The notes under the pieces were generated by a model. That model did not search any database, was not told the origin of the DNA, and saw nothing but the letters and a program-made list of their open reading frames with translations. A stretch of 63,995 nt of DNA, counting the filler, from Hausera hauseri (taxonomy: Eukaryota): assembly GCA_046269625.1 (NCBI GenBank). It is 12 parts of 12 records of this genome, joined end to end, with 100 filler letters (N's around TTAATTAATTAA, not from the genome) between each part and the next. Parts side by side here need not be neighbours in the genome. Positions count along the whole stretch, not along the records: positions 26,071 to 32,965 come from JBJURY010053774.1; 11 more parts are not named here. One strand, given 5' to 3'. This document shows, in pieces, positions 1 to 63,995 of the stretch (positions within the stretch are counted from its first letter, which is position 1; every line of letters begins with the position of its first letter). The translations under genes and the position numbers were made by a program.

Positions 1-205
1 AATATACTTCATAATCCATCATAAAATCTTGTATGTCCTCTTTCCCTGAGAACTTCTTCATAGGTAAGGTTAAATCAGCCTTTGACTGGATCACCTGCTC
101 CTCAGATATTCTAGTCCAAAGAGCTCGTCTTCTTCTGGTTGGTAAACTGTTCCTCTTCTTGTGGTAATGGTGATACTTTCTTAATCCAAAGGTCCTCAGA
201 TAATG
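1..205 (-). pseudogene. 5' part of gag of an LTR retrotransposon, cut by the contig end
   Basis: Minus strand directly after the PBS reads ...LTLPMKKFSGKEDIQDFMMDYEVY, resembling the Gypsy gag N-terminal F.G motif. Confidence 0.55.
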
Positions 206-224
206 ATCCCGGGTCACGGCACCA
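206..224 (-). promoter_or_regulatory. Primer-binding site complementary to tRNA-His
   Basis: Minus strand TGGTGCCGTGACCCGGGAT, 3 nt after ...GAACA. Close to the canonical His PBS TGGTGCCGTGACTCGGAT. Confidence 0.8.
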
Positions 225-227
225 GTT

Positions 228-573
228 TGTTCAATCCTCACTAAGTAGACTAAGGGTAAACGTTTAATTTCGTAAATGCCAATTAATGGGGAGAACAATT
301 TTTACTGATGTATTTCAATGTTGGAGTATCGTGTATCTGACCTAAGTAATAGTAGTTAATGCGTGTCAAGCCCGTAAATATTTTACACGTTATTTACTAT
401 GGTTGAATATCTTATTACTTTATTTAATATTAATTGGGCGGTCGTCAGGTAGGGTTAACCTGGTCGACCAATTATCCAACTTAGAATGCGTTTATTTATT
501 TACGTTAGTTACTCACAATTTTATAAATTCAAATACAAGAATAAGATCTATTTGATATAAATGGAGATTAACA
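228..573 (-). repeat. Putative LTR (~346 bp)
   Basis: Minus strand starts TGTTAATC and ends GATTGAACA (imperfect inverted ends), contains TATAAA and AATAAA, and abuts the PBS. The 5' boundary is uncertain because the PPT is weak. Confidence 0.45.
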
Positions 574-1105
574 TATTCTTCAAAACCATAAAAACAATGA
601 ATACTCATGTGATGTCATATAATAAAATGATCGCTGATTAACAACAAAAAAACTTCTGAAAATTATTCGTTATGATACCGTTTATATAGTCGTTGGGTAT
701 ACGTATAAAACTAAGTAAAGAGTAACACAATAGCAATTTGTCATGAATAAAGCACAAGTGAGAGAGAAATAATAAATGTTCATATAACAAAGACCAAAAT
801 AAAATGTTTGTTAATTCATTAGAATTGTTACAATGAATAATTAATTTGTTCAGGTGAATTCGACAGAGTTATTCAAGTGCGTCTTTTGAATAATTTATGC
901 ATCATGTGATTGTTCACAATCATTTCATTGTTCTCAGAAATCATTTTATTGTTTTCATTGTTCGCAGACTAACAGACTCGACGGGGGTTTAAAGAATTTG
1001 ACCCCAAATTTATTAGTTGTTTGGGAGAGGCATATGGACGAATTTATCTGTTGTCCGTGATTTGTAGTGAATATATTCCGGTTTGAATACTTCATCGTAA
1101 TGGTT

Positions 1106-1645
1106 TCATCCACCTGGAGATGTCGTTGGTGCTGTTCGCACCCCTTCGGAAGCCGCATTCTTAGTTATTAATTCATCAGTCCATTTCACTTGTTTGTACA
1201 ACGATTGGTAACACTGCACTAAGGCAGTACTACAAAGAGGAAACTTTTTTGTATCGTAGAATTTTCTGGCTAACTCTTTGAAAGTGCCCGTCACTAGCTG
1301 ATACTGACGAATAATTTCCTCATGATTAAGAATGTCATGGATTCCGGCCAGCCGCCTGATTGGGCATTTGAAATGATTTACTACCATTTCCATGACGTCG
1401 GCTCCAATTGCGATCTTGTCCGTCAATATTTCAGCAACCTTGCGATAAAAATCCGGTGGATCCATCTGATAATTGATATTGGCTTCCATAAGGCCCGTTA
1501 TGTACGTATCAAAGTTGTTGATACCCTGTCTTGGGGTGATTATGCCATATAGTAACGTGTCCCGGTGCAAAGTCATGATCGATGCCTCGATGGGTTGGAG
1601 TTGATTCCAATGGTCATAGGCCAAATTTACGGCCGCTCTGACCAT
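1106..1645 (-). CDS. Accessory ORF of unknown function inside the LTR element (179 aa)
   Basis: ATG-started ORF between integrase and LTR, co-oriented with pol. No family recognised. Confidence 0.5.
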   Translation of the reverse strand: MVRAAVNLAYDHWNQLQPIEASIMTLHRDTLLYGIITPRQGINNFDTYITGLMEANINYQMDPPDFYRKVAEILTDKIAIGADVMEMVVNHFKCPIRRLAGIHDILNHEEIIRQYQLVTGTFKELARKFYDTKKFPLCSTALVQCYQSLYKQVKWTDELITKNAASEGVRTAPTTSPGG

Positions 1646-1779
1646 ATCATTATCTGTTATTTTATCGATTCTTTGGAAAGTGATACTTTTATTTTTAACA
1701 TAATCCGGTTCTGGAAGATTAAAGCATCTTCCTTCGGGGAGGCTTGGGCGAAATTTTCCATTCTTTATTATTTTTATGG

Positions 1780-2277
1780 CTAAGATGATTCGGTTAGTGC
1801 GGGAACGGACTTTAAATGTGTTTGCGTTAAGAAACGTATGGTCAAAGAGAGACCATGTTCTGCGTCCAGATTGATAAGATCTCCTTTTACTGATGTTTTC
1901 TTATCGGAGGTTTTAACTTGCAGTTGACCAGTAACACAATAGAGATTCATAGAATGAAATCGTTCCGGTAGGATCAGTATGTCTGAGAGATAGAAGGAGG
2001 TAGCCTTTGAGATTTGCATAAGGGCAAGCGAACGATTGGCCATGCTGTAGCCTTTTAAGTTATTCGGGATTTGTTGTGTCTGTGGATAATTGAGACTGAT
2101 CATGGTATCATTGTAGACCATATGATATTGTTTGGATGGGTTTTCGTTTATAATATGGTTCTTAGCATTGTTATACCAATGATTTGATCAATTAATCGTC
2201 TGGATTGGATGGAACGTTGATGAAGATACTGTAAAAAACAAAGTCAATGTGATTACATACACGATATTTAACTTCAT
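1780..2277 (-). pseudogene. Disrupted accessory ORF with signal peptide
   Basis: ATG at 2277 gives MKLNIVYVITLTLFFTVSSS, then a stop/frameshift into the 113-aa ORF 2121-1780. Confidence 0.4.
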
Positions 2278-2496
2278 CACAATGGTTATCATACACATCA
2301 CTACGGTAATCGTTGTGGTTAATATGGGATGAACATTTCGATTACAGGTAACCAGGTGCTGTTTAGTTATCTCAGTTCTTAGGGTTGCATTGATAGCAAT
2401 CCCGATATCTAATTATCAGCTGGGATTTTCTGTATCTAGCGGATTCGTTAGATCACGCATGTTAATTCTAAACAAGCTTCTGCTCCGTTTACACCG

Positions 2497-3219
2497 CTAG
2501 TGTACGATTCTAGTTACTATTATTGCTATTAATATCAACGCAATGGGCACTAAGGATCCGATTAATATCATTTCTAGACGAAAATGTTTATACGCGGCTC
2601 GGAAGGGTTTGCTAGTTGCTTTGGTACTAATTGTGATTTTATAATTTAATTCCCTTCTATGACTCTTCTTTGTAATTGCGGACATTACCTTGGTAGAGGC
2701 CACCTTATCATTATCATCTATCAATTGTAGGATCACCTTATATCTTTTGTCAGAATCTAAGGTTGCAGGGGGCACCACCGAATCATCCGGTGTTATTACT
2801 CCATTCGCTATTATTGTATCTTGTTTTTTACAGGTGAATCTAATTTTCACAAAATATAAATCTTGTCTAACAGATACAATTAAAGCGGTAGGGGTTGCTA
2901 TAAGGGTTACGTTATCCCATATAGAGCGCTTTTGACGATAATAGGATGCGTAGAGTTTAATCAGTATAGTTGTCTCTTTTTTATCAGTCCAGGAATGCAC
3001 CGCTGGTGTCGTAATCCTTTTCTGTATGTCCTCATATTCTTTTTGATTTTTATGTCTTATAAACATCGTTGGTCCTTTTCGCTCTAATGGATATCTAAAT
3101 TTACCATTTCTTCTTCGAAACAGAAGATAGCGAACATGATATATTTTTCCTCGTGTAACTATAGAACAAAATCGTTGTTGTTTACATTTTATTCTGCAGA
3201 CTCTAACTTCCGGCTTCAT
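2497..3219 (-). CDS. Accessory ORF with C-terminal transmembrane helix (240 aa)
   Basis: Basic protein ending MILIGSLVPIALILIAIIVTRIVH, downstream of integrase. Confidence 0.5.
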   Translation of the reverse strand: MKPEVRVCRIKCKQQRFCSIVTRGKIYHVRYLLFRRRNGKFRYPLERKGPTMFIRHKNQKEYEDIQKRITTPAVHSWTDKKETTILIKLYASYYRQKRSIWDNVTLIATPTALIVSVRQDLYFVKIRFTCKKQDTIIANGVITPDDSVVPPATLDSDKRYKVILQLIDDNDKVASTKVMSAITKKSHRRELNYKITISTKATSKPFRAAYKHFRLEMILIGSLVPIALILIAIIVTRIVH

Positions 3220-3904
3220 TGTTCCTGCAAGTTTATTGTTATTCGTCGACTATCTTTCAATTGTATCATTGTTATTATCTCAATACAGCTTCTTCCGCTC
3301 TTAAATCCCATTGGTCTTGCTATCATTTGGTTGAGTATTATTTCATCTAATTGGGTTTCATTCATTTGTTGCCTAGTTGGCATCACTACTGATCTATAAA
3401 ATGTTGTTTTCTGGCTTTTATAGTAGTCTCCCTGTCTTTTTATAAGTGTTAGGTATATGTAATTGACACCTAAACCTTGTACCCTACACTGTGTTTGATT
3501 GGTATCTGAGTGAAATAAACAGTTATATTGTCGCTTGTTTGGGTCTCTTTTATTATCATACTATGGTATTATTTGTATCCCCATTGTATATGTTGGAGAC
3601 ATTTGTTCTGGCATTTTCCAGTTCATCACTTTCTGACCTTTTCTGAGTAAGTTATCCTATAATGTAAATTTTTCATTAACATGTCTTCTTTTATAGCTAT
3701 TGCGTGTCGTATTTTGGCTCGTTCGATCTCTTTATTCGTCATCTGTCTGATCACTCTGGGGAATAACAAGACGATGCTTAATAGTAGGTACTGCATTAGC
3801 AAGTGATATCTGTTGGTTGGACTTACCTTGTTTACTTTATTACTAATACTCAGTACTACTTCTTTTTCGCCTTTTTTTAACTCACTTAGCTTGGTCGCTG
3901 GCTT

Positions 3905-5148
3905 TCATCTATTAACATGAACCTTCAAAGATGCATTGTTCTTCTTCAAACAGATATTTGGTAGATTCACTCTCTCTCCCTCGTAAGGCCCTTTATATGG
4001 CCTGTCCAACTTGGATGTTTTACTCTTCTTAATTGCTGGTGAGTATAGCATTACATGGTCACCTGTTTTAATTTTTGGCTGTTTGGTTTTCTTGTCGTAG
4101 TACTTTTTATATTTTTGTTTATAATTCTTTTGGTTATCACTAATCATTTTGTACGCTAACTGGAGGCGCTCCTGCATTAACTGTTTATAATCCTCTATTT
4201 CCATTATGTGCGAAACCGGTTTTACATTAAAGTCTAAATCAATCGGTAATTTTGCACCTTGAAAATACATTAGGTAGAAGGGTGTCTCTTTGGTAGCTTC
4301 ATGAACTGATGTCCGATTTACGAAGACACATGCACTGATATATACATCCCAATCGTCTTGTCTAGTATTGACTACCGTTTGTAATTTTCCTTTTAAATCT
4401 CCAGTGTATCTCTTGACCATTCCGTTATTTTCTGGGTGTTCCTGTGTTGATCGTAGTTTTAATATCTTCAAAATATCGTATATGGACTGCATTACAGTTC
4501 CGGTTAAATATGACGCTTGATTCGTCAAGAGGATTCTCCGGGCTCCATAATTCAATACCATATTTTCCACAAATTTCTCGGCGATTGTGTCTGCCTTCAT
4601 ATCAGCCATTGGTAGGGCCACAACCCATCTAGTGAAGTAGTCAATAAAGACTAGGATATATCGATTTCCATTTCGGGTTAATGGTAGTGGCCTTGTTATG
4701 TCCATTGCAGTAAACTCAAATGGTGCTGGGGGTTATTCCATACTTTAAGGGGTGCTTTGTATTTTCTTCCAGTGCTGTTCCGGGTAGCACATAATTTGCA
4801 ACTATCGCACCATTCCTGAACATGTTTCGTTATGGTCTGCCAAAAGTATTTTCGTTTCAACTTATTAAGCGTTTTATTAGCTGATTGGTGTCCACCAAGT
4901 AGTCCGTCGTGGTACTGAGTTAACAGAACTGCTCTGTTTTTCTAGGAAATAACCAAGGCAGGTCCTTTTTGATGAATAAAGTATAAAAATACTTCTTTCT
5001 ACTCATAAGCATCACCGAATCTGGCCAGATGATAATTTAGTTCTTTATCAGCTGGTATGACTTTGTCCTTTATGTATTTTCTAATAGCACTTATTTCAAC
5101 ATCCACATTTTGGTTTAACTTAATTTTCTATACGGATCCATCCATGCT
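3905..5148 (-). mobile_element. Ty3/Gypsy integrase, inactivated
   Basis: HHCC region (HDGLLGGH...WCDSCKLC, ~4790-4915), core MDIT..GNRYILVFIDYFTRW and GPY motif. The second D and the E of DDE are replaced (LTNQAS, GMVKR); frameshifts present. Confidence 0.92.
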
Positions 5149-5248
5149 NNNNNNNNNNNNNNNNNNNNNNNNNNNNNNNNNNNNNNNNNNNNTTAATTAA
5201 TTAANNNNNNNNNNNNNNNNNNNNNNNNNNNNNNNNNNNNNNNNNNNN
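5149..5248. other. Artificial contig-joining spacer (first of 11)
   Basis: N44-TTAATTAATTAA-N44, giving stops in all six frames. Same spacer at 11526-11625, 15895-15994, 21687-21786, 25971-26070, 32966-33065, 39877-39976, 44217-44316, 49867-49966, 54376-54475 and 59943-60042. Confidence 0.98.
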
Positions 5249-5326
5249 ATTTTAATTATTTTTGTGTTTGAAATACATTTACCTACTTGCTTTGAGTGTT
5301 TCTTTATTTTTATATGAGCTGCCTAT

Positions 5327-6190
5327 TTATGAATTCTTCATACATTTAAGTAAATTGAAATAATCGAACAAATAGTCATTTTTATTCAAATACTTCTCTG
5401 TAAACAATATTTTTTGTAATGTACTGGTCTCTGGTAATTGAATTTTGAGCGAACGAATTGATTTTGCTCTGGACAATGCCACATACAACTGTCCAATGTA
5501 CATAAATGGGCATATCCAATTGAATACCAACATTTTCAAAAGTTTGTCTTTCAGGTTTGTTAATGGTCATAACAAACGACAATCGATTTGGATATTGTTT
5601 CCTTTGAAATTTGAAAGGAAACGGGTCATCAGTTGGTTTCAACTTGATTTTGGACAGTAATACACTCTTTCCCACAAACTTCCGCTGACAATTTCACAGT
5701 CAATTATATTTGGAAGAATTGGGATAATTTTAAGGAGAACTCCTTATATCCAAATTCCTCAACAACATAAAAAAGCGCCAACTTCAGGCGTAATTCGTGA
5801 AGAGGTAATCCACTGCTAGGAATTCCGTTGGATGCTAAGTTGGATCTTCCCCGAGTTCGCAAATGATTTGGTCAATACTTTTGACAACCACTAAATACCC
5901 AAGCAGCTTATGAATGATTCAGTTATTCAATTCGTGCACCTTGTTATTCGTAGCACAAAGAATAACTTTTGAATGCAGCTGATTCATTTAAATTGGTTCA
6001 ATCGAATCACCAAATATCTCTGTTGTCAATGAGTTTTTCAAAATGCATTTAAATGGAATGGAAACATTTTGCTCATTTCTAATGTGCGTTCCATTTCTCA
6101 CCTCTAAAAGCCAATCAACAAAAGCTACTTCATTTGAATTCGCACGCATATTCTGAGACAATGAAAGTGTATTAAGTTGCAGAAATTCTT
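5327..6190 (-). mobile_element. Helitron-type PIF1 helicase C-terminal remnant
   Basis: FKFQRKQYP.RLSFVMTINK..RQTF, GQLYVALSR, TKNIVYREV, plus upstream LSQNMRA. Frameshifted. Confidence 0.85.
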
Positions 6191-6198
6191 AATTCGTA

Positions 6199-7675
6199 TG
6201 CTTCATGAGGTTGTAAAAATAACGTGGACATCTTCTGCTATATATGTGACAGTTATGTTGTTAACAAGCAGCGAAAGAACTTTGCCGATTTTGTGAAGCA
6301 AGCGTATAAGGCGTATTTTGGAATTAAGCTCGGAGATCAGGACAAATTATGGGCTCCGCATAAAGTGTGTCCGACTTGTGTGGAAGCATTGACACTTTTG
6401 ATAAAAGGAAAACCGTTTGATATTACTATGGTGTGGCGTGAGTCTAGAAACCAGAGCGATGATTGCTACTTTGCTCATGTGATTTGATAGAATATAATTC
6501 CAGAAACAAAGGGAACATATTATATCCGGATCTGCCCTCTGCAAGAAAATCTGTGCCTGATGGACTTGATCTACTCTTTCCGGTTCCTCCTAGTTCTTTT
6601 GAAGCAAATTTTTCAGATGAAGTAGGTGAAAAAAGTTCCGTTGATGATGACGAATACCAATCGGAATTGAAAACGAATAAATCACAGCTCTATAATCAAA
6701 TTGAATGACTTGGTGAAAGAACTGAAATTGACAAAAGACAGGGTAGAGCTACTTAGCTGTAGATTACACGTAAAGTATTTACCGGCTTCAGGCACAACAT
6801 ACTCATGGAATCGATATTGTCAAGAAGTATTTCTGTATTATTTTGAAGCAGAAGTTGACATGATATTCTGTTGTAATGTTCATAAACTTGTGTGCCATTT
6901 AAGAAGCCGTGGAATCGACTACAATACTGGCGACTGAAGATTGTTTTTAATGAATATCGATCCGTTTCAATAGCATACTCAACTCGCCTAGAGGAAACGT
7001 CCAAAATCTCCAATGTGTTTTGAACAAGATCAGGTACACGGAATTTATCTGGACGATATGTGGAGACCACAAAGTCATCTGAATGCTGCTTGATCAACAG
7101 AAAGACTGCATAAAAATTCAATGCTTCATGTGTGAGTGGAACAGGATGGTCAGAAATCAACACTGAGAGAAGAAAAATGGGTTACATCGACAAAACTTGA
7201 AATTTGGATCTAAAACATTGTTGATACAAGTTTACTTGATCCAGATCTAGTCTTAGTTGCACCACCGCACATCCAATTAAGTCTGTTTAAGCCGTTTGTT
7301 AAGACCCTAGACAATGAAGGAAATTGCTTCAAATACATTCGCAACAAATTTCCATCAGTAGGCATGAAAAAGTGAAAGAAGGAGTATTTGTTTGCCCACA
7401 AATTCGGAAGCTACTATTCGAAGATAAGTTTGAAAGAACAATGAAGTCCGCTGAGCACAAACCTTGGTTTCTTTTGAAGGTGTCATTGACAATTTCCTTA
7501 GGAATTATTGACACAAAGATTACAGAGTGTATGTTCAAACCATGCTGCGAGACTATCATGAGCTAGGATGCAACATGATTCTGAAAGTACATTTCCTCCA
7601 CTCACACATGAATTTTTTCCCGAGAACATTGGAGATGTCAGTGAGGAACAAGGAGAAAGATTTCACTAGGACATT
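6199..7675 (+). mobile_element. Decayed DNA transposase, probably CMC/Chapaev3-like
   Basis: FCYIC..AYKAYFGIKLGDQDKLWAPHKVC, WRE.RN..DDCYFC, and C-terminal GCNM.LKVHFLHSH..FFPENIGDVSEEQGERFH. Many stops and frameshifts. Superfamily assignment is from memory. Confidence 0.7.
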
Positions 7676-7944
7676 GTGGTTCTCACATTAACCCACCCAA
7701 AAGGAAGAAAAATTATTATTATGAAAAAAAAGTTGTTTAAATATTACGTTGTTGTTTTGCCAATAAAGTCAAAATTTTGTTCGCGTTCTTGTGACATTAT
7801 GTTATCTGATTTCGACTCGAATTTTCTTAATGTGTGAGTCTTTTGTAAAAGCTTTTGTGAAAACTTTTTTAATAGAAATTATTAGGATTTTTATGACTAA
7901 TTCCTCCAACCAAAATTTGGATATTTTGAATCTCCTTGTAAAAC

Positions 7945-10900
7945 ATGATCGAAGTGAAAGAAAATTTTAATCAAAACAATTCTGATATCTGTTTGTCGAA
8001 TGATTATGATAACGAACCGAGTGATGACCTAAAAGACGTTGACGTATCGGATGACGTTGCAGACAAAGCATTGTATTTGATCGGTGATGATAAAAGCAAG
8101 TCGCTAACACCGCATTCGTCGAAGGGTGATCGGACGAATGAGGGTAACAACGACGGATACGAGTACGATAGCGATGAAACTGACGAAACCGAGTCGGAGT
8201 CTGAATTTTCTACGGAGGATGATGAAGAATCATCGGATGAAAATGACATAGACCCGTCAAATAGTTCGATAATGGAGGAGCGGTGGAAGCAATTGGAAAA
8301 ATACGGCGTATCTGACGATGGACCACTGTATCATGCGATGGCCACCCCAATCAATCTATCGGCGAACTCATCCAGTGCTCCACCGGGGGACTACCCGCTA
8401 ATGGCGGACGACCCATATCTAATGGGGCTGGGTGGCGGCAACGCATTGAACATGTCCATGCGTCACTTGTCCCAGATCCAGACGAAACAGTCGACGAAAT
8501 GTTCGCTCGATAACGAATACCACATGTTACCGTGTGGTCAGAAAATGCAACAAACCTGTCGATTACCACCGGCCAACATGCATTTTGACTATGCGAAACA
8601 TTCACGTCATTCGATTGGTCCGCCGCAGTCGTTCGGCGACTTGCGTTCGCAATTCCATCTGAACATGATGATGAATGCACAAGCAGCTGCATCGAACGGA
8701 CCAACTGGTGAACTACCGAATCACGACGAATGGCACGGTCCAATCGGTCATCTCCACCATCCGCACCACCACCATCATCATCATCAGGATTTCCGTTGTA
8801 CGTACTGTAACAAATGTTACACCAATCAATCGTCATTACGTAGCCATTTGAAAAAGCACATGAACATCGAAGAAAAGAAATTCAAATGCGACAAATGTTC
8901 GTATTCATCGCAATACCAAAAAAACCTTCTCAAACACATCCACATCAACCATGCGGAAATCAACGCCGACGACCAATGTCGGTGTGATGTTTGCGATCGG
9001 TTTTTTGCCAGTGAATTTCTATTGAAAGATCATTTGAAAATGCACACATCGGACAATACGTACGAATGTGAAAAGTGCGGCAAAAAGCTCAAAACCAAAC
9101 TCAAACTCCGTTACCATGCCGATGTACATAATCCGGAAAAGCCATACATTTGTGATATCGACGGTTGTGATCGGGCATTTCGTACGCCGAAATATTTGAA
9201 AAATCACAAAGATGAATTCCATAAATTACAACCGAAAAAGCATTTCTGTCCGGTGGAAAGTTGTAAATTAGTATTTCAACGAAAAAGCCATTTGAAACGG
9301 CACATGGCCATTCACGATACGGAAAAGAATTACCATTGCCATTGGCCGGATTGTAATCGTTCGTTTCGCACCCAGGAAACGTTGAACGTCCATCTAATTC
9401 GACACACCGGCGAAAAACCATTCAAGTGCGAACTGTGTGAGTACAGTTGTCGACAGAAAGCCTCATTAAATTATCATTGTCGGAATGCACACGCTAAAGA
9501 TTGCGACAAATTGCTGAGTATGATTTCTGCTCATCCAATGGAACCGAAATCCGTCGGAACGAGACCGGTCGGAAGACCGCCGAAAAATCGCTCGGATAAT
9601 TTTATCCGAAAATCAACTGCGAAATTTGAATTGAGTCATGATGAAAACGATAGCCGGTTAGAATCGAAAATTGAATCGGACGTTAATGGAATCATAAATA
9701 ACTTGAATAAAGATCCGACCATCATTGATATATTCAAAAAACCGGCACCGGTTGATGAAGATGATTTATTAAGGAAAGAAATCTTTTTAATTGCCGATGA
9801 TGTTTTGAACAATTCGCCAAGAGATTATGGGGATGTCGACGAATTTACGTTGGAAGAACTCTGTGCTATTGAATTATCAATCAAATCCAAACGAGGACGA
9901 AAAAGAAAAGTGTTAAAAGAATTAGACGCGCTATTAGCTCAAAGTCTGAATGAATTGAACAATGATTATATCGGCGATGACGATGATAATGATGATGGTG
10001 AAGATGACTCAAATTCGTACAAAGAAGACGAAATCGAATCTCAGTCTCCAATCGTTATCAAAAAGCCTCAATACACTCCGTCTCTAATGCACTCCGCTCC
10101 AAACGATCACACAAACACGAATTGCATTTCCACAACAGCAAACAATATTCGTTCATTGTCGACTTTTACCGATATCAATGAGGACGATATCCCTCAGGAA
10201 ATTTTGGGAAATCCACCGAACGAATCCGTAATCGATTCTTCACAATGTACCTCATTAAATTTCAATGCCCATATGAAATCGGTAAAAACTCGGTTGAATT
10301 CATTTGCATCGCTAACTGTTACACCATCAAATCATGGTGTTTCCAGTTTCGATGCGAATTATATCTTAAATAACAATCATTCCTGCGTTTCTGAAGAGCA
10401 GTCCGTTTCTCAAAGCAATTCACCAACATCCGGTCACGTCAAAGTTGAATCAGATGTTATCGATAATATAGATGAAACAAATGACAATATCGACTCCCGT
10501 TCAAGTTCAGTTCAATTGTCTGCTCAGCCCGCAAATCTTACTTGTCATAAAAGAAATATCAGATCTCCCCATACGACGACTACCAATGAATTCGTAACAA
10601 TTGATTCTGCTGACAGAAAAGATATCGCTGATTTCGATCTAAAAAGTCTAGACGATAACCCAATTCAAGGATTCCATAATTTACCGAAACAACTAGAAAA
10701 TCCATTGTCTGCTTTGAACAGTTTAGAGAATCTTAAAATGAACAAAGATCTTTTGGATCAGGTTTTAGAAGATTTAAAAATAATGCAAAATGATGAAGAC
10801 CAACGGCAGAAAACGTTCCTCAGTCCTAGCTCAGCTGCAACGATAAACAACACATTTCGAAATATATCTGAATTGAACTCAGTTCGGCCATCGTGTGTCC

Positions 10901-11421
10901 CACAATCACTTAAAGTCTCAACAAATGAATCTCAAACTCAACCAAAATCGTTAGATTCAAGTCTTTGGTCAGACAGTGGTTACTCATCGGGTCACGACAG
11001 CAGTACGGTTCATAAAGATCCAGTCAATATCAATGGTATTAATCAGTCGAAAATTCCCGATATATCCAAATTACCAACGAGCCCGGCATCAAATGCAGCA
11101 GCCGCGCTAATCGAAAAGACAGCCGCTGCTGCGGAGATGGCGGCGTTATCAGCTAGTGCAGCATTGTTGAATTCCGATCTTTACAATTATCATCAAAATA
11201 TGGGAAGTAATCGAAATTCAAGTTACAGTTCTTATCAAGGTTCAGGATCAGAATTAGCTAATGAATTGACCACAATGAGTAACATTGCCTCCAGTATGTA
11301 TAAAAATGGACTTGAAGATCATATCAGATCTCTCACGGCCTTGGGATCTAAATATATGGAAGGCAATGGATATCAAGGTTTATTTTGTACATCTGTAACA
11401 ATTTTTAAAATATTGATATAG
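7945..11421 (+). CDS. Intronless C2H2 zinc-finger protein (8 fingers), ZFP91/ZNF692-like
   Basis: 1158-aa ORF with acidic N-terminus, His tract and 8 C2H2 fingers (~8795-9492). The last finger HTGEKPFKCELCEYSCRQKASLNYH resembles the ZFP91-family CRQKASLNWH. AT-hook-like GRPPK. An extra 3' exon cannot be excluded. Confidence 0.9.
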   Translation: MIEVKENFNQNNSDICLSNDYDNEPSDDLKDVDVSDDVADKALYLIGDDKSKSLTPHSSKGDRTNEGNNDGYEYDSDETDETESESEFSTEDDEESSDENDIDPSNSSIMEERWKQLEKYGVSDDGPLYHAMATPINLSANSSSAPPGDYPLMADDPYLMGLGGGNALNMSMRHLSQIQTKQSTKCSLDNEYHMLPCGQKMQQTCRLPPANMHFDYAKHSRHSIGPPQSFGDLRSQFHLNMMMNAQAAASNGPTGELPNHDEWHGPIGHLHHPHHHHHHHQDFRCTYCNKCYTNQSSLRSHLKKHMNIEEKKFKCDKCSYSSQYQKNLLKHIHINHAEINADDQCRCDVCDRFFASEFLLKDHLKMHTSDNTYECEKCGKKLKTKLKLRYHADVHNPEKPYICDIDGCDRAFRTPKYLKNHKDEFHKLQPKKHFCPVESCKLVFQRKSHLKRHMAIHDTEKNYHCHWPDCNRSFRTQETLNVHLIRHTGEKPFKCELCEYSCRQKASLNYHCRNAHAKDCDKLLSMISAHPMEPKSVGTRPVGRPPKNRSDNFIRKSTAKFELSHDENDSRLESKIESDVNGIINNLNKDPTIIDIFKKPAPVDEDDLLRKEIFLIADDVLNNSPRDYGDVDEFTLEELCAIELSIKSKRGRKRKVLKELDALLAQSLNELNNDYIGDDDDNDDGEDDSNSYKEDEIESQSPIVIKKPQYTPSLMHSAPNDHTNTNCISTTANNIRSLSTFTDINEDDIPQEILGNPPNESVIDSSQCTSLNFNAHMKSVKTRLNSFASLTVTPSNHGVSSFDANYILNNNHSCVSEEQSVSQSNSPTSGHVKVESDVIDNIDETNDNIDSRSSSVQLSAQPANLTCHKRNIRSPHTTTTNEFVTIDSADRKDIADFDLKSLDDNPIQGFHNLPKQLENPLSALNSLENLKMNKDLLDQVLEDLKIMQNDEDQRQKTFLSPSSAATINNTFRNISELNSVRPSCVPQSLKVSTNESQTQPKSLDSSLWSDSGYSSGHDSSTVHKDPVNINGINQSKIPDISKLPTSPASNAAAALIEKTAAAAEMAALSASAALLNSDLYNYHQNMGSNRNSSYSSYQGSGSELANELTTMSNIASSMYKNGLEDHIRSLTALGSKYMEGNGYQGLFCTSVTIFKILI

Positions 11422-12339
11422 TCTGTTACATAATTTATTTCTAACTCTAAGCAATGGTGTTATAAGAATTACATTTTTCCAAAAATTGCACGAACAAGGA
11501 AATGAAATTTACGGCTAGTTCAGGGNNNNNNNNNNNNNNNNNNNNNNNNNNNNNNNNNNNNNNNNNNNNTTAATTAATTAANNNNNNNNNNNNNNNNNNN
11601 NNNNNNNNNNNNNNNNNNNNNNNNNAATGTTTGTAATGCATTTCGACTATTCTATATAGTATAATTTTTGATTTTTGACATTTTCTCGGTATTCAAGAAT
11701 AATGCAAATTTTATTAATAAGCTTTGGATGAACCAAGGAAATTCAATAAATAAAAATATATATATATGCGTTACAATCATTTACAATGAACACTAATTTA
11801 CTTCTAAATTGTGTATAGCAAGGTACTTTTGTATGTTGAATTTAAATATGTAAATTATTCTCGCTCTTATTCAGAAATTTCTGAGTTCTGGATAACAAAA
11901 TAATTGTGTTATCGGTACTTCTTGCACAAGTAATTCCCAAATTTGAAACCAATAAATACACAAGAGTGCGATATTTTTATTAGAAAAACATTTAAAAAAT
12001 GATATACAGATATTAATTATACATAATTATAATTGTATATATACCTGGATTTACAAGTTCCACGATCTGTGAGCTACGCAATGTCATAATGATGAAGTAT
12101 AAGAAAAATGTTCGCTATCACGCGAACTGAACAGTATTTCCAATACAAGATATGCACGATGGCAATGAAGAAATACGTTTACAAACATTTCTACACGTGT
12201 CATATTGCAATATTTTGATGCGTATCTAGATTGGATTCTACCTCATCTTGGACAGGTGGTGGAGCACGTTTTATTCCTTGTTCAATTGCCATTTTGTGCA
12301 GAACGTTTGCAACTTCGTGTTTAAGTTTTTTTTGCAATA

Positions 12340-12615
12340 TTGAAGAGTATTATTTTCTATCACCTTGGCCGAACGTTCAGGTAACTTCATTATTCCATTC
12401 CTCCAAAAGGTTTTGTCTTTGCTCTGGAAAAACTCATCCAAGTGAATTTGGGTGTTTTCCAAAGATTGGCAATTTTTTCAATTTAGAGAATTTTGAAAGG
12501 AGCGGAACAAATGAAAATCAGAAGATGCCAAGTCTGGACTATATGGAGGGTGAGTCAAGACATCCCACGAAAACTCCACCAAATTTCTGTACGGCGCTTA
12601 CGGATGTATGAGGTC
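12340..12615 (-). mobile_element. mariner transposase C-terminal remnant
   Basis: WDVLTHPPYSPDLASSDFHLFRS...FFQSKDKTFWRNGIMKLPER. Confidence 0.85.
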
Positions 12616-12631
12616 TCGTACGTAATCGATA

Positions 12632-12700
12632 CTGTGGTGCCCACCATGCATTTTGGTCCCTGGCCCATTTTGGCCTGGCACAGCCGGTTGCAGTGTTTCC
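12632..12700 (+). repeat. LTR 5' fragment related to the Gypsy family in contigs 10-12
   Basis: TGTGGTGCCCAC...GGCCCATT...GGCAC.GCCG matches the LTR starts at 53890 and 63644. Confidence 0.6.
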
Positions 12701-12816
12701 GTCCTAACGGTGTCGCTGACCGGAGTCAGATTTATCCACCCTCGGAGGGCTTTGCTGTTGGATGACCTTATACAAATTGTTATAACTGCATGAGATTTTA
12801 TTTTGAATGAGATCAC

Positions 12817-13023
12817 ATGGGGTTGTCGAATAAGAGGACAAACTTAGGCGTATTTATCGTTTTGATTGTTAACGTCATTTGGGTTTTGTCATCGGAACTA
12901 ATATCGTACATTTTCCAAACAGAAAATTTTGTTAAACCATTCCTTTCGGAATATTTGGAAAGTTCCATGTTATCGGTTAATTTTCAGTCATACAATGAAA
13001 AATGTGAATACAGTGGAAGATAA
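12817..13023 (+). pseudogene. SLC35F5: SLC35F5-like transporter N-terminal fragment
   Basis: LGVFIVLIVNVIWVLSSELISYIF...KPFLS matches the SLC35F5 TM1 pattern V.VIWV.SSEL..Y.F...KPF. Truncated. Confidence 0.65.
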
Positions 13024-13049
13024 GGATTACATTTTGATCAGGAACGTGA

Positions 13050-14420
13050 ATTGCCGGCACTTATTCGTTCTTGTAAATCCAAAGTTGATTTCAAATTAAT
13101 TTAAAGTTTCTTCGATAATTTCCCGTTCAAAGAAACGAAAGTTTTGTTCAATATTATGATATTTGACGGAAAACATTGCCAGTGATTCACCATCTGAAAC
13201 ATTTTCGTGAACTTTGACGGTATCTGGTTTTTTTTGAATTTGTAATTCATTGTCATCTTTGACAAATACTTCAAATGCATTTGTTATGGATAGATTTCCT
13301 TTATCTGTGGCAGTAATGTTTAACGATATTGACAAATCTTGTTCATAATTCGTATTAGTATATTGGACGTAACAGGAGTCCCATCTGAATATAAGATATA
13401 CTACTATTTGGCTTGTAGATTCGCAGTCAATGATGTTTATTTGACAGGTTGCCTGATTGGAAATAGAAAAATTTCTCGGGGATCATTTGAATTCAAGATG
13501 TCCGTTTCAAAAGATTTTCTTACTGTTAAATAGCCATTTCGGTTTTATTCATAATTCCAAATCATTGTCGGATTTGATTGATTACTAACTAGCCAACCAC
13601 TAGACGGGTGAAGGATCGACCAAAAAGGGCCACGAAGGGAAGTGTTCCTGTCTACCGGTACCGGGTGACAAATAAATTTCCAGGATTGTGGTGATGCCTA
13701 CAGCCCGGCCACCACAATCGGACATTTGCCGAACTCATTCGACCTTTAATTTCGGTTTTACCTGCTTGTTTAAATATTCCAAAAATTTATGATGTCAAAT
13801 CTTGGACATTTTGTTGTACAATTGATTTATTGGAAAATTTACAATTGCTGTTAGCTATATTGCCAAAAATATATTTATCAGAATTCGCCACTTATTTCGA
13901 TATTTTCCATGTTACAATTTTATATTTCAAATACCCAAAAAAGATTTGATTTGAGAAAATCTCCCTTTCAATTTCTCTAGTTGTCTAATACAACTAGATC
14001 GTGCGTTCAAAATCATTGTAAATAAGAGGAAGAGTCGGCCAGTGTGTCTGCTGGTAAGTCACGGTAACCCACAAGTTCCCGTATAGTTAAATAGAGTTTA
14101 AATGTTAAGGTCGAAAGACCCGAACTATCTTTGACCTCTAAACGGAACAATATTATTGTTGTTTTAAAATCTCCTGCAGTAATTCGATTTGCACGCAGTA
14201 CACGCACGTAAAACATTCTGAGGTTCGTAGTGAAATGCCATAGTCACTTTTAAAACATTGTATTTAATTTCTGCTATTGTACCTTTAATATTTGTTGCTA
14301 TTTGTCGAGAAATAGTCAACAGAAATGAAGAATTGATTTTACTTACTATGGTGATGAAGTATAACAATGTACCAAAAAATTTATCGAGAAAATTCAAAAT
14401 GTCGTTAGCAATAATACAAT
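13050..14420 (-). pseudogene. Degenerate cadherin-repeat fragments
   Basis: LNITATDKGNLS...VFVKDDNE...VKVHEN and LEVKDSSGLST, broken by stops and frameshifts. Confidence 0.55.
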
Positions 14421-16446
14421 ATATGGCATTTAGATCAAATATTTACATTCTTTTAATATAAATAATAATTAATAACTGGAATTTTGAGGATTGAAATACG
14501 GTAAAATCTATCAAATACACACATCAATAACATAATGTTAAAAATAAGACTAATCGATTTTGACACCATTTGGATATATTCCTCTACACTACTTAATATA
14601 ATCAAAATGCCAGATAATATAATAAGCATGATTTAAAAAATTATTTCAACTGATGAAATATTGATTTATTTATTATTGATTTTCATAAATTCAATATTCA
14701 AAATCAATATTATTATATAAATAGAAATTAACTGCTAGAATCATTTTATTGTTTATGTGTTATTGAAATTTTTGAAAATTAATTATTACTACTATTGTGT
14801 TTTGCGGATTCACGAGATTTCCAAAACATTTCTGAGGGTTGAAATAAATATTAATTTTATATAAGATATTGGTATGTGTGTGTGTAGAAAGGTGAAAAAT
14901 GTTGACTTAACTTCAGCTTTCTGCTAGCTGAGTTTACGTTTGTTACATTGAAAAATAAAGAAAATCAAATAACAAATATATTAACAAAGAAAACCCAAAA
15001 ATAAATACTTACAAATTGGACAATTCGCATAAAAAACCATGTTCAAAAGACTTTCAAATCAATGTTCAAAAAGTGTTCTTGTAATTTTTGGCGTTTTATC
15101 TGCCATTTAAGTTCAGTATTTATACCCCTTTTTCTGATATAATTTTAGTAACAAAACGGTCGTAGAAAATGTACTAACGGCAAAACTATGTTAACCCCAA
15201 AGAAGCATCTTTATACAAAATTAAGCACATTGTGCATATACGCAACATATATATGTTGAATACTGAGTATTAGTGAGAGTAAAAGTACACATCAGTTGAT
15301 AGCCGAGTAAGAATATTAGTGGAAATTTTCTACCCTGGTTTTATCACCAAAAATAGCCTTACTAATTCTGCCATAGAATTTCATAGTAGAAAATTTTCTA
15401 CCCCCAAATCACTGTTAAAAATAGAAGTAGATTAAATATAAATATTTGAATACAAATAGATTTGAAGAACAACAAAATAACAATTCAAGAAGTTTCACTG
15501 AATTTATTTCATGATGGTTAATGAATATGTTGAATCAAATTGAATCGCAGTAAAAGGATACTAGACTGTTAATTCAATTGTTGATAAATTTTATTCATTG
15601 TGGTTTATTTGTTATTAATATAGTTTTGCGTTATATTTAATTTTTTGTTCTAAGTAAAAGTGTAGACACAGTTAGCAGAAAACTGTAGTCAATTAATCCA
15701 TATCTTATTCCATATACATTTCACAAAACTTTGACACACAATTAACTTGTTTAACCCTTAGAAAGATTTTATTTGTTTGCTAGCTATATTCCAACGTATT
15801 CTTATAAATACATATTGTTTTGGCTAATTGGAATAGCTTGCAAAAAACACAATACGCGAAACAAAATCACGTTTTCCGTAGATGAAAATTAGCTNNNNNN
15901 NNNNNNNNNNNNNNNNNNNNNNNNNNNNNNNNNNNNNNTTAATTAATTAANNNNNNNNNNNNNNNNNNNNNNNNNNNNNNNNNNNNNNNNNNNNGCGTAT
16001 GGTGCAATGCGAATTATGCGGAGTACGACAACACATTGATCGCGTGTACACCCATCCTCGTCATGTGTAGAATTTTTTATGCATGGTCAGGCAAATAAAT
16101 TAATTGATTTTCTGCCATTTTGGATTTTTTGAATTTCATTTCCCAATTAGCCATAGTTAACATTTGTTTTATTTGAATTTCGAATCATTTTACGTACCGG
16201 ATATTTATTTGATCACTTCATAAATTAGATAACTACAATCGTTTGGATTATTCTCTCGTTGCAGATATTTATCATTTAACAATAAAATGGTGTCAGAAAA
16301 CTCTCAAACTTCCACATCGAATGCGTCTAGAAATCCCAGAGATTATGAAGTTCATTTTCGAGGATTTTCTGCTCTGAAGCTAATATTTAATCTCGAACCA
16401 AGTCCACACACTTCCTTTAGTTTGTAAAATAATAAAAAGGCTCGTT

Positions 16447-18507
16447 TTGATAATCGATTGGCTTGATTTACGCTTCATGCCAAATGATTACTCGTCAATG
16501 AGAAGTACCATGCTTAAACATATTCTGAAAATGGAGTCGTCTGTTATTTGTAAACCTGTAAAGGATGGCAGATTGCCGGTGTCGTCATTTTCACAGAGAA
16601 ATACGATGTCAATCAAAAATCTCAGATTCCAACAGCCCATATCATTACATGATGTGTCTAAATATAGTTTAGTGGATTTGATTTGGCTTTGTTGTAAAGT
16701 AGAACTGAGCAATCAAGCTTCAACTTATGATCGAGATGTGTTATTGAACTATTCGTCGGAAGTTATTTTAGAACCATTCGTTGATATGATCCAGTTTTTA
16801 ATGAAATTGCTTTTTTATGATAATCCAACTATTAAAATATTTGGAGTAACCAAACTTTTGAACCTGATACAACAGTGCATGGACGTTGACAACCAATTGA
16901 TGTGGATGGGATACACTGGATGCTATAGTGTTCATTTGTCTAGACATCTTGATCAGAAAATTTTGACTAAAATATTTTCACCTAACCAACATCCGGAAGT
17001 GACAAGAATTGCCGAACCAATTCTGAAGTATTTTAATTTTCTCGAAAATAGAGCCCTTCAAAATGTTTCTTCAATCGCTCGATCCTATAAAGTGATTTGT
17101 GGTAACCAGGATTCAAACAAAACCCATGTACATTATAAACAGACAGCTGCCGAAACGTCATGCAAATCCATGATTGGAGTCGAATATTTTAAATATTTTA
17201 TAATGCAATGTGGACTTCACGCCATGATTGCTTTCAACATGGAAGTGTTAAATAAACTTCCTACCGAAGAAATAACGGACGAGACGTTGTATTTCAGTCT
17301 AATTTTAAGCAAACAAATGTGGTTATTTCATTTAAAATCCGAATTGATGGTACAAAAACGAAATGAAATTGACTCTACTAGCAGCACCGAACAAAAAGAT
17401 TCGCAATTCATGAGTGATATGTCTTGTCAACTCATAATGCCCCATGATGATTGTAACTCTGATTATCAGTCAAACTATCATCCAATGGTCCAAGTATCCG
17501 AGAGGCCGGCATCACATGAAACATCATGGGGAAGTAAGAAGAATATGTCGATTGACGATGAGACATTTTCCGACGCATTACTGAATTCACCGTCTATTTG
17601 TCAATCCGATCTTATTCAGAATTTTAATAGCACTCCCGCTGATGATGATTTTTCTACGTTGGTGGAAAATAAATTACCCAGCATCAATAAATCGAAAGAA
17701 ATTAACGATTCGTCAAATTATTTCAGAGAATTTGACAGTGACGTTGATGCAGAAGAGACGTTGTATCATAATAAATGTAATTGGTCAAAATGGCCTACAG
17801 CGATTCCAGAATATGTAATTTTCAATGAAAAAGCAGCTAGAAAACGCAAACATGATTGTGATAAAGAATGATTTATGTGTAAAAACACTGATTCAAAATC
17901 GAAAATAATGAAAAAAGGAGACAACAACAATGAATTCCCTGATGTTCAGTTACCGAAAAGTCAGGAAGTTGAAGATTTAATGGTTAAATCCGCTAATAGT
18001 CGACAATTGAAACGGTCAAATTCTGTTCCAAATTTAATGTCCAGTGGTGAAAAAATAATGGTGCTACTGTCACAACTAAAAAATCCAAATTTATCAGTAA
18101 TTACGACTCCAAGAGTCGCGAAGTAATCAATAATAATTTCCTTCAGCGAATTCATCAATATAATCCGAGTCTTCCAAATAGTGGTTCAGATTTGCGATGC
18201 CAATTCAAGCAATAATTTCAGCGAATGTAATCAAAGTCAATCTAGCAACATTCAAAAGGATTCAAACTTGTTTCCAAACATGGATCCAAGTTTATATATT
18301 TGTGACGATAAGTACGCCAAGAAAAAGTCATCATTGTTTTTTGAGAAATCTCAGAGTGGAAATAATCAAGAAATAAAGTTTCCAAATTTCATAATTCGTA
18401 GCCCAAAAAAACTTCGTTTATATCAACAGTTTCTGCGAAATGATAACTTCAATAATGTGCGTAATAAAATTTGTTTAGATGTCTGCTGTGTCATAAGAAG
18501 GATCTGA
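16447..18507 (+). pseudogene. Long reading frame of unknown function interrupted by in-frame stops
   Basis: ORFs 16447-17871, 17875-18126 and 18181-18507 share one frame and are separated by single stops. No domain recognised. Confidence 0.5.
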
Positions 18508-19413
18508 TATTCGAAAGCTAGAATTAACAAGTGTTATTGGATATAATGGTACGATCCCGGGTGGTCTGATTGTTCATCCAGACAGATTGAATTTGATTTA
18601 TGGATTAGGCTGCACTGTCGTTATTGAAGATCTTAATGACAAAAGTCAGACGTTCCTCCAAGGGCATACAAATAACATTTAGATTGTCTGTGTACCATCG
18701 GGAAAGTATATCGCATCAGGCCAGATCACGCATATGGAATACAAATCAGATTTTCTTTTGTGGGATTATGTGAACAAGAATTGTCTTTCAACATTCACAC
18801 TACAAAAAGGTAAGTACAAGGATTGACGTTTAAACTTAATGAAAAATATTTGGCATCTCTTGGTAGCCAAGACGACGGATGTGTGATTATTTGGTCTCTT
18901 GGGAAACTTGAAGCAATTTGTGGCAGTCCAGCTCAACACAAAAGCGCTGGTATCACCGGATGTATAGCGTATTCGAATACGAACGACGATGTGTTTGTCA
19001 CTGGTGGCGAAAATACTCTTCGAGTTTGTGAGTTTGATGTTGAAAATCGAAAAATACGACCGACTGAATGCTCAATCGGAAAAATTAAGAGATCAATCAA
19101 ATGCATTTTTATATCTCAAGACGACTGTGTATTCTGTTGTGGCATGTCAGCACATGATGTTTTGTGTGACCATATGAAATCACACCTACTAACCTGTATT
19201 GGACCCAAAAAAGATGTTTTCAGTTTAGGTGTGGTGTCAATTATCTATTTGCTAACCGGAGATTTACATATTGGGGCAGGTGATGGAACCATCAGTCTCC
19301 TAAAAGTTACACAGAAAAAAGTCAACAATAAATCAATCCAGAAAATATTCCGACCGATGTTACTTCAGTTGGTGGCAAAGTACTTTAAGGCGAATTCAGA
19401 ACCTTTGGTTTAA
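18479..19413 (+). pseudogene. CFAP52: CFAP52/WDR16 5'-half pseudogene, intronless
   Basis: LELTSVIGYNGTIPGGLIVHPD..LIYGLGCTVVI...FLQGHTNNI, YIASGQITHM, YLASLGSQDDG, RKIRPTEC. Stop at codon 6, further lesions, 3' truncated. Confidence 0.88.
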
Positions 19414-19964
19414 ATAATATTCTTCACGTTACAAATGATCATTTTCCGACAATTCTACCGCCGAAGTTTACACTGGTTACTTTGGAATTATGTCAATGGT
19501 TAGTGAAAAAAGAGAGAAACACGAACGTGGATTTCAAAATTGCATCGTAAGTGAATAAAAGAAATAAAACGGAAATAATCATGTGCACAACACGAACTTT
19601 AGGATGACGAAGTCGTTTGGCAAGCTGCAGTTTACGCTATAAATACTGATGTTAGTGTAATGGCAATGAAAATAAATGCTATTCTGCCCATGGAAAAGTA
19701 AAGGAGAGTATTGAACATTGGCTATTGAAACCTTTAATAGTAATATTTACGTACAAGAACTCTTCAATAAAAGTCATTAAACGAATCTTGCACCCTTTAG
19801 AAAAATAGTTTGACGACAGTAGTGGGAAGTGTGGGCTCCACCGCACTTCTCTGATTGGTCAGTCGACCAGTTTTCTTCACCTGACTGGCTATGTCCAGCA
19901 TTTCAAAAATTTTTTCACCACCTCCTCTTCCGTAGGAACAAGCTTTGGACATCGGACCGACTCA

Positions 19965-20920
19965 AATCGGTAGAGCGCGATGAGCTGAGCAAAAGTTAAT
20001 AGCGGTGCGGCTTACAGAAATATAATGGACAGGCACTAGAAGGGGAAGAAGCAAAACAGGAAATGCGAAACATGTAAGGCAAAACATGTTGCTAGCACTG
20101 AGAAAATGTGTACAAAGGGTAAACCGATGTTGGCGAATCCAATGGACACGGTTGAAACTCAATCAGATCATGGGAACATGGGGAAAAATCGATGGGAAAA
20201 TTTTAAACGGGGAAAATTTCCCCTTACATAAGTCAAACGGCGGTGGAAATGCGTTGAGATCATAGCCCATCAGTAGTTGAGCATTTCATATTATATCCGC
20301 CTCACGATCAGATGAAAAGATCCTGGTAAAAATGGCAACCGAACGAACAACCGAACCGAAGAAACGCATTGTTAAAAGTCTATGTCCAAATCATATAATA
20401 GGTAGAAGTGTCCGCTCCACCCCCGATCCCAGAAAGTGCTTAGATGGACCAGAAACATAGTTTTTCCCACCTATCTCCCAATTCTAAGCATTTCATGTTT
20501 TGTTGTCGGAACCCCCCCCAGGATTGGAAGCACATGTCATGAGTCGCACATGTAACCGACGGAAATCGGTAGAGCTCGATGAGCCGAGAAAACTTTTATA
20601 GCGCGGCCAGAGTCAAAAAGTTTACTGGAGGGCGCTAGAAGCAAAAGAAGCGAAACAGGAAATTTTTATGAGAAACGAGACACGAGTTACGAATTGTGCA
20701 ATGTTTGGTGCAAATGTCAAACCAATGTCGGGGAATCGAATGCGCGCACAATTTCAACTCGGTCTGACCATGGAAACCTGGGGAAAAGTCAGTGGTAAAA
20801 TTTCGAACGGAGAAAAATCCCACTTTGGCAAGTTAACTGGTGGTGGAAAGTGTTTGAGCAGATAGCCGAAAAGGAGTTCAGCATTTCATTTTCTAAGCGC
20901 CTTACGATCAGACGATTGTA
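19965..20920 (+). repeat. Two diverged direct repeats (~350 bp, ~600 bp apart)
   Basis: AAATCGGTAGAGC(G/T)CGATGAGC.GAG...CTAGAAG...AAACAGGAAAT...GGTGGAAA...GCATTTCAT...ACGATCAGA occurs at ~19965-20320 and ~20564-20920. Confidence 0.75.
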
Positions 20921-21268
20921 AGTTGGTGAAAAACGCGTTGGTTGGCTGGTTTGGTGTAAAAAATCAAAATCAAAATCATCATCATCATCAAAATCACAAA
21001 ATGCAAATCGTAAAAATTTCGACTTTTTGTCATCGTCATCATCATCATCGTGAGCACAGGTACGACGAGTTGACATGTGCAATGGTGAGGCGTAACGTGA
21101 AACAAGTGTGCGTTACGCGCCAGACACGCCTGCATGCAAAACAAAATAATGAGTTGTGACGTGTGTGTGTGTGCGTGTAGCAAAGGGACGTCGAAGTGAT
21201 GGCAATAATAACATATGTGTAACAAAATACTGTATATCTCTCAAAATGAACACAAAGTACAATCATTT

Positions 21269-21595
21269 TTATCCAAGTGTCTGTAACGTTAGCCACAGTA
21301 AACAATAATGTCCACACAATACGGTCAGTGTATGCTGATAATGAAATCGATTGTATTCAACACGATATAACGATGGTGATTGTCTTTTAATTTGAGAAAC
21401 TAACGATGACGGGTAGTAAAATCCGAGCGGATCGAATACTCTGGCGACGTTGGTCGGATGGTGGTCGTACACAACAATCCAATATTCGCCCGGCAACGAT
21501 GACGTGTGTGTATTGACAATAAAGTCACCGCCACCAGTTTTGTCGTAAATCACGCGGCACACCATAAAGTGGAAACACGCCACGAAATTTCGCAC
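21269..21595 (-). mobile_element. Polinton/Maverick adenain-like cysteine protease, catalytic His mutated
   Basis: FIVNTHTSSLPGEYW...FDPLG...YN..HYQ....LCGHYC matches the Polinton PRO pattern N.D...PG.HW/FD..G/Q.....CG.YC. The expected His codon is TAT (21482-21484). Confidence 0.8.
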
Positions 21596-21894
21596 CCAAG
21601 AGCAGTTTTCCGTAGTGACTGAGCTCAGTGGAGCTAAATGTGAATTAAGTATAATAGTAATAGTAGTAATAAATTACTTCATAGTANNNNNNNNNNNNNN
21701 NNNNNNNNNNNNNNNNNNNNNNNNNNNNNNTTAATTAATTAANNNNNNNNNNNNNNNNNNNNNNNNNNNNNNNNNNNNNNNNNNNNCGCCGTTGTCGAAT
21801 TAACCAATCAGCATGCGAGACGCCTGTGATTGGTCAATTGGTGCGTGGGTGGACCTCCCCCCCTCCCCCCTTGTTCCAGAACACTCTTTTTTCC

Positions 21895-24116
21895 CATACT
21901 ACCGTCAATTGTTTTATCGACTCTAATTCCATTTTCATCAATCCATCTCTAGCAGCTCGGTGGAAAGCCTCAACGGAGTTCGAAAAATTCTTTAAGCAAA
22001 TTATTGGAACATTAGTTAGCACATTGGAGTGAAGGACACTGGCAATAAGTTTGCTCAACGCTTCGGAACCGTACTTATTATCGAAATTAAATTGACTCAA
22101 ATCTCGTGTGTCAGCAGTTCTTCTGTCACCATGCGTCAGTGCGCCAAGGGATTCTAAACGTTTCGCAACGGTTGCAGCAAATCGCCGTTCTCCTGCGAGA
22201 TCAGTGATAAGAAGAACGTAATGCGGGGGAATTACTTGATTGGATCTATGAGTTCTACCGAATTGCTGAATTGCTTTTTCCGCTGACCACGGCAATTCGA
22301 TAGTTATATGGACTCGTTGGTCTTTGTTCATGAATTTCTCATCTGAATGTAAAGAAATACCGGTACTTGCAGCATCGGATATTATTGCAATACACTTTTG
22401 CTTGTTATTAAATTGATTTTTCTCTTCGATATTAACATCGGCAAGAGATCGTAATACATACTTTACCGAACCCAATCCATAATCCACCAACCGACCTTTA
22501 CGACCAGTTAATTCTGATACTACATTCGGTCCACCGAGTTGACTAATCAGGTCATCAAGGCAATTAACTGGAAGCATATTTCCCAAACATTCAATTTGAT
22601 TCAATAAATTAATTTTCTAACTATCGATGTCAGAATTTCGAATGATCATGTTGTTCATCTGTATATTACAATTAGATAAATTTTGGTATTCTGGTATTGT
22701 TAAAATAGATTTATTTGCTGCGGGATAATGTTTTAGAATTAAATCTCTAAGAATCTCTTTGGCAGTGGAAACAAATCCACTTAGACCATTAGCGTTTTCT
22801 TCATCTTCAGCCATTAGTGCATTTAGTTTTGCTTCACCCGTCGATTGCAACCCGATAACAACCGATTTGTCGTTTCCAATAGACCTATTTGCTAATTCAA
22901 CGCATTTGGAAACTTTTGCCGCAATGCAAAGATGCCTAAAAAAATCCTGATGAGCTCTCCAATATGTCGACTGGAAACTTTTTGCATCATTTAAATTCAA
23001 CTTGTTCTTTCTTTGGGCTTCTGAAAACACATTGTAAATTTTATTCCACAATTCAACGCAACATTTACAGATGTCCTTGAATCGATATCCGTTAATTTGA
23101 ACATCGTCTGTTGCCACTTCAATTATTTCAAAATTCACATCAGTATAATCCAATTGGCGAGCTAAATAAAGACCCTCGGATTTCATTTCTAATGTTAACA
23201 GTTCCATCGCACCAACTCCATGATCTGAGAGAAACTTTTCGAACTCATCAAAATCTGAAAATGCCGTATTGTATCCCCAAAGACCTAAACGAATCATGTA
23301 CTTTAAATGCTTTGGTTCCGATGCACCAGTTGCACTAGCATAAACAACTCTCGCTTGGGGTAGATGTTCCTGCAACGACTGAACGATTCGCGCTGTTTTT
23401 GTTGGATTTATCGTAGAGTTTTTTGCTTTATGGCATTCGTCAAAAACGATTAAGCCGTCGAAATTTTCTCCACACCACGCAAGAATTTGATTCAATCTGC
23501 TATTAAATTCATTATATGCTGGATTGCGTTTTTCACTTATTAATGTTGAATACGTGACGAACAATACGCCATTTTCTTGCTGTATTGTTTCATATCGTTC
23601 CGGCACAGAAAATACGTCGACAATCAGACCGACGTCTTTCAAATCTCGCTCTGCGTCTTTCATCAAACAATTACTAATGGAAACCCAAATGGCCTTCTTC
23701 CTTTCAGAAATAAGATTTTCAAATATTATTCCTGAAATTGTTCGACCTTTACCCACACCGGCACCGTCGCCTATGAAAAATCCTTTTCGACTACAATTCG
23801 GCAGAAATGTTTCGTGAATTTGACATGCGTATACTACGGCTTCTAACTGAACGTTGGATAGGCGACCATCAGAAATGATCCTCTCTGGCATCAGCAGTTG
23901 GTAATGTATATCTGGTGCTTGTTTAATTGATAATGACTTTGACTCGACAACTTTATAGGGGTGAGGTCGGCCAAGAGTAAATTTTGATGGAACGTACTCT
24001 TGAAATGCGTCGTTTAATTCTGTTTTGGTCAAATCAGCATCTGATTCAAATATCCATTGCCAGTCTTGTTTCTGGAGAACCTTTCTTTCCTGCTGTTGTT
24101 TATTTTCATTTGACAA
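21895..24116 (-). pseudogene. SBNO: Strawberry notch homologue, intronless, with nonsense stop and 3' truncation
   Basis: [70 protein letters not shown]. Both ORFs are in the same frame, split by one TAG (22617-22619). Homology ends near 21900. Confidence 0.93.
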
Positions 24117-25004
24117 AAAGCCTTGATGATTTATAATTTGATGATAATTCGCATTGTATTGGTTAGCAGTCTTGAAGTTTGGATAATTATTTTAAATATT
24201 TGATTATTTGAATTAGAAATTAGGAATATGGTTACAGTTTGGGGTGGCCCTTACCTTCTCCCACTATAACAATATTATCATCAATTTAGAGTTTGCTACT
24301 GGAGCAGATTAGGATTACTCAATCTCGAGTAATCGGTTTGTGCCTTATTAATTTTAAAAGAATTTAATTGTCTTGCTGGTACTGTATGCGATAATGAATG
24401 CCTCAATTTACTAATTCTTGTCTTAACTATATGAGTTTACTCTTGATTTTAACCTTAGGGTAGTACAAATCAGCCTTAAGGGCCGATGGAAAACTATATA
24501 AGGATTTTAGAACAAATTAAATAAATAACCTTTATTGATACACCAACTAACAATCAGTTGCAATCAGATACGCTTGTATAATGTCAGTAAGTAATTCAGA
24601 TGAATATCGTCAAAATCAATTTGGTAATTTGCTGGGTTGTTCGACTCTAAGTCGTACACTGAACTGTTTCTCAATACTGTATTAATTCGATCTCGTTTCA
24701 CTGTGAAACTAATCGTGAGAGTTCGTTCACTGTTAATTTAGTTCGAATAGATTGATGCGATACTAAGTCGCAAGAGTTGTTCGGTTATTCTGTTTCCATA
24801 CTGTATATATACTATTGGACTGGACTAATTATGTACAATTCTAATCAATTCCTTTATTTCTCATCGGTGAATACTAGATAATAATCAAATCTACTTTTTA
24901 ATTTATACAACTGTTCCTTCACATGGTAATTTTATTTAGTCAGATTAATATACAATTGTTTATTCTCATTCACAGTTATACTCGACTCTCGACTGCTGAC
25001 TATT

Positions 25005-25298
25005 TCACAAGTATATACACATCTGCCATCTGAACTCTTTGAAGGAGTTTTCCACATCCTTTTGAGAAACAAATATTTTTTTTGAATAAAATTGTCCAAA
25101 GCCTGGAAAAAAGCAAAAATCGGTTGGTGTAAGATCTGGTGAATATGTTGGGTGAAAAAGAATTTCTAAGTCTAACTCTTTTAGTTTTAGTAGCATTTTT
25201 TGTTCAATATGTGGCCGAGTGTTGCCTTGCAAAAGTATTGGCCGATCTCTATTGACTAACCTCGGTTGCTTAATTGCAAGCTATTTCATCATGTCATC
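25005..25298 (-). mobile_element. mariner transposase remnant
   Basis: PILLQGNTRPH...LFHPTYSPDLTPTDFCFF. Confidence 0.85.
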
Positions 25299-25494
25299 AG
25301 TAGGTAGATGTGAGTCCACTGCACCATACCCCCTCCCCGGGGAAGGAAATTTTTTTTTGCTTCGCGGATGAGTCATGGGGTAGAAAAAATTACACACACA
25401 TACACGCTTAATAGGGCGGAGATAGAGGACACACAGTCAGAAAGTAAATACACACAGGCAGTCGTATTGTATGGTTTTTTGGTAAGTGTAAAAA

Positions 25495-25655
25495 TTTGAA
25501 TTTGGCGCGAAAATTTTGTTTTAATTGTGAGTGAAGAAAGGGATTTCTAGTGCCAACTGGGTTTCACTATTCCCACCCCCCCCAATTAGTGTAATCTGAT
25601 TGGTCGGTTCTTTTGAAAAAATTTTTGTTTTATTTTTGGCGGTCGGGTATAAATA
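25495..25655 (+). promoter_or_regulatory. Candidate promoter with CHR+E2F, CCAAT and TATA
   Basis: TTTGAA-TTTGGCGCGAAA (25495-25512), CTGATTGG (~25596), TTTGGCGG (~25635), TATAAATA (25648-25655), about 30 nt before ATG 25684. Confidence 0.5.
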
Positions 25656-25683
25656 TAGGCCTTAAAAATCAGTTGAATGTAAA

Positions 25684-25970
25684 ATGTTTCAGACAATTAA
25701 CTCAAAAACATTGTCTAATTTCAAAATGCGAATGAATGCTGTTTCAGTATTGATACATTTGAAAGAAGAAGAAATTTACTGTGCATTGAATACAGTGCAA
25801 AAATTGTTTACTACAACAGTTGATTTAGCATATGTTGCACCAGAGATATTGTTGGAAGTGATACAAAACAGATTGATTAATGTCAGTCCAATAATCGGTA
25901 AAATAATCAGAATGATGGAAGAATTGCAAAACAATCAGAAAGAACTGAACAATGCAATTAATGACTTTAC
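25684..25970 (+). CDS. Unknown protein, 3' truncated by contig end
   Basis: ATG-started open frame behind the promoter motifs, with a coiled-coil-like end. Confidence 0.45.
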
Positions 25971-26070
25971 NNNNNNNNNNNNNNNNNNNNNNNNNNNNNN
26001 NNNNNNNNNNNNNNTTAATTAATTAANNNNNNNNNNNNNNNNNNNNNNNNNNNNNNNNNNNNNNNNNNNN

Positions 26071-27210
26071 TCCTCTGTCCTCCCCTCTGTTGGGAGCTGC
26101 TGGTGACCAATCAGGACGGATGGGCTCCGTCATGGTGGCCGCAGTGCACATGGCCGGGCGGGGAGATGGAGAGGGTGCGGCAGAAGATGCAGGTGAAGCT
26201 GGGTGTGGTGGAGAGAGGTGAGAGGCCTCGTCCAGTTCATCCTCTGTCTCCACAGCCTGGTCCCGTTGTTCTGGAGGGGAGGAGGGGTGAGCAAGAGGGG
26301 CAGGAGCCGAGTCGGAGGAGGACGCAGACGATGAAGAGGACGATGGTGAAGCTGTCTTCTTCTCCCTCGTCACCAGGTACGTCTGTGCGTCCTCTGCGGT
26401 CCCCAGATCAAATCTCCTGCCCAGATTGCGCTTAGCCCACTTGATGGCAACCTCCAGAGGAGCTTGGAGGTCACCACCAAAGCCAAGCAGCACCCGCTTC
26501 TCAGCTGCACGCACCTCTGCATAATGGTCCCTCAGAATGGTGATGGTGGTGAAGCCCCAGTTCTTAGCGTTGCCCTCAATTAAACTGAGGGTTTTGTTGC
26601 TAGGGTGGGCAGGCTTGATGGTGGTGGCCAAATCAGAGGTGATCCGCTGTATGGCTGGCGGGTAGCGGTCACCTCTCGACACATTTTTAAGGTGGTGTGT
26701 CGCTTTAAGCAGCCTGTACATGGCCCTGACCTTTTCAGTGAAGTCCGGGTCATCAGACTGCTGGTGGTTGTCGTGGCTGGATCCCGCGTTCCGCCTCCAG
26801 GGACCGTTCCTCGGCTGCCACTGTTGTTGCCGCCTTTGTCCACCCCTCTGCTGCTGCCGCTGCTGCCGCGGCTGCTGTCGCTGTCCACCTCTGTGTGGTG
26901 CTGAATTCCCGTTCCTCCAGCTGCGGGAGCGGGGGCGGGGGCGAGGCTGTCGGTAGGACCGAGATCGGTCCTGCGGTGGACCGAAGCTCCTGCTGCGGCC
27001 AGATGGGCGGCCGCGGGTCACGGAGGCATAAGTCGGTCTCCGGTGCTGCGGTGGAGGACCCCAGTAGCTTGGTGCGCCCCTGTGCGTGTAGTGGTCTCGG
27101 TACGCTGGCTGCCAGGGGCGCTGGCTCTCGGGCTGCCGGGTCCGTTGTCTGCCTCCGCGGCGCCGAACCGTGGTCCAGTCCTCCCAGTCTTGGTCTCGGT
27201 CCCACGCCAT
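26071..27210 (-). CDS. ORF1 of the downstream tandem copy (partial)
   Basis: Close paralogue of the N-terminal half of ORF 32771-30612, open until the contig end. Confidence 0.9.
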
Positions 27211-27393
27211 TAAGATCCAAGATCCAGGAAAAACTATTAAAACTATCTAATAACTAAAAACTGACTGTAAAACAATCTGCTGTATTATTAAAAAATAATA
27301 AAATAATAAAAAAATAATAAAAAAGAGAATATGAAAACCGAACTGTTTTTAAATGCCGTCAGGCACTTTAATGACGAACATGAGAACAGCAAA

Positions 27394-27437
27394 CAAAAGC
27401 AACGTTTCGGTTCTAGTCAACCTTCCTCAGGCCTTTG
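27394..27437 (-). ncRNA. Minimal type I hammerhead ribozyme
   Basis: Minus strand CAAAGGC-CTGAGGA-A-GGTT(GACTAG)AACC-GAA-ACGT-T^GCTTTTG. Stem I CAAAGGC/GCTTTTG, core CUGANGA...GAAA, 4-bp stem II, palindromic ACGT stem III, as typical of Penelope pLTRs. Confidence 0.88.
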
Positions 27438-27464
27438 CCGTCTCAACTAAACAGATCGGTTGAA

Positions 27465-27580
27465 AAGTGACTATATACAGCAGAGAAAATTCAAATTTCG
27501 AACTCAAACATCCTTTAAACAGTCAGCGGGCTCTGATTGGCCCATCAGGAACAGGTGTGAGCGTCATAAACAGGAAGTAG
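27465..27580 (-). promoter_or_regulatory. Putative pLTR promoter
   Basis: TATATA at ~27472-27477, about 35 nt upstream of the hammerhead; CCAATCAGAG at 27531-27540; ETS-like CAGGAAGT at 27571. Confidence 0.5.
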
Positions 27581-28392
27581 GGAGGAGCGAAGAAGAAGAA
27601 CAGAGGTTGCGCTGCCTCCCCCTTCTGTCAGAACTGAAAATTACAATTTAAATCAAAATAATCCGGTAAATGTATTTACAGAAATAGAAACATAACTGTA
27701 CAGGCAAATTGTAATATACAATATATACAGTATTCACCAAAATACATTATTTACAGATATTTACAATATACATGGCTTTGAATGGCCTTTATAATGGTAT
27801 CAAAATATATATTATATACACTTTATTTACAAAAATAGCTTTAGTGATGCACAGTGTCTAGTTTTCTAATTAATTTATTATTATCATTACTAATTAGGGG
27901 AAAATTAGGTTAGGGTTAGGCAAGAAATCCTGTGAGGTTAGGGTAAGTGCAACATATCAGGGCAAGGACATACAATGGGATATTTAAAACAAACCACAAG
28001 CTGGGAGTAAGAAATTAGGATTAGGCAATAATAACAAAATATCCGGGTCAAAGAGCAATGTTGGCTGAACCACAGGTGGAGGACAGAGGCCTCTAGAAGG
28101 AGAATCAAGATGTGATGGTAAGTAATTTTGAATATTTATTAACTCAGTGTTTTTCTTTCTTTTGACAGGAGCTGGAATCCCTCCCAGGTCATCAGAGAAG
28201 ACAGGCCGCACGGGACAAACCACGGCACGAGGCACTGGCCAGTTAGGATCAGAGTTTGGGTAGGAGAAGGGTGAGGTTCAAGGTGAGGGATCAGAGGTCC
28301 AAGAAATTGAACCCCATTCTCCCCTCCTCTTACCTTCTTCCCCCCTCCAGGTTTGCACGGGCACATCATGCCAGGAGCATCCCATGCGGAGC

Positions 28393-30834
28393 CTATCTCA
28401 CATTCAGACCTCTGGGAATGAATGTGTCCAGCTTCTGGATCCACAATCCTTCAGCCCTTCTCCTCTGGGCTGAAGACCATGCTGGGTTGCATTCCAGCAC
28501 CAGTGCTGAAACAGAATCCCAGCCATGGCATGTAAAGTGCTTCACTAGGGGCAGATGTGTTTTCTTTTGTTTTAGAATGTTGTGTCTATGTTGGGCGAAA
28601 CGGGTGAGGATGCTGTTACCCGTCTCGCCCACATAATTGACTTTACAGATCCGGCAAGTAATTAAATAAACACAATTTTTTGATTTGGGGTTTCCTGATT
28701 GATCTAATTTGAAAATTGTGTTATTAAATTTGTTCTGCACCCAGTGAAGCTGCTTAAAGAACCCACTCTGACCTTTGACCTTTGGTGTTTTTAAAGGTCT
28801 CACCTCAGCTCGGACGAGGAAATCCCTCAGGTTTTTATTTCTTTTGTAGGCCGCAATTATTTTATGGTTTGGAAGCAAAGCAGTGTCGGATTGGAATTTA
28901 GTAAAATTGTTTTTGATATTATATACAAATTTTCCGGCTGAGGAGGAGAATGTAGTTATCAGAGGGAGTAAGGGAGATACATCGAGGGGTCTGGACTCAA
29001 GGAAGTTCTTCCTGCATGCTCTCAGGAATGATCTGGAATATCCTCTCTTACCAAGAGCAGAAAACAGAGTGCTAGTTGCTTCCTCAAAATCTGTTTTCTG
29101 TGTGCAAATCCTATGAAATCTGAGGAGCTGTGATTTAATTAGGCCGGCATATGTATGCCTGGGATGATAGCTAGTTTTAAATAGAAGAGCATGTGTGTCT
29201 GTGGGTTTAAAATATACTTTAATATCCAATTTATGTGTTGTGTCAAAATTTACTCCTTTATAAGTGTGAGTGTCCAGGAAGTCGACCGCTTTAACGCTGG
29301 TGCTGGACTTCACTGTAATCGATGGGTTATGTGTGTTCAAGTGCTGGAGGAATTCCTGGAATTCAGCTTCAGAATGGGTCCAGACCCCCCAGATGTCATC
29401 CAGATACCGGAAGTAGTGCAGAGGTTTTTTCCGGCACGTACTCAGGGCACCTTCTTCCCAGTTTGCCATAAAAATATTTGCATAGGCCGGTGCGAACTTT
29501 TTGCCCATTGCTGTGCCTTTAATCTGAAGAAAAAACTCCTCGTTGAAAACAAAGTCGTTTCTCCTCAGATTAATCTCCAACAGCTGGATGAGTTCTCGAT
29601 CTGGCCTCCTCGAATCTGGATATTTCAAAAAGATGTTTTTAATACAGCCAATTCCTTCATCTATATCAATATTTGTATACAAACTGTCTATGTCAATTGT
29701 GAATAAAATAGAGTCCTGGGGTAGACAAATTGATTTGATCTTATCCACAAAATCATATGTGTCTTTAATATAGCTTTTATGCAGGATAGATAAAGGATAT
29801 AAATAGTGATCAATAAACTCTGCTGTGTGGTAAGTTTCACTCCCACAGTCTGACACAATCGGTCGGCCGGGGGGAATTTCAAATTTCTTTGACCAGGCGC
29901 TGGGCTCCTTGTGGATTTTGGGGAGGAGATAGAACCTCCTGGCCCTGGGTTCAGAGGAGCCGCGCAGGTAAGATTTCTGTTTTGCATTAATGAATTTCTT
30001 TTTATGTAGATCGTTTAGAATTTTGTTTACTAGAGGGATTGTGTCTAAATAAATGGGAGTGTCCAATTTTTTATAATATGTTTCATTATGTAACTGTTTA
30101 TATCCCTCCCACAGGTACTGCTCCCTGTCCAAGATGACAATGGAGCTGCCCTTGTCAGCAGGTTTGATCACTATATTATTATTATTAATTAGTTCTTTTA
30201 AGGCTTTAGTTTCTGCTATTGTTAGATTCGGTATGGTTTTAATAAGTTTGAAATCATTATCAAAATATTTTAGATCCTTAGAAATCAATTTGTCCACCTC
30301 AGAAGGGAGAGAGGTGATTGGAGGAGCCCAGTCGGATTCTGGCATAAAAGGTAAGTTGTTATTGTTGTTGCCAACCTCATCTTTATAATAAATAGCCAGT
30401 TTGATCCTTCTGTGGTATTTTTGTAAATCAAACCTCATCTGCATCTTGATTTCCTTAGGTTTATTACCGCCCTCAGAGGGGATGAAAGTGAGGCCCCTGT
30501 TTAAAAGGGAGCACTGTGCATCACTAAGAATAAATGTTTTGGAAAGATTACATACATTATTATTTACAATATGAGCATGCCCCTCCTGTCCAGGCAGGCT
30601 TCCGGGGGCCGCTAGTTTAACCACTGGCTCCAATGGCTGAACATGCGAGCCGCAGTAGCCTTGGACCAGTGAACGTTGTCCCCATTCACTGTGAAGGCCC
30701 GCCTCTCCAGTGCTGGGATGAAGCGGCTCAGCTGTGAGATGTTTATGTTCATGTGCGTGAGGGTCACCTGTTGTTCCTGGGGTAATGCCGGTGAGAAATT
30801 CACCGCAGGGACAAAAATCTCTGCATTCGGGCAT
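28393..30834 (-). CDS. Penelope-like reverse transcriptase with GIY-YIG endonuclease (intact)
   Basis: VCNLS..LS....LLNRGLTFIP, KPADKG, LPKIHK, GRPIVS, DIDSLYTNI, GTAMG..FAP.YAN, RYLDD, and endonuclease CVYLITC..C...YVGET...RF.QH...HF...E..WI..L.T..P.GLN. Conserved homology starts near 30560. Confidence 0.96.
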   Translation of the reverse strand: MPECRDFCPCGEFLTGITPGTTGDPHAHEHKHLTAEPLHPSTGEAGLHSEWGQRSLVQGYCGSHVQPLEPVVKLAAPGSLPGQEGHAHIVNNNVCNLSKTFILSDAQCSLLNRGLTFIPSEGGNKPKEIKMQMRFDLQKYHRRIKLAIYYKDEVGNNNNNLPFMPESDWAPPITSLPSEVDKLISKDLKYFDNDFKLIKTIPNLTIAETKALKELINNNNIVIKPADKGSSIVILDREQYLWEGYKQLHNETYYKKLDTPIYLDTIPLVNKILNDLHKKKFINAKQKSYLRGSSEPRARRFYLLPKIHKEPSAWSKKFEIPPGRPIVSDCGSETYHTAEFIDHYLYPLSILHKSYIKDTYDFVDKIKSICLPQDSILFTIDIDSLYTNIDIDEGIGCIKNIFLKYPDSRRPDRELIQLLEINLRRNDFVFNEEFFLQIKGTAMGKKFAPAYANIFMANWEEGALSTCRKKPLHYFRYLDDIWGVWTHSEAEFQEFLQHLNTHNPSITVKSSTSVKAVDFLDTHTYKGVNFDTTHKLDIKVYFKPTDTHALLFKTSYHPRHTYAGLIKSQLLRFHRICTQKTDFEEATSTLFSALGKRGYSRSFLRACRKNFLESRPLDVSPLLPLITTFSSSAGKFVYNIKNNFTKFQSDTALLPNHKIIAAYKRNKNLRDFLVRAEVRPLKTPKVKGQSGFFKQLHWVQNKFNNTIFKLDQSGNPKSKNCVYLITCRICKVNYVGETGNSILTRFAQHRHNILKQKKTHLPLVKHFTCHGWDSVSALVLECNPAWSSAQRRRAEGLWIQKLDTFIPRGLNVR
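30579..30621 (-). promoter_or_regulatory. Candidate -1 programmed ribosomal frameshift signal (ORF1 to RT)
   Basis: G_TTA_AAC directly before the ORF1 TAG, a 5-nt spacer, then GCCCC-cggaag-CCTG-cctgga-CAGG-a-GGGGC stem-loop. The RT ORF is in the -1 frame. Confidence 0.7.
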
Positions 30835-32771
30835 TTTACCCCAGCTGCCCTCAGCGCCGCTCTCATCTCTGTGACCACAGACTTTTTGTCCCTCTGGGTC
30901 CTGTGGTTGATGCCCACAGAGATGATCAGCCTCTCAACGTGCTCCATCACTGGCGCCTTGCTGAAGAGGCTGGTGATGTGCCTCCACTTTGCGCCAGGGA
31001 AGCTGTCCACCTGCAGATCTGGGTTAGTCCAGTCAGGCAACTTTGCCACATTAGAGTCCCCCAGAATAATAAATTTTTTATTTAAGTTGAGGGACCAGTG
31101 GCGTGTTTTGTTATGGAATCCCACCTGTCTGGCTGCAACAGTTACCTTACTTGCAGGTGGAAGCGTGGAGGAGACCGGGGTTGGAGCAGATGACCTTGCT
31201 CCAGCTTTGAAGGTCAGACGTCGTTGTGTGCTGACAGCCAATCTGCGCTGGAGGGGAGCCAACCTAGGTCTCAGCAAGTACCTCGTCTCAGCCTGTGTGG
31301 AGTCAGAGGTCTGGGCTTGTGGAGGAGGTGCTGCAGCTGGAGCCCGGTATTTGTTGATTTCCTCCTGGAGGAGTTCAGAGATGATGCTGATTTCCTCATC
31401 CGTGGCAGAAGCTGCTGCCACAGTAGGCTGGAGAGAAGGAGGAGACATCGGGGGAGGAGGAGAAGAGGTCCTCGACGCTGCCGGGCTGGAGCTGTCTATC
31501 TCCACCAGAGAGCTCGATGGTCTCCTCTGGCGTCGAGGGAGGGGGGCTGCCACCTCAGGACTTGTTGGAGGAGGAGCAGGGGGGGTCATTGTTCCTCTGT
31601 CCTCCCCTCTGTTGGGAGCTGCTGGTGACCAATCAGGACGGATGGGCTCCGTCATGGTGGCCGCAGTGCTCATGACAGGGCGGGGAGATGGAGAGGGTGC
31701 GGCAGAAGATGCAGGTGAAGCTGGGTGTGGTGGAGAGAGGTGAGAGGACTCGTCCAGTTCATCCTCTGTCTCCACAGCCTGGTCCCGTTGTTCTGGAGGG
31801 GAGGAGGGGTGAGCAAGGGGGGCAGGAGCCAAGTCGGAGGAGGACGCAGACGATGAAGAGGACGATGGTGAAGCTGTCTTCTTCTCCCTCGTCACCAGGT
31901 ATGTCTGTGCATCCTCCGCGGTCCCCATGTCGAACCTCCTGCCCAGATTACGCTTAGCCCACTTGATGGCAACCTCCAGTGGAGCTTGGAGGTCACCACC
32001 AAGACCTAACAGCACCCGCTTCTCGGCTGCACGCACCTCAGCATAATGGTCCTGCAGAATGGTGATAGTGGTGAAGGCCCAGTTCTTAGCGTTACCCTCA
32101 ATTAAGTTGAGGGTTTTATTGCTAGGGTGGGCAGGCTTGATGGTGGTGGCTAAGTTGTCGGTGATCCGCTGTATGGCTGGCGGATATCGATCACCTCTCG
32201 ACACGTTCTTAAGGTGGTGTGTCGCTTTTAGCAGTCTGTACATGGCCCTGACCTTTTCAGTGAAGTCCGGGTCATCAGACTGTTGGTGGTCGTGGCGGCT
32301 GGATCCATCATTCCGGTCCCAGGGACCAGTCCGCTGTTGCCACCGCTGCTGCCGTTGTTGTTGTTGTTGCCGCGGCCGCCACTGCTGGCGCTGCGCCTGC
32401 TGCTGTCGTTGCTGGCGCTGCCGCGGCTGCTGCTGCTGCCGTCGCTGTCCACCTCCGCGTGGTGCTGAACTATAGTTCCAGCTTCGAGAGCGGGGGCGGG
32501 GGCGAGGCTGTCGGTAGGAACGAGATCGGTTCTGCGGTGGACCGAAGCTCCTGCTGCGGTCAGATGGGCGGCCGCGGGTCACGGAGGCATAAGTCGGTCT
32601 CCGGTGCTGCGGTGGAGGGCCCCAGTACCTTGGTGCGCCCCTGTGCGGGTAGCGGTCCCGGTCCGCTGGATGCCAGGGGCGTCGGCTCTCTGGCTGCCGG
32701 GTCCGTTGTCTGCCTCCGCGACGCCGAACAGTGGTCCAGTCCTCCCAGTCTCGGTCTCTATCCCACGCCAT
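30612..32771 (-). CDS. ORF1: R/Q-rich N-terminus, helical domain, P/S linker, C-terminal SGNH/GDSL hydrolase
   Basis: 719 aa. All four SGNH blocks are present: ILGDSN (I), FPGA (II), VGINH (III), DNVHW (V). Confidence 0.9.
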   Translation of the reverse strand: MAWDRDRDWEDWTTVRRRGGRQRTRQPESRRPWHPADRDRYPHRGAPRYWGPPPQHRRPTYASVTRGRPSDRSRSFGPPQNRSRSYRQPRPRPRSRSWNYSSAPRGGGQRRQQQQPRQRQQRQQQAQRQQWRPRQQQQQRQQRWQQRTGPWDRNDGSSRHDHQQSDDPDFTEKVRAMYRLLKATHHLKNVSRGDRYPPAIQRITDNLATTIKPAHPSNKTLNLIEGNAKNWAFTTITILQDHYAEVRAAEKRVLLGLGGDLQAPLEVAIKWAKRNLGRRFDMGTAEDAQTYLVTREKKTASPSSSSSSASSSDLAPAPLAHPSSPPEQRDQAVETEDELDESSHLSPPHPASPASSAAPSPSPRPVMSTAATMTEPIRPDWSPAAPNRGEDRGTMTPPAPPPTSPEVAAPLPRRQRRPSSSLVEIDSSSPAASRTSSPPPPMSPPSLQPTVAAASATDEEISIISELLQEEINKYRAPAAAPPPQAQTSDSTQAETRYLLRPRLAPLQRRLAVSTQRRLTFKAGARSSAPTPVSSTLPPASKVTVAARQVGFHNKTRHWSLNLNKKFIILGDSNVAKLPDWTNPDLQVDSFPGAKWRHITSLFSKAPVMEHVERLIISVGINHRTQRDKKSVVTEMRAALRAAGVKCPNAEIFVPAVNFSPALPQEQQVTLTHMNINISQLSRFIPALERRAFTVNGDNVHWSKATAARMFSHWSQWLN

Positions 32772-33299
32772 TTGGATCCGAGATAAAGCTAATAAAGCTA
32801 ATAAAAATATCTATTAAATAAAAGCTGACTGTAAAAAACTCTGCTGTCTTAGTAATTAAAAAGTAAAAAATAATAATAAAAAATAATAAAAGAGAGGAAA
32901 ACCGAACTGTTTTTAAATGCCGTCAGGCACTTTAATGACGAACATGAGAACAGCAAACAAAAGCANNNNNNNNNNNNNNNNNNNNNNNNNNNNNNNNNNN
33001 NNNNNNNNNTTAATTAATTAANNNNNNNNNNNNNNNNNNNNNNNNNNNNNNNNNNNNNNNNNNNNCGCATATTACGACAATATAACAAAATAAGCTAAAT
33101 TGAGTGAGTGAATTAGTCCTAAAGCACGGTAGGTTAAGTTGAGAATTTAATGCACCATGTTTGTCGTAACATATTAAGAATTGCTCATTCGTTGGTTGAA
33201 ACGAATAATTGATTCAAATTATATCGAAAAATGTATGACATGGTGCATCAGTTCTCTTTTCTAGGATTGACTTGATTCATGATTGTATTGGATTTGCAG

Positions 33300-36200
33300 A
33301 AGTTTCGTTTGTGAATTGACGATATACTGTGCAAAATTGAAACGAAATATTACTGCTCGAGAAGCCGGTTCGAATAAGCAGTCGGCATCTAAAGCCTGTG
33401 CAACATCGCTTGTTCGACAGTTGTTCCATTTGGGAGTTATTGAAAAATCGGGAACGCAATTAAAGAAGCCTAAGTCCACGGAGGTATTATTTTAATGTTT
33501 AATTTAGAACGTAGCAGCTATCCGTAAGTCGGCACAATTAGTTAGTATTTTATTGTGAAACTGCTGCCAAATAAAAGTCAATGTCACCCGTAGGCTTATC
33601 ATAGATTATAAGTCTATGTAAGTTTGTTGAAACAGAATATTTAAAAATCGTTTGTTTGAAATGAGACGTCACATTTTATTCTAGATCCCTCCTTTCAAAG
33701 TTACTTTGAATGAGGAATTCCGACAGAATCTTCTTGATACTGTTTCACATCTCGGTCTTCCATTAGCTGAAAAGCCTGATCCATCAAATGCAGAAGAATC
33801 TAATTTGATAGTCAATTACACAATAGTCGATTTTGAGCCACAGAGCCACCATCGTCCGCAAGTCATCCCGTGGTCTCCACCGATGCAGAATTGGAATCCG
33901 TGGATTGCATGTAACATCGACGAAGGAGACGAAGTTTATAAGAATATACTTTTCATTAAATTTATCCGGTTTTCAGGCTTTTATGTCGTTGAGAGATATC
34001 AGTGATCGAATGCGACAGACATTCACACAGAAACTATCATCGGATGTTTCATTACAGAAAATGTTGAGCGAGAGAAAATTATTGCCGGCTGCAGTTAGTG
34101 AAAACGATGTTGTCCAAGCAGTAGTATCTAGTCAAATTGTTTTGATTCGCGGTGAAACGGGTAGTGGGAAAACGACACAAGTGCCACAATATATTCTCGA
34201 TTCTTTCATTCGGTCCAACAGAGGAGCTGAATGTAACATAATTGTCACTCAACCACGCAGAATCTCCGCGATAACACTGGCTGAAAGAGTTTCCAGCGAA
34301 CGTTGTGAGATACTTGGCGATTCTTGTGGTTATTCCGTCAGGTTCGATACCGTTTTACCACGCCCATATGGTGGAATTCTTTATTGTACTGTCGGATCTT
34401 TGTTACGGAAAATGGAAGGGGGTCTCAGAGGGGTTTCACACGTTATTATCGATGAAATCCACGAACGAGATTGCAATACGGATTTTCTAATGATCCTGTT
34501 GAAAGATATGGCAATGGCATATTCACAATTGAAAATTATTTTGATGAGTGCCACTATTGATGTCGAAATGTTCAAAAACTTCTTTCCTTCAGTTTACGTT
34601 CTTGAAATTGAAGGTCGAACACATCCTGTCAGCTGTAATTAATGTTTTGTAAAGGATCAGGTCAAGTGGTTTTCCATAGATTATTTCCTCGAGGATGCTA
34701 TTGAAATGTTGAATTATCAGCCCGATGATTCAGTGAAAAAGAAAAAATCGAAAAATGACGACGGAGATCAGGAAAGTACTGTTGGTGATGCTGATGAGCT
34801 CGATGTAGATTGCAATAAGATTTGTGATAATTCGTATAAGCCGGCGACTAGAATGGCGATGGCAAAGATGTCTGAACGGGAAATACCTCTTGATTTGATT
34901 GAATCGATATTAGGGTGAGTGAACAATGTCGTATTTTTGAATACTGTTCATTTAAGAGTAATGTTCATTTCTTATTACTGTCTCATTTTTCTAGCAAGTA
35001 ATGTTTATTATTGAAAAAAATTCAGGTATATTGACAAAATTGACCCAGACGGCGCTGTTTTGGTGTTTCTTCCTGGATGGAATATAATTCAAATGTTATG
35101 GAAACAGTTGTCAAAACATCCAGTCTATGGTACCCAGCGCTATTTAATCCTACCGTTGCATTCTCAAATCACTCGAGAAGATCAACGGAAAGTATTCTAT
35201 CCGCCCAGAAGCGGTGTACGGAAAATCATCCTGTCAACAAATATCGCCGAAAGTAGTATAACGATCAACGACGTCATGTTTGTCATTGATTCATGTCGCG
35301 CAAAAATCAAAACATTCACATCACGTAACAATCTGACGAGTTACAACACGGTTTGGGCATCGAAAACGAATTTAGAACAACGACGAGGTCGTGCCGGTCG
35401 AGTTCGGGAAGGGTATGCATTTCATCTGTGCAGCCGGAATCGATTTGATCGATTGGAGACTCATCAGATTCCGGAAATGCTTCGAACTCCTCTCCACGAG
35501 TTGTTACTGATGATTAAATTACTTCGACTGGGTGATTGTCAGACATTCTTATCGAAGGCCCTTCAGCAACCGCCGATAGATGCCATAATAGACGCCGAAT
35601 ATTTACTGAAGGAAATGAAGGCGTTCGACAAGAACGACGAATTGACGCCGTTGGGGAAAATTCTAGCTCGACTTCCCATTGAACCACGAATGGGTAAAAT
35701 GCTTATATTCAGTTGTGCATTCGGTGTGTCGTATGCCTGTTCGCTGATCGCAGCATGTACGTCATTCGGTGAACCATTCGTCATGCCGCCGGACAGGAAA
35801 CGGTTGAGTAGAGTTCAAGTGGATTTTGCGTGCAATCGTCATTCGGACCACGTTGCAATGTTGAACGCATTTCAGAAATGGAACGGCATCAAACACCGTG
35901 GAGAGGACGTCGAACATTCGTTCTGTGAAAACAAAGGTCTCAGTTTATCGGCACTGAAAACGTCCAGTGAGGCTGCGTCGCAAATTCGTTCGATTCTCGT
36001 CAATTCGGGATTTCCCGAGGATTGTATGTATTCACAGAATTACGATTTCTTCACGGACAATTCATCAATTGACGTCATTGTCACTCTGCTGGTTCTCGGT
36101 CTCTATCCGAATGTTTGTTATCACAAAGAAAAAAGGAAAGTTCTTACAACGGAAGGCAAACCGGCGCTTGTCCACAAATCGTCCGTCAACTGTAACAATT

Positions 36201-37111
36201 TCATCAACACTTTCCCATTGCCGTTTTTTATATTCGGAGAGAAAATTCGTACACGCGCAATTTCCTGTAAACAAATGTCGATGGTAAATCCGTTGCAGTT
36301 GTTGTTGCTCGGTGCCAGGAAGGTGACATTTGTCGAGGAGAAAATTGTCGTTGACGATTGGTTGACTCTCGATATGGATTTTGAGGCGGCTGTCCACATT
36401 TTGGCGTTAAAGCCGGCAATGGAAGGTTTGCTTGTCAAGGCGTGTTTGAATCCTGAAATGGTGATGAATCCTGATGAGAATGACCAAAAAATAATAAACA
36501 TCGTCACGCAGTTGAGTTCGGATGCGGCGTGTATTTACGAATCTGCGAATATCGACTCGACGAACTCATCGAAACGGAAATTTCCTTTTGCCGGTGAACG
36601 TCCGACGCTAGCGAGTGGGTTTGGTGGTCTTAATAAGTATCCCAGAACGAGTAGAGGGGATTTTAGAGGGTCTCGTGGTTATGGATATGGGCAGCAATTT
36701 CGGCAAAATAGTTACGACAATGCGCCAAGAGATTTTCCGTTGAGACCACCGGGATCTCAGAATAGACAACCATTTCGTACTCCAATGGGACGTCCTTCTC
36801 CATTAGGTCAGGGAATGTCGAATTACGGTCAAGGACCTTCACGTTTCCCTTATCCTGGAATGTTGGGTGTGGGTTCAGAGGCCCAGGATAATAGTTGGCG
36901 ACAATCTCAGGACAGTTACAATGATGGGAACGGGTATGGGGAACGAGATGCAGCGACATATGGAGGCTATAATAATCAAGAATATAAGAGAGAAGGGGAT
37001 TACAAGAATAATGATGAATATGGACAACAGCAGTATGTGGATTCATTTGCGAACAGACCGCGATATCCAATGCAACAAAATTCGTCGCAGAGCTACCGTA
37101 TGGACTCTTAA
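33300..37111 (+). CDS. DHX9: ATP-dependent RNA helicase A (DHX9/Maleless), spliced, 5' exons missing
   Basis: Exons ~33300-33483, 33685-33933, 33977-34634, 34680-34914, 35026-37111, joined in frame by GT-AG introns of 201, 43, 45 and 111 nt. dsRBD2 ([28 protein letters not shown]), [31 protein letters not shown]-rich tail. Confidence 0.95.
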
Positions 37112-39327
37112 ATTTCATTCAAATTTATCGTTTTGCAATTTTTAGGACCGACGGGTTTTACTCCGAGATTTCGATAAAATTGTAGATGGATTATTGTTCT
37201 CATTAGTTAGCGTTTTGTCTTTTCGTAAACTGTGGTAATAAACGTTTAACTTCTTTTTTCTGTACTTGTTGATAAAATAAATTGTTCATTGGATGGCATT
37301 TTGATAAATTGATTAAATATCCTACTTGATATGGTGATGTCGGATTAGTGTTCAAATTCCTCTTATAAATGTGATGTATTCATACAATTTTTGGTCATTC
37401 TTTTTGGTTGAATGTCGACGTGGTTTATGGTCAAGTGAGGTATAAAAGTCCATTAAAAATGTGAATTTGAAGTTTTGTGCATGAAATTAAAAACTTATTT
37501 CGTTGGCCACTAAATTATAATAAACTTTTATAACTTTGAATGACTTTCAATTTATTTGTTTATTTTGTAAAAGGGTAAGAGATTTGTGAGTAACGTAATT
37601 TGACAGTTGGGGTTATAGAGTACGTTGAAAGTTTTGTCCTAGTGGCATTATCTACTAAATTTCGATTTCTAATTTAGTACTTGAAAATTAAATAGTCCCT
37701 ACTGTCAGATTGCGTGTGTGGAATAAATAAGTAAAATTCTTGGTACTCAGGTTTTATCCTTGTGATACCATCTGAAGACGGGTTGTTAAGTCGATTCTTG
37801 ACGACTCACTAAAATCTCTGACCCCAAATAAATGTACAAATAATAGAAATATCTACCTAATTCGTGTTTCTAACTTGCATCGCCCTCCCGATACCAGTTG
37901 TATACAGATAAATCATTTCTCAATAACAAACTCGCGTTAGTTTTGAAATCGAACTCACTATAAGGCTAAGACTAGCCCGACCTTCAACTGTTAAAGCAAA
38001 TTGGAAACAATCACTAATTTAACAATATAGAAAACTTCAGTTCACAATAATAATTTCATTCTTCTGTCTAAGTACGATATGTAAAATTGGGTAGAAAAGT
38101 CGCATACATATCCATGTGACACAGGACGAAACTAGCCATTCAAAATGATCGCTTTTTCGACCTTTTTGTCGACAAATATAAAATTTTTACAAATAGAATT
38201 TGCAGAAAATGTAATTTGGTCAAAATTCTTAAGCCCAATTATGAAAAATTAAATTTTTTTATTAAAAAGACTTAAACACTAACGAAAAAAAACCCAAAGT
38301 AAAATAAGTTACCGATTTATAGAAAAAAACGTTATTAAACGTAATCAAGTGTTGCTACTGAACGCTAACTGCGAATCAGCTCTCTTTAAAGCACCTTCAA
38401 ACAACACAATGTTACCCTCAGGCAAACGTACTGATTGAGCGTTTCCATCAGACACACAAAACATATTTAAAAATATTTGCAGATACAGTGCTAACTGGTT
38501 AACAGTTTTTTCTTATGCTTTACTCGGTTGGCAAAAATACTATCGTAATTTTATACTACTAGAACAGAGGTGACTCCCAGTGAACAGACTATTAAAACAA
38601 CACAACAGCATTTCTTAAAATTAAGTGAAGAGTCACAACCATAAACCATTTCTTCCAGCGAACCTTTATACGGCGAAGTTCGTCTAGGTAAAAAACTGAA
38701 CGAAGTTCGTATCCGAGCTTTCTTATATAGGATCGCTTGAGTTGTTGGAGCTAACGTCACAACGCTAAAATTCTCTTGTTCACTTTTCTAACGTTAAACC
38801 AGCTTTCTTCGTTGACGATAATCCCAGCAATTATTCCGAACAGCCAACTGTCACCAACCCTACATTTGCAGACTTTGCCAACGGTTAACACCTCACACTA
38901 ATGTAAATCCTTAGAAATGATTTATAGTCCGTTGTTCTTCTTGACTCTTCCGATTCTGAAATTTCTGCACCTTTACCGCTTTGTCAAATTCATCCGGTTA
39001 TTTATCCTAGCTCTTCATCAATCAGACGAGTGACTTTTACTCTGCCCAATGAGACCGCCTCTTTCTCAGATGTTGCCGACCCTTTAAACTAAAATGCGTT
39101 AAAATGTCTGAAAAAGTATTTTCCGTAAATTTATCCTATAGGGAAGAGTTGTTGGCAGTTTGCGGCAGATTCATGGTTTTTTACTTTTACTGATATCGTT
39201 TCGTCGAGTTATTGTCGGTATTACTGGAATCGTTTTTTTCTAACAAATATTACAGTTTTTGAGATCTTTCCAAAATTGAATATTTTTTTATTTTGGCCAA
39301 CTATTACAGAAGTATTTTTATTCGAAT

Positions 39328-39876
39328 CAGGTTGTTGGTGTTGCTACTGAGAATCTCAACAAAATCATCGATATAAACCATTATCCGGTTGAAGAAGCGA
39401 AACGTTCGAATTTTCGACATAGACCAATTGGTATTGGTGTCCAAGGACTGGCCGATACGTTTGCCACGATGCGCTATCCATTTGACTCACCGGATGCGTG
39501 TGATTTGAATCGTCGAATATTTGAGACGATCTATTTCGGTGCGTTGAAGAAGTCGTGTGAATTAGCAAAACGTTATGGGAAATATGACACGTACGATGGT
39601 TCTCCTGTCATTGGAATGTAGTTTGAATGTCCAATGTAATAGGTCCATTGGGCTTGTCGAAATGTTGCAGGTTTACAATTATACTGCACGATATGTGTAT
39701 CAGGGTGGAAACAAACGACCGGGTGCATTTGCCATTTATTTGGAACCGTGGCATTCGGATATTTTCGATTTTCTACAGTTGCGGAAAAACCACGGCGATG
39801 AATCGAAGAAAGCTCGCGATTTGTTTCTGGCATTGTGGATTCCGGATTTGTTTATGAAACGTGTACAGAATAACGA
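39328..39876 (+). pseudogene. RRM1: Ribonucleotide reductase large subunit, two fragments in scrambled order
   Basis: 39328-39609: [35 protein letters not shown]...YDGSPV (mid/late region). 39645-39876: [23 protein letters not shown]...[18 protein letters not shown] (an earlier region). Confidence 0.9.
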
Positions 39877-40013
39877 NNNNNNNNNNNNNNNNNNNNNNNN
39901 NNNNNNNNNNNNNNNNNNNNTTAATTAATTAANNNNNNNNNNNNNNNNNNNNNNNNNNNNNNNNNNNNNNNNNNNNAGCGTGCGGAAATGGAGATGGATT
40001 TAGGATATCCATA

Positions 40014-41275
40014 ATGAAAACATTGCAACCGCAGATAAGAGAATTACGCGAAACAGCCCAGGTCGGACATGCGGTATTAATGAACTATGAGTTACCTGAA
40101 GCAGATAATGATGCCGAGTGGGATGAATATCTCCAAGGTCTAAACGAACGAAGTCAAAGAACTCCAATACAAATTTTTCAGTCACCTATTGGTACCCAAA
40201 AGACAAAATTCGACGTGCAAATGCTACTTGATCCCACAATAGCCGAAAAGGAACTGAGCAATGTGTTGAAAATAAATACAAATAAAGATAGATTAAGGAA
40301 ATTGATTCCAACCTTGACCAAACTATCTAGTGAAAACACTGCATACAGCGCTATACCTAAGCTCCTAATAAGAGAATACGCTAAATTGCTAAGAAATATA
40401 CCAGAAACGGAACTTAAAGTGAAGGTATCATCCTAATGGATAGGAATTTGAGTGCACTACCTATACCACTGTTGCGGATAATGGATAAGGATGATAGGAA
40501 AGGAATTAGTTATCAACTATATTTCACAGGTAGGATATTAGATGATCTAGAATCCTTAATAGACGTAGGGATTATACCTCTCGAGGAAAATCGAATAATA
40601 GCAATAATTATCAGTGAGCAAACTAAAGATGAAGCCATGAGAAAGACACATCAGTGCATTGTGTTGGGAAAATCATGGGGATTCAGGATGCCGCAATGTA
40701 TTTCGAATACTTACATACTGATGACGACAAACCTCAATATGATAAAAATTTAGTTCCTTTAATTAAAGCGTCACTACCGACGAAACCGAAACGACTACAA
40801 CGCAGACCTATTTAGAGAATTGAGACAACTATCGGTACCAACCCCGAGTTCAGATAATGAAGAACTAATTAAACTAATGAAAGATCTAATAAGGATAGTC
40901 AATTATACCGGACTCCAAGGCGACATATTATCCGAAAAAGAAAGAATAATATATAATATAGCCCGGGCGATGAAGACTTCGAGAGTTAAATTATCTAAAA
41001 GCACCCTCCTCGATGAAACAGTAATTGATACAATTATGATAGACAATACGATGGAAGAATTAAGGAAAGTCTTGATATTTTTAGCAGTAAGAACTAACCA
41101 ATTCCAGGAAAACAATTTTGACAAGACAATTGGGCTAGCTAGAAAAGCTGCGAGAAGGGTACCTAAAGAAATAAAATGGACTAAATTATTCGAAAAAGAG
41201 GACAATACAAAAGGGACTAATAACTTAGAGGACATGATACAAAATATCTCCCAGAACAAAGGGAACGAATCCAAT
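40014..41275 (+). pseudogene. Unknown polyprotein region upstream of, and partly in frame with, the glycoprotein
   Basis: Consecutive A-rich ORFs (40014, 40436, 40820) broken by frameshifts. The last one runs into an internal signal peptide. Confidence 0.5.
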
Positions 41276-43113
41276 TGGTTAATCAACTTGCTGACGATAA
41301 TGATGCTAATAAAGCAGATAGGAGCAGTCACCATATACGACTGTGTCAAATTCAAGGTGGGTCAGAAATATTCCTTAAAGAACTTGGAAACATGTGAGGA
41401 TGCGAGACCCCATAAGCTTGAGACAATGTAAAAAAATAAATACTATATCAACAGCGCGAATAAATAACAATGGATGCAGTGTAATGCATGATATGGTGAT
41501 CCCGCAGAATATTTCATTGTGGTAATATGCACGTCCCTTCTTCAATAATCAAACCAACCACACCATTAATTCCAATGAACGTGGACTGTCAACACTGTTT
41601 AGGAACCCGGATAACCGATAAAATGGTTTGGGACTGCATGGAATAAGAAGCCCAAGAAGGAAAGATAATTAGAGCTTACAAAGTGGCAGTAGGAAAATTA
41701 AACATGCGCACCGGTGACTGCGTCGGAGTGGAATATAACATTGGAAAAGAAAAAGAAAGGGTAGTAGTCGTAGATTTTTATGAAACCGAGTTAAGATCCC
41801 TAAAAGCAATGTTCCTTAGTGTTACCAAATTATTTATTAAAAATCAAAAATGTCTCATTCAAGATGGTGCTTGTACGTTCCGAAGTTCAGTTATTGTATG
41901 GAGCCCACCTTCCAACAGAGATTGTAATTTCATCAAAATTAAAGAGTTAAAGTTCAACAAGACCACCGGAAAACGTTATCCAAATAAATTACACACCAAT
42001 ACCAGATCAAGGGAAGACGTAATAGAACACCCCACACGAACGATATTGATATAAGATACGCAAGGGTTAAAGTTTATTAGAAAAAATATGTTAACACGTT
42101 GTGATGTAGTTATGTATGCCACTAACTACGAAGCGTTTTTTGTAGCAGAAACGGAAATCGACAAAAAAGATATGATTTGAAAACACAAGATGTGCGGATC
42201 GAGGATTACCTCAAAAATCAAGACGACAATTTCTATTATAAAGGACAGACCGAAATAGCAGAGCTATACGACAAGTTGAAAACAAATAACTGCAGATTAG
42301 GTACTGAAGTCATGAGAACCAAACTGGTTTTGATTTATGCCAACCCAGAATTGGTATCACCAATTATACCAATAAAAGAAGGTGTCTTCGGGCGAGTTAC
42401 CGGCGATGTCCTATTAACTTACGAATGCGAAAAAGAGACGTGCCGATAAATGTAGAAGAAAAAAGATGCGTGCAACAATTACTGGTCATTTATGAGAATA
42501 TGCCAAAGCTAGCGATGCCCCTCACAAGAGTATTACTGGTAAACTTGACCGAACCAACGATATTGAAGGAATGTAAAAGGAGCTTAGGTAAACCCATGTT
42601 CCAACGCAGTGGAACCGACTGGATAAGTTTACCTAATGGAGACGCAGCTGCAGCCCCTAGTAAGCTAACTGGGACAAATCTAGTCAAAGGATTATTAGAG
42701 GAAAAGTTCGAGGACACGGCCAATAAAGGAATTTATAGACCAAAAGATATAGAAGCTTTTAGGCAATTCTTAGCATTTCCACGACAGCGAACTTATAAAC
42801 TGAATCGGGCTATGTCAATGGTCATGGACGACACCCGCTTTCAAGCGAAATAGGAGTCGCTGCTCGGCGCTAATGACTATCAAAGAGTAACTTCAGAGAT
42901 ATTGTATAAGATTTGGGAAAGATTTTTGATTTTTGGACAAGCTGCATATGGATTTCTAGCTATTTACTTTTAATTCATTTAATTAAGGCAGTAATCCAAG
43001 CCATTATAAACGTATATGAAATATTCACATTAACAGGATTTTCCTGCAAAATTTTGACTGCAATTATTACGCCCTTTGGAAAGATACTTAAGGTCTACAA
43101 ACAAAATGGATGA
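41276..43113 (+). pseudogene. Chuvirus-like (gB-related class III) envelope glycoprotein, decayed
   Basis: Signal peptide WLINLLTIMMLIKQIGA followed by VTIYDC; FHCG; CLIQDGACT...IVW; C....YATNY; G...GDVLLTYEC; C...L.V.Y; PLTRVL; GIYRPKDIEAFRQFLAFP; C-terminal TM then TGFSCKILTAI. Recognised from the motif and Cys pattern only. Confidence 0.78.
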
Positions 43114-43779
43114 AAAAATGACGTTGAACGCCACGTCGGGTACTATAATCGCAAACGACGAGAGATACCTTCGATTTTGTATAGACATCAAAACACGAAA
43201 ACAGTAATACGAAAGAATGGATCAGACAATGTCGATCCTAAGGGAGGAGAAGAGAGTTCCAGAAATAAGATGCGCAAGATATATTCAGTGATTAACGCAC
43301 CATTGCCCTTCATGCCACCAACCGCACCCGTATACGAGATTGCGACCGAAGATCAGTCATGCCGTATAAGTCCGAGATTTACCAAAAGCCTATGTATAAA
43401 AAAAAAAGCCTATTGACTATGAATTCTTTTACGAAAGAACGAAACATTATGGAGTACTACGGGAAATGAGTGTCCTTAACCACGGACTTACAAAAAACGA
43501 CCGCGGGATATAATACTCGAAAAGAATGCCTCATCACATAGAATAGAAATCGATTATTTGGGAGGACCCGAAATTGTGTTCGATCCCAGGTCCACTACCT
43601 CAAGAACCGCTCATCGGCAGTCGTGTAAATAAAATAGCGAATAGTAATTTTTACCCGAGCGGAGAATTAAGACAATTAAGGGAAAATATCGTTTCGTCCC
43701 CATAAATAACGATAAATGGACACCTAATCTCCACTATAAAACCGCCAAAGATAGCGTCTAATTGCTTCGGGACAGTAGC

Positions 43780-44110
43780 ATAAGGAAGGCCTTTTGCAAA
43801 AGTATACATTGAAGACTGGAAAGTATATGCTTTAATCGACACAGGATCAGAAAAATCATTTACAAAATACGAATACATACCAACCACATTGCGGCAACAC
43901 TATACCGGCCATCATCATCGGGCCCAGGTAGCGTAGGAGTATTCGGACAAATATCGAAACCAAAATTTAAGTGGACACCCACCATTTATATGATGAGCCA
44001 AGCGCTTCAACACGAATTTGCGATCATGGACTAGTTAACAGATGATATAGTACTAAGTTGTGATATATTGAAACAGATACCCGGTCTGGCAATCGATTTG
44101 CATAGAGGGA
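43780..44110 (+). pseudogene. Retropepsin aspartic protease
   Basis: AKVYIEDWKVYALIDTGSEKSF (DTG at 43838-43846) and downstream DIVLSCDILKQ. Confidence 0.8.
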
Positions 44111-44879
44111 AACTACTAGAGCTCGGACCAATTGAGGGAACAAAAGTAATAAAAGAAATGAAATATGAATTCCAGTAGATGAAGACATTCCACCTAGGAC
44201 TTAAATGTTGATTTTTNNNNNNNNNNNNNNNNNNNNNNNNNNNNNNNNNNNNNNNNNNNNTTAATTAATTAANNNNNNNNNNNNNNNNNNNNNNNNNNNN
44301 NNNNNNNNNNNNNNNNTTGTTTGCACATCTTATATTTTATTCCTCTTACGATTTAATAACAAGTAAATAAGTAAGATCATAAGTCATTGGTCACACAAGC
44401 CATCCAGGTCAAACCTACCTGACGGCATCCAGTATAATAATAAATAAATAAGTGCCAAGTAAACCTTAAGATCTAGTCAATTAAAAACCAGCCTCTGAGG
44501 CCACTATTACCCAACACATTACCTATAGCATAATGATAGGTACGATACACGCATCTGTCTCGCTCTATTTGAAGTATCTAAGATTTGCGAACGAAGCAAC
44601 CTTGTTCTTCTCATAAATTTGATTAACGTTCAATTAATAAGTCTCTCATAACGCAAATTGGTGGGGACTGAACAGCATCATGTGATAAGTCTAATACGTG
44701 TTTTGTTCCTTTGGAACCACTAATAGATCTTTTCGTATTTAGCATCCAGATTCTGCCGAGTGATAATTTAATTGTTCTCAAATTCCGTCAAATCCAGAAA
44801 AGTTTGTTGTATTCGCCCCGTCTCACAATACACGAATAATTTGCATCACATCTTTATCTCTGGCAGTACTGGATGCTAT

Positions 44880-46760
44880 CAAATTAAAATTAATTATATA
44901 ACGTTATCCATATGATTCGCACTTTCTCGTATCTCGATGCGAGATAAAGCATCTGCAAGAATATTTTGTTTTCCTGGAATGTATTTCCATTCGAAGTCAA
45001 AAGGCGTCATCGCTAAAAAAATCTGGAAGAAATTTCGTTTGGAGGTTTTTTTCCAAAGCGCTAATAATGGCTGATGATCTACAAACATTGTGCATTTTAA
45101 GCCTAATATAAAGTATTGAAATGTCTTCATGGCATACGGTACGCCTAACATTTCTTTTTCTATTTGCGAATAATTCCGTTAAATTTCTGACAATTTCCTG
45201 GACGCGAACGGTACCGGTCTTTTCATTCTGCAAACCATCTGACTATATAACGATAAGGTATCTTTTTGCTGCTTTTTTCAACCGATCCCATTATTTTTCG
45301 GCATATCGTTCCATTGCCAGGTGTCTTCTCCGCAACAATTTCATAGAGGCTGTACAATCAAACTGATATGTGGTACATTCGCAGATCCCACGTGCGGCGC
45401 CGCGGTTTCGGTCACGACCACAATGTCCAGCATGACGAACACCCTTTTGGACCCTTTAGTCCAGATCGGTGACGTTTCTGGCTGGTTTATTGCAGTCGGT
45501 GCTTGTTGGCTGCATGTATATCACCAATATCCTTTGCCGAAATTTTTCGATTGTCAATACACTGATCGATTCCTCCAAACGAAGACAGTTTATCTAATTT
45601 GGCAAATCTCTCTAAGACTTTTATCATGCAATGAAAATATTAGATAAACCTGAATACTTGACATCAGCTACAACATCAAATTCGTTTTGTTATATTTGCA
45701 AAATCTCAAAGAACGAAATGACTAAAAATTTACAATTTATGACTCTGCAATTATCATGAGAAAGTTCATCTTAATTTACAGCAACATCTTATGGATTATT
45801 TCAGAAATACTGAAGAATCGAAACTGGTCGCTGAAATTCTGCTCATTGTTTCCCATATTTTCTGCGAGTCCGTGTCGCTTATTAATGTCTTTTTTATTTT
45901 ACGTAATCCAATCAAAATATCCGAAATGGATTTTTCTAAATTTGAAATATGACCAATTGTCAAGCAATGTAAATAACGTCCAAGTGCACTGGAGAATCTA
46001 TAAGACTGATTTGCTCGTTTTTGATATTGTATTTAAAAAAATTTTTTGTTCTTTTGTTTGAACCCAAAAACTGAAGGTCAGGCACAGTCAACAGTTTCAA
46101 TTTCGATATTACCATTTATATTTACCAAAAATTTCGTATCTCATTCATACGATTTTTATACCAAATTTTTTCCAGAAAATAAATGTACTTTTGTGTCATA
46201 TCGTTTTGTCAAATTCCGATTGAAATTTACCGGATTTTAAAATTTGGGATGCTCGAACCTGATTATCATCAGGGCAGGTTTAGGCACCACGAATAATTTT
46301 CTTTATTGTTGGAATATTTCCTTTGTTCACGTTTGTCAGGCGGAAGAAAATATTAAAAGAAAAACGAATGCCATGTAATTTTCTAGACCCAGTAAACTTC
46401 TGCATTGGTGTATATTTTATTGTGCATCAAGTTTTGATGATTTTCTTATTGCATCGTCCTCGAGCTTTACTTTTCCATCCTCCTAGTTTTATACAAGAAA
46501 TTGAACTCATCATAATCTCGCATTTTGCTTCATTTAGAGCAACTCCGGCATCTGTTCATCTCAACAGAACTTCTTCCAGTGTTTTTCTACCTAATCGTCC
46601 AAGTAGTTAATTACATTTGGGACTCTCCAATAACTGGGCTAATTTTTCTTGACAATTCATCGAAGCACGTTTTAGTCCAAATGATAATCGCTTCCACGTA
46701 AATGTCCTAAATGAAGTACCAAAATTTGGAATCCATTGCCTGAGAATGCGTCTTTTGGAT
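44880..46760 (-). mobile_element. Highly decayed Ty3/Gypsy pol (RT/RNase H fragments)
   Basis: FVDHQPLL...WKYIPGKQNILADALSR (44894-45151) and RT-like TSFRTFTWKRLSFGL (~46670-46720). Confidence 0.75.
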
Positions 46761-46779
46761 CTGGTAATCCTTCATAAAT

Positions 46780-47410
46780 AGATAATCTATCTTTGCCAAA
46801 CTGATTTTGCAATCGCAATAGTTTTTCATCTTCTGGGATTCAATTGAGAAGTAATTCATTCGTGAATATTTTCATGAAATATTCAAAGTCATATCTGGAG
46901 GGGAAAGGTTGAAAACTGCCTTGACATGGACCTTTTCTCATTCTGCGCCTGGTTTGTATTGTTTATCTTGGCCACTAAATATGTGCTGTTTCCACAATAA
47001 GATTTTTGATAAAAACAAAATTTAAATTCGCCGAAAACATTATTGATATAAACAAATTGTTTTATTTATTTTCTTTTTTGGATTTTCGCATTCGACGCAG
47101 AGCTCTCCGCTTTTTTCAGACACCAATGGCTCTCTTATACAAACTCGGTTGCAAAGTCTAGCCTCTACTATACGACATCTAGCAGTATATTTTTTGATAG
47201 AGGTAAAAGTTGCAAATGGGTTGAGTTTGGCCATACGAAAAATCAAACTCTTTTTTGGTAGTTTTTCAAGGCTTTCTGACTGTGGCCGTTTGTTCACCTC
47301 ACAACATGCATAAAATTTTTTAATTACTGTTGAAATTGCTGACTGAATGACGCTCAGGAGATTTGGAATCTCCACTTTCGTGTGGCTCTTTTTGCGAGCT
47401 TCAAATAATG
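46780..47410 (-). mobile_element. Tc1-like transposase remnant
   Basis: HTH-like EIPNLLSVIQSAISTVIKKF...RMAKLNPFAT...RCRIVEARL..RV....PL, plus a degenerate SPD motif near 46890. Confidence 0.55.
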
Positions 47411-47948
47411 TTTACCTTTAAAATTGAATTAATATAAACAGGAAAATAAAAATTATGCAATACTTTTACACACTACATATATGTGCCGAGATTAATTGAT
47501 CTATTATTGCATCTGTTGCAGTCACGTCGGAGTCTCAGTAGCAGAAAAAATTGACAAAGGGATTTTGTGAACATAGAAAATATTGTCAACAATCAATAAT
47601 CAATTGTTACTAATTTTATGGCCACACAAAATCACAAAATTGAAAAATCAATGGACATATTTTGGTGGATAATATTATAGTTTGAATATGAATTATTCAA
47701 CAACAAATAGAATTGGATAAAAAACTATTTTTCTTGTCAATTTTATTTAAAACGAAAATTCACAAAATCCATCAAATTAAAAACTCAAATAGTACATTGG
47801 ATATCAGACTGACTATTCGATGACGTAATTTCTCACAAATCCACTCACTGATTCATCAAATCCATCGTCGTCAAATCGGTACCATACAAAGAAGCTAATG
47901 CAGTATATAATCAATGCCATTCTGACTACATTCACTCATTGAAATAAC

Positions 47949-48609
47949 ATGTCTACTTGTATTCCTGAAATTGACAAGGAAGTGAGCACTCTAGTCAACA
48001 AGATGCTCTGTGTCTGTGAGACGTACCGAGAAATGTGGGTCAAATGTCTGAGTGAAGAAGTTAACCTTCCAGTGTTGAGTCGTCTGTTCGAACTGATTGC
48101 TACTCTCCAACGAAACAAAATCGCCGAATTCATTCGATTTTTTGTATGTCGAGGATGCAAAATTACATTTTCTTCAGTGAAACCGATCGAGAATTTTGTG
48201 AACAAGAAGCCAGTAGAAATGTTGAAGATATTGCTGAGTGGTGAAGAGGACATCCACACGGTATACTCTGACAATAGTTTATTAGTTTATTGTAAATATT
48301 TAGCGAACTGTTCATCTGTGTAAATTGGCCTTCGAGAAAGGGGATGTTTCACTGACGGCATTTTTGGAAGACCGAGTTATTCTGAGACAAGTGAAAATAA
48401 TCCACAAGAGAAAATGTATGCTTCATGATATGGAAAGACGAGTTGATGAATTAACTCCATTGTTGGTCGATAATTTGACAATCTGGGAAGAAGTGAAAAA
48501 ATTGGAAAAGCATCTTCGATTCGAAACAATTCGTGAAGAATGGTACGAAACAGCGGATAAGAAAGACCGAAAATACCTTGATCTGATTGGATCCACCACA
48601 CGATTTTGA
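47949..48609 (+). pseudogene. Frameshifted gene with ankyrin-like repeats
   Basis: EFIRFFVCRGCKI, VEMLKILLSGEEDI and LAFEKGDVSLTAFLE resemble ankyrin consensus. Upstream TGACGTAA and TATATAA; AATAAA at ~48646. Confidence 0.4.
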
Positions 48610-49966
48610 AGATGTTGAAAATTTGTCTCTTGATAGAAAATAGCCAATAAATATTGCATAACAATTTGTTGTTTATTTTTTTTGTCATGGAGTTTTTAAG
48701 GTTCTTATAGACATGGTGTATTGATATAAGTTTTTGTTACAATGATCGATGGTAACTGATGGTAAATATAATAATACTGTTGAGTAACAATTGTGGACAT
48801 TTGAATTCATAAATGCTTTGTATGATAGTAAATATTGACAATGATAAATGTGATGGAAATGTCTTGAAACATTTGCAGTATTTGAGAAGTGTCCAAATGT
48901 TTGTATGAAAATTATGAATTTGATAGTAACGATTCAGAGTACAATTGAGATAAACATTTGTGTAAACTTTGACAATGATTTAAAATTGCTTAATTTAGTA
49001 TTTTGGAATATTCAATATTTCAACATGAAAGAGTTTTCAAATTCTGCGTCGTTTCGCACATGTTACATTTTCCCTTTAGATGTAGGAGAATTTTGAGATT
49101 TGGCAACATTTTTGTCCTTTTCTGTGGTTATCGAACTAATAAATATTCGTCGAATATTCGACTGGTAATCTGTATTTATTCATGTATAAAGATAACATTT
49201 GTGAGTGAGCAAAGAAATATTATTGATGCGACTAATAATTAGATGAATACTTTGCTATAACATGCACGACACAGAATATCGAATTTTAGCAGGATAGTGG
49301 TTTTTGAGAGAAAAGAATATTATATGAAATTTCTAAATTATTCTGATTGTTACAAGAAATTAGAAAAATATATTTAATCACCATAGAGACCTACGGGTGA
49401 TGCTTTTACAACGGCTTCTCTTGACACTGATTTTAGGGATACTTTGTATTTACATCAAATGTGTAATAAAAGAGGAAAATAAAGATTATCATGCTCCAAA
49501 TTATCAATACAGCAACACCTGGAACTGTTATAAACCTGACTTAAGTGCATAGAAAACATAATAATTCGATCTCACAAGAGATCATTTTTTACTGCTACAC
49601 AGGGCTTTTTATAACAAATAATCACAAAGTCATACAAAATATAATGATGACTAATAATATGAAAAGGCTTTTTATCAACGAAGCCAAAATAACGAATTTG
49701 GAGCTTTTAAATGTAACATCATGTCCTACTTGTTTAAATCGCCCAACAACGTTTACGAATTATAAACTTTGACAACATCATGGTGTAACCGCTCACATTA
49801 ACGAATTTTTATTTGATGAATTTTATAGTTCGAAGCTCGTACATAGTATAACGTTTAATATTAATGNNNNNNNNNNNNNNNNNNNNNNNNNNNNNNNNNN
49901 NNNNNNNNNNTTAATTAATTAANNNNNNNNNNNNNNNNNNNNNNNNNNNNNNNNNNNNNNNNNNNN

Positions 49967-52900
49967 ATCAAATACGAACGACGGACGTACTACCTTTCCT
50001 TCTAACAGTCGTCCTAATTCACCCTTTCAAAAAAACTAAGTCCGCCGCCAGAAGTCACGGCAAACTCTGGCAAAGGCACTATTTTACTTTCTAAACGCCG
50101 ACACGTCTCTTTTGCTTTCTTTACACTAAAGGCTGCAATCACCGCTCCTACAACGCAATCTGTTGACTACCTCATTGATACAGGTACAGCGATTTCTTTA
50201 TTACCACAAACCTTCCCTGTACAAAATTCTCCATTCAGACTTAAGCACTTATACACTGCTTCAGTCCAACCGCTGCACATTTCTGGCATGGCTAAATTGT
50301 CTTTCACTTTACCAAACTTTCCTTCACGTTTCCACTGGACGTTCACAGTTGCTAACGTGCAAGCAGCAATTCTAGAATTCGACTTTCTCTCACACTATAA
50401 TTTACTCGTTGACTACAACCAACGATGTTTGAGGAAAGGCACCGTTAGCGACATTTCTGGACATATCAGTACCATTTCGACTACCGCGCAGTCGAGCGGA
50501 ATGCGGAGGTCAATCCTAAAAAAATCAATAAATAATTCAAATTTCCATAATAATCACTCAATTTGTAAATTTTTTAATATTAATACTGATATTTGATTGA
50601 AGTTCGATGTCGGTGATTGTGGTACTGCCACCAACGTTAACTCATTTGACAAAAATACTTCGTCCAACACCATTTTCAATTCGACCATCTTACACCAAAT
50701 ACCCCTTCACTGCACATCACCTAACAACTCACAAATTGCATCAGCTACTACTCAAGCCGTTTCACCACTTCCACCAAATCTCTCACAGTTACCTACAACT
50801 TTACAGCAGTTCGTCAACACATCATGCCCACGCGTACTTAAAAAAGACCGTACGTTTACTCCCGCAAACAGTACTTTACACAATATAGTTACACAGCATC
50901 AACGACCAATACGCCAAAAGGTACGGCCTCTGTCACCTCGTTGTAGGCAGGCCGTAGAAGCCGAATTTCTTGAACTAGAACATTCCGGCATAGTACGCCG
51001 TTCCAAATCTCTTTGGTCATCACCTTTACATGTTGTACAAAAAAGGACGGTACCTTTAGACCATGCGGTGACCACCGACAGCTGAACAACTTGACTATCA
51101 TGGATGCGTACCCTTTACCACTCATCAAGGATATCTTGCATCGCCTTAATTCAATTACCATCTATTCGATCATTGATTTAGCTACAGCATACAATCAAAT
51201 ACCGGTGGCACCCGAAGACATAAAAAAAACTGCTGTCACTACTCCTTTTGGTCTCTATGAATACCTGTTAATGCCATTCGGTTTGCGGAATGTCGCATAA
51301 ACTTTTCAGCGGTACATCGATTAAATTCTTTCAGATTTCCCTTTTGCACACCCTTATATCGATGATATTCTAGTCGTTTCATTTTCTTACAAACAACACG
51401 AGGAACACCTTCGCGCAATAATCCAACATCTTAACCACCATAATCTCGTAGTCAATTTCGACAAATGCCATTTCTTCAAAAAGCGCATTAACTTTTTAGG
51501 CCATGTTATTCCACCAGACAGTCATTCTCCCAAACCAGACCGAGTCGAAGCTCTTAAAAATATTCAGTTGCCACGTACAACCACCGAAATGGGCAGCTTC
51601 CTCGGTACACTACACTTTGTACATAAATATGTACCATATTGCTCCGAATTGACAGCACCATTCGCACACCTAAGCGGCGGCAAAAAACATCAGCCAATCC
51701 AGTGGACACCTGAATTAATTGACAAATTTGACAAGCTGCGCGAAGGAATTAAGACCGTCGATATTCTAACTTTCCCCAAGCCTGATGCAGAACTCATCCT
51801 TACTACAGACGCTTCAACCACGGCAGTAGGCGCTGTACTCCATTAGATCTATAAGGGAGAAAATCAACCACTAAAATTTTTCTCTCGCAAGCTAACATTC
51901 CCTAAAACCAGATATTCAACGTTTGATCGAGAACTATTGGCCATCGTTCTCGCTTGAAAGCATTTCTCCCACCTACTTGTAGCTCGTCATTTCACTAAAC
52001 AAACCAATCACAAACCCTTACTTAACATCATGACTGTGAAACACCCTTCCACACGCCAAGAACGACAAATATCATACTTATCGACATTTAACTTCCATAT
52101 TAAACATATTGACTGGGTTAACATTTTAGTTGCTGATTTTTCATCTAGATCGGTTAGTTCGATTATTTTTTTACCGATCTTTACTCAAGATCAACTTCAG
52201 CAAAACCAGCCAATTCAGGACATGCTTAATTCTTTCAAATCTTGCACAATCGTTGACGGCGTGGCTTTAGACACTTCCAAACCAGGCTATTCCGTAATAA
52301 TTTTAGCACCATCTTTGCAAAGGCAAGCATTTTACAGCGTGCATTCACTACACCATCCTGGTGTTAAAACCACTTTTCGTTTACTCCATCGACAAGTAAT
52401 TTGGTGTCAATGCATTCTGATGTGTAGGCATGGGTTAAGGAGTGTGTGGCTTGCCAAAAGTACAAAACAGCTAAACATTTAAAGCCACCACTATTCCACT
52501 TTCCCTGCACATCGCGTTTCGCATCCGTGCACATCGACATCGTTGGCCCTCTTTCTCCACACAACGGACATCAATTCATTCTCACCATGATGGACCGTTC
52601 CTCGCGATGGCCAGAAGCCATCCCCTGCGGAGCACAAACACCAACACCGTAGCTGACCTTTTCATTTGTACATAAATTAGCAGGTTTGGATCACCTCGCT
52701 TCATCATCACGAACCAGGGTCCACAGTTTGAATCCAACCTGTTTAAATCCTTGTTAACCGATTGCGGATCCATCACATACATACTACGTTTTATCACCCC
52801 AAATCAAATGGCCTCCTAGAACGTTTCCACCGAACATTGAAAACGTCACTACGAATCCTCGCAGAGTCCAACACTAGTTAGACGAATCTTCTTCCGTTTG

Positions 52901-53990
52901 TTCTGCTTGGCTGGCGAAACACTCCATCTACTTTTACAGGATGCTCACCTACTAAAGTTTTATTCGGAGCTTCTGTCCGCTCATTATTCGAACTAACCGC
53001 CCTAGACAACACTCCCACAGATGAGACGATACGGGTGACGCAAAATCACTTCGTCGAGGTCAGCAAAGATTCGTTCTGCAGGCTACTCCACAAAGACAGA
53101 ACATACTTACCCGAAGATTTGTATTCGGCAAAATTCGTATGGCTAAAGAATCAAGCGCCTTTGGGTTTCCAGCCATGGTACCTGGAAACCTATAAACTGA
53201 TACAGCTGCACTTACACAACGCCATTATCTCTAAAGATGGCAAAGAACTTGCAGTACATATTACCAACTTAAAGCCTGCTTTCTTCGTCGACGACACCGT
53301 ACCAGCTGACACACCAACCTTTTCTCATTCCTACGCTACCTGCTATCCCTATATCTATTGCTACATCTGTTCTACATTCCCCTTCTGCTCTTAATCCTGC
53401 GCCATCATTTTCTACACTTTCCACTTTTATTCCTACCACTCTCTGTTTCATCTTCCTTTTCCACTCTTTCACTCAACACAATTCAAATCTCTACTCCAAC
53501 CTTTTCCTCTCTTCCTTTATCCACCAGTACACCTTTCCTCACTCCTTCGTCTTATAACACTCTTTTCAACGCCTTTAACCAGCCATCTTTAACAATCCCC
53601 TTTTCCTTCTTCGGCCTCTTCTTCTCTTTATTCCGACTCATTTTCGCACGACAACACCTACACCAAAATCTACTAATTTTTCCCCAACCTCAATCTGTGC
53701 AAACAAACACATCGCATAAAGACACAGCACGCAGAGTCACATTCAGCAAGTATAGCAGGAAAAAATCAGTTGAAGGTACCCAACGTTTTATTCACACTAA
53801 GCTCAACTAACACAGACACTTTTCGTTATGCGAGTTTTTCTCTCTGTCCTTTTACTCTTCATAGTTTTAACTTTGCCACGGGGGCGTGATGTGGTGCCCA
53901 CAGCGGCCGGAGCCCTCTGGCCCATTCGGTTGGGCACGGCCGAGCGTCCGTTGGCCCCGATTTTCTGCCTCTTTTGTAAACTGTGTACAT
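49967..53990 (+). mobile_element. Decayed Ty3/Gypsy element copy A (gag end, PR, RT, RH, IN, PPT, partial 3' LTR)
   Basis: LIDTG (~50175), W.SPLHVV, DAYPLP, MPFGLRN, YIDD (~51355), TDAS, HIDIVGP, WPEA. PPT GGGGGCGTGA, then LTR start TGTGGTGCCC at 53890. Confidence 0.95.
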
Positions 53991-54168
53991 CGCTCCTCTT
54001 CCACAACAATTACCTCCTGCTCAAACAGCAATCTCCTCTCATCCGTATGACTCGATGCATCACGTCAACATGATCCAGAAAATACCCTATCAATCAAATC
54101 AAAATTTTTAACTATCCGCACCAAATTACATCAACAACGTCCAATACTTATCTCAACCACATCCTAAT

Positions 54169-54375
54169 ATGCCACGGTTTCCACAAACCATGATGAATAC
54201 TCCAGAAGCAGCTCAAATCCAGTCTCGTCGCTGTCTTCAGATTATCCATCACCACCAAGGCATGCACGATGGCAGAAAATTGACGAAATCATCACGGCAA
54301 TCATTGCAAGCATTGGTATGATCGGCAATATATTCGGTCTGTACATCATTTGTAAAATACAAGCATATAATAGCA
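54169..54375 (+). pseudogene. Possible class A GPCR N-terminus/TM1 fragment
   Basis: Ser-rich stretch followed by IITAIIASIGMIGNIFGLYII (GxxGN TM1 motif). Cut by the contig end; upstream in-frame stop. Confidence 0.4.
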
Positions 54376-54583
54376 NNNNNNNNNNNNNNNNNNNNNNNNN
54401 NNNNNNNNNNNNNNNNNNNTTAATTAATTAANNNNNNNNNNNNNNNNNNNNNNNNNNNNNNNNNNNNNNNNNNNNCTTCTGCCAAAACTATAATACATGA
54501 ACTTAAATCACCAATAATAATACAAAAGAATGAAGGGTAGGTTGCAGGGGAGAGGACATACCTACTATCATCTACCCTAGATC

Positions 54584-54586
<3 letters not shown>

Positions 54587-54641
<55 letters not shown>
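54587..54641 (+). repeat. (CT)n microsatellite
   Basis: About 27 uninterrupted CT units. Confidence 0.95.
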
Positions 54642-54644
<3 letters not shown>

Positions 54645-55329
54645 CTCTCTCAGGCATCGGCTTTCACCATTTGATCAATTTTGAAAAACTTTTTTGCTTG
54701 TTTGTGACTAGCCCATCTTCACGTCATTTTCTGTTCCAAAAGCATTTCCTTTGTGCCTCCCATAAACTTTTTAACGAATCTATATTACCATCTTAAATCA
54801 TCAGGCCTTTCTTGTCTAATTAAGTGTGCATACAACAAAACCGATTTCATTTTCAGTGACTTGATAATTGGGTACATAGGTTGTTGGTGTTACGTTCTGT
54901 CCTTTCAGTCTGTCGCATTTCATACATCTTAACTTCTTCCTTCTTAGTTAGTTGTATCAGCATGGCAAAGTATTAATGCACAATTAAATCTCTTACCATT
55001 TAAATGGGAAATGTTTCGGCTTCCCAAAGAGAATGCTACTTAAGAAGGACGATAATAGACAAAAAAATTGCAATACGTTGATAAACATATGCAACATATT
55101 ATCAGGTCGCACATTTTTGTTGTGTATTTGTCTTGCTTTTTGAAGACTGTCAGTGTATGTCTGCTTTGACTGTTTTAGCGCCATCTGGGAAGAACGTGCC
55201 CTGTAGACTGACGAAAATAAAGGAGGGCCAGCACCGTGTAGAGTACGTGTTGGAAGAAGCCGGTGAGTTGTGACTTTCTGTGTTAAATTACAAAATAACG
55301 TTGTGATAATCAATGAAAGATCATCTTTC

Positions 55330-58300
55330 TTCAAACTCCACTCTTAATCTAATTACCGATCGTTGCTCCCGATACAGTCAATGAGCACTTTCAACAGACA
55401 TGATCGGTGTTCCATAAGCAACGGCCGATTTTTGTGTTGTTCAGCAAGCATTCGGGCCAGCGATTTGTCAACTTCATTAGTGCGCAAAATGATCGTATAC
55501 ATTTTCAGAGCAAGTAGAAGAACAGCGACAAAACCCACGACTGAACACGGCATTTACTGCATCCCAATAATCGCCAATTTGGTGAGGACACAAGTTGTGT
55601 CCTTGACCGCAGCACCACATCATCCCCCGTGGCAAAATAGAAATTATGTAAGGTAAAAAGGAAAGATAAAAACAATAAATATAAAAACAATAAATCGCAA
55701 GAAAGGAACAGTGTTTAGCGCCTATTCGGTTTTAGTATGTATTAGGTGTTGTGTACCATCAAAGAACTTTTCTTTGCTGTAGGTGCTAAATGTTACTCTG
55801 CGTGCGTTACTTGATTGATTTGTGCTTGGCTGTAGAGCGACATTTTGTGATGGAAGTTTTGTGAGGTTATCTGGTTCAATGTGTAGTGTTGCTTGTGATG
55901 AAACCAATGAGGGTGATGAGGAGAATGAGTCAAGAATAAAGGCGATGTAATTGAAGGCGATGAAACAGGCTATGTAGGTAATGGAGGTGAAGAAAGTAAT
56001 GGAGATGATGAAAGGAGGGACAGAAAAGTGATTGCTGCAACGGCACAATGTTATTTAGGAAATCGTAGGGTGGAATGTGAAGAGTAAGAGTTGAATTCTA
56101 ATTTGAGGCAGAATTGGCATCCGGATTGTCATCAATGAAGAAAGCGGGCTTCAGATTCGAAATATGAACGTTGTAAGGTTTGTTTTGGCGTAATACGGTA
56201 GCTGTGTGAAATGAGAGATTCAGCAGTTTGTACGGGCAAACATATTGCGGTCTAAAATCCTAAGGCCTTTGATCGTTCAGACACACAAACTTGGCGGAGT
56301 ATAAATCCTTTGGAATATACGATTTGTTATTGTTAAAGAGACGACAAAACGAGTCTGAGCTGACCTCGACGAAATGAGATTGCGCCAATCTAGTAGAACA
56401 AATGGTAGAATGGACGTCCAATTACGATGATTGTCAGTCAAGATTATTAAAGAAATTTTCATTGTCCGATGGAACCTTCCAAGGAGGCCATTTGCTTCAG
56501 GATGATATGGTGTTGTATGGAAATGGGATATCCCCAAGCGTTTAACAAGTGATTTGAAGAGTTCCCATTCAAATTGTGAACCTTGATCCGTTATTAAATA
56601 ACGTGGGGAACGAAAACGACTTATCCAGATTTTTAAAAAGGCGTCGGCTACTGAATCAGTGTTCGTTGAACGAAGAGGAACGGATTCAGACCAGCGAGAA
56701 GCACGATCCATTATGGTAAAGATATACTGATACCCATTGTCTTAAGGTAAAGGGCCAACGAGATTAAGATGAACGGTATGAAAACGTAATGTACAGAAAA
56801 AATGGTAAAGCAGCGGTTTAAGGTGTTTGTTGATTTTTTATTTTTGCCAAACTACGCATTCCTTAACTCAGCTCTTCATATCTTTGCGCATTGATGGTCA
56901 AACGACATGACGTTGAAGCAGGCGAAAGGTTGCTTTCGAGCCCAGTTGATGGAGTGAATGCGTATGAAGGAAGGCTGGCTTTGTAAAGGTGGAGTTAGAA
57001 TGATCTTTTATTACCGGAATTAGACGCATCCAAAGCAATACCATCAATGATTTGGAAGGATTTGAAAAAGCTAGGGAAGTCAGCAGACGGTTGAATGGCC
57101 TTTAAGACTTCGGATGAGAAAATAGGCTCAACTGTAATGGAGCCAACCGACCTTGATGGAAAATCTGCTACCAAATTGTCTATACATGAAATGTATTCTA
57201 AAACAAAACTGAATGTAGACAGGTATGATATATGTCGTTCTTGCCTCGATGATGGCTGTTTTAACGACATGATATGCAGGATAGGCTTGTGGTCTGTTTG
57301 AATAACGAATGGACGAGAGAGAAGTAGGTGTTTGGAATGTTTTACTGCCAAACTATGGAGAGTAACTCAGGGTCAAATGTTAAGTAACGGCTTTCGGGTT
57401 GTGTAAGTTTCCGAGAGTAAAATTCTAATGGTTCGTCGACGCCGTTAGAGATCTGGTGTAGTATTGCACCGGTTGCTGTGGTACAGGCATCGGTGATAAG
57501 TATAAAATCTGCGTTGGGCTTTGGATAGGCTAGTGTTTCGACGGTTTTTAGGCCTTCGCGTAGGTGATCGAATTTGGTGACTAAATCAGGAGTCCACTAG
57601 ATTAACTTCCTCTTTTTTCGGATGATAGATGTGCGAAAGATGCTGTAAGCTCAGAACAATGCGATACGTATTTGTGGATGAAGTGGAACGTGTCTAAGAA
57701 ACTCCTCATATCCGTGGCAGTCGTTGGTAGCGTAATGTTTTTCAACTGTTGTAGTCGATCCGGTTGTGGAGAATGGTTGTGAGGAGTGATCACGTGGCCT
57801 AGGAAATTAACATGTTTTTGAAAGAAATGACACTTGGAGAAATTGACTTTCAAATTGCTGTGATGTAGTCTGTAAAAGATAATAAAGAGGTGTTTTTGAT
57901 GTTGTTTAACAGAGTGGAGGCAGCTAATATGTCATCAATGTATGGATGGGCAAAGTTAAGTCCTGAGAGGACGGTATCAAGGTGTCACTGAAAAGTTTGG
58001 GAAACGCAACGTAAACTAAATGGCATAAAGAAATATTCATAGAGGCCAAATGGAGTAATAATAGCAGTTTTTGGAATATCATCATGTACAAACAGAATTT
58101 GATAAGCTTTATGCAAATCAATTGTGTAGTACGTATTAGTATTGGTTAGACTGTGCGGGACGTCCTTTATAAGAGGTAAAGGGTAAGCATCCAGGGCTGT
58201 TAGATTGTTTAACTGCCGGTAGTCACCATATAGTCTGTAAGTGCCACCTTTCTTTGTTACTACATGCAATGGTGAAGCCCATGGTGATTTTAATCTTCAA

Positions 58301-59942
58301 ATAATACCAGACATTTCAAATTCACTGAACTCTAATTCAACGGCTTTTCGTCTACGAGGTGATAGTGGTCTGACCTTTGTCTGATAGGTCTTTCGTGTTC
58401 GGTGACTATATGGTGATAAGTTGTAGAAGGCGGCTTGAAGTTGACATCCTTTTTGAGTGTGCGGAAGCAATAAGTTATAATATAGGATTTGAGATTGGAA
58501 TCCAGCGATAAAAATTATTGAGGCATATCAATAGAAGCGACCGTGGATGGTATTGTGAAGAATAACCGCAAGTGCCATCACCAATACTCCGTTTACTTGC
58601 TTGTTTTAAAACCGACTTAGATATGTTAGATGTAATGGAAGAAGTGGATAAATTACTAAATGTACCGTTAATAGCCGATGAACCAGTTTTCAAATTCACA
58701 CGTGAGTTAACAGCCAAAAACAACGGAGTTTCTACTGGGTTGTTTGGAAGACATTTGTTGGCGGAGTCTCCGCGCAGCCTACAGCGATGCTTGCAATCAA
58801 CTAGCAGATCATGTGCGGCCAGAAAATCTAAGCCGATTATGTGAGATTTAATATTGGCCACATAAAATTTCCAGACAAACTTATCTAGCAAATTGGCGAA
58901 TGTGAAAATCAGTTCCGTGGCATCTGCGATGTGCAACGGTTGACCACTGGCAGTGAAAAGCGGTGGAGAGGAAACTATAGTGGATATAAGAGTGAAGGAC
59001 AAGGGAAGGAGCGAAAAGGCAGCTCCTGAATCAATAAGGAAGTCGATATGTGAAACATTGTTTGGGAGCAATGCAGCTTGTAACAGAAAAACTGCAGACA
59101 GTGTCAAGACGGCCAGAAGATTCAGCGGTACTTCCTATACCAGAATATGTCGTGGCATCTGGCGGCGTTGTTAGTTTTTTGAGTCTTGTTGGAAAAAAGA
59201 AGAGGAATGAAAAGAGCGAGGAGAAGAAGATGGAAAAAAAACTAAAATTCTTTTTATAATATTTTCATCCTGGCACGCATGATCTAGCCTGATATTGATT
59301 TTTTGTGTGATAAATGCAGATTGGGCTGTCTACTGCATAACGTCCGTCGTAAAATCGATAGCCCAAGACATTTCCTTGCGTCTCTGCGGAATTTATTATA
59401 AAAGCAAATTATTCTTCCATCTCGAGATTTGGATAGAAAGGAATGCCTGGAAAGGCTACGATCTCGAGAAACACGGTTTTCACTTCGTCGAGGCACAGAT
59501 AAATCACTAAGTTGGGCTGTAATCGCAGATTTTGATTGTTGCAATTTGTCGAATTGTTTCTGCATCATTTGCAGTTGTTGTGAGAATAAAATGGTATGTG
59601 CGTGTGATGGCATGTGCGTGGTTGCTGCAGCTACAGGCGATGTATTATTTGATTGAAGAATCTCAAAACTTTTATCAACCATTAAGCCGAGTTTTTTAAT
59701 TACCATTGAGTTGTCAACGACAGTAAGTAGTGTCCTAATGGGAGTGGATAAAGAGGAGAGGAAATGACGACAAAGCAGATATGAATTGTTGGTGGGCGTG
59801 ATTCCAAGAGCACTTAGTTGTAAAATGGAGGTATGCAGGAAGTCAGAAGGCTTTTGATTGTCTATAGCATGCTCGTTAAAGTACTTTTTTATTATATTGT
59901 CAATCTACTTTAATATTATAAACAACCCCAGCCAATAATATC
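55330..59942 (-). mobile_element. Decayed Ty3/Gypsy element copy B (more divergent relative)
   Basis: gag with a CFY..KF..DARKC knuckle-like motif, FLIDSGA, DYRQLN..DAYPLP, TDHKP, MDRASRW, YHPEANG. PPT GGGGGATGA, then LTR start TGTGGTGC at 55619; the far LTR boundary is not resolved. Confidence 0.93.
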
Positions 59943-60042
59943 NNNNNNNNNNNNNNNNNNNNNNNNNNNNNNNNNNNNNNNNNNNNTTAATTAATTAANN
60001 NNNNNNNNNNNNNNNNNNNNNNNNNNNNNNNNNNNNNNNNNN

Positions 60043-63000
60043 TTTTATTTTCCCAAGCTTTCCTTTACCCTTCCACTGGACGTCCACAGTGGCTAACGTC
60101 CAGACGGCAATTCTAGGGTCAGATTTTCTCGCACACTATAATTTACTGGTTGACTGCAGTCAACGATGTTTGAGGAACGGCACCACTGGCGACTTTCTGG
60201 ACATGTAAATAGCGTTTCGACTACCGCGCAGTCGACCGGAACGCGGAAGTCAATCTTAAAAAGTCAACGAACGATTCGATTTTTTATAACAATAATTCCA
60301 TTCGTAAATTATTAAATAATAATACCGATATACGATCGAGGTTCAATGTCGATAATTGTGGTACTGCGCCCAATTTTGATTTATTTGACGAAAATACTTC
60401 ATCCAACACCATTTTCAATTCAACTATCTTACACCAAATACCACTTGACTGCACATCACCTAACAACTCACAAATTGATCTGCTACTACTCAAGCCATTT
60501 CATCACTTTCACCGAATCTCTCACAGTTACCTACAACTTTACAACAATTCGCCAACACATCATGTCTACGTGTACTTAAAAAAGACCGTATCTTTACTCC
60601 CGCAAACAGCACTTTACACCACATAGTCACACAGCACCAACGTCCCATACGCCAAAAAGTACGGCCTTTGTCACCTCGTCGTAGACAAGCCGTAGAAGCC
60701 GAATTTTTTGAGCTAGAACGTTCCGGCATAGTACGCCGTTCCAAATCGCTTTGGTCATCACCTTTACACATTGTACAAAAAAGGACGGTACTTTTAGACC
60801 ATGCGGTGACTACCGACAGCTGAACAACTTGACCGTCATAGACGCGTATCCGTTACCACTCATCAAGGATATCCTGCATCGTCTTAATTCAACCACCATC
60901 TATTCGACCATTGATTTAGCATAGGCCTACCATCAAATACGGGTGGCACCCGAAGACATTGAAAAAACCGCAGTAATTACTCCTTTTGGAATATCTATTT
61001 ATGTCATTTGGTTTGCGGAATGCCTCATAAACTTTTCAGCGGCACATTGATTCAAATCTTTCCGATTTCCCGTTTGCACACCCTTATATCGATGGTATTC
61101 TAGTCGTTTAATCTTTGGCCAAACAACACGAAGAACACCTTCGCGCAATATCTCAGCGTCTTAACCACTATAATCTTCAAGACAGTTTCGACAAATGCCA
61201 TTTCTTCAAAAAGCGCATTAACTTTACACCAGTTATTACACCAGACGGTCATTCTGCCCAATTAGACCGAGTCGCAGCTCTTAAAAACATCCAGTTGCCA
61301 CGTACAACCAACAAAATGCGTAGCTTCCTTGGTACACTACACTTCGTACATAAATACGTACCATACTGTTCCGAAATGACAGCACCATTCGCACACCTAA
61401 GTGGCGTCAAAAAACATTAGCAAATTCAGTGGACACCTAAATTGGTTGACAAATTTGACAAGCTACGCGAAGGAATAAAAACCGTAGATATTCTAGCTTT
61501 TCCCAAGCCTGATGCAGAACTTATCCTTACTACAAACACGTCAACCACTGCTGTAGGTGCTGTACTCCACCAAATCTACAAGGGAAAAAATCAGCCATTA
61601 AAATATTTTCCTCGCAAGCTAACAGCACCTGAAACCAGATATTCCACGTTCGATCGAGAACTATTGGTCATCGTTCTCTCTTTAAAGCATTTCTCACATC
61701 TACTTGTCGCTCGTCATTTCACTCTACAAACCGATCACAAGCCATTATTTAACATCATGGCTATGAAACACCCTTCTACACGCCAAGAACGACAAATATC
61801 ATACTTATCTACATTTAATTTGGATATTAAACATATAAACTGGGTTAACAATTTGGTTGCTGATTTTTTATCTAGGTCGATTAGTTCGATTAACTTTTCA
61901 CCGATCAAGACCAATCTCAACAGAACCAGCCACCTCAAGACATGCTTAAGTCTTTTAAGTCTTGCACAATCGTTGACGGCGTGACTTTAGACACCTCCAA
62001 ACCAGGCCATTCCGTAATAATTCTTGCACCATCATTGCAAAGGCAAGCTTTTCACAACGTGCATTCACTACACCATCCTGGTGCTAAAGCCCCCTTTCGT
62101 CTCCTCCATTGACAAGTAATATGGTCGTCAATGCGTTCTGATGTGGAGGCATGGGTTAAGGAGTGTGTGGCTTGCCAAAAATACAAAACAGCTAAGCATT
62201 TAAAGCCGCCACTGTTCCACTTTCCCTGCACATTGCGTTTCAAGTGCGTGCATATCGACATCGTTGGCCCTCATCCTCCAGACATCGGTCATCAATTCAT
62301 TCTCACCATGATGGACCGTTCCTCGCGATGGCCAGAAGCCATCCCTCTGCGGAGCACAAACACCGACACCATAGCTGACGTTTTCATTCGCACATGGATT
62401 AGCAGGTTTGGATCACCTCGCTTCATCATCACGGACCAGGGTCCACAGTTTGAATACAACCTGTTTAAATCCCTTGTTAACCGATTGGGGATCCACCACA
62501 TTCATACTACGCCTTATCATCCCCAATCGAATGGCCTCCAATAAGGTTTCCACCGTACATTGAAAACTTCACTAAGAATTCTCGCAGAGTCCAACATTAG
62601 TTGGATCAATCTTCTTCCGTTCGTTCTGCTCGGCTGGTGGAACACTCCGTCCACTTCTACACGATGCTCACCTACTGAAGCCTTATTCGGAGCTCCTGTC
62701 CGCTCATTATTCGAACTAACCGCCCTAGACGACACTCCCACAGATGAGACGATACGGGCGACGCAAAATCACTTCGTCGAGGTCAGCAAGGATTCGTTTG
62801 GCAGGATACTTCACAAAGATAAAACATACCTAGATCAAGATTTGTACACGGCTAAATTCGTATGGATGAAAAATCAAGCTCCTTGCGGTTTCCAGCCACG
62901 GTATCTGGGCCCTATAAACTTATACAGCTGCACTCGCATAACGCCATCATATCCAAAGACGGTAAAGACTGCACAGTACACATCACCAACCTAAAGCCAG

Positions 63001-63750
63001 CTTTCTTTGTTGACGACACTTTACCGCCTGACACGTTAGCTTCTTTTCTTACTCCTCCACTCCCTGCTATCCCTACGTCTATTACTATACCACTTCCACC
63101 TTCCTCTTCCGCGCCTATTCTCGCTTCATCATTTTCTACACATTCTTCTTCTATTACATTTTTACTCCTCCACTCTTCCTATCTCTACCACTCCTGTATC
63201 ATCTTCCTCTTCCACTCCTTCATTCAACATAACTCCAATCTCTCCTCCAAATTTTTCTTCTCTTCCTTTGTCCACCACTACACCTGTCATCACTCCTTCG
63301 TCTTCTACTACTCTTTTCAATACCTTTAACCCTCCATCTTCAGCAATCACTCTTCCTTCTTAACCTTCTTCTTCACCTCCTTCATTTTCCTCTTCATCTT
63401 CGCACGACACAACACCTACACTAAAATCCACAAATTTTTCCCCAACCTAAATCTCTGCAAACAAACACAATGCACAAACACACAACACTCAGAGTCACAT
63501 TCAGCCAATATAGTAGGGAAAAATCAGTCGAAAATATTCAACGCCTTATACACACTAAGCTCAGCTAACGCACACACTTTTCGTTTTGCGCCTCTTTCTC
63601 TCTTTTTATTTTATATAGTTCTAACTTTGCCACATGGGGGTGATGTGGTGCCCGCGTCAGCTGTTGCCCTCCGGCCCATTCGGTTGGGCACGGCCGGGTT
63701 TGCCGCAACCGATGTGTCGGGCGCTTAGACGGGTCCCGATTTTCCGCCTT
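60043..63750 (+). mobile_element. Decayed Ty3/Gypsy element copy C (close relative of copy A)
   Basis: Collinear with ~50300-53960, with RT, RH and IN motifs. PPT GGGGGTGA, LTR start TGTGGTGCCC at 63644. Confidence 0.95.
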
Positions 63751-63995
63751 GAAAATCGAAATAATTGAAACTGAGTCAAGAAATATTTCATTCGAATTAC
63801 GTGTTATTCAAAGTATTTCCAGACGGTGTTAAGTATATCATCAATCCGGCATCTTATGGCCTACAATCATCAAAACTATATTATATTGCTAATTGTCCAA
63901 AATCTCCCCAAACAAATTCAAAGTATCTGATCTACATTTATTTCATATTCGACTTTATGACAATGATCCTATCAGTCAACGGTCTCGTCATGAAT

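Follow-up and report, generated by a model that had tools for sequence, protein, structure and literature searches.

Results

Organization of the element

The window, that is the whole stretch of 63,995 nucleotides that was analysed from the Hausera hauseri assembly, is made up of 12 short contigs with N spacers between them, and the contig of interest lies at positions 26071-32965. On its minus strand an intact ORF1 is followed by an intact frame for a reverse transcriptase (RT) with a GIY-YIG endonuclease, as the sequence-only reading had described, with the correction that the two ORFs overlap. A second unit follows head to tail and runs to the contig end (Table 1). This is a Penelope-like element (PLE), likely from a teleost fish.

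Table 1. Features of the element and their positions in the window.
Feature	Position	Strand	Basis
ORF1 copy A, 719 aa, intact, no stops	30612..32771	-	ORF call and homologues
ORF1 residues 1-162, Arg/Gln-rich basic region	32286..32771	-	composition; aligns poorly
ORF1 residues 163-296, conserved all-helical domain, no assigned fold	31884..32285	-	model and alignment
ORF1 residues 297-555, variable Pro/Ser-rich linker	31107..31883	-	alignment and composition
ORF1 residues 556-719, SGNH hydrolase domain	30615..31106	-	motifs and predicted fold
Catalytic S573	31053-31055	-	motif GDS573
Catalytic H701	30669-30671	-	motif D698xxH701
In-frame slippery heptamer G_UUA_AAC, predicted -1 site, directly before ORF1 stop	30615..30621	-	sequence
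Predicted GC stem-loop, 5 nt past heptamer, putative stimulator	30579..30609	-	folding; weak in window copy taken alone, z +0.8
RT and GIY-YIG frame as read after slip, 740 aa	28393..30615	-	Pfam and motifs
DKG motif of RT	30148-30159	-	motif
YLDD motif of RT	29395-29406	-	motif
GIY/CxxC/YVG of endonuclease	28627-28674	-	motif
Spacer between units: 3' UTR of unit A and upstream region of unit B (pseudo-LTR equivalent)	27211..28392	-	
Degenerate telomere-like tract, CCCTAA sense on coding strand	27905..27949	-	
Minimal type-I hammerhead motif, palindrome replacing helix III; predicted to need dimer	27395..27436	-	motif; PMC4209133 (available part)
5' part of next head-to-tail unit, ORF1 copy B open to contig end	26071..27210	-	

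The ORF1 protein

Homologues of ORF1 are numerous (20 in one search; 819 clusters at 50% identity with E<1e-30). Composition and the predicted model bear out the Arg/Gln-rich N-terminus, helical domain and Pro/Ser linker that had been read from the sequence. The N-terminal region contains 25% Arg and 17% Gln, has a net charge of +29 and is likely RNA-binding, while the linker contains 17% Pro and 17% Ser. The domain between them is predicted to be helical (pLDDT 87.5) and was found in 150/150 representatives, with near-invariant HH, NA.NW, HY and W..A..WA motifs. The window copy of ORF1 had no Pfam match even at E 0.1. For the helical domain the PDB and BFVD gave no convincing fold match, a result that says nothing on novelty or absence; the best structural score (Z 8.1) was to unrelated helical proteins, no viral structural match had E<0.001, and the ESM Atlas gave no usable match. 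A weak similarity to the upstream ORF of a distant locus, L028, was observed (probability 5.5%, E 0.007; HMM E 0.8). The earlier description of the protein as Gag/ORF1-like holds as an analogy, but not in the sense of a Gag hallmark, as a CCHC zinc knuckle was sought in ORF1 and none was found, and the protein has a single Cys.

The C-terminus of ORF1 is a predicted SGNH esterase with a complete catalytic set (GDS573, G593, GIN622 and D698xxH701). All five residues are present and the predicted model has an SGNH fold, in agreement with the earlier claim of a catalytically complete enzyme. The model matched PAF-AH with Z 17.2 (rmsd 2.6, 165 residues aligned), the ZfL2-1 esterase 4c1b with E 4.4e-6, and SGNH hydrolases in Foldseek with E 5e-8. 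By sequence, the esterase found nothing in the PDB, and Pfam GDSL_2 was seen in ORF1 homologues only, below the cut-off. When 150 representatives were aligned, 145 had all five columns filled, and S, G, N, D and H were complete in 127 of these, so the motif set is not a chance occurrence.

The RT and endonuclease frame

Both RVT_1 and GIY-YIG scored above the Pfam cut-off in the frame ending at 28393. The frame carries the DKG motif and the endonuclease CCHH residues of endonuclease-bearing (EN+) PLEs, in the form of ADKG, CRIC between GIY and YIG, RFAQH and KHF. An 813-aa "ORF2" opens at ATG 30834, overlapping ORF1, but this ATG is probably not a real start of the RT product, since the RT frame opens just 10 nt before the ORF1 stop in four related loci. 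Where canonical PLEs have a single ORF, two overlapping ORFs are found here, an exception of a kind already published, and where Athena and Coprina have no endonuclease, the GIY-YIG domain is intact. The CX2-5CxxC zinc finger in the RT-EN linker, which defines Neptune, was absent from the window and from all 114 scorable sequences among 121 RT sequences examined, window included; it is present in the distant locus L019. The element is therefore Neptune-like only. In a comparison by eye, its RT motifs are closer to the Neptune than to the Poseidon rows in the available part of the PMC8557442 supplement.

The junction between ORF1 and RT

An RT was found downstream of ORF1 in 18 of 22 loci fetched by ORF1, and four of these 18 were too broken for junction scoring. 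In the window and in all 14 remaining loci the RT frame overlaps the end of ORF1 in the -1 frame. Every intact junction has N[G/T]TAAA[C/T] in frame with ORF1, 0-18 nt upstream of the stop, when the X_XXY_YYZ criterion is applied with one mismatch allowed in XXX. Elsewhere in ORF1 the pattern occurs at 9/5,853 codon positions. In four loci (L001-L003 and L006) the overlap is just 10 nt, so that the crossover can only take place in the heptamer. UUA or GUA encodes the Leu/Val of the slip site in 11/11 distinct junctions, although UUA makes up 15% of the Leu codons and GUA 18% of the Val codons elsewhere in the same ORFs. The G_GUA, C_UUA and A_UUA variants give imperfect P-site re-pairing. At the protein level [LVI][NK] closes the esterase in 119/150 representatives. 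The first Met past the slip falls downstream of the conserved N-terminal GLxFxP motif of the RT in 10/15 junctions; in 5/15 a Met sits at the N-terminal RT motif, either within it or immediately ahead of it. Two RT-found loci, L023 and L024, repeat the frameshift signal; L025 lacks motif and stem and has A_AAU_UUC instead (read by eye).

Predicted stems begin 3-8 nt downstream of the heptamer in 11/11 junctions, and as a set these 11 exceed the local background in stability (Fisher p about 2e-5). In seven of them the stem ranks within the top 7% of local windows for stability; in four, including that of the window itself (z +0.8), it is unremarkable. The polarity of its C-run and G-run is reversed in L009, L012 and L017, and a shared pseudoknot was sought by eye at the junctions with no success, the stem-loop alone being common to them. 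The junction statistics leave out the near-duplicates L002, L010, L011 and L020, and the p-values overstate the case, because the pattern was defined after the data had been seen and the loci are related by descent. The overlap is not an assembly error, since a 2,549-nt contig from another run (X2 record 24) crosses the junction free of gaps. According to the available part of PMC5009743, the equine arteritis virus frameshift site is of the G_UU(A) type, U_UUA_AAC ranks with the most shift-prone sites, and the spacer between slip site and structure is usually 5-9 nt.

Linkage, tandem units and telomere-like tracts

The linkage also holds from the RT side: among six loci found by RT, the esterase lies upstream in all three close ones that span the junction. 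Across 11 loci the identities of esterase and RT rise and fall together (Mantel rho 0.82), and ORF1 recurs with each tandem unit. The sequence-only reading had proposed a two-ORF endonuclease-bearing PLE lineage with ORF1 consistently linked to the RT; the 18/22 loci support it, and the missing linkage that would have spoken against it was not seen. The frameshift signal, the hammerhead, the tandem array and the telomere-like tracts had not been noted in that reading.

ORF1 copy B is 89-92% identical to copy A, and the 134 codons of the helical domain differ by 23 synonymous and 7 non-synonymous changes. The partial-tandem (pseudo-LTR) structure with a hammerhead motif, a trait of EN+ PLEs, is thus present. 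The same hammerhead motif occurs in seven related loci, and it is present twice in L024, where two units are 99.8% identical with a period of 5,443; Rfam gave no hammerhead match and no relevant family. In the window about 470 nt separate the telomere-like tract from the hammerhead. Telomere 9-mers (overlapping counts) reach 112 on the coding strand, against 0 on the opposite one, and occur in 9/17 loci when L002, L004, L010, L011, L014 and L020 are left out. They also occur in 3/6 RT-found loci, on the coding strand only, and none were found in the other 11 contigs of the window. L024 begins in near-perfect (CCCTAA)n, about 40 nt long and continuous with the tract, and its two units come next.

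Source of the contig

The contig is element sequence throughout, with no junction to host DNA. Its GC content is 49% against 31-43% in the other 11 contigs, and it is CpG-depleted (o/e 0.58 against 0.88-1.32). All named ORF1 and RT homologues come from teleosts, while DHX9 on a neighbouring contig shares only 55-59% identity with its best named matches in any animal group, fish included. A scan of viral contigs for relatives of the element found none. Judged by its sequence, the contig looks to be of fish derivation inside an invertebrate assembly.

Discussion

An intact two-ORF EN+ PLE, likely from a teleost, likely makes its RT only as an ORF1-RT-endonuclease fusion by programmed -1 frameshifting; we put the probability of this reading at roughly 0.8. 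We infer the following cycle. Most ribosomes would halt after the esterase and yield ORF1p, while a minority, stalled by the stem-loop, would slip at G_UUA_AAC and yield a fusion of about 1,459 aa, the slip frequency fixing the structural-to-enzyme ratio as in Gag/Gag-Pol. ORF1p may coat the RNA via its Arg-rich end, and the esterase may bind or deacylate membrane lipids, by analogy with ZfL2-1. Transcripts that run through tandem units would be cleaved to unit length by paired hammerheads. The fusion would then reverse-transcribe this RNA at either a GIY-YIG nick or a free 3' end, and so rebuild head-to-tail arrays.

PLEs are able to keep introns, and the RT could instead be made separately, from a spliced message, by re-initiation or from a non-AUG start, the overlap being incidental. 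A CAG|GAG-like acceptor does follow the stop in the window, L001, L003, L006 and L008, yet CAGGAG forms the 3' arm of the stem and is missing in L009, L012, L016 and L017. The window also offers the upstream in-frame ATG at 30834, which is not general, since in four loci that frame is interrupted by stops 10 nt ahead of the junction. Even with a Met ahead of the RT motif in 5/15 junctions we consider separate synthesis improbable, as neither route needs the invariant -1 overlap (14/14), the fixed heptamer or the fixed rare codon. That ORF1 is a captured or adjoining host esterase gene, loosely linked to the RT, is very improbable: locus L013 carries ORF1 without any RT, and two public gene models give ORF1 homologues cellular-like protein names, but L013 matches L012 at 96-97% identity apart from the lost RT and is thus a derivative, and the linkage in both directions, the co-varying identities and the repetition of ORF1 in each tandem unit already refute such an origin. 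As to residence, the element could have been transferred horizontally from fish into the invertebrate and not be contaminating fish DNA. It is present in the Hausera hauseri assembly, and near-identical sequence occurs in sequencing runs of 14 differently coded organisms, a spread that a transfer-prone element could yield. The absence of a host junction and a CpG depletion unlike all 11 neighbours speak against this, as does the frequency of the family as a contaminant, seen in metagenomes and bacterial genome records, and we regard true residence as unlikely.

The frameshift reading may be extended, tentatively, to a telomere-associated lineage, in which the CCCUAA-like tract would pair with a G-rich chromosome end or a TTAGGG nick and prime copying inside circular or multimeric RNA, the head-to-tail arrays so built then being capped by telomerase. 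Teleost fish possess telomerase. The strand-exclusive 9-mers and the telomere-type junction of L024 favour such an association, as do the ends of L003, L007, L009 and L012, which match as in collapsed arrays or circles, and a depth of thousands reached by the reads of run X1. On the other side, CCTAACC-like motifs are common in fish repeats, that one junction is the only one of its type and is 40 nt at a contig end, L013 and L018 have 3' sequence without 9-mers, and the tracts differ from those of Athena in being degenerate and hundreds of bases away from the hammerhead. Also in its favour, the tract polarity is the same as in Athena/Coprina (PMC8557442, available part), and the available part of PMC12031113 describes sturgeon GIY-YIG PLEs with a herpesvirus telomeric repeat region on one side and telomere-like repeats on the other. 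The full proposal, that teleosts carry a large uncatalogued EN+ PLE lineage with chromosome-end arrays, CCCUAA-tract priming on the telomeric overhang and a telomerase-related RT made as a Gag-Pol-like frameshift fusion behind an esterase, is slightly less probable. If true, vertebrates would have their own counterpart of HeT-A/TART and Athena, including ORF1-only derivatives; if the arrays are telomeric, EN+ PLEs would no longer be only dispersed elements and vertebrate chromosome ends would host a telomerase-related retroelement.

The true RT product can be predicted from the conserved slip site and stem. Gene callers place its start wrongly or give it a wrong name, for example "SRRM1-like" or "proteoglycan 4-like". 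The family is also large (819 clusters) and a frequent contaminant of microbial and invertebrate assemblies.

Comparison with known systems

The architecture had been put forward as novel unless already described, and that claim falls, since it is in print: in the available parts of these papers, Schneider et al. 2013 list an esterase ORF1 for the Penelope-like Neptune1_Ren of Repbase (PMC3905857), and Rodriguez et al. 2017 refer to esterases of "canonical Neptune-like PLEs from fish and mollusks" (PMC5408684). The available parts of PMC7599744, PMC6431247, PMC5718144, PMC13652916 and bioRxiv 2026.07.22.740005 make no mention of it. As in these Neptune-like PLEs (Neptune1_Ren; fish and mollusc), an upstream ORF ending in an SGNH esterase precedes an RT with a C-terminal GIY-YIG domain, but the present element lacks the CX2-5CxxC linker finger. 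For Neptune-like PLEs, the available parts of PMC3905857 and PMC5408684 describe neither a frameshift signal nor a helical domain, and neither a telomere-like tract nor an array structure. The esterase is thus already known, and the slip signal and the possible chromosome-end preference are the less-described parts.

With the ORF1p of ZfL2-1, CR1 and RTEX elements (4c1b), ORF1 shares an Arg-rich N-terminus, a helical region, a linker and a C-terminal SGNH esterase with intact catalytic residues. Unlike in those elements, the RT is of PLE and not LINE type, and the helical part is a bundle of about 135 residues and not a short coiled coil. Esterase activity and lipid binding have been demonstrated for ZfL2-1 only. 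Like retroviral/LTR Gag-Pol and arterivirus ORF1a/1b, it would obtain a minor fusion product from a predicted -1 slip of the form X_XXY_YYZ, here G_UUA_AAC as in the equine arteritis virus type, helped by a putative 3' structure. Unlike retroviral/LTR elements it has no CCHC knuckle, no detected capsid fold, and no protease, integrase or LTRs.

The PLE clade with a frameshift and pseudoknot layout is probably Athena; a figure legend in PMC8557442 states that PLE ORF1 may be separated from the RT by a frameshift with a pseudoknot. The junctions of the present element share a stem-loop only, unlike the Athena type. Like the telomeric, endonuclease-less Athena/Terminon and Coprina, the element has reverse-complement telomere-like repeats, hammerheads, head-to-tail arrays and GDSL ORFs; unlike Athena/Coprina, it has a fused intact GIY-YIG domain and occurs in fish, and its tract is degenerate and far from the hammerhead. 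Drosophila HeT-A and TART are LINEs that form telomeric head-to-tail arrays in hosts without telomerase, and with these the element shares head-to-tail arrays, a possible chromosome-end location and an ORF1-only derivative (L013).

Organization of the element and of ORF1

The Penelope-like element (PLE) sits on one contig among 12 contigs joined by N spacers. ORF1 (copy A) starts with a basic, Arg/Gln-rich region, followed by a helical domain with a confident structure prediction and a linker rich in Pro and Ser. The model of its C-terminal domain resembles SGNH hydrolases (Z 17.2 to PAF-AH), and the structural matches also include the esterase of the ZfL2-1 retrotransposon. The sequence-only reading had placed an intact ORF1 with a complete SGNH set ahead of the RT/GIY-YIG frame, and this stands, with all five catalytic positions retained in 127 of the 145 scorable representatives (150 in total). 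Its label "Gag-like" holds as an analogy: ORF1 is not Gag by sequence, and the best fold matches of the helical domain (up to Z 8.1) are unrelated helical proteins. The HH, HY and Trp residues of the helical domain are near-invariant, which suggests a binding or metal site.

Features of the element contig and of the other contigs in the window
Feature	Position	Strand	Remark
Element contig	26071-32965		6,895 nt
ORF1, intact	32771-30612	minus	719 aa
Conserved HH, HY and Trp region	31884-32285		ORF1 helical domain
Frame with RVT_1 and GIY-YIG domains	ends 28393	minus	3' of ORF1
Minimal hammerhead	27395-27436		palindrome replacing helix III; between RT stop and next ORF1
DHX9	33066-39876 (contig)		neighbouring contig
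Strawberry notch	21787-25970 (contig)		neighbouring contig
C2H2 zinc-finger gene	5249-11525 (contig)		neighbouring contig
Integrase-core frame	3908-4732		
Repeat common to two contigs	50302-53942 and 60043-63696		~3.6 kb, 76-92% identity

A predicted frameshift site at the ORF1-RT junction

Wherever the junction is intact (the window and 14 of 14 related loci), the 3' end of ORF1 is also covered by the RT frame, in -1 register; this overlap is just 10 nt in four loci. The same 14 loci and the window carry an in-frame heptamer, N[G/T]TAAA[C/T] (G_UUA_AAC in the window), 0-18 nt ahead of the ORF1 stop. Elsewhere in ORF1 this pattern is rare (9 of 5,853 codon positions), a comparison to be read in the knowledge that the pattern was defined after inspection of the data and that the scored loci share descent. 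The Leu/Val codon of the slip site is UUA or GUA in all 11 distinct junctions, against a usage of 15% and 18% elsewhere, so that protein conservation alone is insufficient as an explanation. A stem-loop is predicted 3-8 nt 3' of the heptamer in 11 of 11 junctions; by stability it ranks in the top 7% of local windows in seven and is unremarkable in four, the window's own included. According to passages of PMC5009743, the spacer between slip site and structure is usually 5-9 nt, U_UUA_AAC is counted among the most shift-prone sites, and the equine arteritis virus site is G_UU(A).

In 10 of 15 junctions the RT frame has no Met ahead of its first conserved motif, and a contig from a separate run crosses the junction gap-free. 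We infer that programmed -1 frameshifting yields a 1,459-aa fusion of ORF1, RT and the GIY-YIG endonuclease (EN). The putative cassette has good support and was in part anticipated.

Linkage of ORF1 and RT, and derived elements

A first search retrieved twenty ORF1 homologues, of which those with a name belong to Xiphophorus and Nothobranchius, and a profile search with ORF1 gave 819 clusters at E<1e-30; named RT homologues are likewise teleost. The predicted linkage of the two frames held from both directions. An RT lies directly downstream of ORF1 in 18 of the 22 loci fetched by ORF1. Of the other four, two are short (L014, L015) and one, L004, stops inside ORF1; the fourth, L013, derives from L012 (96-97% identical) and has lost the entire RT frame along with the stem-loop, immediately past the ORF1 stop, making it a candidate non-autonomous, ORF1-only element. 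With RT as the query (six loci), the esterase is upstream in 3/3 close loci that include the junction; of the others, one lacks sufficient length, another aligns with just the later part of the RT, and the last is a distant element with a different upstream ORF. Identities of esterase and RT co-vary (rho 0.82, 11 loci).

Loci L009 and L011 have identical junction DNA, yet at the RT N-terminus they share only 79% identity, which suggests module exchange between families. A more distant element (L019:770-3005) has an upstream esterase-like frame that opens with GAS, not GDS; its linker zinc finger is of the Neptune type and intact, and (CCCTAA)4 occurs without mismatch close to the 3' end. The distant PLE L028:318-3997 (RT identity 28%) has an overlapping upstream ORF in which no esterase was detectable; the overlap contains a G_GGA_AAC string, its position noted irrespective of frame, and the 3' end carries CCCTAAA-like repeats. 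A single Sarotherodon chromosome carries four RT copies, all under unrelated automatic names, whose accession numbers are every second one of a consecutive series, consistent with a tandem array.

Tandem units and telomere-like tracts

A second ORF1 copy (copy B) starts 1.2 kb past the RT stop and is 89-92% identical to copy A, with 23 synonymous and 7 other differences in the helical domain. The hammerhead motif between the units recurs in seven related loci and, twice, in L024, and dimer-type motifs of such form have been described for fish PLEs (PMC4209133). L024 contains two units, 99.8% identical; in four further loci the ends match each other, and element depth in one run is in the thousands.

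Across 17 loci, telomere 9-mers number 112 on the coding strand versus 0 on the opposite strand (present in nine loci), and 3/6 further loci have them, again on the coding strand only; none was found in the window's other contigs. L024 opens with ~40 nt of near-perfect (CCCTAA)n running into the telomere-like tract. In L009, L010 and L011 the ORF1 linker is itself made up of coding-strand CCCTAA-like repeats in degenerate form. The CCCTAA-sense polarity is that of telomeric PLEs (PMC8557442), and sturgeon GIY-YIG-bearing PLEs have been found between telomere-like repeats (PMC12031113). Because a lone short junction at a contig end (L024) is thin evidence, we put the probability that the lineage is telomere-associated at about 35%.

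Origin of the contig

The element contig is GC-rich and CpG-depleted, and its 11 neighbours differ. DHX9 on a neighbouring contig resembles fish sequences no more closely than those of molluscs or insects (66% identity to one unnamed protein, 55-59% to the top named matches), which suggests a divergent invertebrate. Horizontal transfer of the element into such an animal is possible; the element contig is, though, element sequence throughout and nothing else, and contaminating fish DNA is therefore the simplest reading.

Copies L023-L028 come from genome records that GTDB lists as bacterial, one of them, from the fish-gut symbiont Epulonipiscioides, with a two-unit array of 11 kb; for a eukaryotic element, host contamination is most likely. 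In X1, a sequencing run with near-identical sequence, depth over the element contig is mostly ~2,600-8,400 but 400-1,200 across the 5' part of copy A, while a contig similar to copy B is deeply covered; the element contig may fuse two subfamilies. The ~3.6-kb repeat and the integrase-core frame are probably further mobile elements.

Proposed mechanism

The layout, -1 overlap, heptamer, motifs and tandem repeat are direct observations, from which the following model is proposed. ORF1p would be abundant and the frameshift fusion minor. The basic end of ORF1p could coat RNA, and the esterase might bind or deacylate lipid, by analogy with ZfL2-1, whose esterase was active in assays and bound liposomes (PMC3905857). 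Hammerheads would cut read-through RNA, and copying would start at a nick or a chromosome end. Priming inside the tract on circular or multimeric RNA could then give arrays that terminate, on their outer side, within the tract, as in L024.

Relation to known elements

The element carries the features that mark endonuclease-bearing PLEs. The Neptune linker zinc finger was absent (0/114 RT sequences), and the element is accordingly called only Neptune-like. For a slip signal or telomeric arrays in endonuclease-bearing fish PLEs no paper was found, which does not establish their absence from print. The figure legend of PMC8557442, like that of its preprint, describes for some PLE clade an ORF1 that a frameshift with a pseudoknot may set apart, and PMC8557442 also mentions a Chlamys PLE with a gag-like ORF upstream. 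The esterase-ORF1 architecture in a PLE is itself in print, in two sources: an esterase ORF1 in Neptune1_Ren (PMC3905857), and Neptune-like PLEs of fish and molluscs with an esterase (PMC5408684). The element is real, its possible telomere link is the testable part of the finding, and its headline architecture was known before.

Follow-up and report, generated by a model that had tools for sequence, protein, structure and literature searches.

Canonical Penelope-like elements (PLEs) bearing an endonuclease have been described as single-ORF elements (PMC8557442, in the part covered here), and some Neptune-like elements, from fish and molluscs, have been noted to carry an esterase (PMC5408684 and PMC3905857, in the parts covered). 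The esterase-bearing Neptune clade, as presented in the covered parts of PMC5408684, PMC3905857 and PMC12602865, shares with the element reported here a reverse transcriptase (RT) followed by a GIY-YIG endonuclease with a CCHH motif, a partial tandem, a minimal hammerhead ribozyme and an upstream ORF with an SGNH esterase, and those same parts do not describe how the RT would be expressed from behind the esterase ORF1. For the Neptune element of Fundulus reported in 2025, ORF2 was annotated from an internal Met, and the word frameshift is absent from the text covered (PMC12602865). Moreover, the Fig. 1 legends of Craig et al. 2021 (PMC8557442) and of its preprint, the portions considered here, mention for PLEs an 'ORF1 separated by a frameshift with a pseudoknot', which implies an ORF1 joined to the RT by a frameshift as proposed for the element studied here; the legend gives neither clade nor heptamer, and the figure may already mark Neptune. 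The frameshift proposed in the initial annotation of this DNA was therefore not new to PLEs as such, whereas no description of its heptamer was found. The elements meant by that legend are presumably the endonuclease-less Athena/Terminon ones with a coiled-coil ORF1, from which the present element would differ in having an endonuclease and an esterase ORF1, with no pseudoknot enrichment. A literature search combining Penelope with slippery or programmed frameshifting gave no match, and in the literature covered the heptamer and its breadth appeared undescribed; an earlier description elsewhere, for example in the Athena and Terminon literature or in Repbase, is possible. As far as these searches reach, the mechanism is known and already mentioned for the Penelope-like class, and undocumented for endonuclease- and esterase-bearing elements.

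Outside PLEs, retroviral gag-pol is expressed through frameshifts, with the polymerase in the -1 frame as in the present element. The ORF1a/1b slip sites of arteriviruses are GUUAAAC in equine arteritis virus (EAV) and UUUAAAC in PRRSV and LDV (PMC3835772, Table 1), the same two heptamers as those found here, likewise with the polymerase in the -1 frame and with the 5-nt spacer of the window; the table, which is the part of that source considered, lists GUUAAAC with a 5-nt spacer and so agrees with the earlier attribution of G_UUA_AAC to EAV. In contrast, the structures at the viral sites are strong pseudoknots (for EAV, Table 1 gives values above 40), compared with -15 kcal/mol for the stem-loop of the window and less in many relatives. 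The likeness to arteriviruses is a convergence; a viral origin of the signal was considered and rejected, as a 7-mer cannot show origin. A further comparison is offered by the ORF1p of ZfL2-1, a CR1/L2-type element and thus of a different retroelement class (PDB 4c1b; PMC3905857), which has an Arg-rich N-terminus, a middle domain and a homologous C-terminal esterase, matched with an E-value of 1e-9 by a profile of 30 relatives; the word frameshift is absent from the covered part of that paper.

The window, that is, the whole stretch of 63,995 nucleotides analysed from the Hausera hauseri assembly GCA_046269625.1, consists of short contigs chained by N runs plus a fixed linker. According to self-BLAST and translation, its contig at 26071-32965 (JBJURY010053774.1) is retroelement throughout, on the minus strand, with the following features:

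30612..32771, minus strand: ORF1, 719 aa, from ATG 32771 to TAG 30614-30612 (translation)
31872..32276, minus strand: middle domain of ORF1, about 135 aa (phmmer)
30615..31139, minus strand: SGNH/GDSL esterase domain, last 175 residues of ORF1 (profile, model, alignment)
30832..30834, minus strand: in-frame ATG in the overlap, which would yield 813 aa (not conserved)
30615..30621, minus strand: slippery heptamer G_UUA_AAC, Leu-Asn codons of the ORF1 frame (sequence, conservation)
30612..30614, minus strand: ORF1 stop TAG, right after the heptamer (sequence)
30579..30609, minus strand: predicted stem-loop, candidate stimulator, outer stem GCCCC/GGGGC and inner stem CCUG/CAGG (fold)
28393..30615, minus strand: RT-GIY-YIG frame entered after a -1 slip, 740 aa (translation, Pfam)
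about 29727-29332, minus strand: RT core, YLDD intact
about 28677-28426, minus strand: GIY-YIG domain (Pfam)
27211..28392, minus strand: non-coding spacer of about 1.2 kb, comprising 3' UTR, pseudo-LTR and 5' UTR of the next copy
27401..27430, minus strand: predicted minimal hammerhead ribozyme motif, CUGAGGA, helix II, GAAA and palindromic ACGU (motif scan)
26071..27210, minus strand: second ORF1 copy in tandem, 5' part, ended by the contig end (self-BLAST, translation)

Judged by its sequence, the element is an intact Neptune-type PLE. The RT translation contains the motifs RGLTFIP, PADKG and YLDD, including the PLE-type N-terminal GxxFxP and DKG, and the frame is matched by Pfam RVT_1 and, at its C-terminus, by the GIY-YIG family PF01541 (residues 753-836, above the cut-off), with a CxxC and two His forming the CCHH motif. 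The partial-tandem or pseudo-LTR layout typical of PLEs was also found, as the second ORF1 copy is 88% identical to the first (self-BLAST) and the part of the spacer at 27401-27211 recurs upstream of ORF1, together with the candidate hammerhead. An Rfam search of the element returned nothing meaningful and did not report the hammerhead motif (27430-27401), a minimal type known from fish PLEs (PMC4209133, in the part covered). On the minus strand of 27211-27540, CCAAT-like and TATA-like motifs were seen by eye immediately upstream of the hammerhead, followed, before the ORF1 ATG, by a long pyrimidine tract that contains possible splice acceptor sites, which suggests a promoter and a 5' UTR intron like those of Penelope.

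ORF1 comprises, in this order, an Arg/Gln-rich N-terminus, a conserved middle domain, a Pro/Ser-rich linker and the C-terminal esterase. No part of it, including the middle domain and the esterase, was matched by Pfam, and phmmer found the middle domain in many ORF1s of related loci (about 25 loci among the matches listed). The esterase carries the motifs GDS, G-x-N and D-x-x-H (GDSN, PG, GIN and DNVH in the window), and its predicted model, with a pLDDT of 95, had SGNH hydrolases as structural matches; sequence and model agree that this domain is of the SGNH esterase fold. Its last helix finishes at the slip site. Furthermore, using a profile built from 27 of them, an esterase was found at the ORF1 end, at the junction, in 55 of 56 scorable ORF1s, window included.

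The relatives came from a metagenome scan in which 467 stretches encoding RT were found and 75 loci were returned, with RT identities of 35-60%. Eight of these were set aside for having the RT N-terminus unmatched or off the contig, as were L042 and L073, in which the RT match starts upstream of the called stop and neither of which fits the pattern, leaving 65 usable loci that were clustered at 70% RT identity into 52 non-redundant relatives. The viral contigs searched contained no relative of the element.

Regarding the reading frames, the 3' end of ORF1 reads TGG TTA AAC TAG on the minus strand, and the RT-endonuclease frame, uninterrupted between 30933 and 28393, is the -1 frame relative to ORF1, so translation confirmed what had been annotated. 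After the heptamer the RT frame reads LAAPGS...NVCNLSKTF...RGLTFIP, and the predicted fusion has 719+740 = 1459 aa, in line with the roughly 1460-aa ORF1-esterase-RT-endonuclease protein initially anticipated, its esterase being supported by profile and model. An assembly error as the cause of the frame offset was rejected because contigs of several runs bridge the junction gap-free: those from five of eight runs (X1, X3, X5, X7 and X8) cross it without gap and with 0-3 differing letters, at least one of these runs being possibly the window's own source, and short contigs of X10 and X11 cross it unchanged, with X12 having no coverage there. Moreover, a frame relation that is not conserved had been named as a ground for refutation, and the relation held: in each of the 50 relatives for which 900 nt or more of upstream DNA was available, an ORF of 351 or more codons overlaps the RT and is placed so that a -1 shift leads from it into the RT; in none of these 50 does either of the other two frames hold an ORF of 200 codons.

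The heptamer was found to be conserved in the homologues, as the initial annotation had asked to be verified. A strict X_XXY_YYZ in frame and within 48 nt of the ORF1 stop occurs in 47 of the 52 relatives, and the remaining five have G_UUA_AAC as in the window (4/52) or G_GUA_AAC (1/52). Within 6 nt of the stop, the counts were 43/52 for the strict pattern and 47/52 when the G form was included, where the frequency in ORF1 bodies would give a chance per locus of 0.7% and 3.3%, respectively. As controls, RT stops had a strict heptamer in 2 of 47 cases, and the shifted frames in 0 of 53 at each offset. Among the types, U_UUA_AAC was the most frequent (32), followed by A_AAA_AAC (5) and U_UUU_UUA (4), the last two replacing the main form in separate branches of the tree. 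Since the elements are related, these counts are not independent events, the tree spanning long branches. Furthermore, the terminal Leu-Asn pair is encoded with TTA in 40 of 42 cases, against 256 of 2,091 Leu codons (12%) in ORF1 bodies; a constraint on Leu-Asn at the protein level was rejected by this bias, which argues for selection on the nucleotides rather than on the protein. On the RT side, 32 of the 33 proteins of the close fish-type group that reach far enough upstream, among the 120 listed, have xK[LH], which stands 35-43 residues before the conserved RT motif, and 25 of these 32 read VKL or FKL, the -1 reading of G/T TTA AAC T. The slip efficiency of the window's own heptamer is uncertain because of the imperfect G at its first position. 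In the nearest metagenome relative (L001 1882-1891), G_GUA_AAC is accompanied by the same downstream stem-loop as in the window. In the branch of L012, L014, L022 and L066, the heptamer lies in U-rich runs and precedes the ORF1 stop by up to 33-48 nt, therefore leaving a short ORF1 tail beyond the slip site.

On these grounds, the RT is very probably made by a programmed -1 ribosomal frameshift at G_UUA_AAC, and three other routes were weighed against it. The RT could start alone, from ATG 30834, from ATG 30444, from a non-AUG codon or by reinitiation past the ORF1 stop, with the heptamer being incidental. ATG 30834 belongs to the RT frame and has an A at -3, and the internal-Met annotation of the Fundulus ORF2 (PMC12602865, in part) would fit such a start. 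It is also the sole Met before the conserved RT motif, the next one, at 30444, lying downstream of the motif, so the annotated absence of any other Met was accurate, with the motif itself reading RGL.F.P instead of the KGL given. However, a start at 30444 would lose the conserved motif, and ATG 30834, named in the initial annotation as a start that would speak against the frameshift, is not conserved: among the 40 scorable elements (of 53, the other 13 being unmatched by the pattern), a Met upstream of the slip site was found in only two, one between the slip site and the conserved [KR]GxxFxP in five, and none before that motif in 34. Some of those five could start the RT independently, as their sequences would allow. 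For the family, an own start of the RT would leave unexplained both the strict frame relation (50/50) and the TTA usage, and we regard it as improbable.

An RT translated from spliced RNA, with ORF1 either removed or fused in frame through an acceptor close to the junction, was judged slightly less probable still. Introns are retained in PLEs (PMC8557442, in the part covered), the TAG of the window could act as a splice acceptor, and the pike gene model P0121 links the ORF1 end to the RT. Nevertheless, P0121 is a predicted model that also skips about 30 esterase residues, and a search for naturally fused longer proteins gave 11 matches of which one was an ORF1-RT gene model, which is weak evidence. 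For the splicing route, also named at the outset as a refuting outcome, no AG was seen at a fixed distance past the heptamer: the first AG lies at 22 different distances among the 52 relatives and at +3 in only 13, and the ORF1 stops themselves vary (27 TAA, 18 TAG and 8 TGA). Splicing would moreover leave unexplained the conservation of the heptamer and the swaps among slippery types.

The heptamer abuts the ORF1 stop in 34 of the 52 relatives, half of the family has little 3' structure and some relatives have A7 or U7 runs, all of which would suit a shift in which the RNA polymerase slips, or in which a single tRNA slips at the stop, instead of tandem ribosomal slippage with a 3' structure. 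Transcriptional slippage requires long runs, and runs do not exceed 3 in the most frequent forms, U_UUA_AAC and G_UUA_AAC, both of which suit tandem re-pairing; in addition, the stop stands 3-6 nt from the heptamer in 13 of the 52. This was considered the least probable of the three.

As for what would stimulate the ribosomal frameshift, the predicted stem-loop begins 5 nt past the heptamer and has a folding energy of -14.7 kcal/mol, the minimum-energy fold carrying the pairing into the spacer. The position and the stem of the GC-rich structure first annotated were thus found, but not a stability beyond that of dinucleotide shuffles (z of 0.10 to 0.85); against synonymous shuffles, z was -0.9. 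Across 53 elements, the 42 nt past the heptamer had a mean z of -0.9 against synonymous shuffles, compared with about 0 in five control windows. By group, the mean z was -1.7 for nine elements including the window and -1.36 for the 18 of clade B, and the other half of the tree (26 elements) was barely enriched (mean z of -0.31, p 0.04).

Covariation of the hairpin, proposed as a check, was hinted at only near the window, where L001 and L002 retain its stem pairs (26 of 27 cells paired, with three two-sided changes), a score matched by 39 of 500 shuffles with n = 3 sequences; for the 18 clade B elements, RNAalifold on an ungapped alignment gave no consensus structure. A bulged-A hairpin in some clade B rows was 63.5% paired versus 51.3% in shuffles (reached by 0 of 500), and it is weighed lightly because it was read off the same rows later used for scoring. 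The downstream region was not alignable by MAFFT across the wider clade of the window, and by eye L004, L021 and L024 have a G-run/C-run stem where the window has a C-run/G-run one. A permissive and not discriminating pseudoknot scan found no enrichment (39/53 versus 28-42/53 in controls). A stem-loop probably helps slippage in the window's half of the family, and the ORF1 stop beside the heptamer is another candidate for a stimulator.

The frames, the heptamer, its conservation and the domains of the element are direct observations; from them we infer that slippage would occur and would set a gag-pol-like ratio. Most ribosomes would terminate at 30614 and release free ORF1p, while a minority, presumably held up by the stop codon next to the heptamer and, in the subclade of the window, also by the stem-loop 5 nt downstream, would slip back one base on G_UUA_AAC as tRNA-Leu and tRNA-Asn re-pair one base back, reading on to 28393. 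The product would be a minority 1459-aa ORF1-esterase-RT-endonuclease fusion. By analogy with the ORF1p of ZfL2-1 (PMC3905857, in the part covered), the surplus ORF1p would use its Arg-rich N-terminus to bind RNA and its esterase to bind membranes, and RT and endonuclease would enter the ORF1p assembly as part of the fusion, at a fixed low ratio. More tentatively, and with rather less than an even chance of being right, esterase-bearing Neptune-type elements may all be gag-pol-like. Their -1 frameshift sites would then make up an old and extensive eukaryotic family, not described before, which arrived by convergence at the nidovirus heptamer U/G_UUA_AAC, set directly at the ORF1 stop, and half of which would work with scant or absent 3' structure; the free esterase ORF1p would be a Gag analogue assembling on membranes and carrying a fixed minority of RT fusion, and the RT proteins of this group in databases would systematically be without their true N-terminus. 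If true, a broad branch makes its RT only as a minority fusion to the esterase ORF1, which would change the choice of protein for transposition or biochemical assays and would call for correcting internal-Met annotations. Moreover, dozens of natural slip sites, many with an adjacent stop and weak 3' structure, would allow testing whether termination alone stimulates -1 slippage.

The nearest named RT relatives of the element are teleost, with 70% identity in Nothobranchius and 61% in Oryzias, and the tie to the Neptune of Fundulus is a likeness of the primers given in the covered part of PMC12602865 to the window sequence. Unlike the Neptune clade, of which the Cys-rich CX2-5CxxC linker between RT and endonuclease is a trait, the window element is without this linker, as are the nearest loci (L001-L004, L013, L018, L021, L023 and L024), most other relatives having it. 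The element is therefore named Neptune-type and not a typical Neptune member. In a tree built by a quick method, with no named Neptune reference in it, the window element falls among linker-bearing relatives, and the absence of the linker in its subclade is read, from these sequences, as a secondary loss.

Several loci deviated from the common organization. The long-branch relative L065 (2460-2570) has an ORF1 without esterase and retains the -1 overlap, U_UUU_UUA and a strong GC hairpin. In L073 (1270-1420), an upstream ORF of 440 codons with no terminal esterase is continuous with the RT frame except for an in-frame TGA, after which comes a GC-rich stretch; this makes the locus a candidate for stop readthrough or a rearranged copy, and in L042 (4835-5010) a run of telomeric repeats interrupts the 5' end of the RT.

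The contig of the element (26071-32965) has a G+C content above that of the neighbouring contigs, whose genes are AT-rich with short introns, and near-identical DNA, with at least half of the words shared, was present in nine runs bearing nine different organism labels. The contig may stem from a fish whose DNA was co-assembled with that of another organism, or the element may have spread horizontally. Elsewhere in the window, 7942-11421 contains a C2H2 zinc-finger ORF, and Strawberry-notch-like helicase pieces and a DEAH-box RNA helicase gene were found at 21834-24191 (minus strand) and 33827-37111 (plus strand). An ORF at 42308-42853 (plus strand) weakly matches the Pfam family Monjiviricetes_fusion, with an E-value of 9e-6 that does not reach the cut-off of the family, and the three contigs at 50302-63696 hold decayed LTR-retrotransposon-like copies with RT, RNase H and integrase fragments, 65-85% alike.
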